Shown: piece after piece, positions 1 through 64,000 of the stretch
Numbering within the stretch: the stretch's first letter is position 1
Layout of the letters: every line of letters starts with the position of its first letter
Assembly: GCF_028368995.1 (NCBI RefSeq)
Contig: NZ_JAQNDL010000001.1
Location: 2,432,001-2,496,000 of the forward strand
DNA: 64,000 nt
From: Nannocystis bainbridge
Lineage (GTDB): Bacteria > Myxococcota_A > Polyangia > Nannocystales > Nannocystaceae
Direction of reading: 5' to 3'
Position numbers and translations under genes: made by a program
The notes under the pieces: generated by a model
What the model saw: only the letters and a program-made list of their open reading frames with translations
Database searches by the model: none
What the model was told of the DNA's origin: nothing

Positions 1-500
1 AGCCCGGCCTCGCCCTGGACGTCGCCGCAACCTTCGCCGAGGATCGTCTCGGGCGCGCCGACATCACGCGTCGGCGCCGCCGGATCGACGCCGAACGGCA
101 AAAAGGCCGGGTGGAACGCGCCGGAAATGCCCTTGATGTATTCCGCGCCGAGCAGCTGGGCCAGCACGCCGCAGCGGAGGAATTGACCGGCGAGGCTGGT
201 CTCGGCGGTCGGGCATTGCGTGCCGATGTAGGCCTGGATCCGGCTGGCGGTGTCGAGCATCGCGTTCGCCTTGGCCTTGACCTCGATACCGACGCGTTGC
301 CCGCACTCGCAGCGGGCGCGGTTGCTGAAGTACCTGAAGTCGCGCTCGACCATCGGCCGCACGAACTCGCCGCTCTCGTCGGTCACATAGTACGTCACCG
401 AGAAATCGCCCGGATCGGGCAACGCGGCGCGGGCAGTCCCGGCGAAGCCGAAGGTCGCAAGCAGCGCAGCATAGACATAGCGTGTCGAGATATCGGGCAT
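1..500 (-). CDS. Secreted Cys-containing protein, N-terminal part (runs off the left edge; absent from the ORF track)
   Basis: Manual translation from ATG 500 gives MPDISTRYVYAALLATFGFAGTARAALPDPGDFSVTYYVTDESGEF...RARCECGQ. It has a signal peptide with an ARA cleavage site and stays open to position 1. Confidence 0.75.
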   Translation of the reverse strand, partial: MPDISTRYVYAALLATFGFAGTARAALPDPGDFSVTYYVTDESGEFVRPMVERDFRYFSNRARCECGQRVGIEVKAKANAMLDTASRIQAYIGTQCPTAETSLAGQFLRCGVLAQLLGAEYIKGISGAFHPAFLPFGVDPAAPTRDVGAPETILGEGCGDVQGEAG

Positions 501-645
501 GTCGATCGAACCTGGCTCGCGTCGAGGTTGTTCCGCCGATGATCACGGCGTCAAGGGCATCACCATCCCGGTATAGCGCCAATCCGCCGCGAGCCTCTCG
601 ATCTGTGAAGGGCGCGACCTGTTCAATTGCCAGGCGCCGAGAAAT

Positions 646-1116
646 TCATGAGCAGGCCGATCCACGAGGGCCCTCGGCCCGCGGCAGCTGGACCACCCGC
701 GTCCCCCCGGCGAACGCGTCGTGATTGCCCTGGCGCTGCGGGCTGCGGGCGATCGCCCTGGCGATCACGATCCACGCGGCGAGCGCGAGCAGCGGGCCGA
801 CGAACGGGACCGAGCCGACCAGCGTGAACGCCTCGCGCCACAGCGACTGGCGCAACGTCGGCCGCCCGCCGGCGGGCCCGAGCACGCGCAGCCGCAGCGC
901 CAGCTTGCCGGGTGTCGCGCCCAGCCCGGCGTCGAACAGGCTGAAGTAGAAGAACACGAAAGCCGAGCCGACCAGCAACCAGTCGAAGCCGTAGCCCATC
1001 ACCTGCCCGAGGCCGACTTCGACGGCGGCGAGGATCAGGACATCGAGCCCGCGGGCCAGCAGGCGCACCGGGAACTCGGCGGGGGTCGGAGCAGAAGTGG
1101 ACGATGCGACGGTCAT
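646..1116 (-). CDS. RDD family membrane protein
   Basis: RLLARGLD, GATPGKLALRLRV and RQGNHDAFAGGTRVV motifs; start at ATG 1116. Confidence 0.85.
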   Translation of the reverse strand: MTVASSTSAPTPAEFPVRLLARGLDVLILAAVEVGLGQVMGYGFDWLLVGSAFVFFYFSLFDAGLGATPGKLALRLRVLGPAGGRPTLRQSLWREAFTLVGSVPFVGPLLALAAWIVIARAIARSPQRQGNHDAFAGGTRVVQLPRAEGPRGSACS

Positions 1117-1182
1117 GGCAGAGCCTCCGCGTGATGGACCGCGGCGGCCGGCGCGACTCATCGGTCGCCACGGCAAAAATCG

Positions 1183-2415
1183 TCACTCGAAAGGCGCCAC
1201 CGCCCGCACCTCGAAGTCGGCGTCGATCCGGACCGCGAACTCGCAGCGGGCCTCCGACTCGCGCAGGATCACGATCGCGTGCTCGCCTCGCGCGTGGGCC
1301 GTGAACGACCACAGCCCGTCCGGCAGGTCGACCAGCGCCCGCTCCTCCGCGCGGCCGAGCTCGACCAGCGGGGCCAGGCGCGCCGTCAGGCCCGACTCCG
1401 CCAGTGACAGCGCGAGCACGCGGTCCCCCAGCGGCAGCACCGTGAAGTCGAGGTAGTCGCTGGCCGGCAGCGGCGGGTGCCGCTCGACCCGCGCCGTGCC
1501 CTCGGGGCGGGTCGTCAGCTCGACGATGTCGCGCGAACCTGTCCCCGAGAACATGTTGTCGTCCTTCCACAGCACGCGGCCGGCCCCGCGGGAGAAGGCG
1601 ACACGCGTGTCGAGGCTGTCGAGGTTGTGCAGCGCCAGCGGCGACCACTGACCGGCGCGGCAGAACGCGGTCGCCACCTGCGGCGTCTCGGGCCCGTGGG
1701 AGATCTCGATCGCCAGGAACGACGCCTCGCCGTGCGTGCGCAGGTGGAACTGACACGGATACACGCCGGGCGAAGTCGCCGGCACCAGGCCGAGCTCGAC
1801 GCGCGGGCCGACCCCCGCGGCGCCGACCCGACGGGCGAACATCCGCAGCACCGTGGCCTCGGCGATGGCGCCGAACAACCACCCGCCGCGGATCGTGCCG
1901 GTCTCGGCCAGCGCGCGCCGCTCCACCCGCCCGCTCGGGTGTGCGATCACCAGCTGCGACGCGTTGCGCCAGCTCTCGGTCTCGAGCGCCAGCACCGCCC
2001 CATCGGCGAGCGCGTAGCCGGTGACCGTGCGACCGAGCGCCCACGGCATGCGCCGCTGACCCGACAGCGGCATCAGCCGCGTCGATCGCCCCAGCGGCTC
2101 GCGGATCCGCAGCCACAGCGGGCTGTTCGGCTCGCCCGCCAGGATCTCCGCCTCCTCGGCCAGACCGGCGCTGTGCAGCGCATCGGCCTCGTCGGCCTCG
2201 GCGAAGCCGACCTCGGGGACCACCGTCACGCGCACACGGGGCTCGCCGGCGGCGCTCCCGGCGAACTCACACAACAGCTGACGGTCCGGGTCGAAGCACA
2301 CCAGCTCGGCCGCCGGCTCGTGGTTGCGCAGCCACGCCGGCTCGCAATCGCGGACGAACGGCACGACGACCGCGCCGGTGCCAGCGACGCGGGGGCAGTC
2401 GGCTGGCGCGCGCAT
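1183..2415 (-). CDS. Hypothetical protein, about 410 aa
   Basis: Open frame with GC-rich third codon positions. ATG 2415 is preceded by a -10-like TAGCGT. The upstream part of the track ORF is antisense to ygiD. Confidence 0.6.
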   Translation of the reverse strand: MRAPADCPRVAGTGAVVVPFVRDCEPAWLRNHEPAAELVCFDPDRQLLCEFAGSAAGEPRVRVTVVPEVGFAEADEADALHSAGLAEEAEILAGEPNSPLWLRIREPLGRSTRLMPLSGQRRMPWALGRTVTGYALADGAVLALETESWRNASQLVIAHPSGRVERRALAETGTIRGGWLFGAIAEATVLRMFARRVGAAGVGPRVELGLVPATSPGVYPCQFHLRTHGEASFLAIEISHGPETPQVATAFCRAGQWSPLALHNLDSLDTRVAFSRGAGRVLWKDDNMFSGTGSRDIVELTTRPEGTARVERHPPLPASDYLDFTVLPLGDRVLALSLAESGLTARLAPLVELGRAEERALVDLPDGLWSFTAHARGEHAIVILRESEARCEFAVRIDADFEVRAVAPFE

Positions 2416-2554
2416 CTGGGCTGACGCTAGCGCGAGCCTCCCGCTCTCGTCGAGGGTTCGTGGATTGTCGACAGCAGCGCAACAATACGTTGCTCCGGCC
2501 CCGGCTTGTCCGGGCCCGCGCGGGGTAACATACCAGGCGGTCAGGAGCCCCTGC

Positions 2555-3334
2555 ATGCCCACCACGCCCGTCCTGTTCGTCGGCCACGGTTCACCGATGA
2601 ACGTCATCCTCGACAATGCCTGGACGCGGTCGTTCAAGGATCTCGGAGCGGCGTTGCCGACGCCGCGGGCCATCCTCGCCATCTCGGCGCACTGGTACAC
2701 GCGCGGCACCTTCGTGACCGCCGGCGGCGACCCGCCGACGATCCACGACTTCGGCAATTTCCCCCGCCGGCTGTTCGAGATCCAGTACCCGGCCCGCGGC
2801 CACGACGAGCTCGCGCGCCGGGTCTGCGAGCTGCTGGTCGGCGACAAGGCCGCGCCGCGCAGCGACTGGGGCCTCGATCACGGGACCTGGTCCGTCCTGC
2901 ACCACATGTACCCGCGCGCCGACGTGCCGGTGGTGCAGCTCAGCATCGACCACCGGCGGCCGCCGGCCGAGCACCTGGCGATCGGTCGCGCGCTCGCGCC
3001 CCTGCGCGAGGAGGGCGTCCTGATCCTCGCCAGCGGCAACATCACGCACAACCTGCGCGCCGCCATGCAGTGGGCGCAGAGCGGCGACGGCACGCAGCAG
3101 GAGTGGGCCCTGCAATTCGACGCCGACGTGGCCCGGGCGGTCGAGCAGCATGACCACGAGTTCCTCGCCCGCGCCCCCGAGAGCCCGCTCGGGCGCCAGA
3201 ACCACCCGAGCCTCGACCACTACTTGCCGCTGCTCTACGCCGTCGGGGCCGCGCACGAGACCGAGGCCCCGCGGTTCTTCAACCCCGGCTTCGACCTCGG
3301 CTCGATCTCGATGCGCGGCGCCGTGTTCGGCTAG
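2555..3334 (+). CDS. ygiD: 4,5-DOPA extradiol dioxygenase (LigB family)
   Basis: LFVGHGSPMN, ISAHW, TIHDFGNFP, GLDHGTW, SGNITHNL and HPSLDHYLPL motifs. Confidence 0.92.
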   Translation: MPTTPVLFVGHGSPMNVILDNAWTRSFKDLGAALPTPRAILAISAHWYTRGTFVTAGGDPPTIHDFGNFPRRLFEIQYPARGHDELARRVCELLVGDKAAPRSDWGLDHGTWSVLHHMYPRADVPVVQLSIDHRRPPAEHLAIGRALAPLREEGVLILASGNITHNLRAAMQWAQSGDGTQQEWALQFDADVARAVEQHDHEFLARAPESPLGRQNHPSLDHYLPLLYAVGAAHETEAPRFFNPGFDLGSISMRGAVFG

Positions 3335-5277
3335 TCGACCCGCGCCACCTCGAGGCAGGCCGCCCGCGCGCGCTCGCGGCTGACCACGCGCTCGCGGATC
3401 GACGCCTCCACCATCGCCGCGATCCGGGTCCGCTGGGCTGGGTCGCGCGGCAGCGGCAGCACCAGCTCGCCGACGCGGTCGCCGAGCGAGTCGATGATGT
3501 CCTGCGTGAACCGCTTGGCCTCGATCTGCTTGCGCACCGGCTCCGAGCCGAGCATCGCCAGCAGCAGGTACGGCGACAGCAGCTCGGGCCGGCGCACGCG
3601 CAGCTTCAGCAGGTGGCTCTGGAACACGATGCGCGTGTCGTGCTCGGTGATGAACGCACACGTGCCGATCAGGTACGTGCCGTCGCGGACCATCAGGATG
3701 TCGCCCGCGCGCACGTCCTGCTTGGCGCGCAGCGACTCGTAGACCGCCTCGCCGACGCAGTGCTTGGGGTCGAGCTTGAGCTCCCAGTTGGAGAGATCGG
3801 AGGTGCGCACGAACGGCACGTCGCCGCCGCCGTACGCCAGCTTGCCGACCTCGTGCCCGCTGGTGATGCCGAGGATCCCGTCGTCGATCAGCTGCTGAAT
3901 CGACACCAGCTCGTGCGTGCGCTGCAGCCGGGCCAGGGTGGCCGCGACCCGCGGGTCGTAGTAGCGCGGGGCCAGCACGTTGCCGCGCACGGCCTCGGGC
4001 GCGACCGCGTGGCCGAGGCGGCTGGCCGCGGGCGGGCTGCCGGCCTCGTGCTGGCGGAACCGGTCGCCGATCTCCGGCAGCTCGTCGCGGGCGATGCTGC
4101 GGCCGCGGCTGTCCTTGCCGCACCACGCCGCCTCGGCCATGAAGATCGCCGGCCGCTCGCTCGCCGGCGCCGGCTCGCGGCGGGTCAGCAGCACCAGGCA
4201 CACCTTGGTGTGCGTGCCGCCCTTGCCCGACGTCTTGAACAGCTCCTCGGGCATGCCGATGACCGCCCGCAGATCTGCCTGTTCGAACATGTACTGAACG
4301 ACATGTCGATACGACTTGCCGGAGATCAGGCTCTCGGGCAGCACCAGGCCGACGCGGCCGCCGGGGCGGGCCAGCGCCAGCAGACGCTCGACGAACAGCA
4401 CCTGCGGCGAGACCCCGCGCTGCAGCCGGGGCGTGCGCTCCCAGCGATCGTCGGCGCCGCGCCGCCACGCGTGGCCGAGCGCGAACGTCTGCTGGACCTC
4501 GGTCGACGCCGCCACGATCTTGGCCCCGAACGGCGGGTTGGCGAGCACGACGTCGAACCCGCGCTGCTCGCACGCGATAGGTCCGCCGTCTTCGCCCTGC
4601 CAGGCCAGCGTGTCGCCGCAGTAGACCCGCGCCGGCGCCATCGTCACCAGCCCGACGTGCGCGCGCGCCAGCCCGGCCAGGTAGCGGTCCTTGTCGATCC
4701 CGACCACGCTGCGCGCCACCTCGGCCGGCGCGCCGCCGCGGGCCACCAGCCGCCGCGCCGTGTGGCTGAGGAACCCGCCGGCGCCGCAGGCCGGGTCGAT
4801 CACCCGCTCGCCGGGGCGCGGATCGACCAGGTCGACCAGCATGCGCACCGCCGTCTGCGGGGTGAAGAACTGGCCCTCGACCCCGCGCGTCGCCGACGCG
4901 GTGAACACCTCGTAGGCGTCGCCGATCGGGTCGCAGCGCGGGTCGTCGAGGTCGAGCCCGCGCAGCTCGCGGTCGACCTCGTGCAGCGTCGCCGCGTCGA
5001 GCCCGATCTGCGCGTCGGCGGCGAACACCTCGGGCATGAGCGCCTGCAGCCGCGCGAGCTGGGCCCGGTAGAACCCCAGCAGCGCGCCCGCCTCGCCCGG
5101 CGCCGCGTCGCCGCTGCGGACCGTCAGCGTCCGGCAGAACACGCAGCGCAGCACCTCGTCGAGCAGCGCCGCGTCGCGGGTCGCGCCGACCAACCGGCCG
5201 GCCAGGAAGTTGCGCAGCCGGCCGAACATGGCCCTGGTCTCAGGGACCTGCGTCGAAGGACATGTCTCTTCAAACAT
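3331..5277 (-). CDS. N6-adenine DNA methyltransferase (HsdM-like) with a C-terminal target-recognition (HsdS-like) domain; start could be 5229
   Basis: GQFFTP, IDPACGAGGFL (motif I) and LANPPFG (motif IV). The C-terminal VPFVRTSDL...VRAGDILM...LVLPLP segment resembles a TRD. Confidence 0.85.
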   Translation of the reverse strand: MFEETCPSTQVPETRAMFGRLRNFLAGRLVGATRDAALLDEVLRCVFCRTLTVRSGDAAPGEAGALLGFYRAQLARLQALMPEVFAADAQIGLDAATLHEVDRELRGLDLDDPRCDPIGDAYEVFTASATRGVEGQFFTPQTAVRMLVDLVDPRPGERVIDPACGAGGFLSHTARRLVARGGAPAEVARSVVGIDKDRYLAGLARAHVGLVTMAPARVYCGDTLAWQGEDGGPIACEQRGFDVVLANPPFGAKIVAASTEVQQTFALGHAWRRGADDRWERTPRLQRGVSPQVLFVERLLALARPGGRVGLVLPESLISGKSYRHVVQYMFEQADLRAVIGMPEELFKTSGKGGTHTKVCLVLLTRREPAPASERPAIFMAEAAWCGKDSRGRSIARDELPEIGDRFRQHEAGSPPAASRLGHAVAPEAVRGNVLAPRYYDPRVAATLARLQRTHELVSIQQLIDDGILGITSGHEVGKLAYGGGDVPFVRTSDLSNWELKLDPKHCVGEAVYESLRAKQDVRAGDILMVRDGTYLIGTCAFITEHDTRIVFQSHLLKLRVRRPELLSPYLLLAMLGSEPVRKQIEAKRFTQDIIDSLGDRVGELVLPLPRDPAQRTRIAAMVEASIRERVVSRERARAACLEVARVD

Positions 5278-5295
5278 GTGCTTTCAGTCATCCCC
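5230..5295. repeat. 14-bp-period palindrome array
   Basis: Cores at 5233, 5247, 5261, 5275 and 5289. Confidence 0.7.
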
Positions 5296-5445
5296 GCCGC
5301 AGCAGCTCGAACCCGACCTCGCGCCCCTGCCCGCCGAGGAGCCGGCGGCGACCAGGCGGCGGGCGATGGCAGAATCGTGCGACGACATGGCGCGCAGCCT
5401 ACCGCGAAAGCATCGGCCGCGCGAGTCCCGCAGCCGGGCCCGAAC

Positions 5446-6285
5446 CTACTGACAGGTCAGCGGCGCGCCGTCGAAGACCGTCATGGTGCAGGTCGAGTCG
5501 GCCGCGCAGCCGCAGATCCCCGCGTAACAGGTGTCCACATTCTGTCCGCCCGCGCAGTCGCTGTCGACCGCGCAGCCGCAGCGGCCGGCCACGCACTGCA
5601 CATACCCGGGCAGCCCCGAATCGACGCAGTCCTGATCGATCTGGCACACGCACGCGCCCGACGGCACGTCGCACGCCGGGTGCCCCGTCTGCGGCACGCA
5701 GCCCTCGTCGCCCGTGCACGGGCTCTGGCACGCCCCCGCCTCGCAGCTGGCCGCCGCCTGCCCGCACACCAGCACCTCGCGCTCGCCCGCGAACAGCGGC
5801 AACATCTGCTCGACCAGCCCGAAATCGGCGCACGCGAAGGTGCCCGGGGTCAGCGCGCAGCGGCCCGCGTCGGCCACCAGCACGCACGCCTCCTCGGGCG
5901 CGCACTCGCCCGGGCCCGCGCACGGCGTCTTCCACCCCGACAGCTCGGCCAGGCACTGCGCGTCGCTGGTGCACGGCGGGAACAGGCACAGCCCGTCGAT
6001 GCAGCGGAACCCGAGGTCGCTGCCGCCGATCCGGCAGTCACGATCGCTCTCGCACTGCGACTGGCAGCGCTTGGCCTCGGGCCCCGCAGTGGTCGGCTCG
6101 CCCGTGCTGCCGGTCGTCGTCGCGCTCGTCGTCGAAGTGCTCGTCGCCGGCTCGCCGGTGGTCGGCGTCGCCGTCGACGACGACGTGGTCTGCGGCTCGC
6201 TGGCCGTCCCGGCGCCTGTCGGCGGGCACGCGGACAGGAGCCCCGCCGCGAGCCCCAGAGTTCGGATCTTGCCAGTCAACACCAT
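5446..6285 (-). CDS. Cys-rich lipoprotein
   Basis: Lipobox LLSAC, Thr/Ser-rich linker and repeated CxxDxxC modules. Confidence 0.8.
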   Translation of the reverse strand: MVLTGKIRTLGLAAGLLSACPPTGAGTASEPQTTSSSTATPTTGEPATSTSTTSATTTGSTGEPTTAGPEAKRCQSQCESDRDCRIGGSDLGFRCIDGLCLFPPCTSDAQCLAELSGWKTPCAGPGECAPEEACVLVADAGRCALTPGTFACADFGLVEQMLPLFAGEREVLVCGQAAASCEAGACQSPCTGDEGCVPQTGHPACDVPSGACVCQIDQDCVDSGLPGYVQCVAGRCGCAVDSDCAGGQNVDTCYAGICGCAADSTCTMTVFDGAPLTCQ

Positions 6286-6367
6286 GCTGCGCGACGGTAG
6301 CGCATTTTCGCCCGTGGGCGAAGAATCCCGCGCATGCGGACCGCGAGAAGTGGCACCATCGGCCGCG

Positions 6368-7015
6368 ATGGAGCGCGGTGGCCAGGTCTCGTGCCCGCAG
6401 TGCGGGGCTCCGGCCCCGTTTCGCGGCACGGCCGTCTCGCTGGTGTGCGAGCACTGCGGCAGCACCGTCGTCCGCACCGGCGTCGACGTGCGCCTGCTCG
6501 GCCGCGTCTCCTCCGTGATCGACGACGGCAGCCCGCTGCTGCTCGGCGGCAAGGGCAGCTTCGCCGGCCGCGGCTTCGAGATCGTCGGCCGCCTGCAGCT
6601 CCGCTACGCCCGCGGCGCCTGGAGCGAGTGGTACCTGCAGTTCGCCGACGGCGTCGGCTGGCTGGCCGACTTCCAGGGCAACTTCGCCATCACCGTGCCC
6701 GCCGCCGGCGCCGATTTCCCTGGCTTTTACGACATGTCCGTGGGGACATGGCATGAAGTACATGGCGCGAAGTACATGCTCGTCGACCGCCGGGCCGCCC
6801 GCTACCAGGGCGCCGAGGGCTGCCTGCCGTTCGTCGCCGAGCCCGGCCTGACCTTCTTCGCCCTCGACCTCGCCGGCCCCGACGATCAGTTCGTCAGCCT
6901 CGACTACGGCGTCGACCCCCACAACAAGCGCCCCGCCGTTTACCTCGGCCGCGCCGTCCTGCTGGCCGAGCTCGGGCTCGACCGCCTGCGCCGCTTCGAG
7001 GGCTGGCATGACTGA
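6368..7015 (+). CDS. DUF4178-like protein with an N-terminal zinc ribbon
   Basis: CPQCGAP...CEHCGS, followed by GRLQLRY..GAWSEWYL and AEGCLPF. Confidence 0.85.
   Translation: MERGGQVSCPQCGAPAPFRGTAVSLVCEHCGSTVVRTGVDVRLLGRVSSVIDDGSPLLLGGKGSFAGRGFEIVGRLQLRYARGAWSEWYLQFADGVGWLADFQGNFAITVPAAGADFPGFYDMSVGTWHEVHGAKYMLVDRRAARYQGAEGCLPFVAEPGLTFFALDLAGPDDQFVSLDYGVDPHNKRPAVYLGRAVLLAELGLDRLRRFEGWHD
6730..6781. repeat. 14-bp-period palindrome array inside a CDS
   Basis: CATG at 6733, 6747, 6761 and 6775. Confidence 0.85.
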
Positions 7016-8393
7016 AGCGACCCCCGACGTCACCCCGCGGCGCGCCGAGGCCACTCCGCAGCGGCTGTTCCGCGACGAGGCCCGCACCGAGGCCGTGCAG
7101 TGCGTGGCCTGCGGCGGCCCGCTCGCGCTGCGCGGCTTCGGGGCGATCCAGCGGGTCGTCTGCCCCGCCTGCGGCAGCACCCTGCGACCCGAGGACAGCG
7201 GCGCGCTGGCGCTGATCGACCGGGCCGCCCGCGCCCACCAGCCGTCGACGCTGCCGCTGCACGCCCGCGGCCGGCTCGACGGCGCCACCTGGGAGATCGT
7301 CGGCATCTGCTGGCGCACCGTCCTCAGCCCGCCGTGGCCGTGGCAGGAGTTCCTGCTCTACAACCCCTACCGCGGCTACCGCTACCTGGCCTGGTCGGAG
7401 CGCGACGGCCACTGGTCTTTGGGACAGGTCATCCCCGGCGCGCCGCAGATCGTCGGCGGCAAGCGCCACGTCATCGCCTACCGCGGCCGCCGCTACCGCC
7501 ACTTCGCCGGCGCCGACGCCCACGTGACCTACGCCGAGGGCGAGTTCCCGTGGCAGGTCCAGGTCGGCGACGCCGCCCACGTCGACGACTTCGTGGCCCC
7601 GCCGCACGGCATCTCGATCGAGGAGGTCGTGGCCGCCGACGGCGTCGAGCTGACCCGCACGGCCACGCGTCACCTCGACGCCGACGCGGTCTGGCGCGCC
7701 TTCGACCGCCCGGGCAAGCCGCCCAAACCGAAGGGCGTCGGCATGCTCGCGCCCAACCGCTGGCGCGAGCAGGCGCGCTCGCTGTGGCTGTCGTGCCTGG
7801 TCTTCGCGCTCGCCTGGTACGCCGCGGTCCAGCTGGTGGCCGGCCGCGCCAGCGAGCGCGAGGTGTTCCTCGCCACCGACCTGGGGTTCGACGCCGTGCT
7901 CTCGCAGGAGATCACGATCGGCGAGCCGGGCGGCCACACCACCGTCGAGGTCTCGTTCTCCGCCTACCCGCTCGACAACTCGTGGGCGTTCGCCGAGGTG
8001 GTGCTGATCCCGCTCGAGAGCGAGGAGGCGATCGGCCTCGGCCTCGAGGTCAGCAGCTACAGCGGCTTCGAGGACGGCGAGTCGTGGACCGAGAGCGAGC
8101 GCCAGGCCGACCAGGTCCTCGGCCGCGTGCCCGGCGGCCGCTACCTGCTGCAGGTCACCCCCGAGCGCGACACCAGCGCGCTGACCGGCAGCGACCCGCT
8201 CGGCATCCACCTCGGCGGCCCGTTCGGGGTCCGCAGCCCCGACACCTGGGCCCTCCGCGTGCGCGAGGACGTGTTCCTGACCCGCTACGCCGTGCTCCCG
8301 CTCCCCATCATCCTCGGCTTCCCGCTGCTCGCCTGGCTGCTCGGGCGCCGGCGCGAGCGCAAGCGCTGGGCCAACAGCGACTACCCGCTCTGA
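7008..8393 (+). CDS. DUF4178-like membrane protein with a zinc ribbon
   Basis: CVACGG...CPACGS, WQEFLLYNPYRGYRYL and AEGEFPWQV; two TM segments; C-terminal ERKRWANSD. Confidence 0.85.
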   Translation: MTEATPDVTPRRAEATPQRLFRDEARTEAVQCVACGGPLALRGFGAIQRVVCPACGSTLRPEDSGALALIDRAARAHQPSTLPLHARGRLDGATWEIVGICWRTVLSPPWPWQEFLLYNPYRGYRYLAWSERDGHWSLGQVIPGAPQIVGGKRHVIAYRGRRYRHFAGADAHVTYAEGEFPWQVQVGDAAHVDDFVAPPHGISIEEVVAADGVELTRTATRHLDADAVWRAFDRPGKPPKPKGVGMLAPNRWREQARSLWLSCLVFALAWYAAVQLVAGRASEREVFLATDLGFDAVLSQEITIGEPGGHTTVEVSFSAYPLDNSWAFAEVVLIPLESEEAIGLGLEVSSYSGFEDGESWTESERQADQVLGRVPGGRYLLQVTPERDTSALTGSDPLGIHLGGPFGVRSPDTWALRVREDVFLTRYAVLPLPIILGFPLLAWLLGRRRERKRWANSDYPL

Positions 8394-8431
8394 GCCGCTC
8401 TCGCGCCGCCCGCATCATCCACTGACTCTTC

Positions 8432-8469
8432 GGACATGTCTTATCGAACATGACCTCTCCGACATGCCC
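8432..8469. repeat. 14-bp-period palindrome array
   Basis: CATG at 8435, 8449 and 8463. Confidence 0.85.
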
Positions 8470-8493
8470 TGATCGCCCTCCCCTGCCCTGACC

Positions 8494-8679
8494 ATGTTCC
8501 GCAAGATCTACTGGACCTGCTCCGTCGCCGCCCTGCTGCTCCTGCTGCTCGGGGCGCGTTCGGGCTTCTTGCTGGCCGGCACGCCCGAGCGCGGCAAGGT
8601 CGAGCGCGACCCTGACGGCACCGTGCGCGGGCGGGCCGCCTTCGTCTGGCTCGGCGGCGGCTACCACGGCGGCAAGTGA
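8494..8679 (+). CDS. Small membrane or secreted protein (61 aa) ending GGGYHGGK
   Basis: Hydrophobic N-terminus; its stop is 1 nt from the next ATG. Confidence 0.75.
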   Translation: MFRKIYWTCSVAALLLLLLGARSGFLLAGTPERGKVERDPDGTVRGRAAFVWLGGGYHGGK

Positions 8680-8680
8680 C

Positions 8681-10219
8681 ATGTCGGCCGCGCCCGGGAC
8701 CCGCCTGCTGCTCGCCTCGGTGCTGGTGGTCGCCACCTGCGGCCTCGTCTACGAGCTGATCGCCGCGACCATGGCGAGCTACCTGCTGGGCGACAGCGTC
8801 ACCCAGTGGAGCCTCGTCATCGGCGTCTACCTCAGCGCCATGGGCCTCGGCTCGTGGCTCAGCAAGTTCGTCGTCAGGGACCTGCACGCCCGCTTCATCG
8901 CCGTCCAGCTGGTGATCGCCGTGGTCGGCGGCCTGTCGGCGGTCGCGCTGTTCTACGGCTACGCCTACCTCGCCAGCGTGCGCCCGCTGCTGTTCTCGAT
9001 CCTGGTGATCGTCGGTACCATGGTCGGGCTCGAGATCCCGCTGTTGATACGGATCGTCGGCGCCGGCGAGGAGCTGAAGGACACGGTCGCGCGGGTGCTC
9101 GCGTTCGACTACGTCGGCGCGCTGCTGGCCAGCCTGCTGTTCCCGCTGGCGCTGCTGCCCCACCTCGGCCTGGTGCGCACCAGCATGCTGTGCGGCCTGT
9201 TCAACGCCGCGGTCGCGCTGGCCTGCACCTGGGTGTTCCGCGCCCACCTGCCGCGCCCGCGCGCCGCCCTGGTCCAGGCCGCCCTGGTCTGCGCCGCGCT
9301 CGCGGCCGGCCTCGCCGTCGGCGGCCGGCTCGAGCGCCTGGCCGAGCGCGAGCTCTACGACGCCCCCGTCATCTTCTCCGAGAAGACCGCCTACCAGCGG
9401 CTCTCGATCACCCGCAGCGGCGACGACATCCGCCTCTACATCGACGGCAACCTGCAGTTCGCCAGCAGCGACGAGCACCGCTACCACGAGGCCCTGGTCC
9501 ATCCCGCCCTCGCCGGCGTCGCCCCGCGCCGGGCCCTCGTGCTCGGCGGCGGCGACGGCCTGGCCGTGCGCGAGCTGCTCAAGTACCCGGGCCTGGAGCG
9601 CATCGACCTCGTCGACCTCGATCCCGGCATGACCCGCCTGTTCGGCCGCGACCCGCTGCTGGTCCGCATCAACCGCGGCAGCCTGACCGACCCGCGCGTC
9701 CACGTGCACAACGCCGACGCCATGCGCTGGCTCGAAGGACATGTCCGCACGAACAGCGAGGTCTACGACGTCGCGGTCGTCGACCTGCCCGACCCCAACA
9801 ACTTCTCGCTCGGCAAGCTCTACACCGGCTCGTTCTACCGCCTGCTGCGCCGGGTCCTCTCGCCCGCCGGGGTCGGGGTGGTCCAGGCGACCTCGCCGTA
9901 CCTGGCGCCGCGCTCGTTCTGGTGCGTGGTCAAGACGCTCGCCGCCGCCGAGCTGCACCCGCGCCCCTACCACGCCCACGTGCCGTCGTTCGGCGACTGG
10001 GGCTTCGTGCTGGTGTCGCCGGCCCCGCGCCCCGAGCCGACCCACCTGGCCGACGTGCCGCTGCGGTTCCTCGACGACGCCCTGCTGCCGACCCTGTTCG
10101 TGTTCCCGCGCGACCAGCAGCCGCCCGACGTCGAGGCCAACCGCCTCAACGATCAGCTGCTCGTCCACTACTACGAGGAGGACCTGCGGGCCCTGCCCGG
10201 CCGCGGAGGCCGCGGATGA
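8681..10219 (+). CDS. speE: Membrane-bound polyamine aminopropyltransferase (spermidine synthase family)
   Basis: N-terminal TM bundle (CGLVYEL), then LYIDGNLQF, DEHRYHEALVHP, LVLGGGDGLAVRE, DLPDP and VPSFGDWGF. Confidence 0.9.
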   Translation: MSAAPGTRLLLASVLVVATCGLVYELIAATMASYLLGDSVTQWSLVIGVYLSAMGLGSWLSKFVVRDLHARFIAVQLVIAVVGGLSAVALFYGYAYLASVRPLLFSILVIVGTMVGLEIPLLIRIVGAGEELKDTVARVLAFDYVGALLASLLFPLALLPHLGLVRTSMLCGLFNAAVALACTWVFRAHLPRPRAALVQAALVCAALAAGLAVGGRLERLAERELYDAPVIFSEKTAYQRLSITRSGDDIRLYIDGNLQFASSDEHRYHEALVHPALAGVAPRRALVLGGGDGLAVRELLKYPGLERIDLVDLDPGMTRLFGRDPLLVRINRGSLTDPRVHVHNADAMRWLEGHVRTNSEVYDVAVVDLPDPNNFSLGKLYTGSFYRLLRRVLSPAGVGVVQATSPYLAPRSFWCVVKTLAAAELHPRPYHAHVPSFGDWGFVLVSPAPRPEPTHLADVPLRFLDDALLPTLFVFPRDQQPPDVEANRLNDQLLVHYYEEDLRALPGRGGRG

Positions 10220-10226
10220 GCGCTCG

Positions 10227-10278
10227 GGACATGTCCTTCCGTTGCTGTCGCATGGGACATGTCCTTTATGACATGCGA
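10227..10278. repeat. 14-bp-period palindrome array
   Basis: CATG at 10230, 10258 and 10272; degenerate unit at 10244. Confidence 0.8.
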
Positions 10279-10391
10279 TCGCGGCCGCGGCGTCGCAAGT
10301 GCGCCACTACCCTGCTCGTTCGTACATGTCCCCGGAGACAGACGACCGGCCCGCGCGCTCCCGTCTCCTCGCGTCGCCCCGGGGCCCGCGC

Positions 10392-12023
10392 GTGAAGCGG
10401 CGCGGCTTCCTCGGCGCCACCGCCGGCACCCTGGCGACGGCCGCCTGCGGCCCAAGCACGCCGCCTCCGCCGGCGATCGCGTTCGTCGGCCCCGACCCCG
10501 AGCGCAGCCATCACCTGCGCGAAGGGACATGGCGCGAAGGACCTGTCCATGAGACCATTCACACCGACGTCGCCATCGTCGGCGGCGGCGTGGCCGGCAG
10601 CGCCGCCGCCTGGCGCCTGCGCCGGGCCGGCCTCGCCGATCTCCACCTGTTCGAGCTCGAGGACGAGGTCGGCGGCACCGCGCGCGGCGGCGAGCTGCCG
10701 CGCTCGCGCCACCCGCTCGGCGCCCACTACCTGCCGACCCCGCCGCCGGACTGCCCCGCGCTCGAGCGCCTGCTGACCGACCTCGGCGTCATCCTCGGCC
10801 GCGACGCGCACGGCCGACCCGAGTACGCCCCCTCGGCGATCGCCGCCGCCCCGCTCGAGCGGCATTTCGGCCGCGGCCGCTGGTACGAGGGCCTCTACCC
10901 TGCCGCCGGCGAGACCGCCGAAGAGGCCGCCCAGTGGGCCCGCTGGCACGCCCACCTGCGCGCGCTCGACGGCCGGCGCGGCGGCGACGGCAAGCCGCTG
11001 TTCGCCATCCCCGTCGCCCGCAGCAGCGCCGAGCTGCGCCACCTCGACGCCGTCTCGTTCGCGCAGCACCTCGACGAGCTCGAGCTCCGCAGCGAGCGCC
11101 TGCGCTGGGCCCTCGACTACGCCTGCCGCGACGACTACGGCTGCACCCTCGCCCAGACCTCGGCCTTCGCCGGCCTGCATCATTTCCTCGCGCGCGGCCT
11201 CGAGGAGACCCGCGGCGGCTTCCTCCTCACCTGGCCCGAGGGCAACGCGCGGCTCGTGCGCGGCATGCTCGAGCGCGCCGACCTCGGCGCTCGCCTCCAC
11301 CGCGGCGCGGCGGTCGTCGCCGTCGACCCGCACGCCGGCGAGCTCCGCGTGCACTGCCCCGGCGACGGCCGCCGCCTGCGCGTCCACGCCCGATCGATCT
11401 TGTGGGCCGCCCCCCGCTTCGTCCTCGGCCGCCTGCTCGTCGGCCCCGATCCGCTGCCTGTCGGCGCGCTGACCTACGCCCCCTGGCTGGTCGCCAGCGT
11501 CGAGGTCCGCAACGCCCCGCGAGGCGTCGGCGCTCGCCTCGCGTGGGACAACGTCCCGCTGGCCGGCTCCAGCCTCGGCTACGTCGTCGCCACCCACGGT
11601 GAGACCGCCGACGAGCGCCAGCCCGGCGCCGTGCTCACCTACTACGAGCCGCTGTGCGGCGACGGCCCCGCCGAACTCGCCGCCCAGCGTCAGCGCCTAC
11701 TCGCCGGCGATCGTTCACACTGGGCCGACCACGTCATCAGCGCGCTCGCGGCCATGCACCCCGGTATCGCCAGCGAGATCTCCGAGGTCGCCATCACGCG
11801 CTGGGGACACGCCATGATCCGCCCCGTCCCCGGCCTGCTGTTCGGCGAGAACCTCGCCCTCGCCAGCGCCCCGATCGGCCGCCTGCGCCCGTGCGCGGCC
11901 GACGTCGCCGGCCTGCCGCTGTTCGAGGAGGCCTTTTACAAGGGGAGCCGCGCCGCGCTGGCGGCCCTCGCCGACCTCGGCCGCGCCGCCCCCGACGCCC
12001 TCGCCGACGAGATTTTTATATGA
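10392..12023 (+). CDS. FAD-dependent oxidoreductase (amine oxidase-like) with a Tat lipoprotein signal
   Basis: KRRGFLG...TAAC signal, IVGGGVAG FAD motif, GAHYLP, DYACRDDYG and RWGHAM. Confidence 0.88.
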   Translation: MKRRGFLGATAGTLATAACGPSTPPPPAIAFVGPDPERSHHLREGTWREGPVHETIHTDVAIVGGGVAGSAAAWRLRRAGLADLHLFELEDEVGGTARGGELPRSRHPLGAHYLPTPPPDCPALERLLTDLGVILGRDAHGRPEYAPSAIAAAPLERHFGRGRWYEGLYPAAGETAEEAAQWARWHAHLRALDGRRGGDGKPLFAIPVARSSAELRHLDAVSFAQHLDELELRSERLRWALDYACRDDYGCTLAQTSAFAGLHHFLARGLEETRGGFLLTWPEGNARLVRGMLERADLGARLHRGAAVVAVDPHAGELRVHCPGDGRRLRVHARSILWAAPRFVLGRLLVGPDPLPVGALTYAPWLVASVEVRNAPRGVGARLAWDNVPLAGSSLGYVVATHGETADERQPGAVLTYYEPLCGDGPAELAAQRQRLLAGDRSHWADHVISALAAMHPGIASEISEVAITRWGHAMIRPVPGLLFGENLALASAPIGRLRPCAADVAGLPLFEEAFYKGSRAALAALADLGRAAPDALADEIFI

Positions 12024-12548
12024 CTCTTCGGACATGTCCATGAGGGCATGTCCGAAAGCCCACCCTGCACGTGACCATTTTAACCCTCGCCTTCGGGCGT
12101 GGGCCGTCGCGGCGCAGGCGGCCGCGGAGCTGACGTTTTGGTCGGCGACAAGCAGCGGCGTCCTCTCCGAGTTCCGGACCGCAAGCCAGGCTCTCACGCG
12201 CGCTGGCCCTTCAGACCCACCGCCGGTCGGCGCTCCCGCCGAAGCGCGTCATCCCGGCGGAGCTCCGCGCCAGCCGCCCGCCTCTCGGCTTCGTGCCACC
12301 GCCGCGGTCGAGCCGAGCTCCCATGTCTCTTCGGACATCCCCGCGATCGCCTCGCCGCGCTGCCGCCCGCCCGCTCTGCGAAACTATTTTGAGAAAAACA
12401 TGTCCCGAGGGACATGTTCTGCGCCGGGACCGCTGCCCTGGGCACAAACGGCCGCAGCGCGCGCCCCCCGTCCGCGTCTGTCGATCCCGACAGCTCCTGA
12501 GCGGTCTTGCCCGTCCCTGCGCGCCCGCGGCCGCGCTATCCTCCTCGT

Positions 12549-13130
12549 GTGCCGCTGTCGCTCGCGCAGCTCGAGGCGCTCTCGCAACAGGCCTTCCCGA
12601 CCCAGGCCGTCGCGCGGCGTGACCCTGATGGTTACGCCGCCCTCCACGCCGCGATCGCCGAGGCTATCCTTCCGGTCGCGCGCGCGCTCGAGTTCGACAT
12701 GGACGACTTCGTCGCTCGCAGTCAGGACGAGCTGCTCGCCCTCCCGCCGCACATCCTGTTCGTGTGGTGCGACGAGGCCGACCTCATGGCCTCGTTCTAC
12801 GCCCTGCCCGAGGCCGACATCGCCGCCAACGTCGCCCAGGCCCTGCACGCCGTCGCCGGCCTGCGCTTCGGCGACCCCGCCCAGCTGCCCTCCGAGCAGC
12901 GCGGCGCGGTCCTCCGGATCATGGCCGCGATCGGCACTCCGCTGGCCCGCGACGCCGACGACTTCTTCGCCGCCTACGTCGACGGCGCCGCCCACGACCC
13001 CGAGCTCCCGGTCCGCGCCGAGGTCGAGGCCCTGTTCGACCAGTTCGCCCCCTGCTTCGTGCCCGACGCCGACGGCCTCGATCGCCGCTTCACCCGCGTG
13101 ATCGCCGTCCACCGCCACATCGACGCCTAG
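12549..13130 (+). CDS. Hypothetical acidic helical protein
   Basis: Typical codon bias; GTG start 6 nt after TATCCT. Confidence 0.7.
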   Translation: MPLSLAQLEALSQQAFPTQAVARRDPDGYAALHAAIAEAILPVARALEFDMDDFVARSQDELLALPPHILFVWCDEADLMASFYALPEADIAANVAQALHAVAGLRFGDPAQLPSEQRGAVLRIMAAIGTPLARDADDFFAAYVDGAAHDPELPVRAEVEALFDQFAPCFVPDADGLDRRFTRVIAVHRHIDA

Positions 13131-13179
13131 CATGTCTCCGAGGACATTTTTCTAGGGGCATGTCCCAAAGGACAGCCAG
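13128..13179. repeat. 14-bp-period palindrome array at a convergent junction
   Basis: Cores at 13131, 13145, 13159 and 13173. Confidence 0.8.
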
Positions 13180-13242
13180 GATCGATCATCGGACTGCCGG
13201 CGCCAGCACCCCACCTGCACTTCGGGCCAGGTGGAGCTCCGC

Positions 13243-14142
13243 TCAGCCCGCGCGCCCCACCACCTCGCGGATCGCCGCCACCAACGCCTCGGGCACCTCC
13301 TCCTGTAAAAAGTGCCCGGCCGCGGTTCGCCGCACGCTCGCGCCCGGGAACGCCCGCTCGTGGCGGGCCAGCGCGCGACCGAGGATCGGGTCGCGCTCGC
13401 CCCATACCAGCGCCAGCGGCCCTCCGGCGGCCGTGAAACCGCGCAGCCACGCTTCACCGCGCCGCAGCGGCGGGACGCTCGGGTGCTCCAGACCATCCGG
13501 GACCATGCGCGCCAGCGCCAGAGGACCTGCCCTTTCGGACAGATTCCGCAGCGGCCAGCGGTAGGCCCGGGCCACTGGCCCCCAGATCGATCGCCGATCG
13601 CCCTGCGCCACCCAGAGCGTCGACTGCGGGAACCCGAGGCCGCGAAACACCAGATCGCTGATCACCGGCACCCGCGCGAACCGGTGAAACCACGTCCCGC
13701 GCGGCCGCGACGGCAGCACCACCGACGTGTTGCCCAGCACCACGCCGGCCACGCGCTCGGGCATGTGAGCGGCCAGCGCCACTCCCAGCGCGCCGCCCCA
13801 GTCCTGACCGACCAGCACGAAGCGGCGCAGCCCCAGCGTCTCCACCAGCTCCGTCAGCGCCGCCACGTGTCGCTCGACCGAGTGCTCGTGCAGCGCGATC
13901 CGGCTCGAGAGGCCGAACCCGAGCAGGTCGGGCGCGACGCAGCGCAGCCCCGAGAGCCCCGCGATCACGTCGCGCCACAGGAAGCTCCAGGTCGGGTTGC
14001 CGTGGAGCAGGAGCACCACCGGCGCTGCGGGGTCGCCGTGGTCGATGCGGTGGATCCGGCACCCGTCTCGCAGCGCGCTCACGCTCCGCCGCAGCGGCAA
14101 CAGGGCAGCGAGCCACGCCGGCAACTCGGGGACGTCGAACAT
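13243..14142 (-). CDS. Alpha/beta hydrolase, haloalkane dehalogenase-like
   Basis: LLHGNPTWSFLWR, APDLLGFGLS, GQDWGG nucleophile elbow and AGHFLQEE. Confidence 0.9.
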   Translation of the reverse strand: MFDVPELPAWLAALLPLRRSVSALRDGCRIHRIDHGDPAAPVVLLLHGNPTWSFLWRDVIAGLSGLRCVAPDLLGFGLSSRIALHEHSVERHVAALTELVETLGLRRFVLVGQDWGGALGVALAAHMPERVAGVVLGNTSVVLPSRPRGTWFHRFARVPVISDLVFRGLGFPQSTLWVAQGDRRSIWGPVARAYRWPLRNLSERAGPLALARMVPDGLEHPSVPPLRRGEAWLRGFTAAGGPLALVWGERDPILGRALARHERAFPGASVRRTAAGHFLQEEVPEALVAAIREVVGRAG

Positions 14143-14194
14143 CGCCCGACGGCAACACAGCCGCCGGACGATGTAAAGCGCGCCGCGTCAGCGC

Positions 14195-15430
14195 TCAGTG
14201 GCCGCCGTGGCCGTGGCCGTGCCCATGGCCGTGCCCGTGCCCGTTCCCGTGGCCGTGCCCGCCCCAGCCGCCGTCGTCGTCGTCGTCATCGTCGTCGTCG
14301 TCGTCGCCGTTCGGCAGGCCCTCGCCGTACTTGTCGAACGAGCTGACGAGCAGCGCGCGGTGATCGTCGAGCGAGCCGCAGTCCTTGGGCGCCTTGACGG
14401 GCTTGCCCTTCTTGTCCAGGAAGCACTTGGGGTAGAGCCCCTGCTCCTTGTACTCTTGGTGGCGGATGTCACGGAGGCAGGTGGCCCCGTCCGGGGTCCA
14501 CTCGGCCTCGATGAACCAGTTGGTCGCGCGGGCCTCGACCTGCGGCGACATGTGGTCCCACAGGTCGATCGGCGTCCCGTTGACCGTCCACGGCTCACCG
14601 TTGCCGCAGTAGTCGGCGCGAGCCATGCGCGTGCAAGCCTGGTGATGATCTCGCAGCGAGATCGTCTTGCAGTTCTTGCCCTTCTTCCAGTCCTTGCAGC
14701 GCTTGGTGGTCGCCCACGGGCGATAGCCCCACATCACGCACTTGGCGATGACGGCGTTCGTGCAGGCCCAAACGAACACGTTGGGGTCGTCGACGCGGTC
14801 GCCGGTCTCGAGGTTCCAGTAGTTGGCCACCGGGATCGCCGGCACCATGCCGCCCTGACCGTCCTGACACAGCGGCTTCCACTGGTTCGAATTCTTGGCC
14901 CGGTGGACCACGTCGTACAGGTACACGTCGTCCTGGTCCGGCGACTTGGTGATGTCGTCGATGCGCAGGACGTAGTCCTCGTAGACTTCCTTGCCGTTGA
15001 CGACCTGCCCGACGGTCAGCTGCCACTCGGAGCCGATGAAGTCCTTGCCCTTCGCGGGCACCTTCTTGCCGTTCTTGATCACCTTGGCGCTGAACTCCGA
15101 CCCGTTCAGCACCGGCCCGTTCAGCACCGGACCGTTGAGCACCGGCCCGTTCAGGTTCACGCCGTTCAGCACCGGCCCCTGCATCAGTGGGCCCTCGAGC
15201 ACGTTGCCGTTCAGCACCGGCCCGTTCAGCACCGGCCCCAGGATGATGCCCTGCAGCACGGGCCCGTTCAGCACCGGGCCTTGCAGCACGGGGCTGTTCA
15301 GCTCGACTGCGTTGAATTCTTCGTCACGGGTCGAGACGACATCGGAGGGTGCATCCGCCCCCACGTAGCACCCTGCGCTGAGACCCAGCAGCGACACGAC
15401 AAGCGCCACACGACGCACGGCCATAACCAC
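14195..15430 (-). CDS. ADYC domain lipoprotein with pentapeptide repeats and an Asp/His-Gly tail
   Basis: Lipobox LSAGC, VLNGP repeats, AKCVMWGYRPW, HQACTRMARADYCGNG and EAEWTPDGATC. Confidence 0.88.
   Translation of the reverse strand: MVMAVRRVALVVSLLGLSAGCYVGADAPSDVVSTRDEEFNAVELNSPVLQGPVLNGPVLQGIILGPVLNGPVLNGNVLEGPLMQGPVLNGVNLNGPVLNGPVLNGPVLNGSEFSAKVIKNGKKVPAKGKDFIGSEWQLTVGQVVNGKEVYEDYVLRIDDITKSPDQDDVYLYDVVHRAKNSNQWKPLCQDGQGGMVPAIPVANYWNLETGDRVDDPNVFVWACTNAVIAKCVMWGYRPWATTKRCKDWKKGKNCKTISLRDHHQACTRMARADYCGNGEPWTVNGTPIDLWDHMSPQVEARATNWFIEAEWTPDGATCLRDIRHQEYKEQGLYPKCFLDKKGKPVKAPKDCGSLDDHRALLVSSFDKYGEGLPNGDDDDDDDDDDDGGWGGHGHGNGHGHGHGHGHGHGGH
15102..15300 (-). repeat. 15-bp coding tandem repeat (VLNGP/VLQGP pentapeptides)
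   Basis: Repeated ccgttcagcaccggc units on the + strand. Confidence 0.85.
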
Positions 15431-15497
15431 CCCCCATCGACTCCCCGTACTGTAGCACAGTCCGCGGACATATGAAAGGACATCTGTCCGAGCGAGC

Positions 15498-18400
15498 TCA
15501 CTTTTGGGCGCGCGTCAGCGGCCATGTCGCACACACGCGCAACCCGACCGTACTATGCCGAAAACTCGTAGGGATCTCGAAGCGGTTGGAGACTCGCCCG
15601 GCGAATTCATTATAGTAGAACCCACCGCCGCGCGCATTCAATTGCTTGTGGTCGTACGGCGACACCGTGAATTCGTAGGCGTTGCCGATCGTGTCATAGA
15701 GGCCGTAGGGGCTCACCGATTGGGGATACGAGCCCACCGGGTCGGGGCCGAACGCCGATCCCAGCAGGCCGTACGTCCTGTCGATATTGGCCTCGCTGGC
15801 CTCGAGGCGCTGGCCGATGGAGAATCGTCGGTCGTCGGCGCCGCGGGCTGCACGCTCCCATTCGTGTTCATCACAGAAACGGGCGCCTGGGACTCGCCCC
15901 GAGGAATCGAGCCACGCGAAATACGCTATCGCCTCCTCGACCCCGATTCCCGTCACTGGCAGACGTTCCCATTCGACGCGGGCCCGCTGCGTCCTGCCCT
16001 CGTAGACCAGGGGCTCGCCGGTCCGCGCGGTGTACACACGCTCCGTCTGATGCAGCTCGAGCTGCCAGCCGCCCTGGGCCAGCTCGGTGAGGCGGGCGCT
16101 GTCGGACAGCACCCGCGCGGCGTTGATCGCCAGGATCGCCGCGCGTTCGCCGGGCGGCAGCGCCGACAGGAACTCGATGTAGTCGGCCCACGTCACCTCA
16201 TGCCGACCGATGACGTAGGCCCCGGTCTGCACGCTGTGCAGCGGCTCGGCGCTCATCGACACGCGCAGGTCGACGATGTCGCCGGTGCCGTACAGGAAGC
16301 GGCCGGCGGGCACGTAGACGAAGCCCGCGGGGATGGTGTCGGTCGGCGGGAGCACGACCGAGAAGTCGGCGACCTCCTCGCGCGCCAGCGCGATCGGCAG
16401 GGTCACCGGCGCGTAGCCCTCGAGCTCGAAGCGCAGGCGATACGACCCACGATCGAGCGGACGCGCCGGCACCGGCGTGACCCCCAGCGTCTCGGTCGCG
16501 TCGATGCGGGCCCGCGACGCGTCGTAGCGCTCGAGCTGGACCCGCGCCCCCGGCGGCTCGCTCGTCACCGAGAACTGGGCCGGCGCGTTCCACCGCCCGA
16601 TCCGCGCCCCGTCCTCGTCGTAGAGCTTCAGGCGCTCGAGCAGGTCCTGGATCACGAACTCGCCGTGACCCGCCTGTTCGGCCAGCAGCGCGCGCTCGAG
16701 CAGCACCTCGCCGAGGCGGTCGCGGACATCGTCGCGCCGGCCGTCGAGGCTCAGCGCCGTCTCGAGCTTCTGCGCCGAGCGGGCCAGCCGCAGCTCCGCC
16801 TCCGGCAGCGTCGCCTCGTAGCGGGTCCACAGCCCGTCGGCGTGGGTCTGCTTGCCGGCGTCGTAGGCCGCCAGCGCTTGCGTCCGCAGCGCCTCGGCGT
16901 CGGCCCGCGCCTTGCCGGCGACCGCCCGCTCCTGCTCGGCCGCGGTCACCTGCGCGTCGACCTTGAGCCGCAGGTCGCGCTGGCCCTTGAGCCACATCGC
17001 CGCGTACATCGAGATCGCGACCGCCGGCACCAGCACGATCGCCCCGCGTCGCAGCGCCCGCACCCGCGCCGCCGCCGTCTTGCACGCGGCGATGAAGTCG
17101 CGCTCCTTCGGCCGCAGCGACGCCGGGTCGAGCGCCACCACCTCTTGCAGCGGCGCCCCGCTCCACAGCGCGTCGCGGCCGCGGCCGAGCCGCTCCCACT
17201 CGGTGACCGCGAGCTCGAGCCGGTGCCGCACCGCCCGGCCGTCGCGCTCCTCCTCGAGCCAGGTGCTGAGCGTCGACCACCCGCCGAGCAGCGCCTCGTG
17301 GGCGATCTCGAAGACCGCGTCGTCGTTGACCTCGCGGGCCACCACCAGGCGCCCGCGCACCAAAGCCTTGAGCGCCTCGGCGGCCGCGGGCGAGTCGGAG
17401 GTCAGCTCGTCTTCGGTCCGCACCGCGCGGGTGTCGTCGACCGTCACGAGGCGCATCAAGATCCGCCGCGCCGCCGCGCGCTGGGCCGGGATCAGCTCGG
17501 CGAGCACCGCGTCGCCGTGCCGCGCCAGCGCCCCGGTCACGCCGCCGACTTTGCGCAGGTCGGCCGGCGAGATGATGTTGGTCGCCTGGTCGCGCAGCTC
17601 CCACAGCTCGGCCAGCGCGAACTGCAGCAGCGGCAGGCTGCCGCGCGCGCCGGCCTCGACCAGCTCGTCGACCAGCGTCGACGGCTCGAAGCGCACGCCC
17701 TTGACCTTGGCCGGGCCGACGATCGCCTCGCGCGCGCCCTCGGGCGACAGCGGCCGGAGGATGTAGATCGCCCGCGACAGCTCGTCGCCGATGCCCGGCA
17801 CCTGGACCACGCGCGTCAAGAAATCGCCGCGCACCGTCGCCATCACCCGCAGCCCCGGCAACCCGGATGCCAGACGCGCCAGCAGCGGGCCGACCACCGC
17901 GACCTCCTGCGTCGCGCTCAGCGTCACCAGCTCCTCGAACTGATCGATCACCAGCAGCCGCCCGCGCGCCTCGCCGAGCTGCTTGCGCAGCGACCGGACC
18001 AGCTCGCCCGGGCTCTCGGCGATCAGCGCGGAGAGTGTCTCTTCGGACATGTCGAAGAGGACAGCCAGCGTCGACACCAGCGTCTGCAGCGGGTAGCGGC
18101 CCGGGGTCATCGCCGCCGAGGCCCACTGGCGGTGGTGGTCGAGGTTGCCCTCCTCGACCATCGGCACCACGCCGGCCTTGACGAGCGACGACTTGCCGAC
18201 GCCCGAGTCGCCGGCGACGACCACCAGCGCGTCGGCGCGGAGGCGCTCGAGCACGGCGCGGATCTCGACGCCGCGGCCGAAGAACACCGCGCGGTGCTTC
18301 GACTCGAACGCCTGCAGGCCGCGGTACGGGTTGCCCTCGGGGATCACCAGCTCGCGGCCGCTCGGCTGCAGCGACTCGAGCGCGGCCAACAGATCGTCGG

Positions 18401-19505
18401 CCGAGCCGAACCGCATGAACGGGTCGCGCCGCAGGCAGCGGTCGATGAGCCCCGCCAGGCGCGGGTCGCAGCGCGGCGCTCGCTCGAGCAGCGGCCGCGG
18501 CTCGAGCTCTTGCAGCCGCTCGGCCAGCTCGAGCGGCGTGCTCGCCTCGGTCGGCGGCCGGCCCGAGGCGAGGATGTACATCAACACCCCGAGCGCGTAG
18601 ACATCGGAGCGGCGCGACGCCGGCTCGGCGCGCCACAGCTCGGGCGCCATGTAGTGCGGCGTGCCGAGCAGCGTGCCGGCCTGCGTCAGCGACTCCGCGG
18701 TCACCGGGATGTCGGCGGCCGACAGCGCCGCCGCCGACAGGCCCGCGCTCGAGCGCCCGGCCCCCGAGTCGCCGTGGGCGCGGGGCAGCGCCGCGCTGGC
18801 GCTGGCGTCGCGCAGCTTGATCGTCTCGGCCGCGCGGTCGATGCGGCCGCCGTCGTTGCTGCGCATCACCGCCGACGCCGCCGCCTCGATCGCCTCGTCC
18901 TTGGGCGGCTCGGGCCGCACCGGGTCGAGCGACGCCGGGTCCATGAGCTTGGCCAGGCTGAAGTCGAGCAGCTTGATCTCGCCGGCCTCGGCCAGCATCG
19001 CGTTGGCGAGCTTGATGTCGCGGTGGAGCACGCCGTGGCGGTGCGCCGCCGCCAGCCCGCGGCACAGGCCAATCGCCAGCTCGAGCACCTTGCGCGACGG
19101 CAGCGGGACCTGGATCTCGTTGAGGCTCTTGCCCCGGATGTACTCGGTGATGAGGTACGGGTGACCCTCGAGCTGACCGACGCGGTAGATCGTCACCACG
19201 TTGGGGTGCTGGATGCGGGCGACCGCGCGGCCCTCGACCTGGAAGCGCTCGCGGTCGTCGGCGTCGGGCGCCACGTGGCCGACGAACTTCACCGCCACCG
19301 GCCGGTCGAGCACCGTGTCGTGGGCCAGGTAGACCCGACCCATGCTGCCCTTGCCGAGCAGGCGGACCAGCTTGTACTCGTCGAAGGTGGCCGGCGGCTC
19401 CCACTCCACGAGCGGCGTCTCGACGATCTTCGGCACCGGCCGCATCGAGCGGCCGTGCTGCGACGCCGAGGGTACCTGGCCTTTGGGACCTGGCCTCGGA
19501 TCCAT
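15498..19505 (-). CDS. Ser/Thr kinase + STAND-type (nSTAND1-like) NTPase + TM + PEGA-like + FGE-sulfatase (SUMF1) domain protein; start uncertain (19445-19685)
   Basis: LGKGSMGRVY, VAVK, HRDIK and GTPHYMAPE; NPYRGLQAF, GDSGVGKSS and LLVIDQFEE; HEVTWADY, EWERAARG and SPYGLYDTIGNAYE. Confidence 0.9.
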   Translation of the reverse strand: MDPRPGPKGQVPSASQHGRSMRPVPKIVETPLVEWEPPATFDEYKLVRLLGKGSMGRVYLAHDTVLDRPVAVKFVGHVAPDADDRERFQVEGRAVARIQHPNVVTIYRVGQLEGHPYLITEYIRGKSLNEIQVPLPSRKVLELAIGLCRGLAAAHRHGVLHRDIKLANAMLAEAGEIKLLDFSLAKLMDPASLDPVRPEPPKDEAIEAAASAVMRSNDGGRIDRAAETIKLRDASASAALPRAHGDSGAGRSSAGLSAAALSAADIPVTAESLTQAGTLLGTPHYMAPELWRAEPASRRSDVYALGVLMYILASGRPPTEASTPLELAERLQELEPRPLLERAPRCDPRLAGLIDRCLRRDPFMRFGSADDLLAALESLQPSGRELVIPEGNPYRGLQAFESKHRAVFFGRGVEIRAVLERLRADALVVVAGDSGVGKSSLVKAGVVPMVEEGNLDHHRQWASAAMTPGRYPLQTLVSTLAVLFDMSEETLSALIAESPGELVRSLRKQLGEARGRLLVIDQFEELVTLSATQEVAVVGPLLARLASGLPGLRVMATVRGDFLTRVVQVPGIGDELSRAIYILRPLSPEGAREAIVGPAKVKGVRFEPSTLVDELVEAGARGSLPLLQFALAELWELRDQATNIISPADLRKVGGVTGALARHGDAVLAELIPAQRAAARRILMRLVTVDDTRAVRTEDELTSDSPAAAEALKALVRGRLVVAREVNDDAVFEIAHEALLGGWSTLSTWLEEERDGRAVRHRLELAVTEWERLGRGRDALWSGAPLQEVVALDPASLRPKERDFIAACKTAAARVRALRRGAIVLVPAVAISMYAAMWLKGQRDLRLKVDAQVTAAEQERAVAGKARADAEALRTQALAAYDAGKQTHADGLWTRYEATLPEAELRLARSAQKLETALSLDGRRDDVRDRLGEVLLERALLAEQAGHGEFVIQDLLERLKLYDEDGARIGRWNAPAQFSVTSEPPGARVQLERYDASRARIDATETLGVTPVPARPLDRGSYRLRFELEGYAPVTLPIALAREEVADFSVVLPPTDTIPAGFVYVPAGRFLYGTGDIVDLRVSMSAEPLHSVQTGAYVIGRHEVTWADYIEFLSALPPGERAAILAINAARVLSDSARLTELAQGGWQLELHQTERVYTARTGEPLVYEGRTQRARVEWERLPVTGIGVEEAIAYFAWLDSSGRVPGARFCDEHEWERAARGADDRRFSIGQRLEASEANIDRTYGLLGSAFGPDPVGSYPQSVSPYGLYDTIGNAYEFTVSPYDHKQLNARGGGFYYNEFAGRVSNRFEIPTSFRHSTVGLRVCATWPLTRAQK

Positions 19506-19769
19506 GTTCGGAATCGCGCCGGACGCGCCTGCGTCGTGATCGCTCACCGAAAGTCCTCGGGGTTCCGGGACATCAACACCAGCGTCGCACGGCCAGCGGG
19601 GGGCCGGCAAGTCCGTGCGTATCCCACTTGGGACCGGCACAGGCCGGCTCGCGACAGTGTGTTTGCGGGGTGCAGTTTTCTGCACCCCGCAGACCCGTCA
19701 ATTCGCTTCACGGTCCGAACCCCGATCACCTCGCGGTCGAGACCCTGACCGCGACCGATCGCGCCGGCC

Positions 19770-22100
19770 TCAGGGCGCCGAGAAATCGATGCTCTGCAGC
19801 GAGTCTTCGAGCTCGATCTTCTTCTCGAGCCGCTTCGACTGCAGCTCGACGATCGTGCGCGCGAGCTTGTCGGCGTCGCGCGTGAATTCGTCGAGGCGCT
19901 TGTTCAACTTGCCGCGCAGATCGCCGGCCGCGCCGTCCTTTTTGATCGCCTCGAGGTTCTGTCGGGTCTCGTTCGCGCGCTGATCGAGCTCGGCTTTTTG
20001 GCGGGTGAGCCCGTCGATCTCGGTGTCGATGCGGCCGATCTCCTGGCGCAGGCGGCCCAGCGGCTCGAGCTTCTTGCGCGCGTTCGCGTCGAGGTTCGGC
20101 ACCCGCAGCAGCGATTCGAACAGCTGCGGCACGCGCGTGTCCCAGATCGAGATCGTCGTCTGCGACGGCGTCTGCTCGACCACCTCGACCTTGCCCTCGA
20201 CCGCGTTGCCGGTGACCTTGACCGGCACGAGGTAGGCGTCGGGCAGCTCCTCGAGCCCCTCGATCTTCGACTTGAGCGCGTAGGGCCCGCCCTGCTTCGG
20301 GTGGCGGATCAGCACCGAGTAGCCCTTCGGGTCCGGCTGGCCCTTCACCGTCCACGTCGTCGCCACCCGCTGGAAGTTCTCGACCGAGATCAGCCCGCGC
20401 ACGATCTTGACGATGCGCAGCTCGTCGCCGGTGTACTGCGCCTGCGACGACACCAGCAGCGACGGCTCGACCGCGAACGGGATCGTCGTGCTCGTCTGCG
20501 TCCCGACCGCCTCCGACAGGCCCTCGCCGACGAAGCTGCCGCCGGCGTAGATCGCGATCGGCCCCGGCTCGAGCACGAACGGGGTGGTGTTCTTGAAGCG
20601 GACCACGCGGTACGGGTTCTGCTCGTAGCCGGTGCCGGCGCCGCCCGGACGGAACAGGAACGTCTGCTCGGCCGCCACGTCCTGGTTGACGATCGCCACC
20701 ATCGTCGAGCTGCCGTCGGGCACCGTCACGCGGTCGCGCAGGTCGAAGCGCGTCAGCCCGCTGACGCTCTTGGCCCGCGCGCTCGCCTGCGTGCTGCGGC
20801 GCAGCGACTCGAGGTCCATCGCCGGCGCCTCGGCCTTCTCGACCTCGTCGTAGGCGACGTCGGGGGCCGGCTCGAAGTCGTAGCTGGGGCCGCTCGCGGC
20901 GCGGCCGCCTCCGCCGATGCTGTTCGGCCGCTGCTCCGCGCGCTTCGCCGATTTCTTGAGGTCGTCCGCCTTCTCTCGCATCGCGGGCGCCGGCGGCGGG
21001 GCCGGAGGCGGCAGGCTGCGGGCCGGGACGGCGTCGGGGCAGCCGTCCTCGTCGGTGTAGCCGTTGAACGTCTCCGGGCTGTCGGGGCACTTGTCGAGCC
21101 CGTCGGGGATCGCGTCGCCGTCGCGATCACTTCCGGCGTCGTACGAGGTCTCGCCCATCGCCACCGCGGCCCGCTTCTGCACCCCCGCCTCGGTGAGGTC
21201 GGTGCGGCCCACGGTGCGCGGCGTGTGCAGGTCGTAGCGGAACGCGATCGGTGCGCCCGAGGTCAGGCTCATCGACACCTTGCCCCAATCCTCGCCGCTG
21301 GTGTTGTCGACCACCGCCCACGCCTGCAGCAGCGCCGGGCCCTTCTCGCCCGGCTCGGGCAGGACCACCCGGTAGGTCGGCTTCCACATCGGCGCCGCCA
21401 CCACGTAGCTGACCAGCAGGTCGTGGCTGCTCGCGCCCGCGAGGCGGATCTCGACCGCGACCTGCTGGAACATCCCCTCGCCCGCGGTGGCGTCGAGCGT
21501 GCGGTGGAACTGCAGCGCCAGGTCGCCGTCCTGCAGCGTCACCCCGCGCACCTTCGACAGCCGCACCACCTGCAGCTGCTTGCCGTCGAGCAGCGAGACC
21601 TTGAAGTCGCGCGCCCCGCCCTGCGGCGCCGGCACCCGCTCCGACGACGGCGGCGGCGTCGGGTCCGGCTCGTCGATCACCGCCTCGACCAGGACGATGC
21701 GCCCGCGCAGCTTGCCCTGCGTGGTCTTCAGCGTCACGTAGGTGCCGCGCAGCGCGTCGAGCACCTGCGCCAGCGAACCTTGCCCCGGGGCCAGGGTCGA
21801 CAGCGCGGCGTTGGCCCACGACTCGGGGTCGAGCGGCATCGACACGCTGACTGCCTGCCCGCTCTTGCGGTCGACCACGGTCAGGCTCTTGAGCAGGTCG
21901 TTGATCTGGTCCTTGCGGACCTTGATCACCAGCGCCTCGCCCTTGACCTCGCCGCGGCGCTCGAAATAACCGATGCCGTTGCGATAGAGCACCACGCGGT
22001 CGAGCCCCAGCGAGCTCTCGGTGGCGGCGTAAGGGTTGCGGCCGTGGGCGCAACCGATGAAGAGGAGGGCGACGAGGGCGGACGGGGCGAGCCTGGGCAC
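19770..22100 (-). CDS. DUF4139-like lipoprotein with a thrombospondin type-3-like insert and a C-terminal coiled coil
   Basis: Lipobox FIGC, VVLYRNGIGYFER, INDLLKSL, WKPTYR, WAVVDNTSGEDW and DRDGDAIPD..DKCPD. Confidence 0.8.
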   Translation of the reverse strand: MPRLAPSALVALLFIGCAHGRNPYAATESSLGLDRVVLYRNGIGYFERRGEVKGEALVIKVRKDQINDLLKSLTVVDRKSGQAVSVSMPLDPESWANAALSTLAPGQGSLAQVLDALRGTYVTLKTTQGKLRGRIVLVEAVIDEPDPTPPPSSERVPAPQGGARDFKVSLLDGKQLQVVRLSKVRGVTLQDGDLALQFHRTLDATAGEGMFQQVAVEIRLAGASSHDLLVSYVVAAPMWKPTYRVVLPEPGEKGPALLQAWAVVDNTSGEDWGKVSMSLTSGAPIAFRYDLHTPRTVGRTDLTEAGVQKRAAVAMGETSYDAGSDRDGDAIPDGLDKCPDSPETFNGYTDEDGCPDAVPARSLPPPAPPPAPAMREKADDLKKSAKRAEQRPNSIGGGGRAASGPSYDFEPAPDVAYDEVEKAEAPAMDLESLRRSTQASARAKSVSGLTRFDLRDRVTVPDGSSTMVAIVNQDVAAEQTFLFRPGGAGTGYEQNPYRVVRFKNTTPFVLEPGPIAIYAGGSFVGEGLSEAVGTQTSTTIPFAVEPSLLVSSQAQYTGDELRIVKIVRGLISVENFQRVATTWTVKGQPDPKGYSVLIRHPKQGGPYALKSKIEGLEELPDAYLVPVKVTGNAVEGKVEVVEQTPSQTTISIWDTRVPQLFESLLRVPNLDANARKKLEPLGRLRQEIGRIDTEIDGLTRQKAELDQRANETRQNLEAIKKDGAAGDLRGKLNKRLDEFTRDADKLARTIVELQSKRLEKKIELEDSLQSIDFSAP

Positions 22101-22276
22101 GTGCGAGGGATCTCCTGCGAGGTCGACTGTAACGCCGCGAGCCCACGCCCTCTTACTCGCACGCGCGCCCGCCAAACCCCGCCGGAGGCGCGTCTTCGGC
22201 CGCTGCGCGGTTTTGCCCGCGCGGGCCGCCCCAAATGCCGCCAGGCGGTCGCACGCGGCGCCTATGGACGCCTTGA

Positions 22277-23304
<1,028 letters not shown>

Positions 23305-23310
<6 letters not shown>

Positions 23311-24297
23311 GTTCGACCCGCTCACTCCGCGCCGCACCGCCAGGACCCGCTGTCGGGCCTGTACCCGCCGATCGACCCGTTCCACTTCGGCCGGCTGCAG
23401 GTCCCGGGCGGGCACGACCTCTACTTCGAGCAGTCGGGCAACCGCGCCGGCAAGCCGGTGGTGTTCCTGCACGGCGGGCCCGGCGGCGGCACCGACCCCA
23501 AGCACCGGCGCTTCTTCGACCCGGCGCGCTACCGCATCATCCTGTTCGACCAGCGCGGCTGCGGCCAGAGCGAGCCGTTCGCCTCGCTCGAGGACAACAC
23601 CACCTGGGACCTGGTCGACGACATCGAGCGCCTGCGCGAGCACCTCGGCGTCGACCGCTGGCAGGTGTTCGGCGGCTCGTGGGGCAGCACGCTCGGGGTC
23701 GCCTACGCCGAGGCCCACCCGCACCGCGTCACCGAGCTGGTCCTGCGCGGGATCTTCATGTTCACCCGCCGCGAGTCCGATTGGTTCTACGGCCGCGGCA
23801 CCCGCAACCTGTTCCCCGACGCCTGGGAGGCCTTCGTCGCCCCGATCCCCGAGGCCGAGCGCGCCGACCTGATCGCCGCCTACTACCGCCGCCTCACCTC
23901 GAACGACCCGCGCGTCCGCGTCGAGGCCGCGCGCGCGTGGAGCCTGTGGGAGAGCCGCGTCGCCGCCCTGCACCCCGACCCCGACGTCGAGATGCACTGC
24001 GACAACACCGACTTCACCCTCGCCTTCTCGCGCATCGAGTGCCACTACTTCGTCAACAAGGGTTTTCTGAACAGCGAGACCCAGCTGCTGGACGACGCGC
24101 CGAAGATCCAGCACATCCCGACGACGATCGTGCACGGCCGCTACGACGTGATCTGCCCGCTCGAGAACGCGTGGCACCTGCACAAGCGGCTGCCCCGCTC
24201 GGAGCTGGTGATCGTGCCCGACGCCGGCCACTCGGCCTTCGAGCCCGGCATCGCCCTCAGCCTGCGTCGCGCCACCGACCGCTACTCCCAGCTGTGA
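23305..24297 (+). CDS. pip: Proline iminopeptidase (second tandem paralog)
   Basis: Same catalytic motifs as the upstream copy; ATG at 23305. Confidence 0.93.
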
Positions 24298-24319
24298 GGC
24301 CGGGCCGGGGCGGTGCGTC

Positions 24320-24385
24320 CCTCATGTCCGAGAGGACATGCCCCGTGCGCCATGCCCTTGGGGGCATGCCCCTTCGGTCATGTCC
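24320..24385. repeat. 14-bp-period palindrome array at a convergent junction
   Basis: CATG at 24323, 24337, 24351, 24365 and 24379. Confidence 0.92.
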
Positions 24386-24391
24386 TCCGGG

Positions 24392-25606
24392 TCACATCGC
24401 CGAAAGGTCGCCGCCGGCCGCCGCGGCCGCCAGCGTCAGGCGGTCGGCGCCCCAATACAGCTGCGGGCCGCGCTCGCGGGTCTGCACCACGAACGTCGGC
24501 ACCCCGAACACCCCGGCCGCCTCGGCCGCCGCGGTGCTCGTCGTCAGCGCTTGCTTGATCTCCGGCGCCGCCGCCCGGGCCACCAGCGCCGACCCGTCGA
24601 GCCCGACCGCGTCGGCGATCGCCGCGACCACGGCGGGATCGCTGATGTCGCGGTCCTCCGCCCACAGCGCCGTCGCCAGCGCGCGCACCAGCGGCGGCGG
24701 CGTGCCGGCGGCCAGCGTCACCCGCAGCGGCAGCACCGTGCGGATCGGGAACCGCTGCGGGAATTTGAACGGCAGCCCCGCGCGCGCCGCCTGGCGATCG
24801 AGGTCCTGCAGCGTGTGGCGCCGCTTCTCCGGGCTCTGCTCGAACAGCGGCACGTCGGGCGTGCCGAGGCTGCGAAACAGCCCCCCGAGCAGGATCGGTC
24901 GCCACGTCACCTGCGGGCCCAGCTCGCCCGCGCGACCGATCGCCAGGTACGCGAACGGGCTCGAGTAGTCGAAGAAGAGCTCGACCGGCGCCGTCGGCGA
25001 CGGCACGGGCATCGGCGGCGTCCCGCCGAGCGCCGCCTCGACCATGTCCGCCCGGTCCTGCCCCCAGAACAATTGGTCGCCGACGAAGTAGGTCGGCACG
25101 CCGAACACCCCGCGCGCGATCGCCTCGTCGGTGCGGCGGCGCAGCGCGTCCTTGATCTCCGGCGACTCGGCGCGGGCCAGGATCGCCGCGGCGTCGAGCC
25201 CGACCTCGGCGATCGCCCGCGCCAGCACCTCGCGGTCGGCGATGTCGGCGTTCTCGTCCCAGTACGCGCGGTAGATGCGGTGGATCAGCGGCAGTGACAG
25301 CTCCGCCGCCAGCACGCAGCGCAGCGCCTCGACCGTGCGCATCGGGTGACTCGCCGGCATGCGCAGCGGCACGCCGGCGCGCTGGGCCTGGCGGCGCATG
25401 TCGTCGAAGTTGTGGCGCGCCTTGGCCGGGTTCAGCGTCGCCGCCAGGTTCTGCGGCGTGCCGCGGGCCTTGAACACCCCGCCGAGCAGCATCGGTCGCA
25501 GGTCGAGCTCGGCGCCTGCCCTTCGGGCCAGCTGTTCGACCTGCGTCGACGCCACGTAGGCGTACGGGCACGAGAAATCGAACCAGAACTCGAGCCGCGC
25601 CCCCAT
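24392..25606 (-). CDS. Tandem two-domain DsbA-family / HCCA isomerase (GST kappa-like) protein
   Basis: FWFDFSCPYAY...GVFGVPTY..FWGQDR, then FFDYSSPFAY...GVFGVPTF..YWGADR. Confidence 0.88.
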   Translation of the reverse strand: MGARLEFWFDFSCPYAYVASTQVEQLARRAGAELDLRPMLLGGVFKARGTPQNLAATLNPAKARHNFDDMRRQAQRAGVPLRMPASHPMRTVEALRCVLAAELSLPLIHRIYRAYWDENADIADREVLARAIAEVGLDAAAILARAESPEIKDALRRRTDEAIARGVFGVPTYFVGDQLFWGQDRADMVEAALGGTPPMPVPSPTAPVELFFDYSSPFAYLAIGRAGELGPQVTWRPILLGGLFRSLGTPDVPLFEQSPEKRRHTLQDLDRQAARAGLPFKFPQRFPIRTVLPLRVTLAAGTPPPLVRALATALWAEDRDISDPAVVAAIADAVGLDGSALVARAAAPEIKQALTTSTAAAEAAGVFGVPTFVVQTRERGPQLYWGADRLTLAAAAAGGDLSAM

Positions 25607-25608
25607 CC

Positions 25609-26619
25609 CTACTTCCGCGTCCCCGTCAGCCACTCCGCCGCCTGGCGCGCGAAGTAGGTCAAGATCACGTCGGCGCCGGCGCGGCGGATGCCGAGCAGGC
25701 TCTCGAGCACCACCCGCTTCTCGTCGAGCCAGCCGCGCTCGCTCGCCGCCTTGAGCATCGCGTACTCGCCGCTGACCTGGTAGGCCGCGAGCGGCAGGCT
25801 GGTCGCGCGGCGCAGCTCGGCGAGGATGTCGAGGTACGGCCCGGCCGGCTTGACCATCAGCATGTCGGCGCCCTCGACCTCGTCGAGCTCCGCCTCGCGC
25901 AGCGCCTCGCGGGCGTTGGCGGGGTCCATCTGATACGTCTTCTTGTCGCCGCTCTTGGGCGCCGAGTCGAGCGCGTCGCGGAACGGCCCGTAGAACGCCG
26001 AGGCGTACTTGGCCGTGTAGGCGAGGATCGACACGTCGATGAAGTCCTCGCCGTCGAGCGCCTCGCGCAGCGCCTGCACGCGGCCGTCCATCATGTCCGA
26101 CGGCGCGACGATGTCCGCGCCGGCGCGGGCCTGGCACAGCGCCTGCTCGCACAGCGCCGCCACCGTCTCGTCGTTGAGGATGCGCCCGTCGGGCGCGACG
26201 ATCCCGTCGTGGCCGTCGCTGTTGTACGGGTCGAGCGCGACGTCGGTGACGATCACCAGGTCGGGCCAGCGGTCCTTCAGCGCCTTGATCGTCTCCGGGA
26301 TGAGGCCGTTCGGGTTCCACGCCTCGCGGCCGTCGGAGGTCTTGAGCGACTCCACCACCGCCGGGAACAGGGCGATGAGGTTGACCCCGACCGCGCGCGC
26401 CGCCTCGACCTCGGCCAGCAGCCCGCGGCGCGACAGCCGGGCGCACCCGGGCATCGACGCGATCGGCACGTCGTCGGCGCCGGCGTGGATGAACAGCGGG
26501 TAGATGAAGTGCTCCGGCCCCAGCGTGGTCTCGCGCAGGAACGCCCGGATCGCCGGGTGCTTGCGGTTGCGTCGCGGGCGCTGCAGCAGGTTGAGCGGGT
26601 CTCGGCGGCCTAACGTCAT
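25609..26619 (-). CDS. hemB: Porphobilinogen synthase
   Basis: RPRRNR, DVALDPYNSDGHDG, APSDMMDGRV, KYASAFYGPFRDA and AYQVSGEYAM. Confidence 0.97.
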   Translation of the reverse strand: MTLGRRDPLNLLQRPRRNRKHPAIRAFLRETTLGPEHFIYPLFIHAGADDVPIASMPGCARLSRRGLLAEVEAARAVGVNLIALFPAVVESLKTSDGREAWNPNGLIPETIKALKDRWPDLVIVTDVALDPYNSDGHDGIVAPDGRILNDETVAALCEQALCQARAGADIVAPSDMMDGRVQALREALDGEDFIDVSILAYTAKYASAFYGPFRDALDSAPKSGDKKTYQMDPANAREALREAELDEVEGADMLMVKPAGPYLDILAELRRATSLPLAAYQVSGEYAMLKAASERGWLDEKRVVLESLLGIRRAGADVILTYFARQAAEWLTGTRK

Positions 26620-26644
26620 CACATCTGTCCTTCGTGACATGTCC

Positions 26645-27076
26645 TTAGAGACACCAGTCGCCCGCGCCCTCGGGCGCCAGCTTGGCGAGCGCCTGGCGCA
26701 GCTTGTCGGCCGCCTCGTCGAGCGTGGCCGCGCTGGCGCGGGTGTCGGCGTTGGCGAAGTCGAGGTCGTGCGGCCCGTCGATCGGGACCACGTGGAGGTG
26801 CACGTGCGGCACCTCGAGCCCGGCGATCATCAAGCCCACGCGGGCCGGCGCGAACGCCAGCATCTGACCGCGGCCGATCGCCTGCGCGACCGTCGTCAGG
26901 TGGGCGGCGAGCTCGGCGTCGAGGTCGAGCCAGTGGTCGACCTCCTGCTTCGGCACCACCAGCGTGTGGCCGGGGCGCAGCGGCGCGATCGACAGGAATG
27001 CGGCGCAGCGGTCGTCCTGATAGACGAAGCGACCGGGCAGCTCGCCGTTGATGATCCGGGTGAACACGGACGGCAT
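26645..27076 (-). CDS. HIT family protein
   Basis: SVFTRIINGELP, GHTLVVPK and VPHVHLHVVP. Confidence 0.93.
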   Translation of the reverse strand: MPSVFTRIINGELPGRFVYQDDRCAAFLSIAPLRPGHTLVVPKQEVDHWLDLDAELAAHLTTVAQAIGRGQMLAFAPARVGLMIAGLEVPHVHLHVVPIDGPHDLDFANADTRASAATLDEAADKLRQALAKLAPEGAGDWCL

Positions 27077-27086
27077 GGCCGGGACT

Positions 27087-27695
27087 CTACACCGGGCGGA
27101 GGCCCTTCGGCGCGCTGACCCACTTCGACCCGGCCACGGCCAGGCGCCACGGCGCGTCGCGGTCGGCCGGCGCCGCGAAATCGATGCCGACGCGCGGCCC
27201 TGCGAGGATCTCGCCGACCGGCGGGGCGTCGAGCGCCTCGAGCCCGCCGGGCTCGGTGACGGGGTGATGCGACCAAGAAGTGTCGAGCTGCAGCGCCTGC
27301 CCGACCTTGCCCGGCCCGGTCAGCAGCGTCGGCCCCGCCGTCGTCGCCCCGCGGCGGCGCTGGATCTCCGTCAGCCCCAGCACCGGCTCCGCCGAGCGGA
27401 TCAGCACCGCCGCGCCCTCGCCCTCTTCATTGGTCGAGAGGTTGAGCATGTTGTGGATCCCGTAGCAGAGGTACACGTACGCGCGCCCCGGCGGGCCCCA
27501 CATCGCCGCGTTGCGCTCGGTCAGGCCGAAGCGACAGTGGTTGGCGCTGTCGTTCGGGTGGCGGTAGGCCTCGACCTCGGTGATGCGCACGATCACGCCG
27601 TCGCGTCGCAGCAGCTTGCCCAGCAGATCGCGCGCGACCACCAGCGCGTCGCGAGCGAAAAAAGAACGCGGCAAGATTCCTGTGTCGTCGGCCAT
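27087..27695 (-). CDS. mpg: DNA-3-methyladenine glycosylase (MPG/AAG family)
   Basis: VARDLLGK, ITEVEAY, AYVYLCYGIH, AVLIRS, GPGKV and PRVGI. Confidence 0.93.
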   Translation of the reverse strand: MADDTGILPRSFFARDALVVARDLLGKLLRRDGVIVRITEVEAYRHPNDSANHCRFGLTERNAAMWGPPGRAYVYLCYGIHNMLNLSTNEEGEGAAVLIRSAEPVLGLTEIQRRRGATTAGPTLLTGPGKVGQALQLDTSWSHHPVTEPGGLEALDAPPVGEILAGPRVGIDFAAPADRDAPWRLAVAGSKWVSAPKGLRPV

Positions 27696-27850
27696 GTGGC
27701 TCCAGCGAAGGTGGTGATCGAGTTCAGCGTAGCGTCGAACGGGCCCCGCGCGTACGACGTATTCGCGGCCTGTCGCGCCCCTGGTCGGTGTACAGCGCTT
27801 ATGGCGCGCATGGGCCGTCCGGACGTGGCATACTGTTCACCCCTCACGCG

Positions 27851-28420
27851 ATGCTGATCTATCTGTACCTGTTCGCATTCGGGCTCGGCGGCGTCCTTCT
27901 TCTCGGCTCGATCTTCATCGGCGACAAGGACGGCGGCGACAGCGACGCGAGCACGGCCGAGCACTTCGACCACGGCGTCGACGACAGCCACGGCACGCTG
28001 GCCGGGCTGTTCACCGCCTTCTTCTCGCTGCGCTTCTGGATGTTCTTCCTCGCCTTCTTCGGGCTCACCGGCCTCGTGCTCGACGGCCTCGACCTCGTCG
28101 ACAGCCCGACCGCCGCCCTCGTCGCCGCGCTGGGCATGGGCCTCCTGACCGGCCTGGGCACCGTCGCCGTGTTCCGCAACCTCTCGCACAGCGAGACCAG
28201 CACCGCCGCCAGCGCCGCCGACTACATCGGCCGCAGCGGGCGGGTGATGGTCGGCTTCGCCGCCGGCGACCTCGGCAAGGTGCGGCTCACGCTCAAGGGC
28301 ACCACCGTCGACGTCCTGGCCAGCACCGAGGAGGAGCGCGGCTTCGTCGTCGGCGACGAGGCCCTGGTCATCGCCATGAACGACACCACCGCCGTCGTCG
28401 CCCGCGTCTCGGGCGGCTGA
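27851..28420 (+). CDS. NfeD-like membrane protein
   Basis: Three TM helices plus a C-terminal OB-fold-like region; lies directly upstream of the flotillin genes. Confidence 0.8.
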   Translation: MLIYLYLFAFGLGGVLLLGSIFIGDKDGGDSDASTAEHFDHGVDDSHGTLAGLFTAFFSLRFWMFFLAFFGLTGLVLDGLDLVDSPTAALVAALGMGLLTGLGTVAVFRNLSHSETSTAASAADYIGRSGRVMVGFAAGDLGKVRLTLKGTTVDVLASTEEERGFVVGDEALVIAMNDTTAVVARVSGG

Positions 28421-28449
28421 CCGCGGCCAACCTGCCACCGGAGGACCGA

Positions 28450-29819
28450 GTGAACCTGCCTCTCACCTACCTGGCCTTCGCGCCAGCTGTGGATTCCGTA
28501 TTTGAAGCATTGACCCAAAACGTCGCCGGCCTGGCGATCGTCGGCTCGCTCACCATCGGCCTGGGGGTGCTGCTCCTGCTGATGCTGGTCAAGAACTTCC
28601 TCTACCTCTGTCACCCGAACGAGGCGCTGATCTTCACCGGCCGCAAGCGCGTCAAGGACGGCGTCGACCTCGGCCCGCTGGTGATCCTCGGCCGCGGCGT
28701 CGTCGGTCAACCGCCCGAGCACCACGGCTGCGGCAAGGGCCGCGCCTGGCGGATCCCCGTGCTCGAGCTCGTCGACCGCCTCGACATGTCGGCGATGTCG
28801 ATCGACGTCTACGTGCAAAACGCCTACTCGTCCGGCAACATCCCGCTCAAGATCCACGCGATCGCCAACGTCAAGATCAGCCCCCACCCGCGGCTGATCC
28901 GCAACGCGATCGAGCGCTTCCTCGGCCGCTCCACCTCGGAGATCCAGCAGGTCGCGCGCCAGACCCTCGAGGGCGCGCTGCGCGAGGTGTTGGCGCAGAT
29001 GACCCCCGAGGCCGTCAACCACGACCGGCTCGAGTTCGCCAACAACCTGGCCAAGAGCGCCCAGGACGACCTCGACAAGCTCGGCTTGCAGCTCGACACC
29101 CTCAAGATCCAGCACGTCGCCGACGAGACCGGCTACCTCGACTCGCTGGGCCGGCCGCAGATCGCCGCGGTCCTGCGCGACGCCGAGAAGGCCGAGAGCC
29201 AGGCCCAGCAGGAGGTCACCGAGGCCCAGGCCCAGGCCAACCAGCGCGCCGAGGTGGCCAAGGCCGCGGCCGAGACCGCGATCCTGGTCAAGCGCAACGA
29301 GCTCACCAAGATCCGCGCCGAGCTCGAGGGCCGCGCCGGCGCCGTCGAGCGCGAGGCCGAGGCCGCCGCCAAGACGGCGCGCGCCGAGGCCGAGCAGGAG
29401 CTGCAGACCGTGCGCAGCCAGCTCGAGCAGAAGCGGCTCATGGCCGAGGTCATCATCCCCGCCGAGGTCGACCGGGCCGCGCGGCTGCTGCTGGCCAAGG
29501 GCGACGCCGCGCCGACGATCGAGAACGGCGCCGCGGTGGCCGAGGTCCTGCGCCTCACCAGCGAGGCCTGGCTGACCATGGGCCCGCAGGCCCGCGAGAT
29601 CTACGTCATCCAGCACCTCGAGGAGCTGCTGGCCGCGGTCCTCCAGCCGATCGAGAAGCTCAAGATCCGCGAGGTCGCCGCGCTCGACCCGGGCGACGGC
29701 AGCGCGATCGCCAGCTACGCCGCCTCTTACCCGCGCGCCGTCGCGGCGGTGCTCAGCGCCCTGCGCGAGACCACCGGCGTCGACGTCCCCGCGATCCTGG
29801 CCGGAAAGACAGGTGCCCA

Positions 29820-29823
<4 letters not shown>
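28450..29823 (+). CDS. SPFH/flotillin family protein
   Basis: PNEALIFTGR, NAYSSGNIPL, NAIERFLG and LEGALR; AEA-rich coiled coil; GGAGG RBS. Confidence 0.92.
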
Positions 29824-31103
<1,280 letters not shown>

Positions 31104-31122
31104 ACTTCGATTCAAGTCCGTG

Positions 31123-31168
31123 AACCCGCGCTTCAGCTCGGCTTTGCAGCGAGCTGGCGCGGGTTTTT
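31123..31168 (+). terminator. Intrinsic terminator of the flotillin operon
   Basis: AACCCGCGC..CAGCTCG / CGAGCTG GCGCGGGTT stem followed by a T run. Confidence 0.75.
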
Positions 31169-31227
31169 CGTGCCAGGAGATAAGCCTGCGAAACTGGCCG
31201 GACTTCCCGATCGATACCGAACTCACC

Positions 31228-31259
31228 TTGACATGAATCTCGGTTCACGCCAATGAACC
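31228..31259 (+). promoter_or_regulatory. Perfect -35 box with overlapping inverted repeats (probable TetR operator)
   Basis: TTGACA at 31228, TGAA-N6-TTCA at 31234-31247 and GGTTCA-N6-TGAACC at 31242-31259. Confidence 0.6.
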
Positions 31260-31933
31260 CCCCGGTGACGCGCAGGGTCGATGGGCGGGACGACGCGCCG
31301 CGCAGCTCGCGTGGCGCGCGAGTTCGCGAGGTGGTACGGACGGAGACGCGCGCCGCATACCGCGAGGCGATCCTCGACGCGGCGACGCGGGTGTTCGGGC
31401 GGCTCGGGTTTCAGGACGCGAAGATGGCCGACATCGCCGCCGAAGCCGGCGTGGCCGCCGGCACCGTCTACAACTACTTCAAGAACAAAGAAGAGGTGTT
31501 CCGCTCGATCCTCCAGCGGACGCACGAGCTGGTCTACCAGCGCATCATGGTCCACCAGGTGCTCGAGGACCCGATCGAGCGCATGCGGGCCTCGACCCGC
31601 GAGGCCTTCACCTTCCTCGAAGAGCACGGCGCGCTGTTCCTGCTCTACGTCTCGATCGGCGGCGGCTTCGACTGGGCCCAGAAGCGGGTCGAGCAGGCCC
31701 TGATCGACGAGAACAGCGCCCGCTACTTCGCCCTCAGCGAGGCCACCCTGCGCGACGCCGCGGCGCGCGGGCAGATCCGCGGCGACCTCCCGCTCGAGCG
31801 GCTGACCGTGTTCCTCAGCGGCCTGACCGACGCGACGATCTTCTCCTGGGTGCGCTCCGGCTGCCCGCCGGGCCTGCGCACGCAAGCCGACCCCTTGATC
31901 GACTTCTTCCTCCACGGCGCGAGAGCCCCATGA
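31253..31933 (+). CDS. TetR/AcrR family regulator (start may be 31331)
   Basis: REAILDAATRVF...IAAEAGVAAGTVYNYFKNKEE HTH. Confidence 0.93.
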   Translation: MNPPVTRRVDGRDDAPRSSRGARVREVVRTETRAAYREAILDAATRVFGRLGFQDAKMADIAAEAGVAAGTVYNYFKNKEEVFRSILQRTHELVYQRIMVHQVLEDPIERMRASTREAFTFLEEHGALFLLYVSIGGGFDWAQKRVEQALIDENSARYFALSEATLRDAAARGQIRGDLPLERLTVFLSGLTDATIFSWVRSGCPPGLRTQADPLIDFFLHGARAP

Positions 31934-32952
31934 CCGCACGCCTCACCATCGTCCCCCTCGTCCTCGCCGGCCTCCTCGTCGCCGCGTGTGACGGCAAAGA
32001 AGCCGAGAAGCCCGCCCTGCCGGCGACGCAGGGCGCTGCCCCGACGATCCCGGTCCCGAGCAACAAGGGCCCCGCGCCGCAGCCGGGCGTCAAGGCCGGC
32101 GCGCGCGACCTCTCGATCGAGCGCTACGTCGGCACCGCGCTGCCCAAGCAGGAGGCCGAGCTCGGCCCGCGCATGAGCGGCACGCTCGCCTCGGTCGACG
32201 TCGAGGAGGGGCAGCAGGTCAAGAAGGGCCAGGTGCTGTTCCGCCTCGACGCGCGCTCGACCCGGCTCGGCGTCAGCCAGGCCGAGACCGGCCTGCAGGG
32301 GGCTCAGATCGCCCGCGACAACGCCAAGCGCGAGCTCGAGCGGCAGCAGCAGCTGGCGGCCAAGGGCACCATCGCCGCGGCTGTGCTCGAGCGGGCCGAG
32401 TCGGCCTTCAACAGCGCCGAGAACGGCGTCAGCCAGGCCAGCGTCGCCCTCTCGATGGCCCGCCGCGGCACCGCCGACTCGGCCGTCGTCTCGCCGATTG
32501 ACGGCCTCGTCGCCCACAAGTTCAAGGACGTCGGCGAGACGGTGACGATGATGCCGCCGACCATCGTCGTCGTGATCCAGGACCAATCTGTCCTCGAGGT
32601 CAGGACACGAATCCCCGAGGCCGCGCTGCGGCTCGTCCACGTCGGCGACCAGGTCACCGCCCACTTCTCCGCGCTCGGCATCTCGCGCGAGGCCAAGGTC
32701 GTGCGCGTCCAGCCGACCGTCGACGCCGCCACGCGCACGATCGAGATCGTCACCGACGTCGAGAACAAGGACGGCATCCTGCGCCCCGGCATGTACGTCG
32801 AGCTCGAGCTGCGCCCGCCGCTCGCCTCGGTGCTCCCGGGCGCCGAGGGCGACGCGCCCGCGCCCGCGCCCGAGGGCAAGGCCGAGGTGGCCAAGGCGAA
32901 ACCGGGCAAGAAGGCCCCGAGCGACCCCCCGCCGGCCGCCGGCACTCACTGA
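31930..32952 (+). CDS. RND efflux periplasmic adaptor (lipoprotein)
   Basis: Lipobox VAAC, VEEGQQVKKGQVLF, SPIDG, VDAATRT and LRPGM. Confidence 0.93.
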   Translation: MTARLTIVPLVLAGLLVAACDGKEAEKPALPATQGAAPTIPVPSNKGPAPQPGVKAGARDLSIERYVGTALPKQEAELGPRMSGTLASVDVEEGQQVKKGQVLFRLDARSTRLGVSQAETGLQGAQIARDNAKRELERQQQLAAKGTIAAAVLERAESAFNSAENGVSQASVALSMARRGTADSAVVSPIDGLVAHKFKDVGETVTMMPPTIVVVIQDQSVLEVRTRIPEAALRLVHVGDQVTAHFSALGISREAKVVRVQPTVDAATRTIEIVTDVENKDGILRPGMYVELELRPPLASVLPGAEGDAPAPAPEGKAEVAKAKPGKKAPSDPPPAAGTH

Positions 32953-32963
32953 GGTCCCCCGCC

Positions 32964-35900
32964 ATGCTGCTCGCCGAAGTCTCGATCCGCCGCTCCATCT
33001 TCGCGACGATGCTGATCGCCGCGCTGATGGTGTTCGGCTTCTTCAGCTTGCCGCGCATCGGCGTCGAGCTGTTCCCGAACGTCGAGTTCCCGGTCGTGAC
33101 CGCGACCGTCGTCTACCCGGGCGCCGACCCGGAGACGATGGAGACCAAGGTCGCCGACCCGATCGAGGAGGCGCTGCAGTCGATCAGCGGCGTCAAGCGC
33201 ATGACCTCGCGCAACCTCGAGGCCGTCACCCAGGTGGTGATGGAGTTCGAGCTCGAGGTCGACGGCAACCAGGCGCTGCAGGACGTCCGCGACAAGATCT
33301 CGGCGATCGAGCGCGACCTGCCGCAGGGCATCGACCCGCCGGTGGTGCAGAAGTTCGACGTCGGCGCCGCGCCGATCCTCTCGATCGCGCTGGCCGGCGA
33401 CGTGCCGATGGCCGAGATGACGCGGGTCGCCAAGGACGAGGTCAAGCAGCGCATCCAGCAGATCTCGGGCGTCGGCAACGTCGACCTCATCGGCGGCCGC
33501 GAGCGCGAGATCAAGGTCCTCGTCGATCCCGCGCGCATGACCGGCTTCGGCCTCACCGCCGACGACGTCGCCAACGCCGTACGCGCGCAGAGCCTCGAGC
33601 TGCCGGCCGGCTTCATCAAGACCGGCACCAGCGAGCTGACCCTGAAGACCCGCGGCGAGGTCAAGAGCGCCGCCGAGATCGCCGACATCCTGATCCCCGG
33701 CCCGCCCGGCGCGGTGGTCCGGATCCGCGACGTCGCCGAGGTCCTCGACGACGTCGAGGACGCCCGCTCGGCCTCGTTCCTCAACGGCAACGCCGCGCTG
33801 GCGCTGGTCGTCAAGAAGCAGTCCGGCGCCAACGTCGTGTCGCTCGCCGAGCAGGTCCGCGAGGTGCTCGACGAGATGCGCCCCGACCTCGAGCGGCGGG
33901 GCATCACCGCCGCGATCCCGACCGACAACTCGGTGTTCGTCGAGCACGCCATCGGTGACGTCAAGTTCGACCTCATCCTCGGCGCGATCCTCACCATCGT
34001 CATCATCCTCCTGTTCTTGCACGACATCCGCGCAACCTTCATCGCCGCGCTGGCGATCCCGACCAGCATCGTCGCGACGTTCGCGTTCATGCAGTACATG
34101 GGGTTCTCGTTCAACAACATCTCCATGCTGGCGCTGTCGCTGTCGATCGGCATCCTCGTCGACGACGCGATCGTGGTGATCGAGAACATCTACCGCCACC
34201 TCGAGATGGGCAAGCCGCGCATGCGCGCCGCCCTCGACGCGACCAGTGAGATCGGCCTCGCCGTCATCGCCACCACGCTGTCGATCGTCGCGGTGTTCGT
34301 GCCGGTCGCCTACATGAAGGGCATCATCGGCCGGTTCTTCTTCCAGTTCGGCCTGACCGTCTCGGCGGCGGTGCTGATCTCGATGCTGGTGTCGTTCACG
34401 CTGACGCCGATGCTGTCGTCGCGCCTGATGCGGCAGCAGCACGGCCACGCCCCCGGCCTGTTCGCGCGCCTGTTCAACCGCATGTTCGGCGCCGTCGAGC
34501 GCGGCTACGCCGGCGTGCTCCGCTGGTCGCTGCGCTGGCCGTGGACCACCGTCCTCATCGCCCTGCTGTCGCTGTTCGGCTCGTGCGCGCTGGTCACCCG
34601 CGTGCCCGCCGAGTTCCTCCCGCCCGAGGACCAGTCGCAGTTCGCCGTCAACGTCGAGCTGCCGACCGGCACCGCGCTCGAGGCGACCATCGAGACCTCC
34701 GAGGCCGTGGCCGCCGACCTGCGCGCCAACCTGCCGCAGATCAAGGACACCTTCACCACCATCGGCGGCGGCGCCGTCGGCCAGGTCAACCGCGCCCGCA
34801 TCACCGTCACGCTCGAGCGGCCCAAGCAGCGCGGCTTCTCGCAGCAGGACGCCATGAAGTGGACCCGCGAGCGCCTCGCCGGGGTCGAGGGCGCGATGTT
34901 CACGGTCGACCAGCTCGACCCGTTCGGCAACGACGGCGGCTTCCGCAGCCAGCCGATCCAGTTCTCGATCCGCGGCACCGACCTCGACGAGGTCGTCGCC
35001 GCCGCCGAGGCGCTCAGGGGCCAGCTCGCCGAGACCGGCAAGTTCGTCGACCTCGACACCTCGTACCGCGGCGGCAAGCCCGAGGTCGCGATCGCCGTCG
35101 ACCGCAACAAGGCCGCCGACCTCAGCATCCCGATCGCCTCGATCGCCCGCACCGTGCGCTCGCTGATGGCCGGCGACCCGATCTCCGACCTCAAGGAGGG
35201 CTCGGAGATCTACGACGTCATCCTCTACATGCCCGAGGCGCTGCGCTCGAACTTCGAAGCGCTGAGCAACATCAAGGTCCGCTCGGCCTCGGGTCGCCTG
35301 GTCGACCTGTCGGCGGTGGTCCGCGTCGAGCGCGGCGAGGGCCCCAGCGAGATCGAGCGGCAGAACCGGCTGCGCCAGGTGCTGGTGCTGGCGGCGCTCA
35401 ACGACATCACCCTCGGCGAGGCCCAGGAGGTCGTCAGCGACGCCGCCAAGCGGGTCGTGCCGTCCAAGCTGCAGACCAGCTTCATGGGCGACGCCGAGGT
35501 CATGCAGGAGTCGTTCGAGTCGATGATCTTCGCCCTCCTGCTGGCGATCATCCTCGTCTACATGATCCTCGCGGCCCAGTTCGACAGCCTGATCCAGCCG
35601 ATCACGATCATGGTCTCGCTGCCGCTGTCGGTGGTCGGTGCGTTCGGCGGCATCTACCTCGCCGGGATGTCGCTCAACATCTTCTCGTTCATCGGCCTCA
35701 TCATGCTGATGGGCCTCGTCACCAAGACGGCGATCTTGCTGGTCGACTTCGCCAACAGCGAGCGCGAGAAGGGCGCCGTCCTCACCGAGGCGCTGGTCCA
35801 GGCCGGCACCATCCGCCTGCGCCCGATCGTCATGACCGCGGCGGCCACCATCTTCGGCATGGTCCCCGTCGCCCTGGCCCTCGGCGAGGGCGGTGAGACC

Positions 35901-36245
35901 CGCGCGCCGATGGCCGTCATCGTCATCGGCGGCATGATCACCTCGACCGTCCTCACCCTCGTCGTCGTCCCCGTCGTCTATATGCTGTTCGACCGCATGG
36001 TCACCAGCCGGTCGATGCGCTGGATCAGCTTCAAGTTCTTCGGCGTCGACGCCACCAAGCCGGCCGAGAGCCTCGACGACCCGCTCCCCACGGCGCACGC
36101 TCCGGTTTCGGCTCCGGCTCCGGCCGCGCCGCCCGATCTGGTCATGCCCCCGCTCGTGGCCCCGCCGCCGGCCGCCGACGACTTCGAGATCGAGCGCGAG
36201 GTGGTGTTCCCCCACCTCCGCCGCGTCACCAAGCCGCCGGAGTGA
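32964..36245 (+). CDS. RND efflux permease (AcrB/HAE1)
   Basis: [28 protein letters not shown] and RLRPIVMT. Confidence 0.96.
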
Positions 36246-36254
36246 GCGGTCCGG

Positions 36255-36306
36255 TCACCTTCCCTTTCGCACAGGTTCTTTCGTACAGGACTCTTCCGCC
36301 ATGTCG
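36255..36306. repeat. Degenerate 14-bp-period array upstream of the TolC gene
   Basis: Cores at 36258, 36272, 36286 and 36300. Confidence 0.55.
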
Positions 36307-37899
36307 CTTGTTTGGTCCGTCGCTCTGACGCTGATGGCCCCGGCCCCGCAGGGCCCCCCGCCGCCGCCCACCCGCCAAGTCCCCGCCGCCGCCGACGCGG
36401 CCGTGTTCGACGCCACCGCCTACCTGCGCGACGGCCCGCTCGCCGACGCGCTCGCGCCGAAGCCCGGCGGCCTCACGGCCGACAAGGTCGCGGTGCAGGC
36501 GATCGCCGAGTCACCGTCGGTCGCCGCCAAGGAGGCCCAGATCCAGGCCGCCGCGGCCAAGCTCGATCAGACGATGATCGCCTTCCTGCCGCAGCTCTCG
36601 GGCAAGGCCGGCTACACCCGCATGTCCAAGGCCGCGATCGCGTTCGGCGGCGGCTACAGCGTCGGCGCCGCCACGGGCCCCGAGGCCGGCGGCGACCCGA
36701 TCCCGATCGGCATCGGCCCGTGCGCCATGGGCTCGCCGCAGATGTGCACGGTCGATCCGAACACCGGCCAGCCGCTCACCCTCGTGGTCGCGCCGCCGTT
36801 CAAGATCCAGATCCCGCTCAACTCCTACTCGCTGCAGGCCCAGCTGGCGGTCCCGATCTCGGACTACATCCTCTCGCTGCTGCCGGCCAAGCGCGGCTCC
36901 GAGACCCGCCGCGACGCCGTCGCCCTCGCCCGCGACGCCGAGCGCGTCAAGGTCGAGACCGACGCCCGCCTCGCCTACTACAACTGGCTGCGCACGATCG
37001 CCTCGGTGGTCGCCGTCGAGGACTCGCTGCGCCGCGTCAAGGCGCGCGCGCTCGACGTCGAGAACCTGTTCCACGCCGGCAGCGCGACCAAGGCCGAGGT
37101 GATGCGCCTGGCCGCCCAGATCGCCCAGATCGAGCAGGCGATCAACGACGCCCAGGTGTTCCGCGCGACCGCGGAGCAGGGCCTGGCGATCATGCTCAAC
37201 GACCAGGGCATCGACTTCGTGCCCGGCGAGGACGTGATCGAGCTGCCGCCCGACATGGCCGACATCGGCAACCTCGAGGGCCTGATCCGCGAGGCGCAGA
37301 GCAAGCGGCTCGAGCTGAAGTCGATGGAGAAGAGCATCGGCGCGGTCGACTACGGCATCAAGGCGACCCGCGCCGGCTACTTCCCGCGCCTCGACGCCTT
37401 CGCCGAGGCGACCTACGCCAACCCGAACCAGCGGTTCTTCCCGCTGGCGCCGGTGTGGCGCGGGTCGTGGTCGGTCGGCGCGCAGCTGACCTACTCGCTC
37501 AACTCGGCCCTGCGCACGCGCGCCGAGATCCGCGAGTACAAGGCCAACAAGCGCGAGCTGATGGCCCAGATCGAGCTCCTGCGCCGCGGGATCGCCATGG
37601 AGGTCACCCAGGCCTTCCTCGCCCGCAACAAGGCCATCGCCGACATCGAGCTCAGCGCCCGCACGCTCGAGTCCGCGGTCGAGGCCTACCGCGTCGCCTC
37701 CGAGCTGTTCGCCGCCGGCTCGGCGACCACCAACGACATCATCGACGCCGAGGCCGACCAGCTGACGGCGATCCTGCGGATCGTCAACTCGCGCATCGAC
37801 CTCCGCACCGCCAACGCGCGCCTGCTCTACGCCACCGGCCGCATCAAGCCCAACACCGTCCAGGTCTACGACACCCGCGACAAGGCGACCCGCGGGTAG
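36301..37899 (+). CDS. TolC family outer membrane protein
   Basis: FLPQLS and YFPRLD repeat halves; long helices; position in the RND operon. Confidence 0.9.
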   Translation: MSLVWSVALTLMAPAPQGPPPPPTRQVPAAADAAVFDATAYLRDGPLADALAPKPGGLTADKVAVQAIAESPSVAAKEAQIQAAAAKLDQTMIAFLPQLSGKAGYTRMSKAAIAFGGGYSVGAATGPEAGGDPIPIGIGPCAMGSPQMCTVDPNTGQPLTLVVAPPFKIQIPLNSYSLQAQLAVPISDYILSLLPAKRGSETRRDAVALARDAERVKVETDARLAYYNWLRTIASVVAVEDSLRRVKARALDVENLFHAGSATKAEVMRLAAQIAQIEQAINDAQVFRATAEQGLAIMLNDQGIDFVPGEDVIELPPDMADIGNLEGLIREAQSKRLELKSMEKSIGAVDYGIKATRAGYFPRLDAFAEATYANPNQRFFPLAPVWRGSWSVGAQLTYSLNSALRTRAEIREYKANKRELMAQIELLRRGIAMEVTQAFLARNKAIADIELSARTLESAVEAYRVASELFAAGSATTNDIIDAEADQLTAILRIVNSRIDLRTANARLLYATGRIKPNTVQVYDTRDKATRG

Positions 37900-37920
37900 C
37901 GCCCGCGCGAACGACTGAAG

Positions 37921-37986
37921 GGGCATGTCCGTACGGACATGCCCCTTTTGCCATGTCTGAACGGACATGCCCTCGCGGACATGCCC
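37921..37986. repeat. 14-bp-period palindrome array at a convergent junction
   Basis: CATG at 37924, 37938, 37952, 37966 and 37980. Confidence 0.92.
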
Positions 37987-37995
37987 GCCGGACCG

Positions 37996-39222
37996 CTAGC
38001 CCTCGGTCGGCGCCGGGCCGGTGACGGTGCCGCGGCGGACCATGTCGACGCGGCGCCACAGCGCCTCGAGCAGCTCCGGCACGCCCTCGCCGGTGCGCGC
38101 CGAGATCGGGAACAGCGGGATGCCCTGGGTCCGCAGCAGCTTGCGCAGCGGCCCCACCACCTCCTGACCCTCCGGCGTGTCGATCTTGTTGAGCGCGACC
38201 ACCCGCGGGCGGCCGTCGAACATCGAGCCGTACTGCCCGAGCTCCTTCTCGAGCGCCTTGAGGTCGGCCATCGGGTCGCGGCCAGGCGTCGGGTCGGGCG
38301 AGAGCAGGTGCAGCAGCACGCGCGTGCGCTCGAGGTGGCGCAGGAAGTCGAGGCCGAGGCCGCGTCCCTCGCTGGCGCCGTGGATGAGGCCCGGCACGTC
38401 GGCGACCACGAGCGAGCGCTCGCCGGCCAGCGCGACCACGCCGAGCTGCGGCACCAGGGTGGTGAACGGGTAGTCGGCGACCTTCGGGCGCGCGCGGCTG
38501 ATCGCGCGGATGAAGGTCGACTTGCCGACGTTGGGGAAGCCGACGATGCCGACGTCGGCCAGCAGCTTGAGCTCGAGGCGCAGCCAGTACGCCTCGCCGC
38601 CGACGCCAGGCTCGGCGAAGTCGGGCGCGCGGTTGGTCGAGGTGCGGAAGTGGACGTTGCCGCGGCCGCCGAGGCCGCCGTGGGCCACGATCAGCTCCTG
38701 CCCGTGGAACGTCAGGTCGCCGAGCTGCTCCCCGGCCTCGAGCTCCGTCTCGCGCCGGTCCTTCTCGGCCTGCGCGCGGCGGATCGGCCCCGACTTCTGC
38801 GCCCGCACCGGCTCCGGGATGTCGGTGCCGTCGTCGGTCCAGGCGATCGCGCCGATCTCGTCGAGCTCCTCGCCGACGTCGTCGGCCAGCCACGGCGGCC
38901 GCTCGCCGGGCTCGCCCGCCAGCGCCTCGAAGAACACCGTGGTGCCGACCGGCACGCGGATCCGGAGGTCGTTGCCCGAGCGGCCCGTCATCTTGTTCGG
39001 CCCGCCGGGGCGGCCGATCTCGGCCGCGAAGTGCTGGCGAAATTTGAGGTCCAGCAGCGTCGTCAAATGATCGTCGGCGACAAAGACGACATCGCCGCCC
39101 TTGCCGCCGTCACCGCCCGCGGGACCCCCGTCGGGCACGAACTTCTCACGGCGCCAGCCGACCAGCCCGTCGCCGCCTCGCCCTGCGCGGACGACGATCC
39201 GGACCTGGTCGATGAAGCGCAT
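37996..39222 (-). CDS. obgE: GTPase ObgE
   Basis: RREKFVPDGGPAGGDGG, GFPNVGKST, DYPFTT, DVPG and NKID. Confidence 0.97.
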   Translation of the reverse strand: MRFIDQVRIVVRAGRGGDGLVGWRREKFVPDGGPAGGDGGKGGDVVFVADDHLTTLLDLKFRQHFAAEIGRPGGPNKMTGRSGNDLRIRVPVGTTVFFEALAGEPGERPPWLADDVGEELDEIGAIAWTDDGTDIPEPVRAQKSGPIRRAQAEKDRRETELEAGEQLGDLTFHGQELIVAHGGLGGRGNVHFRTSTNRAPDFAEPGVGGEAYWLRLELKLLADVGIVGFPNVGKSTFIRAISRARPKVADYPFTTLVPQLGVVALAGERSLVVADVPGLIHGASEGRGLGLDFLRHLERTRVLLHLLSPDPTPGRDPMADLKALEKELGQYGSMFDGRPRVVALNKIDTPEGQEVVGPLRKLLRTQGIPLFPISARTGEGVPELLEALWRRVDMVRRGTVTGPAPTEG

Positions 39223-39225
39223 CGC

Positions 39226-39516
39226 TCACTCCGCAGCGGCGGCAGCGTCTGCCTGGGCCGCGAGCGGGTCGATGGCGATGAACGCCTTGCGCTCGTGGCC
39301 CCGCTTGTAGAAGCGGACCGTGCCTTCGACCAGCGCGAACAGGGTGTAGTCCTTGCCGGTGCCGACGTTCGGACCAGCGTGGAAGCTGCTGCCGGCCTGA
39401 CGGACCAGGATGTTGCCGGCGCGCACGACTTCGCCGCCGAACCGCTTCACGCCGCGGTTCTGCGAGTTCGAGTCGCGGCCGTTCTTGATCGAACCTTGAC
39501 CTTTTTTATGTGCCAT
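39226..39516 (-). CDS. rpmA: 50S ribosomal protein L27
   Basis: [16 protein letters not shown]. Confidence 0.98.
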
Positions 39517-39538
39517 CGTCGTTCTCCAGCGGCGCTGT

Positions 39539-39859
39539 TCAGCCCGTGATCGCGGTGATCTTAACCTCGGTGTAGGCCTGCCGGTGGCCCTGCTTCTTGC
39601 GGTAGTTGGTGCGCTTGCGGAACTTGTAGACGATGAGCTTGGGCCCGCGCCCGTGGCTCACGACCTTGCCCTCGACCTTGGCGCCGTCGACCAGCGGCTT
39701 GCCGATCTTGACGGTCTCGCCCTGGCCGACGAGCAGCACCTCGAAGTTGATGGTGGCGCCGGCTTCCACCGGGAGCTTCTCGACGCGCAGCACCGAGCCG
39801 GTGTTGACGCGGAACTGCCTCCCGCCGGTACGAATGATGGCTTGCTGGTTCTCGGACAC
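39539..39859 (-). CDS. rplU: 50S ribosomal protein L21
   Basis: [12 protein letters not shown]...[10 protein letters not shown]; GTG start at 39859. Confidence 0.97.
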
Positions 39860-40054
39860 GAAGCGCTCGCACTCTCTGGGGCGATCCGCCCGCCCACGCG
39901 GCAGCCAGATGGTGGCTGCGACCGCCCGGATGCTCTTCGAGACCCTCGCCGGGCGCGAGGGAACAGGCTTATATGCGTGGCCGCAGGGGCCGGTCAAGCC
40001 GCAGAGGCGCGGCGGAGGTCACGCGCACGGCGCGCATGAGCCGCCGCTGCGATC

Positions 40055-41584
40055 CTAGGCCGTGCGCCGGCGGCGGGCCCGATGGCCGAACCACAAGCCG
40101 AGCAGCGGCAGGACGAGCGCGCCGCCCGCCCCCTGGTCCGAGCTGCGGCACTCGCATCCACCCTTGTCGGTGGCGCCGGAGCTGTCGCCGTCGGTGCCCC
40201 CGTCGCTGGCAGATCCCGGGTCCTCGGTGTCGCTGCCGTCGTCGACGCCGGCGGTCTCGTCGCCGGTGTCCGCCTCGCCCTCGCTGCCGCCGTCGGTGGT
40301 GGTCGGCGCCGAGGCGCCGCCGACGACGATCTTCATCTGGTCCTGCACCACGTGCTCGGCGTGGTCCTCGGCCTCGAGTACGACCTCGTAGACGCCGGCC
40401 TGCAGGTTGGTGAAGTACCAGGCGCCGACCTGGTCGTAGTCGACCTCGTCGAGCGCGACCACGCCGTCGCGGCTGACCTTGATGCGCCAGCCGACGCCGC
40501 CGTAGTTGTCGTGGATGTCGGCCTTGATCTCGATGCTCTCGCCGACCTCCAGCTCGAGCAGGTCGCTGTCCGGCAAGAGCTTGACGGTGGGCGGCTCGGT
40601 GTCGGGCTCGGGCGTGCCGAAGATCTTGTTGAGCTCCGCGAGGTCGTTCTGCTGCTCGCTGTCCTCGCCGCAGTAGATCTCGTGGATCAGCCGGCAGCCG
40701 ATGGTGCCGGGCCCCTGGCACTGCTCCTCGCACAGCGCCTGGCAGTTGTCGCCGAAGTGCTTGTTGTTGCCGGCCTGGTAGCTCATGATCCGATCGCCGC
40801 CGAGCGTGTGGTCGAGGCCCCACGCGTGGGCGATCTCCTGGCTGATCGTCGCCGAGCTGCTGTCGAACGCGTAGACCACGTTGCGCTGGTCGCGGTCCTC
40901 GCAGTCGGTCCCGGGGGCGACGCCGCCGGCCGGGTCGCCGATGTTGGTGTCCGTCCACGAGCCGCCGATCATCGCCATCGTGTACGGCACGGTCTTGCTC
41001 GGGCGGTTCAGGTAGAGGACGCGGACCCCGAGCGACTCGAGGTCCTGCTGGACCGCCTGGATCAGGGTCAGCGCGGTCGCCTCGGAGCCGTTGAACACCG
41101 GGTACTTGTGGTTGTGGCGGGCCAGCGTGGACTTGCTCTCGGCCGAGTTGTCGGCGCCCGACTTGAGGATGCCGCCGTTGAAGTTGAGGAACACCGTGCC
41201 CTTGCGCGGGTACTGGTTGCCCTCGATGTCCTCCCAGGCCGGCAGCGGCTTGGGATCGACCTGCTTGAGGCCCTCGGCGATCTCGCGCCGCTGCACGACC
41301 TCGCCGATCTGCACCCACCCCTCGGGCAGCTTGCCGGGCGCCAGCGGCTCCGACGCGCGCGCGCTCAGGGGCGGCGCGTCCAGCTGCGACAGGTCCGGCT
41401 GCTCGACCGGCTCGGCCACGAACTTGCCACCCGCCTGCAACACCTCTCGCATGTCGTAGTGATGCGCGCCGGTGACCATCTTCGCGTACGGGTCGTACCG
41501 CTCGCCGTCGGCGGCCGCGGCGACCGCCGGCAACCCGGCCGTCACGCCGCAGAGGAGGAGAATTGCGTCTGCCTTCAAAGCCAT
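40055..41584 (-). CDS. Secreted metzincin-like protein with an Ig-like domain and a MYXO-CTERM-like tail
   Basis: Signal peptide, QEIAHAWGLDH plus Met-turn IMSY, and a GGCEC..hydrophobic..RRRR tail. Confidence 0.82.
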   Translation of the reverse strand: MALKADAILLLCGVTAGLPAVAAAADGERYDPYAKMVTGAHHYDMREVLQAGGKFVAEPVEQPDLSQLDAPPLSARASEPLAPGKLPEGWVQIGEVVQRREIAEGLKQVDPKPLPAWEDIEGNQYPRKGTVFLNFNGGILKSGADNSAESKSTLARHNHKYPVFNGSEATALTLIQAVQQDLESLGVRVLYLNRPSKTVPYTMAMIGGSWTDTNIGDPAGGVAPGTDCEDRDQRNVVYAFDSSSATISQEIAHAWGLDHTLGGDRIMSYQAGNNKHFGDNCQALCEEQCQGPGTIGCRLIHEIYCGEDSEQQNDLAELNKIFGTPEPDTEPPTVKLLPDSDLLELEVGESIEIKADIHDNYGGVGWRIKVSRDGVVALDEVDYDQVGAWYFTNLQAGVYEVVLEAEDHAEHVVQDQMKIVVGGASAPTTTDGGSEGEADTGDETAGVDDGSDTEDPGSASDGGTDGDSSGATDKGGCECRSSDQGAGGALVLPLLGLWFGHRARRRRTA

Positions 41585-41731
41585 GACTCCGCTCCTGCTG
41601 CCCGCCGAGGCGAGCTACGAGAACCCATCATACGAACATTCCCCGCGGGCACGCGTGGCGAGATGCACGCTCTTTCCGATTTTTCGCTAAACTCTGGGTC
41701 CACCCCGGACAATGTAGGATAAATCGTACCC

Positions 41732-42349
41732 ATGACTACCCTACAGCCTTCGACCGCGCCGCGAGCCCTTCGGGGCCTCCGCCATGCGCGCTGGACCGTT
41801 GTTTGGATGTTGCTGGGGACTGCGCTGCACGTCCCTGGCTGTGCCACCTCACGCCTGGAGGCGGCGCGATCTCCCGCCGGGGCGGCCGCGGAGCCAGGCG
41901 GCGGCGAGGCCTGCGAACGCTGGCCTTCGGGGCAGCGCGACCAGATCGCGGCGGTCCAGCCGCACGTGCAGTCGGCCGCGCGCAAGCACAAGCTCGACCC
42001 GCGGCTCATCAACGCGGTGATCTGGGTCGAGAGCAAGTTCAACGCCCGCGCGCGCGGCCCGGGCGGCACGCAGGGGCTCATGCAGCTGATGCCGTCGACC
42101 GCGCGCGAGCTGGCGAGCAGCCTCGGCGAGCGCTCGCGCCCGCTCGACGCCGGCTTCAACGTGCGCGCCGGCAGCCTCTATCTGGCGCGGATGATCCGCA
42201 AGTTCGACGGCAGCACCGAGCTCGGGCTGGCCGCCTACCACGGCGGCCCGGGGCACGTGCTCAAGTGGCGCAAGGCCGGCCGGCGCGGCGTGCCCGAGGG
42301 CAGCAAGAAGTACGTCGAGAAGATCCTCGCGGCCAAGAAGATGTTCTGA
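41732..42349 (+). CDS. Lytic transglycosylase (SLT domain)
   Basis: AVIWVES, GLMQLMPSTA and AAYHGGPG. Confidence 0.9.
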   Translation: MTTLQPSTAPRALRGLRHARWTVVWMLLGTALHVPGCATSRLEAARSPAGAAAEPGGGEACERWPSGQRDQIAAVQPHVQSAARKHKLDPRLINAVIWVESKFNARARGPGGTQGLMQLMPSTARELASSLGERSRPLDAGFNVRAGSLYLARMIRKFDGSTELGLAAYHGGPGHVLKWRKAGRRGVPEGSKKYVEKILAAKKMF

Positions 42350-42444
42350 GGGCCCTGCCCTCACGGACAGGACCCTCAGGACAGGGCGGTTACGACATAT
42401 CCGCGAGAACATGTCCACAAGGACATGTCGCGGCAGACAGCCGG
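42337..42444. repeat. 14-bp-period palindrome array (8 units) at a convergent junction
   Basis: Cores at 42340, 42354, 42368, 42382, 42396, 42410, 42424 and 42438. Confidence 0.85.
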
Positions 42445-42445
42445 C

Positions 42446-44053
<1,608 letters not shown>

Positions 44054-44180
44054 CGCTGGCTTCCTCGCAAATAACCTCGTTCAGGGCCGCGCTCCGATCG
44101 ACGACGATCGCAAAGCGCGAAGGGCCCCGAGGCCGCACGCCGCTTGCCGGGCGCGCCGGTGCGTGGTTAGCTTGCGGGAC

Positions 44181-44837
44181 TTGCACCGGCAACGCCCAAT
44201 CCTCCTCGCCGTGAGCCTCGTCGCGGTGGTGGTGTGGGCGGTTCCTCACGAAGTGCAAGCCTGCAGCTGCATGCCGCCGCCCGCGCCCACGGTCGCCCGC
44301 GACCAGGCCGAGGCAGTGTTCGAAGCCCGCGTCGAGGCGGTGCAGACCTCCGACTCGAACGGGATGGTCCGCTACGGGCTGGCGGTCCAGCGGGTGTTCA
44401 AGGGCGACCTGCCCGCGTCGACGACGGTCGTGACCCGCTCCAGCAGCGCCGCCTGCGGCCGCAGCTTCGTGGTCGGCAAGAGCTACCTGCTCTACGCCCA
44501 CCGCACGCCGGAGGGCGATCTCGGCGACACGATGTGCTCGCGCACCCGCCAGATGGGCACGGCGGACGAAGATCTCGCAGCCCTGGGCGCCGGCACCCCG
44601 CCCCCCGCCCCGGCCGCGCCCGAGAGCCAAAGCCGCGAGCCACCACGGATCGAGCCCCCGGCCGCCCCGCCAGCCCTCGGCGCCCCGGCGCCCACCACCC
44701 GGCAAGGCTGCGACCTGGCCGGCAGCGGGCCCGCCGGCCTCGCCAGCCTGGTCCTGCTCGCGCTCCGCCGTCGTCGCCGCGCCGCGACGTGCGTGAGCCC
44801 GCACCCGCAGGGCCCTGTCAGCGAGCCCGGAGCCTGA
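44181..44837 (+). CDS. Secreted TIMP/NTR-like protein with a MYXO-CTERM-like tail
   Basis: Signal peptide ending VQA-CSC, then VFKG, SSAACG, YLLYA and CSRT; GC..LLALRRRRR tail. Confidence 0.75.
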   Translation: MHRQRPILLAVSLVAVVVWAVPHEVQACSCMPPPAPTVARDQAEAVFEARVEAVQTSDSNGMVRYGLAVQRVFKGDLPASTTVVTRSSSAACGRSFVVGKSYLLYAHRTPEGDLGDTMCSRTRQMGTADEDLAALGAGTPPPAPAAPESQSREPPRIEPPAAPPALGAPAPTTRQGCDLAGSGPAGLASLVLLALRRRRRAATCVSPHPQGPVSEPGA

Positions 44838-44937
44838 TAGCCTCCGCGCCCGTCTGGGCGGCATGCCTGGAGCCACCACGACCGTCGCCGACGGCCGGGA
44901 TTCCGTGCATGCTTGCGCCAGCCTGGAGACCGCCCTG

Positions 44938-46575
44938 ATGTCCTTTGGCCTGTTCCGCGTCCCCGAACCCGTCAACGAACCCGTGCGCTCGTACGCGCCC
45001 GACACGCCGGAACGCGCCTCGCTCAAGGCCACCTACGCCGATCTCGCCGCCAAGAAGTTCGACGTGCCCCTGTGGATCGGCGGCAAGGCGGTCCGCACCG
45101 GCAACATCAGCCCGATCGTCTGCCCGCACCAGCGCAAGGCGGAGCTCGGCGGGTTCCACCAGGCCGGCTCGCGCGAGGTCGGCGACGCCATCGTCGCCGC
45201 GCAGGCCGCCCGCGCCGACTGGGCGGCGATGCCGTGGGACCAGCGGGCCGCGATCTTCCTGCGCGCCGCGGCGCTGCTGCGCGGGCCGTTCCGCGACAAG
45301 CTCAACGCGGCGACGATGCTGAACCAGTCGAAGACGGCGCACCAGGCCGAGATCGACGCGGCCTGCGAGCTCATCGATTTCTTCCACTTCAACGTCCAAT
45401 TCCTGACGCAGCTGTACGGCGAGCAGCCGATCTCGTCGCCAGGCACGTGGAACCGCGTCGAGTACCGCCCGCTCGACGGCTTCGTGTTCGCGGTGACGCC
45501 GTTCAACTTCACGTCGATCGCCGGCAACCTGCCGACGGCGCCGGCGCTGTGCGGCAACACGGTGGTGTGGAAGCCGGCCTCGACGGCGGTGCTGTCGGGC
45601 TCGGTCATCATGGAGCTGCTGCAGGCCGCCGGCCTGCCCCCGGGCGTCATCAACTTCGTGCCCGGCCCGCCCGCCGCCGTCGGCGAGCAGGTGCTGGCCC
45701 ACCGCGACCTGGCCGGCGTCCACTTCACCGGCTCGACCCCGGTGTTCAAGCAGATGTGGCGGTCGATCGGCAACAACATCGACAACTACGTCAGCTATCC
45801 GCGCCTGGTCGGAGAGACAGGTGGCAAGGACTTCGTGTTCGCCCACCCGAGCGCCGACGTGCAGTCGCTGGCGCACAACCTGCTGCGCGGCGCCTTCGAG
45901 TACCAGGGCCAGAAGTGCTCGGCCGCCTCGCGCGCGTACATCCCCGACAACCTGTGGCCGCAGGTGCGGGAGATCCTGGCCGACGGGGTCGCCAGCATCA
46001 AGGTCGGCGACGTCAGCGACTTCACCAACTTCATGGGCGCGGTGATCGACGCCCGCGCCTACGCCAAGCTGCGCGAGGCGATCGAGGAGGCGCGCAGCCG
46101 CCAGGGCGGGCGCGTCGCCGAGGTCATCGGCGGCGAGAGCGACGACAAGCACGGCTTCTTCATCCGCCCGGCGATCATCGCCGGGGTCGAGCCGGAGTAC
46201 CGGACGATGAAGGAGGAGCTGTTCGGGCCGGTGCTCACGGTGCACATCTACCCGCAGGCCCGCTTCGAGGAGACGCTGGGGCTGTGCGAGCGCGGCAGCG
46301 AGTACGCGCTGACCGGCGCCATCTTCGCAGAGAACCGGGGGGCGATCGTCGAGGCGACCGAGACGCTGCGCCACGCGGCCGGCAACTTCTACGTCAACGA
46401 CAAGCCGACCGGCGCGGTGGTCGGCCAGCAGCCGTTCGGCGGCAGTCGGGCCAGCGGCACCAACGACAAGGCGGGCAGCCTGCTGAACCTGATGCGGTGG
46501 ATCTCGCCGCGTACGATCAAGGAGACGTTCACGCCGCTCCGGGACTACCGCTACCCGTTCATGGACGCCGGCTAG
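44938..46575 (+). CDS. pruA: 1-pyrroline-5-carboxylate dehydrogenase
   Basis: NEPVRSYAP, FTGST, GETGGKDF, FEYQGQKCSA and NDKPTGAVVGQQPFGG. Confidence 0.96.
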   Translation: MSFGLFRVPEPVNEPVRSYAPDTPERASLKATYADLAAKKFDVPLWIGGKAVRTGNISPIVCPHQRKAELGGFHQAGSREVGDAIVAAQAARADWAAMPWDQRAAIFLRAAALLRGPFRDKLNAATMLNQSKTAHQAEIDAACELIDFFHFNVQFLTQLYGEQPISSPGTWNRVEYRPLDGFVFAVTPFNFTSIAGNLPTAPALCGNTVVWKPASTAVLSGSVIMELLQAAGLPPGVINFVPGPPAAVGEQVLAHRDLAGVHFTGSTPVFKQMWRSIGNNIDNYVSYPRLVGETGGKDFVFAHPSADVQSLAHNLLRGAFEYQGQKCSAASRAYIPDNLWPQVREILADGVASIKVGDVSDFTNFMGAVIDARAYAKLREAIEEARSRQGGRVAEVIGGESDDKHGFFIRPAIIAGVEPEYRTMKEELFGPVLTVHIYPQARFEETLGLCERGSEYALTGAIFAENRGAIVEATETLRHAAGNFYVNDKPTGAVVGQQPFGGSRASGTNDKAGSLLNLMRWISPRTIKETFTPLRDYRYPFMDAG

Positions 46576-46655
46576 CGGCCCGTCCTCGGGGGGGCGCGCA
46601 ACTGCGCCTCGACTTCGACTACCTTCGCCCGTAAGCCAAGTCCCGAGGACCCCCC

Positions 46656-46943
46656 ATGCGACACGTCATCCTCCCCGCCTGCGCGTCCCTCGTCCTGCTC
46701 TTTGGGGCATGTTCCAACGGCAAGGCGACGGAGGCCGAGTGTGCCGAGTTCGCGGCTCACTTCGAGGCGCTGATGGCGGGCGGGCCGACCTCGGTCGAGG
46801 TCGCCAAGACCACGCAGCTGGCCAAGAACATGGCGCAGGAGCTCCACGCCCGGTGCCTGAGCGAGGGCACCGCCGCCGAGGTCCGCTGCGCGCTGGCGGC
46901 CGAGTCGATGGAGGCGCTGCAGCGCTGCGGCGCCCCCACGTGA
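46656..46943 (+). CDS. Small Cys-containing lipoprotein
   Basis: Lipobox FGAC and four further Cys. Confidence 0.75.
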   Translation: MRHVILPACASLVLLFGACSNGKATEAECAEFAAHFEALMAGGPTSVEVAKTTQLAKNMAQELHARCLSEGTAAEVRCALAAESMEALQRCGAPT

Positions 46944-46950
46944 GGCGGCG

Positions 46951-47436
46951 ATGAGCGATCGAGACGGGGTCGTCGTCGGCGTCCACGTGAACCCCGCCGG
47001 CGGGGTGCCGAAGTTCGCCGTCGGCCTCGCGCTCGTCACGGTCAGCGGCGTCGCCGGCGATCGCCAGCTCGACCTCAGGTACCACGGCGGCCCCGACCGC
47101 GCGGTCTGCCTGTTCGCGCGCGAGCGCATCGATGCGCTGATCGCCGAGGGCCACCCGATCGCGCCGGGCACCACCGGCGAGAACCTCACGATCGCGGGCA
47201 TCGACTGGGCCCGCCTCGGTGCCGGCGACCGCCTCGTCGTCGGCGACGACGTCCTGCTCGAGATCACCGGCCCCGCCCCGCCCTGCAGCACGATCGCCGG
47301 CTCGTTCACCCGCGGCGAGTTCAAGCGGATCTCCGACAAGCTGCACCCCGGCTGGAGCCGCCTCTACGCCCGCGTGCTGCGCGAGGGCGTGGTCCGCGAG
47401 CGCGCCCCGGTCCGCCTGCTCGGGCAGGCCTCCTAG
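46951..47436 (+). CDS. MOSC domain protein
   Basis: GGVPK, GDRQ, HGGPDRAV, GENLT and PC motif. Confidence 0.92.
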   Translation: MSDRDGVVVGVHVNPAGGVPKFAVGLALVTVSGVAGDRQLDLRYHGGPDRAVCLFARERIDALIAEGHPIAPGTTGENLTIAGIDWARLGAGDRLVVGDDVLLEITGPAPPCSTIAGSFTRGEFKRISDKLHPGWSRLYARVLREGVVRERAPVRLLGQAS

Positions 47437-47480
47437 GCCGCGGCGCCTCGGCTGCGCAGGATCCGGCCGCCCGCCTCTGC

Positions 47481-47574
47481 GCGCCTGTCGAATCGGACAT
47501 GCCCAAAAGAACATGTCGATTCGGACATGCGCGAAGGGGCATGCCCTCGCGGACATGCCCCTGCGGACAGCAGC
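47481..47574. repeat. 14-bp-period palindrome array (7 units) at a convergent junction
   Basis: Cores at 47484, 47498, 47512, 47526, 47540, 47554 and 47568. Confidence 0.92.
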
Positions 47575-47583
47575 GAGCTGGGC

Positions 47584-48702
47584 TCAGCAGCCGCGCTTGC
47601 GCTTGCGCAGGCTGCTGAAAAAGCCCTTCTTCGGCTCGGAGACCGACTCGCCACTGAGCTCGGCGAGCTCGCGCAGGAGGTCCTCCTGGTCGCCCGACAG
47701 CTTGGTGGGGACGGTGACCTCGACGTGGATGTGGTGGTCGCCGAAGCCGCGGCCGCCGATCACCGGAACGCCCTTGCCCTTGCGGCTGATGACGTGGTTC
47801 GGCTGGGTGCCCGCCTCGAGCTCGAGGTCGATGTCGCCGGCGAGGGTCGCGGCCTTGATGGTGCAGCCGAGCGCCGCCTGGACCATCGAGATCGTGACCT
47901 TCGAGTGGACGTCGTACTCGTCGCGCTGGAACCGTTCGTCGGGCTGGACGGCGACCTCGACGTAGAGGTTTCCGGCCGGGCCGCCCTTGGCGCCGGCCAT
48001 GCCGCGCCCGGGGATCCGCAAGGTCTGGCCGTCGTCGACGCCGGCGGGGATGTTGACCTTGAGGGTCGCCTCGCGCTGGACCGCGCCGGTGCCCGAGCAG
48101 GTCTTGCACGGCGACGTGATCATCTGCCCCTGGCCCTGGCAGCGCGGGCAGGTGGTCTGGATGGTGAAGAAGCCCTGGCGGTGGATCACCTGGCCGTGGC
48201 CGTTGCACTGGCTGCACTGCTGCGGCTTGGTGCCGGGCGCCGCGCCGCTGCCATGGCAGTCGTCGCAGGCCTCCCGGCGCTGCACCGTGAGCTCGCGCTC
48301 GACCCCGGCGACGGCCTCGGCGAACGGGATGACCACGCGGGTCTTGAGGTCTCCGCCGCGCTGCGGACCGTCGCGGCGGCCGTTGAACCCGAGGTTGCCG
48401 AACAGGTCGCCGAACAGGTCGCTGAAGCGGCTGAAGATCTCGTCGGTGCCCTGGAAGCCGGAGAAGCCGGCGCGCGACGGGCCCTCGTGTCCGTATTGAT
48501 CGTAGAGCCGACGCTTGTCGTCGTCGCTCAGGACCTCGAACGCCTCGGCCGCCTCCTTGAACTTCTCCTCGGCCTCGGGATTGCCGGGGTTGCGGTCGGG
48601 ATGCCACTGCATCGCCGCCTTGCGATAGGCGCGCTTGATGTCAGGCGCGGGGGCCGTTCGTTCGACCCCGAGAATCTCATAGTAATCGCGTTTTGCGGGC
48701 AC
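47584..48702 (-). CDS. dnaJ: Chaperone DnaJ
   Basis: [13 protein letters not shown] and four CxxCxGxG repeats; GTG start at 48702. Confidence 0.97.
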
Positions 48703-48851
48703 CGCGCGCGAGAAGCTAAACACCTGCGTCCTCGCTGTCAACGACGGCTCCCCCGAGTCGGCACTGGCCGCCGTGCGGACCGCCACGCGCTCAGCGGAGC
48801 GCGCGCGGCGATGACGCTTGTGGTAGCGTGCGCGCCCGAGGACACTGCCCG

Positions 48852-49481
48852 ATGCACAAGATTGCTCCCATCCGCGCGCTCGTGGCGACCGCCTGCGCAC
48901 TCCCGATCCTCGCTGCCGGGTGCCAGGAAGAGCCGCTCCCGCTGTTCGACGAGCAGGGCACCTGGGTGCTCTCGCTGTTCAGCCTCGAAGACGGCGACCC
49001 CATCAGCGACTTCGGCTCTGGCCTGCGCCAGGAGAAGTACATGATCTTCTACGACAAGGACGCGAAGGTCGTGGCCACGGCGGCGTGCAGCGACTCGATG
49101 GGGGAGCAGGGCGTCAAGGCCAGCCAGTGCGACCTGTCGGGGGAGCAGGGCTACGCCTGTCGCTGCTTCAACTACGAGTTCGACGAGACGCGGATGACCT
49201 GGACCGAGTTCGTGCCCAAGGGCCAGCCGAAGCCGCCGGAGCCGGGCGAGGAGGACATCGCCAACGGCGCGGTGCCGCCGGACCAGGGGGTCCGGATCCA
49301 GCTCGAAGAGTACAGCCCCGACACGTACAACGACACCTGGCGCTACACCCCGCTCCCGTTCGGCGTGTTCGACAGCAACGGCGTGACCTCGCAGTACGTG
49401 TTCCAGGGCCGCAGCGAGGCCTCGTTCGACGGGACCGGCTGCCGGAAGGTGTGCGGCATCGCCGGCGAGCCGGCGATGTGA
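48852..49481 (+). CDS. Hypothetical lipoprotein
   Basis: Lipobox LAAGC and strong codon bias. Confidence 0.8.
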
Positions 49482-49528
49482 CGCGCACGCCGTTCCCACG
49501 CCGGGGCGCTTCCGCTATCCTCGCCCGC

Positions 49529-49623
49529 GGAGGCGCTCGGCTCGCTGGTGCGGCCCCCGGTCTTCAACACCGGAGTGGGGTGCGAGGAGCGCCCTGGGCA
49601 GGTTCGATTCCTGTGCGCCTCCG
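49529..49623 (+). tRNA. selC: tRNA-Sec (anticodon UCA)
   Basis: 8-bp acceptor stem GGAGGCGC/GCGCCTCC with a G discriminator; D arm with TGGT loop; CCGGT-CTTCAAC-ACCGG anticodon arm (TCA at 49564-49566); long variable arm; GCAGG-TTCGATT-CCTGT T arm. CCA is not encoded. Confidence 0.93.
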
Positions 49624-49642
49624 ATCTCCTCGGCCCTGACGC

Positions 49643-51943
49643 ATGTTCGACCCCACCTCCGGCCTGCTCGCGCTCCTCGTCGCCGTCTTCGCGTCCGCCG
49701 GCCTGCTGGTCGCCGTCTTCGGGCGCGCGCCGCAGCTCCGCGGTCTGGCCCAGGCGCTCCGCCCCAGCCGCGCGCGGCGCCGGTTGTTCGCCGGCGCCGG
49801 CCTCGGCGCCATCGTCGGGGCCGCGTTCGCGCTGGCCGCCGGAGGGCCCGGCGCGATCGCCTGGTGGTGGCTGGCCGGGCTGCTCGGCGGCGGGCTCCAC
49901 TGGGCCGAGGCCCGTCTCGGCGCCGCCGAGCGCGTCGATGACATGTCCCGAGGTTCCGGTCGCTTCGGACATGTCCTGAAGTTCATGTCCGCTTGCGCAG
50001 GACTGGCCGCCGCCCTCGCCGCAGGCGGGCTGTTGCTCGCCCAGCAGGGCGCCGAAGTGCTGCGCGACTCGCTCGGCCTGGCGCCGTGGGCGGCCGGGCC
50101 GGTGCTGGCCGGGCTGCTGCTCGCGTTGGCGCTGCTCGCCCGCCGTCGCCCCGGCGGCGACGACCTCGCCGGCCTCGGCGCCCTCGCCGGCTTCGCCTTG
50201 CTGGCGTGGACCGGGGTGGCGCTGGCCGCCCTGCTCGCCGCCCCGGGCGCGCTCGCGGCTGGTCTTTCGGCCATGGTCGAAGGGGCATGGTCGGGCGAGG
50301 CCGCGCTGGCCGGCGCGCTCGCGGCCGCGGGTCAAGCTGTCCTTTGGAGCAGCTTCGCCGCGGGCATCGGCGGCGCGGCCGACGGCGACCCGTCCGAGCC
50401 GGCCGAGCGGGTGGTCGGCGTCGCGCCGATCACGGCCGCGGTGGCCACCCTCGCCGGTCTGCTGGTGCTCGCGGGCGGCGACCCGCGCGCGCCGATCGTC
50501 GCCGCCGAGGCGAGCGCGCTGCCCGGCGCGCCCGCTGGCACGGTCGCGCTCGAGCGGTACATCGGCGTCGGCCTGCAGCCGAGCGACTACGGCCAGACCG
50601 TCGTGCTCGCCGGCGACCTCGGCCTCACGCCGGGCAAGCGCTACGAGGTCGTGCTGCGCGCCGACCCGCGCGGGCATCGGGCCGGCGAGGTCATCGCCGG
50701 CGACAACCTGGTGGTGGTGCCGACCTACGCCGTCGCGGCCGACGTCGACAGCGTCATCCTGCGCGACAAGGACCCGGCGCGCGCCGGCAACCCCGGCTTC
50801 GACGTCCACATCGCCTGCACCCGCGAGCGCGTGAAGACCCGCGTCGGCGAGTTCTACAAGCTGCGCCCGCGCGACCCCAACATCAACCTTTTCCAGTTGA
50901 TGCGGGCGCGCGACCTCGACGGGCCGTACGTGCGGCTGCGCGACTATCACTTCGTCGCCAGCGTCCGCCCCGCCGTCGCCCTCGGCAGCAACGAGACGCG
51001 TCACCTTCTTTACGAGGAGCCGCGCCCGGACGACGCGCCGGCCGACCCCACGCTGCGCGAGCTGATCACGCTCGGCTTCGCCGGCCCCTACCTCGATCCG
51101 GGCGGCGCGACCGAAGCGCCTCCGTTCGCCCTCGCCGCCGCGCCCGGGGCCGCGCTGACGCTCGATCAGCGCGTGCACCTCCGCCTCGACGCGCCGGTGC
51201 GCGGCCTGGAACTCGGGTTCGTCAATCGCCTCGGCGAGCTCGAGGTGCCGCCGTGGGATCTGCTCGCGGGCGTTACTGACGCCGTGCTGCCCCACCGCGA
51301 CGACCCCGGGCTCGACGTGCACGTGCCGGTCCGCAGCCGCCTCGCGTTCGGCCGCTTGCGCTTCACCAGCGCCGACCCCGCGATCGTGTTCGCCGAGCTC
51401 TCCAAGTCGCATCCCGATCACGGCGCGCCGCGGCTGGTGCCGCCGAGCCATCGCTTCGCCGCCGAGGTGCGCGCGTCGACCCGCGTGCCCGCGCCGCGGC
51501 CCGACGGCCCGGTGTTAATTCCGCTTCACCGCGACCTGCATCCGACCGGCAATCCGGGCTACTCGCTTTACACGCCGCATCCGGCCGAGCTGCTGCTCGC
51601 GGGCATGCAGGCGCCGGTGCGCGACCAGTTCGGCGCCGCGCAGGTGCTGCCCGGGCTGCGCGCGGGACTCGGGCGGGCGGGCGACATCGCCGGCGGCCTG
51701 GTCCTCGGCGTCCTCACCCTCGCGGGCTTGATGTTCTGGCTGCGCCGGGGCCAGCGCTTCGCCGCGGGCTGCTTCGGCGGCGGTGAATTCGGGGTCGCGC
51801 TGGTGTTCCTCGTCTGCGTCTTCGCCGGTCCCGCGTGCGATCCGGCCGCGCTGCTGCGGCTCGCCGTGCCCGCGCTGGCGCTGGCCGCCGTGCTCGGACT
51901 CACCGTGATCCTCACCCGTCTGCAGCGGCTGCGGGGGCCTTGA
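49643..51943 (+). CDS. Divergent alanine/glycine:cation symporter (AGCS)-like membrane protein with a large duplicated soluble insert
   Basis: GGPGAIAWWWLAGLLG...AEARL resembles the AGCS GGPGAxFWMW motif; TM blocks flank a soluble region of about 370 aa. Confidence 0.65.
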   Translation: MFDPTSGLLALLVAVFASAGLLVAVFGRAPQLRGLAQALRPSRARRRLFAGAGLGAIVGAAFALAAGGPGAIAWWWLAGLLGGGLHWAEARLGAAERVDDMSRGSGRFGHVLKFMSACAGLAAALAAGGLLLAQQGAEVLRDSLGLAPWAAGPVLAGLLLALALLARRRPGGDDLAGLGALAGFALLAWTGVALAALLAAPGALAAGLSAMVEGAWSGEAALAGALAAAGQAVLWSSFAAGIGGAADGDPSEPAERVVGVAPITAAVATLAGLLVLAGGDPRAPIVAAEASALPGAPAGTVALERYIGVGLQPSDYGQTVVLAGDLGLTPGKRYEVVLRADPRGHRAGEVIAGDNLVVVPTYAVAADVDSVILRDKDPARAGNPGFDVHIACTRERVKTRVGEFYKLRPRDPNINLFQLMRARDLDGPYVRLRDYHFVASVRPAVALGSNETRHLLYEEPRPDDAPADPTLRELITLGFAGPYLDPGGATEAPPFALAAAPGAALTLDQRVHLRLDAPVRGLELGFVNRLGELEVPPWDLLAGVTDAVLPHRDDPGLDVHVPVRSRLAFGRLRFTSADPAIVFAELSKSHPDHGAPRLVPPSHRFAAEVRASTRVPAPRPDGPVLIPLHRDLHPTGNPGYSLYTPHPAELLLAGMQAPVRDQFGAAQVLPGLRAGLGRAGDIAGGLVLGVLTLAGLMFWLRRGQRFAAGCFGGGEFGVALVFLVCVFAGPACDPAALLRLAVPALALAAVLGLTVILTRLQRLRGP
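49939..50004. repeat. 14-bp-period palindrome array inside a CDS
   Basis: Cores at 49942, 49956, 49970, 49984 and 49998. Confidence 0.8.
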
Positions 51944-52045
51944 GCGCCCGCGCGGGGCCGCTTCGCCACGGGGCCTTCATACGCTCTAGCACCGCGACAG
52001 AACGCCGCGCTTGTCGGGCCCGCGCGCGCCGGATAGCGTGTCCAT

Positions 52046-53698
52046 ATGACGCGCCCCCAGCTCTCGATCTCCGCGGCCCTCGCCCTCGCCCTCGCCCCTG
52101 CGTGCGGCGATGACACCGGCGGCGCCGCCACCGGCGACGGCCCGGCCACCAACATCACGGCGACCGACGGTCCCGGGGGGACGAGCGAGGGCGGCAGCGA
52201 GTCGGACGGCGGGGTCACGACCGCGGCGCCGGAGCCGTTCGTGCCGGTGCCGGCGGTCGGCGGCATCGAGCTCGAGTGGGTCGAGGCCAACCAGGGCATC
52301 GGCGTGGCGATCGGCCGCGACGGCGCCGGCGTCGGCGGGTCCGACCGCACCTCGTACCTGCTGCAGAACCGGCTCACGCTGATCCGCGCGTTCTGGCGCA
52401 AGCTGCCCGAGGACTGGGTCCCGCGCGAGATCGAGGCCCGGCTCATCATCAGCGGCTACCCCGAGGGCGACAAGGTGCTGTCGAGCAAGGCGCTGGTCGA
52501 CGGCGCGGCGTTCGTCGGCAACCTCGAGAAGAGCTTCTACTGGGGCCTGATGCCGGCCGAGGTCATCTCGGGGCTCAAGTACCGCATCGAGCTGTGGGAG
52601 ACCGAGAAGGGCTGGGCGCAGATCGATCCGTCCACGCCCGCGGGCTCGACCCCGCCCAATCTGCCGGTGTCCGGCAACGCCTTCATCGGCGTCGAGGACA
52701 GCTACCAGATCATGAAGGTCACCATCGTCCCGTACAACTACAACTTCGGCGGCTGCGTCACGACGCCCGACCTGTCGGAGTCGACGATGAAGAAGTTCGA
52801 GACGTTCATGTTCATGATGAACCCGATCGAGCGGCTCGAGATCACGCTGCACGAGCCGATCGACTGGCAGGGCGAGCTGACGCATTTCGGCCAGCTCAAC
52901 CAGTTCATGGTCGACCTGCGCCAGCAGGACGGCGCGCCGCCCGAGACCTACTACTACGGCTACGTCGACGTGTGCTCGGGCGGCCTCGGCGGCGCCGGCG
53001 GGCAGGCGATCGACATCCCCAGCGGCGCGCTCAAGAACGACGCGTGGAAGCGGACCTCGTCCGGTCTGTCGCTGCCGGGCAACACCGACTACGCGGCCGA
53101 GACCTTCGTCCACGAGGTCGGCCACTCGCAGGGTCGCTACCACATCGCCTGCAGCGGCGAGGCCGGGACCGACAACAGCTATCCGCACCAGGGCGGCGAC
53201 ATCGGCGAGTGGGGCTTCGGCATCAACAACTTCAAGCTCTACCACCCCACCGTGCACAAGGACTACATGACCTACTGCCACCCGGTGTGGGCCTCGACCT
53301 TCGGCTGGAACAAGGTGTTCCCGATCATCCAGCAGCTGAGCTCGTGGGACACGGACGCCCCGCCCGCGCCCGAGCAGGGCGACGTGGTCCTGCTCGGCGT
53401 GATCCAGCCCGACGGCACCGAGTCGTGGATCACCACCCCGGGCGCCGTCGACCCGAACAACCTCAGCGCCGTGCAGCACGTCGAGTTCTTCGCCGGCGGC
53501 GAGTCCGTCGCCGTCCAGGCCGCCGAGGTCCGCCCGCAGCCCGACAGCGACGCCGTCAACATCGTCGTCGCCCTGCCCGAGGGTTTCGATGATGTCACCC
53601 AGATCGCCCGCGTCGACGGCGCTCGCCGCACGATCACCAGGGCCGAGGACATCACGATCAGCCACAAGTACCGCGCGCTGCCGCTGAGCAACAAGTAG
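52046..53698 (+). CDS. Zinc metallopeptidase lipoprotein (M66-like)
   Basis: APAC lipobox, HEVGHSQGRYH and the DYMTYC Met-turn. Confidence 0.85.
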   Translation: MTRPQLSISAALALALAPACGDDTGGAATGDGPATNITATDGPGGTSEGGSESDGGVTTAAPEPFVPVPAVGGIELEWVEANQGIGVAIGRDGAGVGGSDRTSYLLQNRLTLIRAFWRKLPEDWVPREIEARLIISGYPEGDKVLSSKALVDGAAFVGNLEKSFYWGLMPAEVISGLKYRIELWETEKGWAQIDPSTPAGSTPPNLPVSGNAFIGVEDSYQIMKVTIVPYNYNFGGCVTTPDLSESTMKKFETFMFMMNPIERLEITLHEPIDWQGELTHFGQLNQFMVDLRQQDGAPPETYYYGYVDVCSGGLGGAGGQAIDIPSGALKNDAWKRTSSGLSLPGNTDYAAETFVHEVGHSQGRYHIACSGEAGTDNSYPHQGGDIGEWGFGINNFKLYHPTVHKDYMTYCHPVWASTFGWNKVFPIIQQLSSWDTDAPPAPEQGDVVLLGVIQPDGTESWITTPGAVDPNNLSAVQHVEFFAGGESVAVQAAEVRPQPDSDAVNIVVALPEGFDDVTQIARVDGARRTITRAEDITISHKYRALPLSNK

Positions 53699-53763
53699 GG
53701 GCTGACCTTCCGGTCAGGTCTGAAGGGACATGTCGCTCGCGACATGTCCCTTCGCGCATTGTC
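53698..53763. repeat. 14-bp-period palindrome array at a convergent junction
   Basis: Cores at 53701, 53715, 53729, 53743 and 53757. Confidence 0.8.
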
Positions 53764-53782
53764 GCCAGTCGATTTGAAAGAC

Positions 53783-53815
53783 GAAGGGCCCCGGCGCGCC
53801 GCGCCGGAGCCCTTC
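53783..53815 (-). terminator. GC-rich hairpin downstream of the FG-GAP gene
   Basis: GAAGGGC-CCCGGCGC / GCGCCGG-A-GCCCTTC inverted repeat. Confidence 0.55.
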
Positions 53816-53834
53816 CCCTCACCGCTCACCCGTC

Positions 53835-56231
53835 TCAGGCGCGCTTGCGCGAGCGGCGGACGCCGAACACGCCGAGCAGCAGCAGCGAGCCCCACAGGCC
53901 GCGGGTGCCCTGGCTGTCGGCGACGCAGCCGCAGCCGTCGTCGTCGAGCTGGCACTGGCCGTCGGCGCCCGGGGCCGCGCCGTCGGGGCACTGGCCGTCG
54001 GTGTCGGTGGCACTGTCGCCGCAGTCCTCGGGGCAGGTCGACTCCTCGCCCGGGTCGCACACGTCGTCGCCGCACACTCCGCAGTCCTCGGGGCAGGTCT
54101 CACCGCCGGTCGGCTCGCAGATGCCGTCGCACTCGCCGGCCGTCTCGCCGCAGTCCTCCGGGCACACTTCGCCCGCCTCGCAGCTGCCGTCGCCGCACAT
54201 CGGGCCCGTGTCGCTCTCGCTCGTGGGGCAGTCCGCGGGGCAGGTCTCATCGGGCTCGCACACCCCGTTGCACGGGCAGTCCTGCGGGCAGAGCTCGTTG
54301 GTCTCGGCCGGCTCGTCGCACACGCCGTTGCCGCAGGTGTTCTGGCACTCGATGCAGGTGGGCGAGTCCTCGTCGCAGGTCTCCCACTCCTGGACCATCC
54401 CGTCGCCGCAGCTGTTGGGATCGATCTCGAGGGCGACGGTGAACGGGCCGACGCAGACCCGATTCTCGGCAGCATCGATGGCGCAGTACTGCCAGGTCAG
54501 GGTGTCGGTCTTGTTGCCGTTGTACGGCACGGTGAAGTCGACCCGCCACAGCGCCTCGCCGAACCAGATCGAAGGAGCGATGAACTTCTTCGGATCGGTG
54601 TCCAGCATGTTGACCAGCTCGTTCGGGTCGGCGAGGCCGAGCGCGAACTCCATGTACGGCAGGCGCCGGCCGTGGGCCGTCAGCGCCGCCCCCTCGCCGG
54701 TCAGGTTGAGGTCGCCGAGGCCGGCGTCGAACCAGTAGTCGTGCCAGTGGCTCGGCGTCTTGTAGTCGTTGACGCGGGCCTGGAACCCGGTCTCTTGCCC
54801 GAAGTACAGCAGCGTGCCGAGCTTGGCCTCGATGTTGTCGTCGTAGATCCGCGGCGGCGTGATGTCGACCGGCACGCCGTCGGCCGGGTCGTCGCGGCCG
54901 AACAGTACGAAGTTCGGCTGCCCCGCGTCGCGCGAGGCAAGGGCGACGTCGACCCGCTCGTCGTGGTTGAAGTCGGCGAACATCAGGCCGAACGTCGAAG
55001 CCAGGCCGGGCACCACCGGGAACGCCGCGTCCAGCGGTGCCCCCGCCGCGGTGAACTTGCTGCCGTCGTTGAGGAACAGCCGCGAGTTCTTGTCGTTCGG
55101 GCCCAGGCGCAGGCCGGTGGTCACGAAGTCGGGCGTGCCGTTGTTGTCGAAGTCGAGGGTCGCCGCGTCGAAGTCGAGCTTCGGCGGGTTTTGCCCGATG
55201 TCCCAGAAGCCGTTGGGGTTGTCGGCGAAGTCACCGCTGCCGTTGTTGACGATCACCGAATTGCGCTTGGCGCAGTAGTTGGTGCCCATGATGTCGACGC
55301 AGTTGCCCATCTGCCCGACACCGTCCTGCAGCGTCACGACGTCGACGAAGCCGTCGCCGGTGAAGTCCATCGGCGTGAACGCGGCGTTGACCTGCTTGGC
55401 GATGTTGCCCTCGAGCGCGCCGATCGGCAGGTGGGTGAAGTTGCCGTCGCCGTCGTTCTTGAGCACGATCGCCCAGCCGACGCCGCGGGTCGCGACCAGC
55501 ACGTCGAGCGCGTAGTCGTTGTCGATGTCGACCAGCTCCATGTCGAACGACCACACGGCCCAGCTCTCCATGCCCATCGGCAGGTTGGCGGCGCCGTCCT
55601 CGAACGTGCCGTCGCCGTTGCCGAGCCACAGGCGCAGCGAGGCGCCCTGGTCGACCGGGTCGCCGTAGGGCTGGCTCGAGCCCCAGTCGGTGGCGACGAT
55701 GTCGAGGTCGCCGTCGAGGTCGACGTCGCCGAGCTCGAGGTCGCCGATGCTCTTGTTGTTGCCCGGGCCGATGTCCTGGCGGGTGAACGCGCCGCCGCCC
55801 TCGTTGAGCAGGACGTAGCTCTGGCCGGTGAAGTTGACGCCGACCACCAGGTCCGCGTCGCCGTCGCCGTCGATGTCGCCGGCCTTGATCACGTAGGCGT
55901 TGTCGGGGTCGTCGAACACGCCGGCCGCGGCGGTGAAGCCGGTGCCGCCGCCGTTGACGAGCAGCTGGTTCGGCTGGGCGTTCTGGTCGCTGCCGGTGTT
56001 GTCACCCGAGCTGTTGGCGAACACGAGGTCGACGAACCCGTCGTTGTTGATGTCGACCAGCTCGACCTTCTGCGACGTGTACCCGGCGTCCGGCAGCGTG
56101 ATGCCGGCGTCGAGCGCCCACGGGGCCGCGCCGGCCAGCGCCGGCAGCAGCGCCGTCGACACGACCGTGACGGCCTGGAGCACGCGGGCCGGACGAGGAC
56201 AGGAGTTGGACCTAAAGCGAGCGTCGAACAT
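53835..56231 (-). CDS. FG-GAP/VCBS repeat surface protein with Cys-rich repeats and a MYXO-CTERM-like tail
   Basis: Repeated DxDxDGDxD motifs, CGDGxC...CPEDC repeats and GCGC..GLWGSLLLLGVFGVRR. Confidence 0.9.
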   Translation of the reverse strand: MFDARFRSNSCPRPARVLQAVTVVSTALLPALAGAAPWALDAGITLPDAGYTSQKVELVDINNDGFVDLVFANSSGDNTGSDQNAQPNQLLVNGGGTGFTAAAGVFDDPDNAYVIKAGDIDGDGDADLVVGVNFTGQSYVLLNEGGGAFTRQDIGPGNNKSIGDLELGDVDLDGDLDIVATDWGSSQPYGDPVDQGASLRLWLGNGDGTFEDGAANLPMGMESWAVWSFDMELVDIDNDYALDVLVATRGVGWAIVLKNDGDGNFTHLPIGALEGNIAKQVNAAFTPMDFTGDGFVDVVTLQDGVGQMGNCVDIMGTNYCAKRNSVIVNNGSGDFADNPNGFWDIGQNPPKLDFDAATLDFDNNGTPDFVTTGLRLGPNDKNSRLFLNDGSKFTAAGAPLDAAFPVVPGLASTFGLMFADFNHDERVDVALASRDAGQPNFVLFGRDDPADGVPVDITPPRIYDDNIEAKLGTLLYFGQETGFQARVNDYKTPSHWHDYWFDAGLGDLNLTGEGAALTAHGRRLPYMEFALGLADPNELVNMLDTDPKKFIAPSIWFGEALWRVDFTVPYNGNKTDTLTWQYCAIDAAENRVCVGPFTVALEIDPNSCGDGMVQEWETCDEDSPTCIECQNTCGNGVCDEPAETNELCPQDCPCNGVCEPDETCPADCPTSESDTGPMCGDGSCEAGEVCPEDCGETAGECDGICEPTGGETCPEDCGVCGDDVCDPGEESTCPEDCGDSATDTDGQCPDGAAPGADGQCQLDDDGCGCVADSQGTRGLWGSLLLLGVFGVRRSRKRA

Positions 56232-56293
56232 GGTGTTTCACTTTCAAGCGAGGGGTCAGGTGCAGTGAAGAATTCAGGGCGAAAAAATCGAAA

Positions 56294-56337
56294 GGGGCCG
56301 AAGGTGCGGGCGGACGAGCCGCCGAACCCTCGGCCCC
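56294..56337 (-). terminator. Hairpin between the two FG-GAP paralogs
   Basis: GGGGCCGAAGG...CCCTCGGCCCC, with T-rich sequence following on the - strand. Confidence 0.55.
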
Positions 56338-56350
56338 GGTCGCGTCGGCA

Positions 56351-58924
<2,574 letters not shown>

Positions 58925-59250
58925 GATGTTTGAACCTTCAATCGGGGGAAACACGCCGAGGCAGCCCGAGACGGGTCGCCGCGACAGGGCCCTGGAGCGC
59001 CGTAGCCAGCATAAGAAGGGTCTCGCGCCGGCGTCCAGTAAAAGTGAGTCCACGCGCGGTCTCGAGCCTCCGGGTTTACACCCCTGGCCCATGGGAAAAC
59101 CGGACGGCGGGCCCTTCGCGCCGGCGACTTCGATGTGTCACATCGGCGGCGCGCTGCGATCACCTGTCTGCAAGAACAGGTGACTTCAGGCGCGCTGGGC
59201 GCTACGCACCCCCCGGACCTGCACCCGCGGTCCGACGTCGCGGAGGTGTC

Positions 59251-60885
<1,635 letters not shown>

Positions 60886-60888
60886 GAC

Positions 60889-63123
60889 TCACTCCCGGCG
60901 GTTGCCGCCGACCAGTTCCTTCTTCGCGGAGATCCGGACCACGTAGGTCGCGGTGAGCTTCTTCTGCTGACCGGCAGGGACCTGCACGCGCCAGCGGTAG
61001 CCGCCCTTCAGCGCGTAGTCCTCGGGCTCGAACGGCGCCCACGCCGGCTCGACCGCGCCGACCTCGACCTGGATCTCGTCCTCGCGCTCGCGCACGCTCG
61101 GCAGCCGCTCCTGCACCTCGACCTCGACCGGCCGCGGCGAGCGGTTGGCGACCTCGAACTCGAGGTCGTGGCGCAGCGACAGCGAGCCGCCCATCAAGCC
61201 GGCCGCCTCCTCGCGGAAGTGGGTGTTGCGCGAGACCTTGATCGCCTGCTCGACGCCGAGGCCGATCTGCACCTCGCCGCGCGGCGGGGCGACCTTGAGG
61301 TCGGCCGACAGCAAGTAGTCGCCGCCGACGTAGATGTCCGCCGGGCCCGGCAAGAGCGGCGCGTCGAGCGGGTTCTTCAGCTTGACGAAGCGGTACACGT
61401 CGGTGCTCTCGCGCGGCACCACGACGTAGCCGAGCTGGATCGGCGCCGCCTGGGTGAGCAGCGGCACCGAGTGGTAGTCGCCGTCGGACGGGATGTCGAC
61501 CGGCGTCTCGGCGGCGTACACGTAGTCGAAGCCGAACCACGACTCGGCGAACCGGTGGCGCGGCGGCAGCCCGCGACCGCCCGCCTGCTGGGCCCGCGTC
61601 ACCGCGCCGTCGATCAGCGACACCACGTCGAGCTCGCGCGTCACCTCGCGCACCCACAACATCTCGAGGTAGCGCTCGCGCCGGTGCGTCAGCGTCAGCA
61701 CGCCGCGCCGGCCGGCCTCGGGCCCAGGCATGCGCAGGTCGCCATAGGCCAGCTGCTCGGGCGCCGCCTCGTGCTCGGGCTCGGGCCCCGGGCGAGCCAG
61801 CCCGCCCTGCGGCCCGCCGCCCTCGGCCCCGCCGAAGAAGCCGCCGACCGCGTCGGCCAGGGCTCCGCCGAGGCCGCCCTTGCGAGGCAGGGGCGCCGAG
61901 GCCATCACCGGCTGGGGCGATGCGGGCGACGGCGGCGGTGCCCCCGAGCGCATCACCATCGGCGGCGCGCTGACTTTGGGTGACGGTCGCCCAGCCCCGG
62001 GCGCCGGCTGGTTGCGGGCCTGCTCGAGCTGCCTCGAGCGCTGCTGGTACTGCGGGCTGATGCTCCCGTCCTGCGTGTGCTCGCGCGGCATGTCGGCGAG
62101 CACCTCGATCGAGGCCTCCGTCTCGGGGTCGGCCCACGCCTCGCTGGGCACCGGCTCGGGCGTCGGCTTGGACCGCGGCACGGACCCGGCGGCGAGGAAG
62201 CGATCGTAATCGGCGTAGAGCTCACCCGCCCCGGCCGGCGGCGCTCGCCAGCCGCGGCGCTGCGGCGCTGGTTGGCGGCGACCGATCCGCAGCGCCTGCA
62301 TCTCCGGCAGCTCGACCCATCGCTGGGCGTCGGCGGTGGCCAGCGTGAGGCGCACGCCGGCCCAGTCCTCGCCGGTGTCCTGAGCCACCATCGCCCGCAC
62401 CGCCACCGTCGCCCGGGCCATGTCGCGCGTCAGGCTGACCGCGTAGGCCGGGGCCCAGCGGGCGCCGGGCACCATGTACTCGATGATCAGCCGCACCGGC
62501 GCCGGCGGCACGTCGCGCGCGCGCAGGCTGATCAGCGCCGCCTTGCGCAGCTCGTGCGGCTTGGCCTGGCGCGCCTTCGAGGCCGCCTTGCGCCGGGCCT
62601 CGAGGTGCTCGCGGCGCTCCTCGGCCTGGCGCTGCTCCTCGCGCAGCCGCTGCAGCTGCGCGTCGATGGCCGCGATCTGCTGCTGCTGGAACGCCACCAG
62701 AGACAGCCGCGCCGCTGTCGGCGACGGCCGCGGTGGTTGCCCGCGCTTGTTGGCCGGGCGCTCGTACACCTGCAGCCGCTCGATGCGGGCGCGCTGGGCC
62801 TCGAGGTGGGCGCGGCGGTCGGCGAGCGCGCGGACGTCCCGGCGGGCCTGCTTGAGCTCGGCGTCGTCGGGAGGCGGCAGTGATGGATCGGGCACCGCCA
62901 GGTCGAGCGCGACCCGCAGGTCCATCGCCACCGGCAGCTCGCCGCCCTCACCCTCGACGCGCACGCGGACCGAGCCGTCGTCGAGGCTGAGCGGCAACCC
63001 GAGCAGCTTGACCTGCGGCGGCACCGGCTGGGCCGCCAGCAAGATCGCCGAGCGAGTGACGAGCGCGCCCTGGCGATACACCGTGACCGAGTCGATCCGC
63101 GAGGTCAGGACGGGGACGTTCAT
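60889..63123 (-). CDS. DUF4140/DUF4139 protein
   Basis: IDSVTVYRQGALVTR, YMVPGARWAPAY, QDTGEDW, LLPGP and a C-terminal LVGGNRRE. Confidence 0.88.
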   Translation of the reverse strand: MNVPVLTSRIDSVTVYRQGALVTRSAILLAAQPVPPQVKLLGLPLSLDDGSVRVRVEGEGGELPVAMDLRVALDLAVPDPSLPPPDDAELKQARRDVRALADRRAHLEAQRARIERLQVYERPANKRGQPPRPSPTAARLSLVAFQQQQIAAIDAQLQRLREEQRQAEERREHLEARRKAASKARQAKPHELRKAALISLRARDVPPAPVRLIIEYMVPGARWAPAYAVSLTRDMARATVAVRAMVAQDTGEDWAGVRLTLATADAQRWVELPEMQALRIGRRQPAPQRRGWRAPPAGAGELYADYDRFLAAGSVPRSKPTPEPVPSEAWADPETEASIEVLADMPREHTQDGSISPQYQQRSRQLEQARNQPAPGAGRPSPKVSAPPMVMRSGAPPPSPASPQPVMASAPLPRKGGLGGALADAVGGFFGGAEGGGPQGGLARPGPEPEHEAAPEQLAYGDLRMPGPEAGRRGVLTLTHRRERYLEMLWVREVTRELDVVSLIDGAVTRAQQAGGRGLPPRHRFAESWFGFDYVYAAETPVDIPSDGDYHSVPLLTQAAPIQLGYVVVPRESTDVYRFVKLKNPLDAPLLPGPADIYVGGDYLLSADLKVAPPRGEVQIGLGVEQAIKVSRNTHFREEAAGLMGGSLSLRHDLEFEVANRSPRPVEVEVQERLPSVREREDEIQVEVGAVEPAWAPFEPEDYALKGGYRWRVQVPAGQQKKLTATYVVRISAKKELVGGNRRE

Positions 63124-63322
63124 AGGCCGGCGGATTATGCCCGCGTCTCGGCCGGCGATCGCCGGCAAGCCGACGCGCCGGCCTCGAAGCGGCGAAATCG
63201 CCGTTCCACGCGGTTTCACGGGCGCGGCGCCGGCCGCCTGCGCGCCTGCTCGTCACGCGTCCGCGCCCACGCACGCGGGCGAGCGCGAGCCGCAGCGCGG
63301 CCGCGCTCGTCTGCGCCGGCGA

Positions 63323-64000
63323 TCACGCCGGCACGCGTCCGACGTCCTTGCGGTCGAAGAAGCGGTGGTTGGCGATCGCCTTGACGAACTGCTGCGCCAC
63401 CTGCTGCAGGTCGGCCGGCTTGCGGGCCCCGACCACACCTGGCTCTTTGAGCAGGTCGGCCTCCGACCCGCCCGCCGGCAGGATGTTGCTGGCGAGCAGC
63501 AGGTCGAGGCCCTCGCCGGTGGCCGCGAGCGGCTTGTAGTGGGCGAACGCCTCGGCGACGAAGTGGAGCGCCGCGCCCTCCTTCTTCAGCGCCGCCGCGC
63601 TGTCGGCCCCGCCGGGCACGTAGACCGCGTCGTAGAACACCGACGCCGCCGTTCGCAGCGACTTCTGCGGCGCGAGCGGCTTGCCGTCGCTGCGCTTGAC
63701 CGGGGCCATCGAAGGCGCCACCACCTCGACGGTCGCGCCGCCGGCGGTCAGCGCCGCCTTGAGCGCGTCGACCTGGGCGCCGTCGACCCCGTCCGCCACC
63801 AGCACCGCGATCTGCCGGGTCTGGATGGTGTCCTTGACCGTGTGGGCCATGCTGAGCTCGGGCGCCTTGACCTTGGAGTAGTCCTGGCGCAGGCCCGGCG
63901 CCGAGGTCACGCCGAACTTCGACCACTCGGCCTTGAGGCGCTTCATCGCCGAGGCCGGGTCGTCGACGGTGAGCCCGAGGTTCTTGGCCACGCGCTCGGC
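63323..64000 (-). CDS. katE: Large-subunit catalase HPII, C-terminal DJ-1-like domain (partial)
   Basis: RVAKNLGL, APELSM, RQIAVLVADGV, SVFYDAVYVPGG, EAFAHYKP and IANHRFFDR. Confidence 0.85.
   Translation of the reverse strand, partial: AERVAKNLGLTVDDPASAMKRLKAEWSKFGVTSAPGLRQDYSKVKAPELSMAHTVKDTIQTRQIAVLVADGVDGAQVDALKAALTAGGATVEVVAPSMAPVKRSDGKPLAPQKSLRTAASVFYDAVYVPGGADSAAALKKEGAALHFVAEAFAHYKPLAATGEGLDLLLASNILPAGGSEADLLKEPGVVGARKPADLQQVAQQFVKAIANHRFFDRKDVGRVPA

Follow-up and report, generated by a model that had tools for sequence, protein, structure and literature searches.

A four-unit array within a DUF4178 gene

The DNA analyzed here is a 64-kb window from the genome of the soil bacterium Nannocystis bainbridge. 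A four-unit array of 52 bp (6730..6781, + strand) lies inside a protein-coding gene of this window and is translated. It reads CGACATGTCC gtgg GGACATGGCA tgaa GTACATGGCG cgaa GTACATGCTC and encodes DMSVGTWHEVHGAKYM. The letters quoted for this feature in the original prediction were confirmed, with ACATG at 6732, 6746, 6760 and 6774, that is, at three exact 14-bp steps. The array is in the frame of the open reading frame at 5714-7015, and the translation from 6728 is YDMSVGTWHEVHGAKYML. The true coding sequence of the host gene is likely 6368..7015 on the + strand, with the start MERGGQ... at 6368, and Pfam DUF4178 was matched across this CDS (E = 1.2e-8). The next gene (7008..8393, + strand), which also encodes a DUF4178 protein, overlaps the end of the host gene, and the two genes probably form one operon.

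A search for ACATG-N9-ACATG on both strands of the window gave 21 matches, compared to a mean of 0.00 in 100 shuffles. The codons of the array that had been described as rare were found to be so: ACA accounts for 1.7% of Thr codons, CAT for 7.6% of His codons, GAA for 6.4% of Glu codons and GTA for 0.6% of Val codons.

Orthologues of the host gene were found in 15 of the 31 genomes searched, and those compared at this locus reach down to 53% identity. In the array columns of the alignment, 13 of the 14 orthologues have no indel. Three or four of the four CATG are kept in the six large Nannocystis genomes and two in G004, a more distant orthologue that already carries them as Thr-Trp and Tyr-Met, while the array-poor relatives have no phased CATG pair and use other codons and amino acids. 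The original prediction had proposed that substitutions without indels would speak for an origin in place and indels for the insertion of a mobile unit; the absence of indels and the different codons of the relatives are the outcome that corresponds to an origin in situ. The rare ACA codon is kept in all six large genomes and in G004. In a small sample of related species, A/T third bases were kept at 17 of 25 positions in the array and at 19 of 45 positions elsewhere in the gene. The protein is poorly conserved here, with amino-acid-invariant codons making up 7 of 18 in the array compared to 151 of 197 in the rest of the gene. At the DUF4178 locus, the proposed signal at the nucleic-acid level, written over the codons, is upheld.

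A genome-wide family of phased palindromes

The 11-Mb Nannocystis genome contains approximately 2,070 arrays (2074 arrays with 6616 units). Each unit consists of 10 bp and a 4-bp spacer of free sequence, units follow each other at a strict 14-bp step, and arrays reach up to 20 units. In two-unit arrays, the information is concentrated in the module ACATGTCC-N4-GGACATGT. The distances between CATG sites across the genome peak at 14, 28, 42 and 56 bp (3736, 2073, 1586 and 751 occurrences, over a background near 100), and ACAT, ATGT, CATG, GACA and TGTC ranked top in an unbiased 4-mer scan. Six genomes, each of 11-13 Mb, have between 1005 and 1670 triple-phased matches; five further Nannocystis genomes have 2-62, and the remaining 20 genomes have 0-4. 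Among the genomes searched, the abundance of arrays is limited to the six large Nannocystis genomes.

The array members are clearly not copies of one another. Nearly all of the 32-mers that span three CATG were distinct (1646 of 1670), with 12 common to different arrays, and the sharing of 18-mers amounted to 573, compared to 534 +/- 15 after shuffling. A copy-and-paste element was ruled out by this near-absence of multi-unit words common to arrays. The Y1/RAYT transposase family (PF01797) was not found in any of the 11 Nannocystis genomes, the six large ones being 80-91% complete, while the same search was positive in 6 of 14 control genomes; a REP-RAYT model was rejected on this result. D12-class methylases, which we take to be the class of the CATG adenine methylases, occur in 25 of the 31 genomes, with and without arrays alike, and their specificity is unreadable from sequence. 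A link of the arrays to this one class found no support, as its occurrence does not follow array abundance. Homologues of ComEC and DprA are present and were also matched in 10 and 11 of the 14 control genomes, respectively; being this widespread, they carry little information. Fourteen candidates for a self-regulated binding protein were found beside promoter-side arrays, most of them in long intervals where genes may have gone uncalled. In the literature searches, p53 and unrelated work alone were among the matches listed for the consensus 10-mer, and nothing relevant was among those listed for Nannocystis repeats, palindromes or terminators, or for 14-bp tandem palindromes between convergent genes.

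Position of the arrays relative to genes

With gene boundaries taken from a GC3-based caller made for this analysis, 769 arrays were placed between convergent genes, 726 between tandem genes and 155 between divergent genes, with 365 inside genes and 59 overlapping a gene end. For the arrays with at least 4 CATG, the corresponding counts were 371 convergent, 194 tandem, 14 divergent and 23 inside genes. The density in convergent gaps (769 arrays in 304 kb) is tenfold that in divergent gaps (155 arrays in 586 kb), and the largest arrays span convergent gaps from stop to stop. In tandem gaps, the arrays lie a median of 42 bp after the upstream stop and 196 bp before the next start. Their main location is 3'-intergenic, most of all in convergent gaps. 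This qualifies the in-gene code of the original prediction, phased pairs being approximately 36-fold rarer per base in coding DNA than between genes (44 compared to 1572 pairs per Mb).

Within the window, a three-unit array (8432..8469) lies 39 bp past the stop of the second DUF4178 gene; an array with three CATG in four registers (10227..10278) begins 8 bp past the stop of the gene at 8681-10219; and a two-unit array (12030..12053) immediately follows the stop of the gene at 10299-12023. Another two-unit array is intergenic at 12396..12419, and an array at 13128..13165 lies between the convergent genes 12507-13130 and 13243-14142. Five-unit arrays occupy three further convergent gaps: 24320..24385, which fills the gap 24297-24392, 37921..37986 in the gap 37899-37996, and 47495..47560 in the gap 47436-47584. 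The convergent gap 42349-42446 holds a two-unit array (42407..42430) that is preceded, in the same 14-bp register, by units with CCTG/CAGG cores, and the convergent gap 53698-53835 holds another two-unit array (53726..53749). Of six intergenic sites compared in congeners, five had arrays in all five congeners; at the sixth, 53726..53749, four congeners had one, and anchoring failed in the fifth, G001. The number of units and the spacers at these sites vary by species.

Codons and reading frames of in-gene arrays

Chance had been named as the comparison on which the in-gene arrays stand or fall, and their frequency is far above it. In coding DNA, 314 phased CATG pairs were found at 14 bp compared to 8-21 at other spacings not divisible by 3, and in confidently coding DNA the pairs are approximately 20-fold above chance. 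Genome-wide, the motif cycles through DMS, T-C or T-W, and GHV as described in the original prediction. All three frames are used (Met 281, His 255 and Cys/Trp 123, the last being depleted), and the motif is thus a feature of the nucleic acid and not a protein repeat. Codons ending in A or T make up 35.5% of the in-gene arrays, compared to 4.3% genome-wide. Of the in-gene units that have lost CATG, most (41 of 79) carry CCTG or CAGG. The depletion of the Cys/Trp frame and the replacement by CAGG show the protein resisting the DNA signal.

In 13 in-gene arrays, synonymous A/T third bases were kept at 40 of 55 positions in the congener G010 and at 36 of 45 in G003, compared to a background of 71 of 219 and 75 of 213, respectively; the array counts pool 2-fold and 4-fold sites, the background is restricted to 4-fold sites, and the congeners are not independent. 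On these counts, A/T-ending synonymous codons are kept at about twice the background rate. The CATG themselves were kept at 33 of 53 and 30 of 53 positions, which is not clearly above the neutral expectation, and many in-gene CATG have been lost or turned into CAGG or CCTG between congeners. In-gene arrays lie no farther from other arrays than do random coding positions (median 2437 and 2502 bp, p = 0.85). Spacing compensation was rejected, as the in-gene arrays leave the gaps between intergenic arrays unfilled and their placement relative to other arrays is random, and no bias of the in-gene arrays towards gene ends was found.

Origin of in-gene arrays

When the 13 in-gene arrays were compared with orthologues, 4 were attributed to substitution, 7 to insertion and 2 were ambiguous. 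Substitution without indels in coding sequence of conserved length was found in the DUF4178 gene, a Mur ligase gene, a YkuD gene and a ketoacyl-synthase-like gene. Lineage-specific insertions in linkers or loops were found in CarA, the DnaE PHP domain, an ABC ATPase, IucA/IucC, two Lhr helicases and a kinase-sigma54 activator. Overprinting on existing codons, as originally proposed for the in-gene arrays, therefore describes the 4 arrays made by substitution and does not extend to the 7 that came as insertions. Several in-gene arrays are located in inter-domain linkers.

RNA folding of the arrays

The intergenic arrays fold well, with z-scores from -2.5 to -6.8. In the window, the five-unit arrays in convergent gaps gave z = -2.5 (+ strand) and -4.3 (- strand) at 24320..24385, -6.3 and -6.8 at 37921..37986, and -3.9 and -5.9 at 47495..47560. 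In-gene arrays on average fold more weakly than intergenic ones, and the two scored individually folded like shuffles (z = -0.96 at 6730-6781, and -1.47). This weak folding makes it unlikely that the in-gene arrays act as terminators.

Adjacent units are complementary at 4.61 of 10 positions compared to 4.12 for random pairing of units, and their covariation amounts to a mutual information of at most 0.09 bit. Since the complementarity is barely above random, selection for hairpins alone does not explain the conserved sequence. Pure hairpin selection was rejected on the weak covariation, and it also leaves the strict 14-bp step unexplained. On the sense strand, G:U pairs outnumber A:C pairs (562 to 345). 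A transcription-linked mutation bias explains this excess equally well, so the G:U excess leaves hairpin selection undecided. Between 22001 and 42000, 3 canonical hairpin-plus-T terminators were found compared to 4.7 expected, none of them at arrays. The flanks of the arrays hold 0.1-0.3 bit and no T-run, and the arrays thus differ from canonical U-tract terminators.

Comparison with known repeat systems

The original prediction likened the arrays to uptake sequences or to HIP1, and on the features compared here this appears to be a reasonable analogy. As with DUS and USS, thousands of short motifs occur in one clade, with each copy in a unique context. According to published work, uptake sequences in coding DNA occupy poorly conserved positions and skew peptide content, with 35-65% of the USS and DUS copies in ORFs (PMC2817400), and inverted DUS pairs after genes serve as terminators (PMC2397512). 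Nannocystis coding copies likewise arise in place at poorly conserved positions in 4 of 13 cases, the insertions accounting for 7 of 13. In contrast to DUS and USS, the Nannocystis motif is a palindrome repeated up to 20 times at the strict 14-bp step, its density is approximately 36 times greater between genes than within them, and its in-gene copies use rare rather than preferred codons.

HIP1 is similar in being an over-represented GC-rich palindrome that occurs both in genes and between them. In cyanobacteria, HIP1 is associated with cognate orphan methylases, whereas the D12-class methylases do not follow the Nannocystis arrays. HIP1 is not found in phased tandem arrays, unlike the Nannocystis motif with its strict 14-bp register, and the even spread of HIP1 over coding and non-coding DNA is not seen in Nannocystis (44 compared to 1572 pairs per Mb). 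For HIP1, a repair drive has been proposed that depends on methylation and makes new sites in situ (PMC4390886).

The palindromic units clustered after genes and between convergent genes (769 convergent, 726 tandem and 155 divergent arrays; median of 42 bp past the stop) resemble REP and BIME elements. REP units are tied to RAYT transposases; in Nannocystis, no RAYT was found in 11 of 11 genomes and the arrays have no multi-unit sequence in common. The Nannocystis unit of 10 bp with a free 4-bp spacer also differs from a shared unit of approximately 20-40 bp, REP units being described as approximately 35 bp long with a family-wide sequence and a GTAG or CGTC head (PMC3733652). A role of REPs as terminators in 3'UTRs and as stabilisers of mRNA has been reported (bioRxiv 10.64898/2026.03.23.713779). 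Palindromic repeats that are translated within ordinary proteins and tolerated in loops or linkers are also on record (PMC3184786, citing Ogata 2000), and the 7 of 13 in-gene arrays that are insertions in loops or linkers are similar to these Rickettsia palindromic elements (RPEs). However, RPEs are elements of 105-146 bp that are inserted whole, and the array at 6730-6781 and three others arose with no indel.

Proposed role and alternative explanations

On balance, the phased arrays are probably 3'-end elements, and their in-gene copies tolerated spill-over, some inserted and some built by substitution. We infer a reading factor, a role at 3' ends, and in-gene copies that are tolerated rather than useful. 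The arrays at the 3' side of transcription units would be sequence-specific 3'-end elements that work in both directions. They could form hairpins in RNA or DNA, offer phased binding sites to a dimeric or oligomeric factor specific to the clade, or do both. The in-gene arrays may be rare spill-over of the process that adds and keeps units. Some arrived as in-frame insertions in linkers and loops, while others, such as the DUF4178 array, grew in place as point substitutions added in-register CATG units. The new units adjoin Met ATG, Thr-Trp ACA-TGG and His CAT codons, which already gave a portion of the motif. This growth took place where the protein is poorly conserved, and it cost rare codons and changed residues. 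A bolder reading, which we consider rather doubtful, is that a clade-specific machine reads the 10-bp palindrome in its exact 14-bp register and also helps to write more units. A filament-forming or ring-like nucleic-acid-binding factor would mark the ends of transcription units in both directions, and a coupled biased repair or recombination would convert neighboring sequence into units in place. The arrays in the DUF4178, Mur ligase and YkuD genes would then be the footprints of such writing in conserved coding DNA.

The main rival is a molecular drive of the uptake-sequence or HIP1 kind with no cellular function, which is possible although on the whole unlikely. A sequence-biased process would favor DNA with the motif. 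It could be a bias in DNA uptake and recombination, as with DUS/USS, or methyl-directed repair of the very-short-patch type, as proposed for HIP1, and neither needs the copying of an element. Units would gather where selection allows; arrays would pile up at 3' ends because this DNA is the least constrained, and pairs would double as hairpins. Such a drive agrees with members that are not copies of each other, with units arising by substitution in the four genes of conserved length, with the poor conservation of the residues involved (7 of 18 invariant codons in DUF4178, compared to 151 of 197), with the random placement of the in-gene arrays (p = 0.85) and with the steep rise in copy number within one clade; parallels have been published for uptake sequences (PMC2817400), DUS terminators (PMC2397512) and HIP1 repair drive (PMC4390886). 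The presence of ComEC and DprA is permissive only and, given their frequency in the control genomes, uninformative, and the D12-class methylases occur regardless of arrays. However, an exact 14-bp register kept over as many as 20 units does not follow from a drive that acts on one short motif, and the density in convergent gaps, ten times that in divergent gaps, exceeds what relaxed constraint alone suggests.

It is less probable still, and in our view quite unlikely, that the in-gene array has a local job, as an attenuator or pause before the downstream DUF4178 gene, as a needed binding site, or as a run of rare codons that slows translation. The DUF4178 array is kept in all six large genomes, its ACA codon in these and in G004 and its A/T third bases more often than elsewhere in the gene (17 of 25 compared to 19 of 45), and the location of several arrays in inter-domain linkers is where slow translation could aid folding. 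These counts come from a small sample of related species, however, and the array is not more stably folded than its shuffles (z = -0.96). In-gene arrays keep no greater distance from other arrays than coding positions picked at random, they have no bias to gene ends, and many of their CATG are lost or replaced by CAGG or CCTG between congeners. A small mobile palindromic element, inserted in the manner of REP/BIME through RAYT or of the in-frame Rickettsia RPE, would explain the 7 of 13 tested arrays in lineage-specific insertions and would fit both the REP-like location at gene 3' ends and the known in-frame fusions of repeats to genes (PMC3184786). It is nevertheless highly improbable: it is contradicted at the DUF4178 locus, which has no indel against orthologues down to 53% identity, the arrays have no multi-unit sequence in common, PF01797 was found in the controls and in none of the Nannocystis genomes, and the insertions may equally be local expansions of units. 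The accidental placement of Met, His and Trp codons 14 bases apart, or a repeat of the protein, is of negligible probability. G004 already has two of the four CATG, and for two the given residues and common codons suffice. In contrast, the shuffle expectation for a single phased ACATG pair in the window is 0.00, the coding-wide count is 314 compared to 8-21 at neighboring distances, the array requires codons as rarely used as ACA, CAT and GTA, and a period of 14 bases is impossible as a peptide period.

Bacteria commonly carry short iterated motifs (REP, DUS/USS and HIP1, for example), whose origin and persistence are still disputed. The Nannocystis family is unusual in its exact 14-bp register, in members that are not copies, and in several multi-unit arrays built by substitution in coding sequence of conserved length. 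These three features make it a clean system in which selection for binding and mutational drive can be weighed against each other as the creator of a motif, and each codon allows a comparison of the constraint from the DNA signal with that from the protein. If a high-GC myxobacterium without U-tract terminators proves to use the arrays as its main 3'-end signals, this would also be relevant to the engineering of natural-product gene clusters in such organisms.

Other in-gene examples in the window

Five further in-gene clusters had been named in the original prediction. The labels given to their genes were upheld (N6 DNA methylase, NAD-binding oxidase-like, Ser/Thr kinase-STAND, SPFH/Band 7 and Na:Ala symporter family), and the examples themselves were uneven, with those at 4285 and 49939 standing and those at 10511, 18031 and 30938 being weak. 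The oxidase example at 10511 corresponds to a degenerate three-register stretch with the cores CATG, CCTG and CATT (10524..10562, + strand) in the N-terminal part of the oxidase-like ORF 10299-12023. The kinase example at 18031 consists of one CATG unit and one degenerate unit, and the flotillin example at 30938, in the SPFH/Band 7 gene, consists of CAGG-type units with no CATG. The array in the Na:Ala symporter-family gene at 49643-51943 has three CATG in four registers (49939..49990, + strand) and sits in a loop of variable length. One of its three phased CATG is kept in G010 and none in G003, and the column count of CATG retention picked up just 2 of the 3. A two-unit pair within the same called gene (50269..50292, + strand) failed the stringent coding test. 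The N6 DNA methylase gene at 3331-5277 contains a clean two-unit pair (4285..4308, - strand), and its called start has a two-unit array on the divergent side (5258..5281).

The DUF4178 array

The in-gene array at 6730-6781 carries four ACATG in a 14-bp register (starts at 6732, 6746, 6760 and 6774), as the original prediction had stated, with the units cgACATGtcc, ggACATGgca, gtACATGgcg and gtACATGctc separated by the spacers gtgg, tgaa and cgaa. It shares the frame of the ORF at 5714-7015, and its translation from 6728 is YDMSVGTWHEVHGAKYML. The host coding sequence is likely 6368-7015, which is covered by Pfam DUF4178 (E = 1.2e-8), and the next gene (7008-8393) is a second DUF4178. On both strands of the window, ACATG-N9-ACATG had 21 matches versus 0.00 expected from 100 shuffles. 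A/T-ending codons made up 5/18 in the array versus 9/197 in the rest of the gene, and amino-acid-invariant codons 7/18 versus 151/197; the array occupies a poorly conserved stretch of the protein. The predicted fold of 6722-6790 was not better than that of shuffles (z = -0.96).

A codon alignment of 14 DUF4178 orthologues from 14 genomes showed no indel in the array columns of 13, the only indel being a 5-codon insertion adjoining the array in the most distant one. The five other large, array-rich Nannocystis genomes (83-87% protein identity) retained 3 or 4 of the 4 CATG, G004 (62% identity) had Thr-Trp as ACA-TGG and Tyr-Met as TAC-ATG, and the eight orthologues with at most 57% identity had no phased pair and carried other residues. 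The indel-free columns and the graded presence of CATG across the orthologues indicate that the array grew in place. The substitutions building it were Asp-Leu to Asp/Asn-Met and Ile-Gln-Gly to Val-His-Gly, next to two pre-existing units. Substitution without indels is what the proposed overprinting of a DNA-level code on codons called for at this locus.

Other in-gene arrays

Twelve further in-gene arrays, nearly all with at least four CATG, were compared with orthologues from the array-rich genomes G010 and G003 and the array-poor G009, G013 and G011. No indel was found in the Mur ligase, the YkuD-domain protein or the ketoacyl-synthase-like protein; changes seen in the YkuD array include the silent substitutions CAC>CAT and GAG>GAA and an Ala-to-Thr replacement that uses ACA. 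The ECF sigma extension and the array at 49939 in the symporter-family gene were ambiguous, being indel-free among close relatives only, and lineage-specific linker or loop insertions were found in CarA, the DnaE PHP domain, an ABC ATPase, IucA/IucC, two Lhr helicases and a kinase-sigma54 activator. With the DUF4178 array included, in situ overprinting thus held for 4 of 13 arrays and failed for the 7 that are insertions, with 2 ambiguous. In-gene arrays arise by two routes, substitution in place and insertion.

The paralogous Lhr helicases (L052, C1:1406233-1406278; L053, C1:2590521-2590580) have their arrays in the matching linker, DEAD-Helicase_C, and both arrays lie inside lineage-specific insertions. 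In the CarA linker insertion (L070, C4:601636-601695), units 4-5 are a near-exact repeat of units 1-2 at a 42-nt in-frame offset; the repeat is present in the window's genome, G000, and absent from G010 and G003, which points to recent conversion or duplication of units within the array. The gene labels originally given to other in-gene examples were correct. The arrays at 4285 (methyltransferase) and 49939 are clean, while those at 10511 (oxidase), 18031 (kinase) and 30938 (flotillin) proved degenerate. The oxidase-like ORF begins well upstream of the automatic gene call, and its N-terminus (10299-10420) bears what we take to be a twin-arginine-like signal and a lipobox-like Cys (RRGFLGATAGTLATAAC); its product is probably an exported lipoprotein.

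Frequency and possible constraint within genes

In the 7.1 Mb of confidently coding DNA of G000, CATG pairs at 14 bp numbered 314, versus 8-21 at other non-multiple-of-three distances, and those at 28 bp numbered 112; the 2.0 Mb of intergenic DNA held 3148 pairs at 14 bp. In-gene phased pairs therefore exceed chance about 20-fold, one of the points on which the original prediction could have fallen, and are per base about 36-fold rarer than outside genes. The 281 in-gene arrays (67 with at least three CATG) showed no bias to gene ends, and their distance to other arrays did not exceed that of randomly chosen coding sites (medians 2437 versus 2502 bp, p = 0.85). The motif biases codons, as had been proposed, with 35.5% A/T-ending codons within in-gene arrays versus 4.3% genome-wide. 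Its CATG falls in the Met, His and Cys/Trp frames 281, 255 and 123 times, versus 17160, 1237 and 541 for other coding CATG. In-gene registers that lack CATG have a CCTG or CAGG core in 41/79 cases; since this replaces Thr-Cys or Thr-Trp with Thr-Gly, the motif is under protein constraint in one of its three frames.

Fourfold sites in 39 window genes, of which 14.5-18.6% differ from congeners, served as background. There, a G000 A/T was also A/T in 71/219 cases in G010 and 75/213 in G003, whereas synonymous A/T third bases in the 13 in-gene arrays were retained in 40/55 and 36/45, respectively. The comparison suggests DNA-level constraint within in-gene arrays, in a count that mixes twofold and fourfold codons from a small sample of related species. 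CATG retention in the same arrays was 33/53 and 30/53, levels compatible with constraint as well as neutrality, and several in-gene CATG were found in G000 alone.

Position relative to genes

Genes were called by us from position-specific G+C (8145 genes, 82% of G000). By this calling, arrays lie in convergent gaps (769), in tandem gaps (726), inside genes (365), in divergent gaps (155) or overlapping a gene end (59); for arrays with at least four CATG, the counts were 371 convergent, 194 tandem, 23 inside genes and 14 divergent. Convergent gaps sum to 304 kb and divergent gaps to 586 kb. Tandem-gap arrays start a median of 42 bp past the upstream stop and end a median of 196 bp ahead of the next start, and the biggest arrays span convergent gaps from stop to stop. 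Under a stricter test for embedding (open frame and coding signal on both flanks), 226/2074 arrays lay within genes versus 3442/6222 random placements, and only 12/607 of those with at least four CATG. The family is therefore a 3′-end feature, of which the DUF4178 array is a rare in-gene member. Near-exact stop-to-stop fillers of convergent gaps include C3:1487047-1487205, C4:434622-434766, C1:638598-638728 and C3:1934687-1934803.

The array family and its distribution

In G000 (11.05 Mb, 5 contigs, 71.5% G+C), CATG-CATG distances peak at 14 (3736), 28 (2073), 42 (1586) and 56 bp (751) over a background near 100, with no shoulder at 13 or 15 bp. When CATG were chained in 14-bp steps, 6616 units fell into 2074 arrays of up to 20 registers, with the consensus unit GGACATGTCC. 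When 14-bp periodicity was scored for all 4-mers, with CATG not assumed, the top ones were ACAT, ATGT, CATG, GACA and TGTC. Arrays of two units conserve the ACATGT cores and the inner CC...GG, whereas their outer GG and CC hold only 0.1-0.4 bit; thus, the elementary module is a dyad, ACATGTCC-N4-GGACATGT, with the spacer at its centre. The longest array (C3:1237915-1238185; 16 CATG across 20 registers), downstream of a same-strand gene run, has higher A+T and is more degenerate than typical arrays.

Units with CCTG/CAGG cores (GGACAGGnCC / GGnCCTGnCC) share the 14-bp register of the CATG units at 42349-42400 and 30938-30975. The G003 orthologue of the array at 47495-47560 has such cores only, and array-poor G009 has a CAGG-core array in an Lhr linker. 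CATG counts may understate both the age and the breadth of the family.

Three in-register CATG occurred 1005-1670 times per genome in six Nannocystis genomes of 11-13 Mb. The range was 2-62 in five further genomes placed in the genus, which are 64-88% complete, and 0-4 in 20 from other genera, versus 0-2 matches for a reversed-pattern control. G000, the smallest of the six, has about 1.5 times as many (1670) as the other five (1005-1162). The four matches in G013, from another genus of the family, have motif-like units with A+T-rich spacers (e.g., C29:466289-466320), which suggests a low ancestral level outside Nannocystis.

Syntenic 80-kb regions from five congeners, with genes at about 90% nucleotide identity to the window, were compared at six intergenic sites. 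Five of these had arrays in every congener and the sixth had arrays in four, the anchors failing in G001. Between species, unit number, spacers and many units vary and the 14-bp register is constant. Arrays at separate loci are not copies of one another: 1646 of the 1670 32-mers with three CATG are distinct, 12 are common to different arrays, and 18-mer sharing was 573 versus 534 ± 15 for shuffled halves and spacers. A search of 11 Nannocystis genomes for a Y1/RAYT transposase gave no match.

Processes that could produce the arrays

Frame cycling, rare codons and the no-indel origin show that the process acts at the level of DNA or RNA rather than of protein. The motif, which cycles through all frames, does not derive from a protein repeat, as first argued. 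Chance and a mobile element were excluded as origins of the 6730-6781 locus. That array would be a spill-over of a nucleic-acid-level process whose chief product is the 3′-end arrays. The process may be either selection for a putative factor that reads the arrays or a drive like that of DUS/USS or HIP1, through bias in uptake, repair or recombination. Growth in place is expected from either. A putative reader with a 3′-end role is favoured by the exact register and by arrays being ten times denser in convergent than in divergent gaps. In-gene arrays are randomly placed and decay between congeners, which favours tolerated by-products.

Known repeat systems match in part. The family resembles REP/BIME elements in location and in forming arrays, and REPs are described as 3′UTR terminators and stabilisers in bioRxiv 10.64898/2026.03.23.713779, but two of the defining REP features, a common unit sequence and a RAYT, were not found. 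DUS/USS likewise grow in place at poorly conserved coding positions and form terminator pairs (PMC2817400 and PMC2397512), yet have no phased arrays. HIP1 is likewise palindromic and has had a repair drive proposed for it (PMC4390886), but has neither arrays nor 3′ bias. Seven of the 13 in-gene arrays fit in-frame insertions of the RPE type, as outlined in PMC3184786, whereas 6730-6781 does not. Among the papers listed in our literature searches, none described the motif or phased arrays of this kind in Nannocystis.

Possible hairpin or binding site

Some of the evidence favours a hairpin and some a binding site. Intergenic arrays have predicted 10-13-bp stems with 4-nt loops (z = -2.5 to -6.8) and a predicted stability of -0.39 to -0.48 kcal/mol per nt, versus -0.32 to -0.34 for in-gene arrays. 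On the sense strand, G:U (562) exceeds A:C (345), an excess that could also come from transcription-linked mutation bias. Adjacent units are complementary at 4.61/10 positions versus 4.12/10 for random unit pairs, mutual information between unit columns is at most 0.09 bit, array flanks have no T-run, and canonical terminators were not above chance in a 20-kb scan (3 versus 4.7). We therefore infer that the conserved sequence and exact register require sequence-specific recognition in addition to any hairpin. A D12-class methylase is present in 25 of 31 genomes, with or without arrays. Two DNA methylase genes themselves contain an in-gene array, an N6_Mtase/Eco57I-like gene in the window (3331-5277, minus strand) and an N6_N4_Mtase gene (L058, C2:488020-490326).
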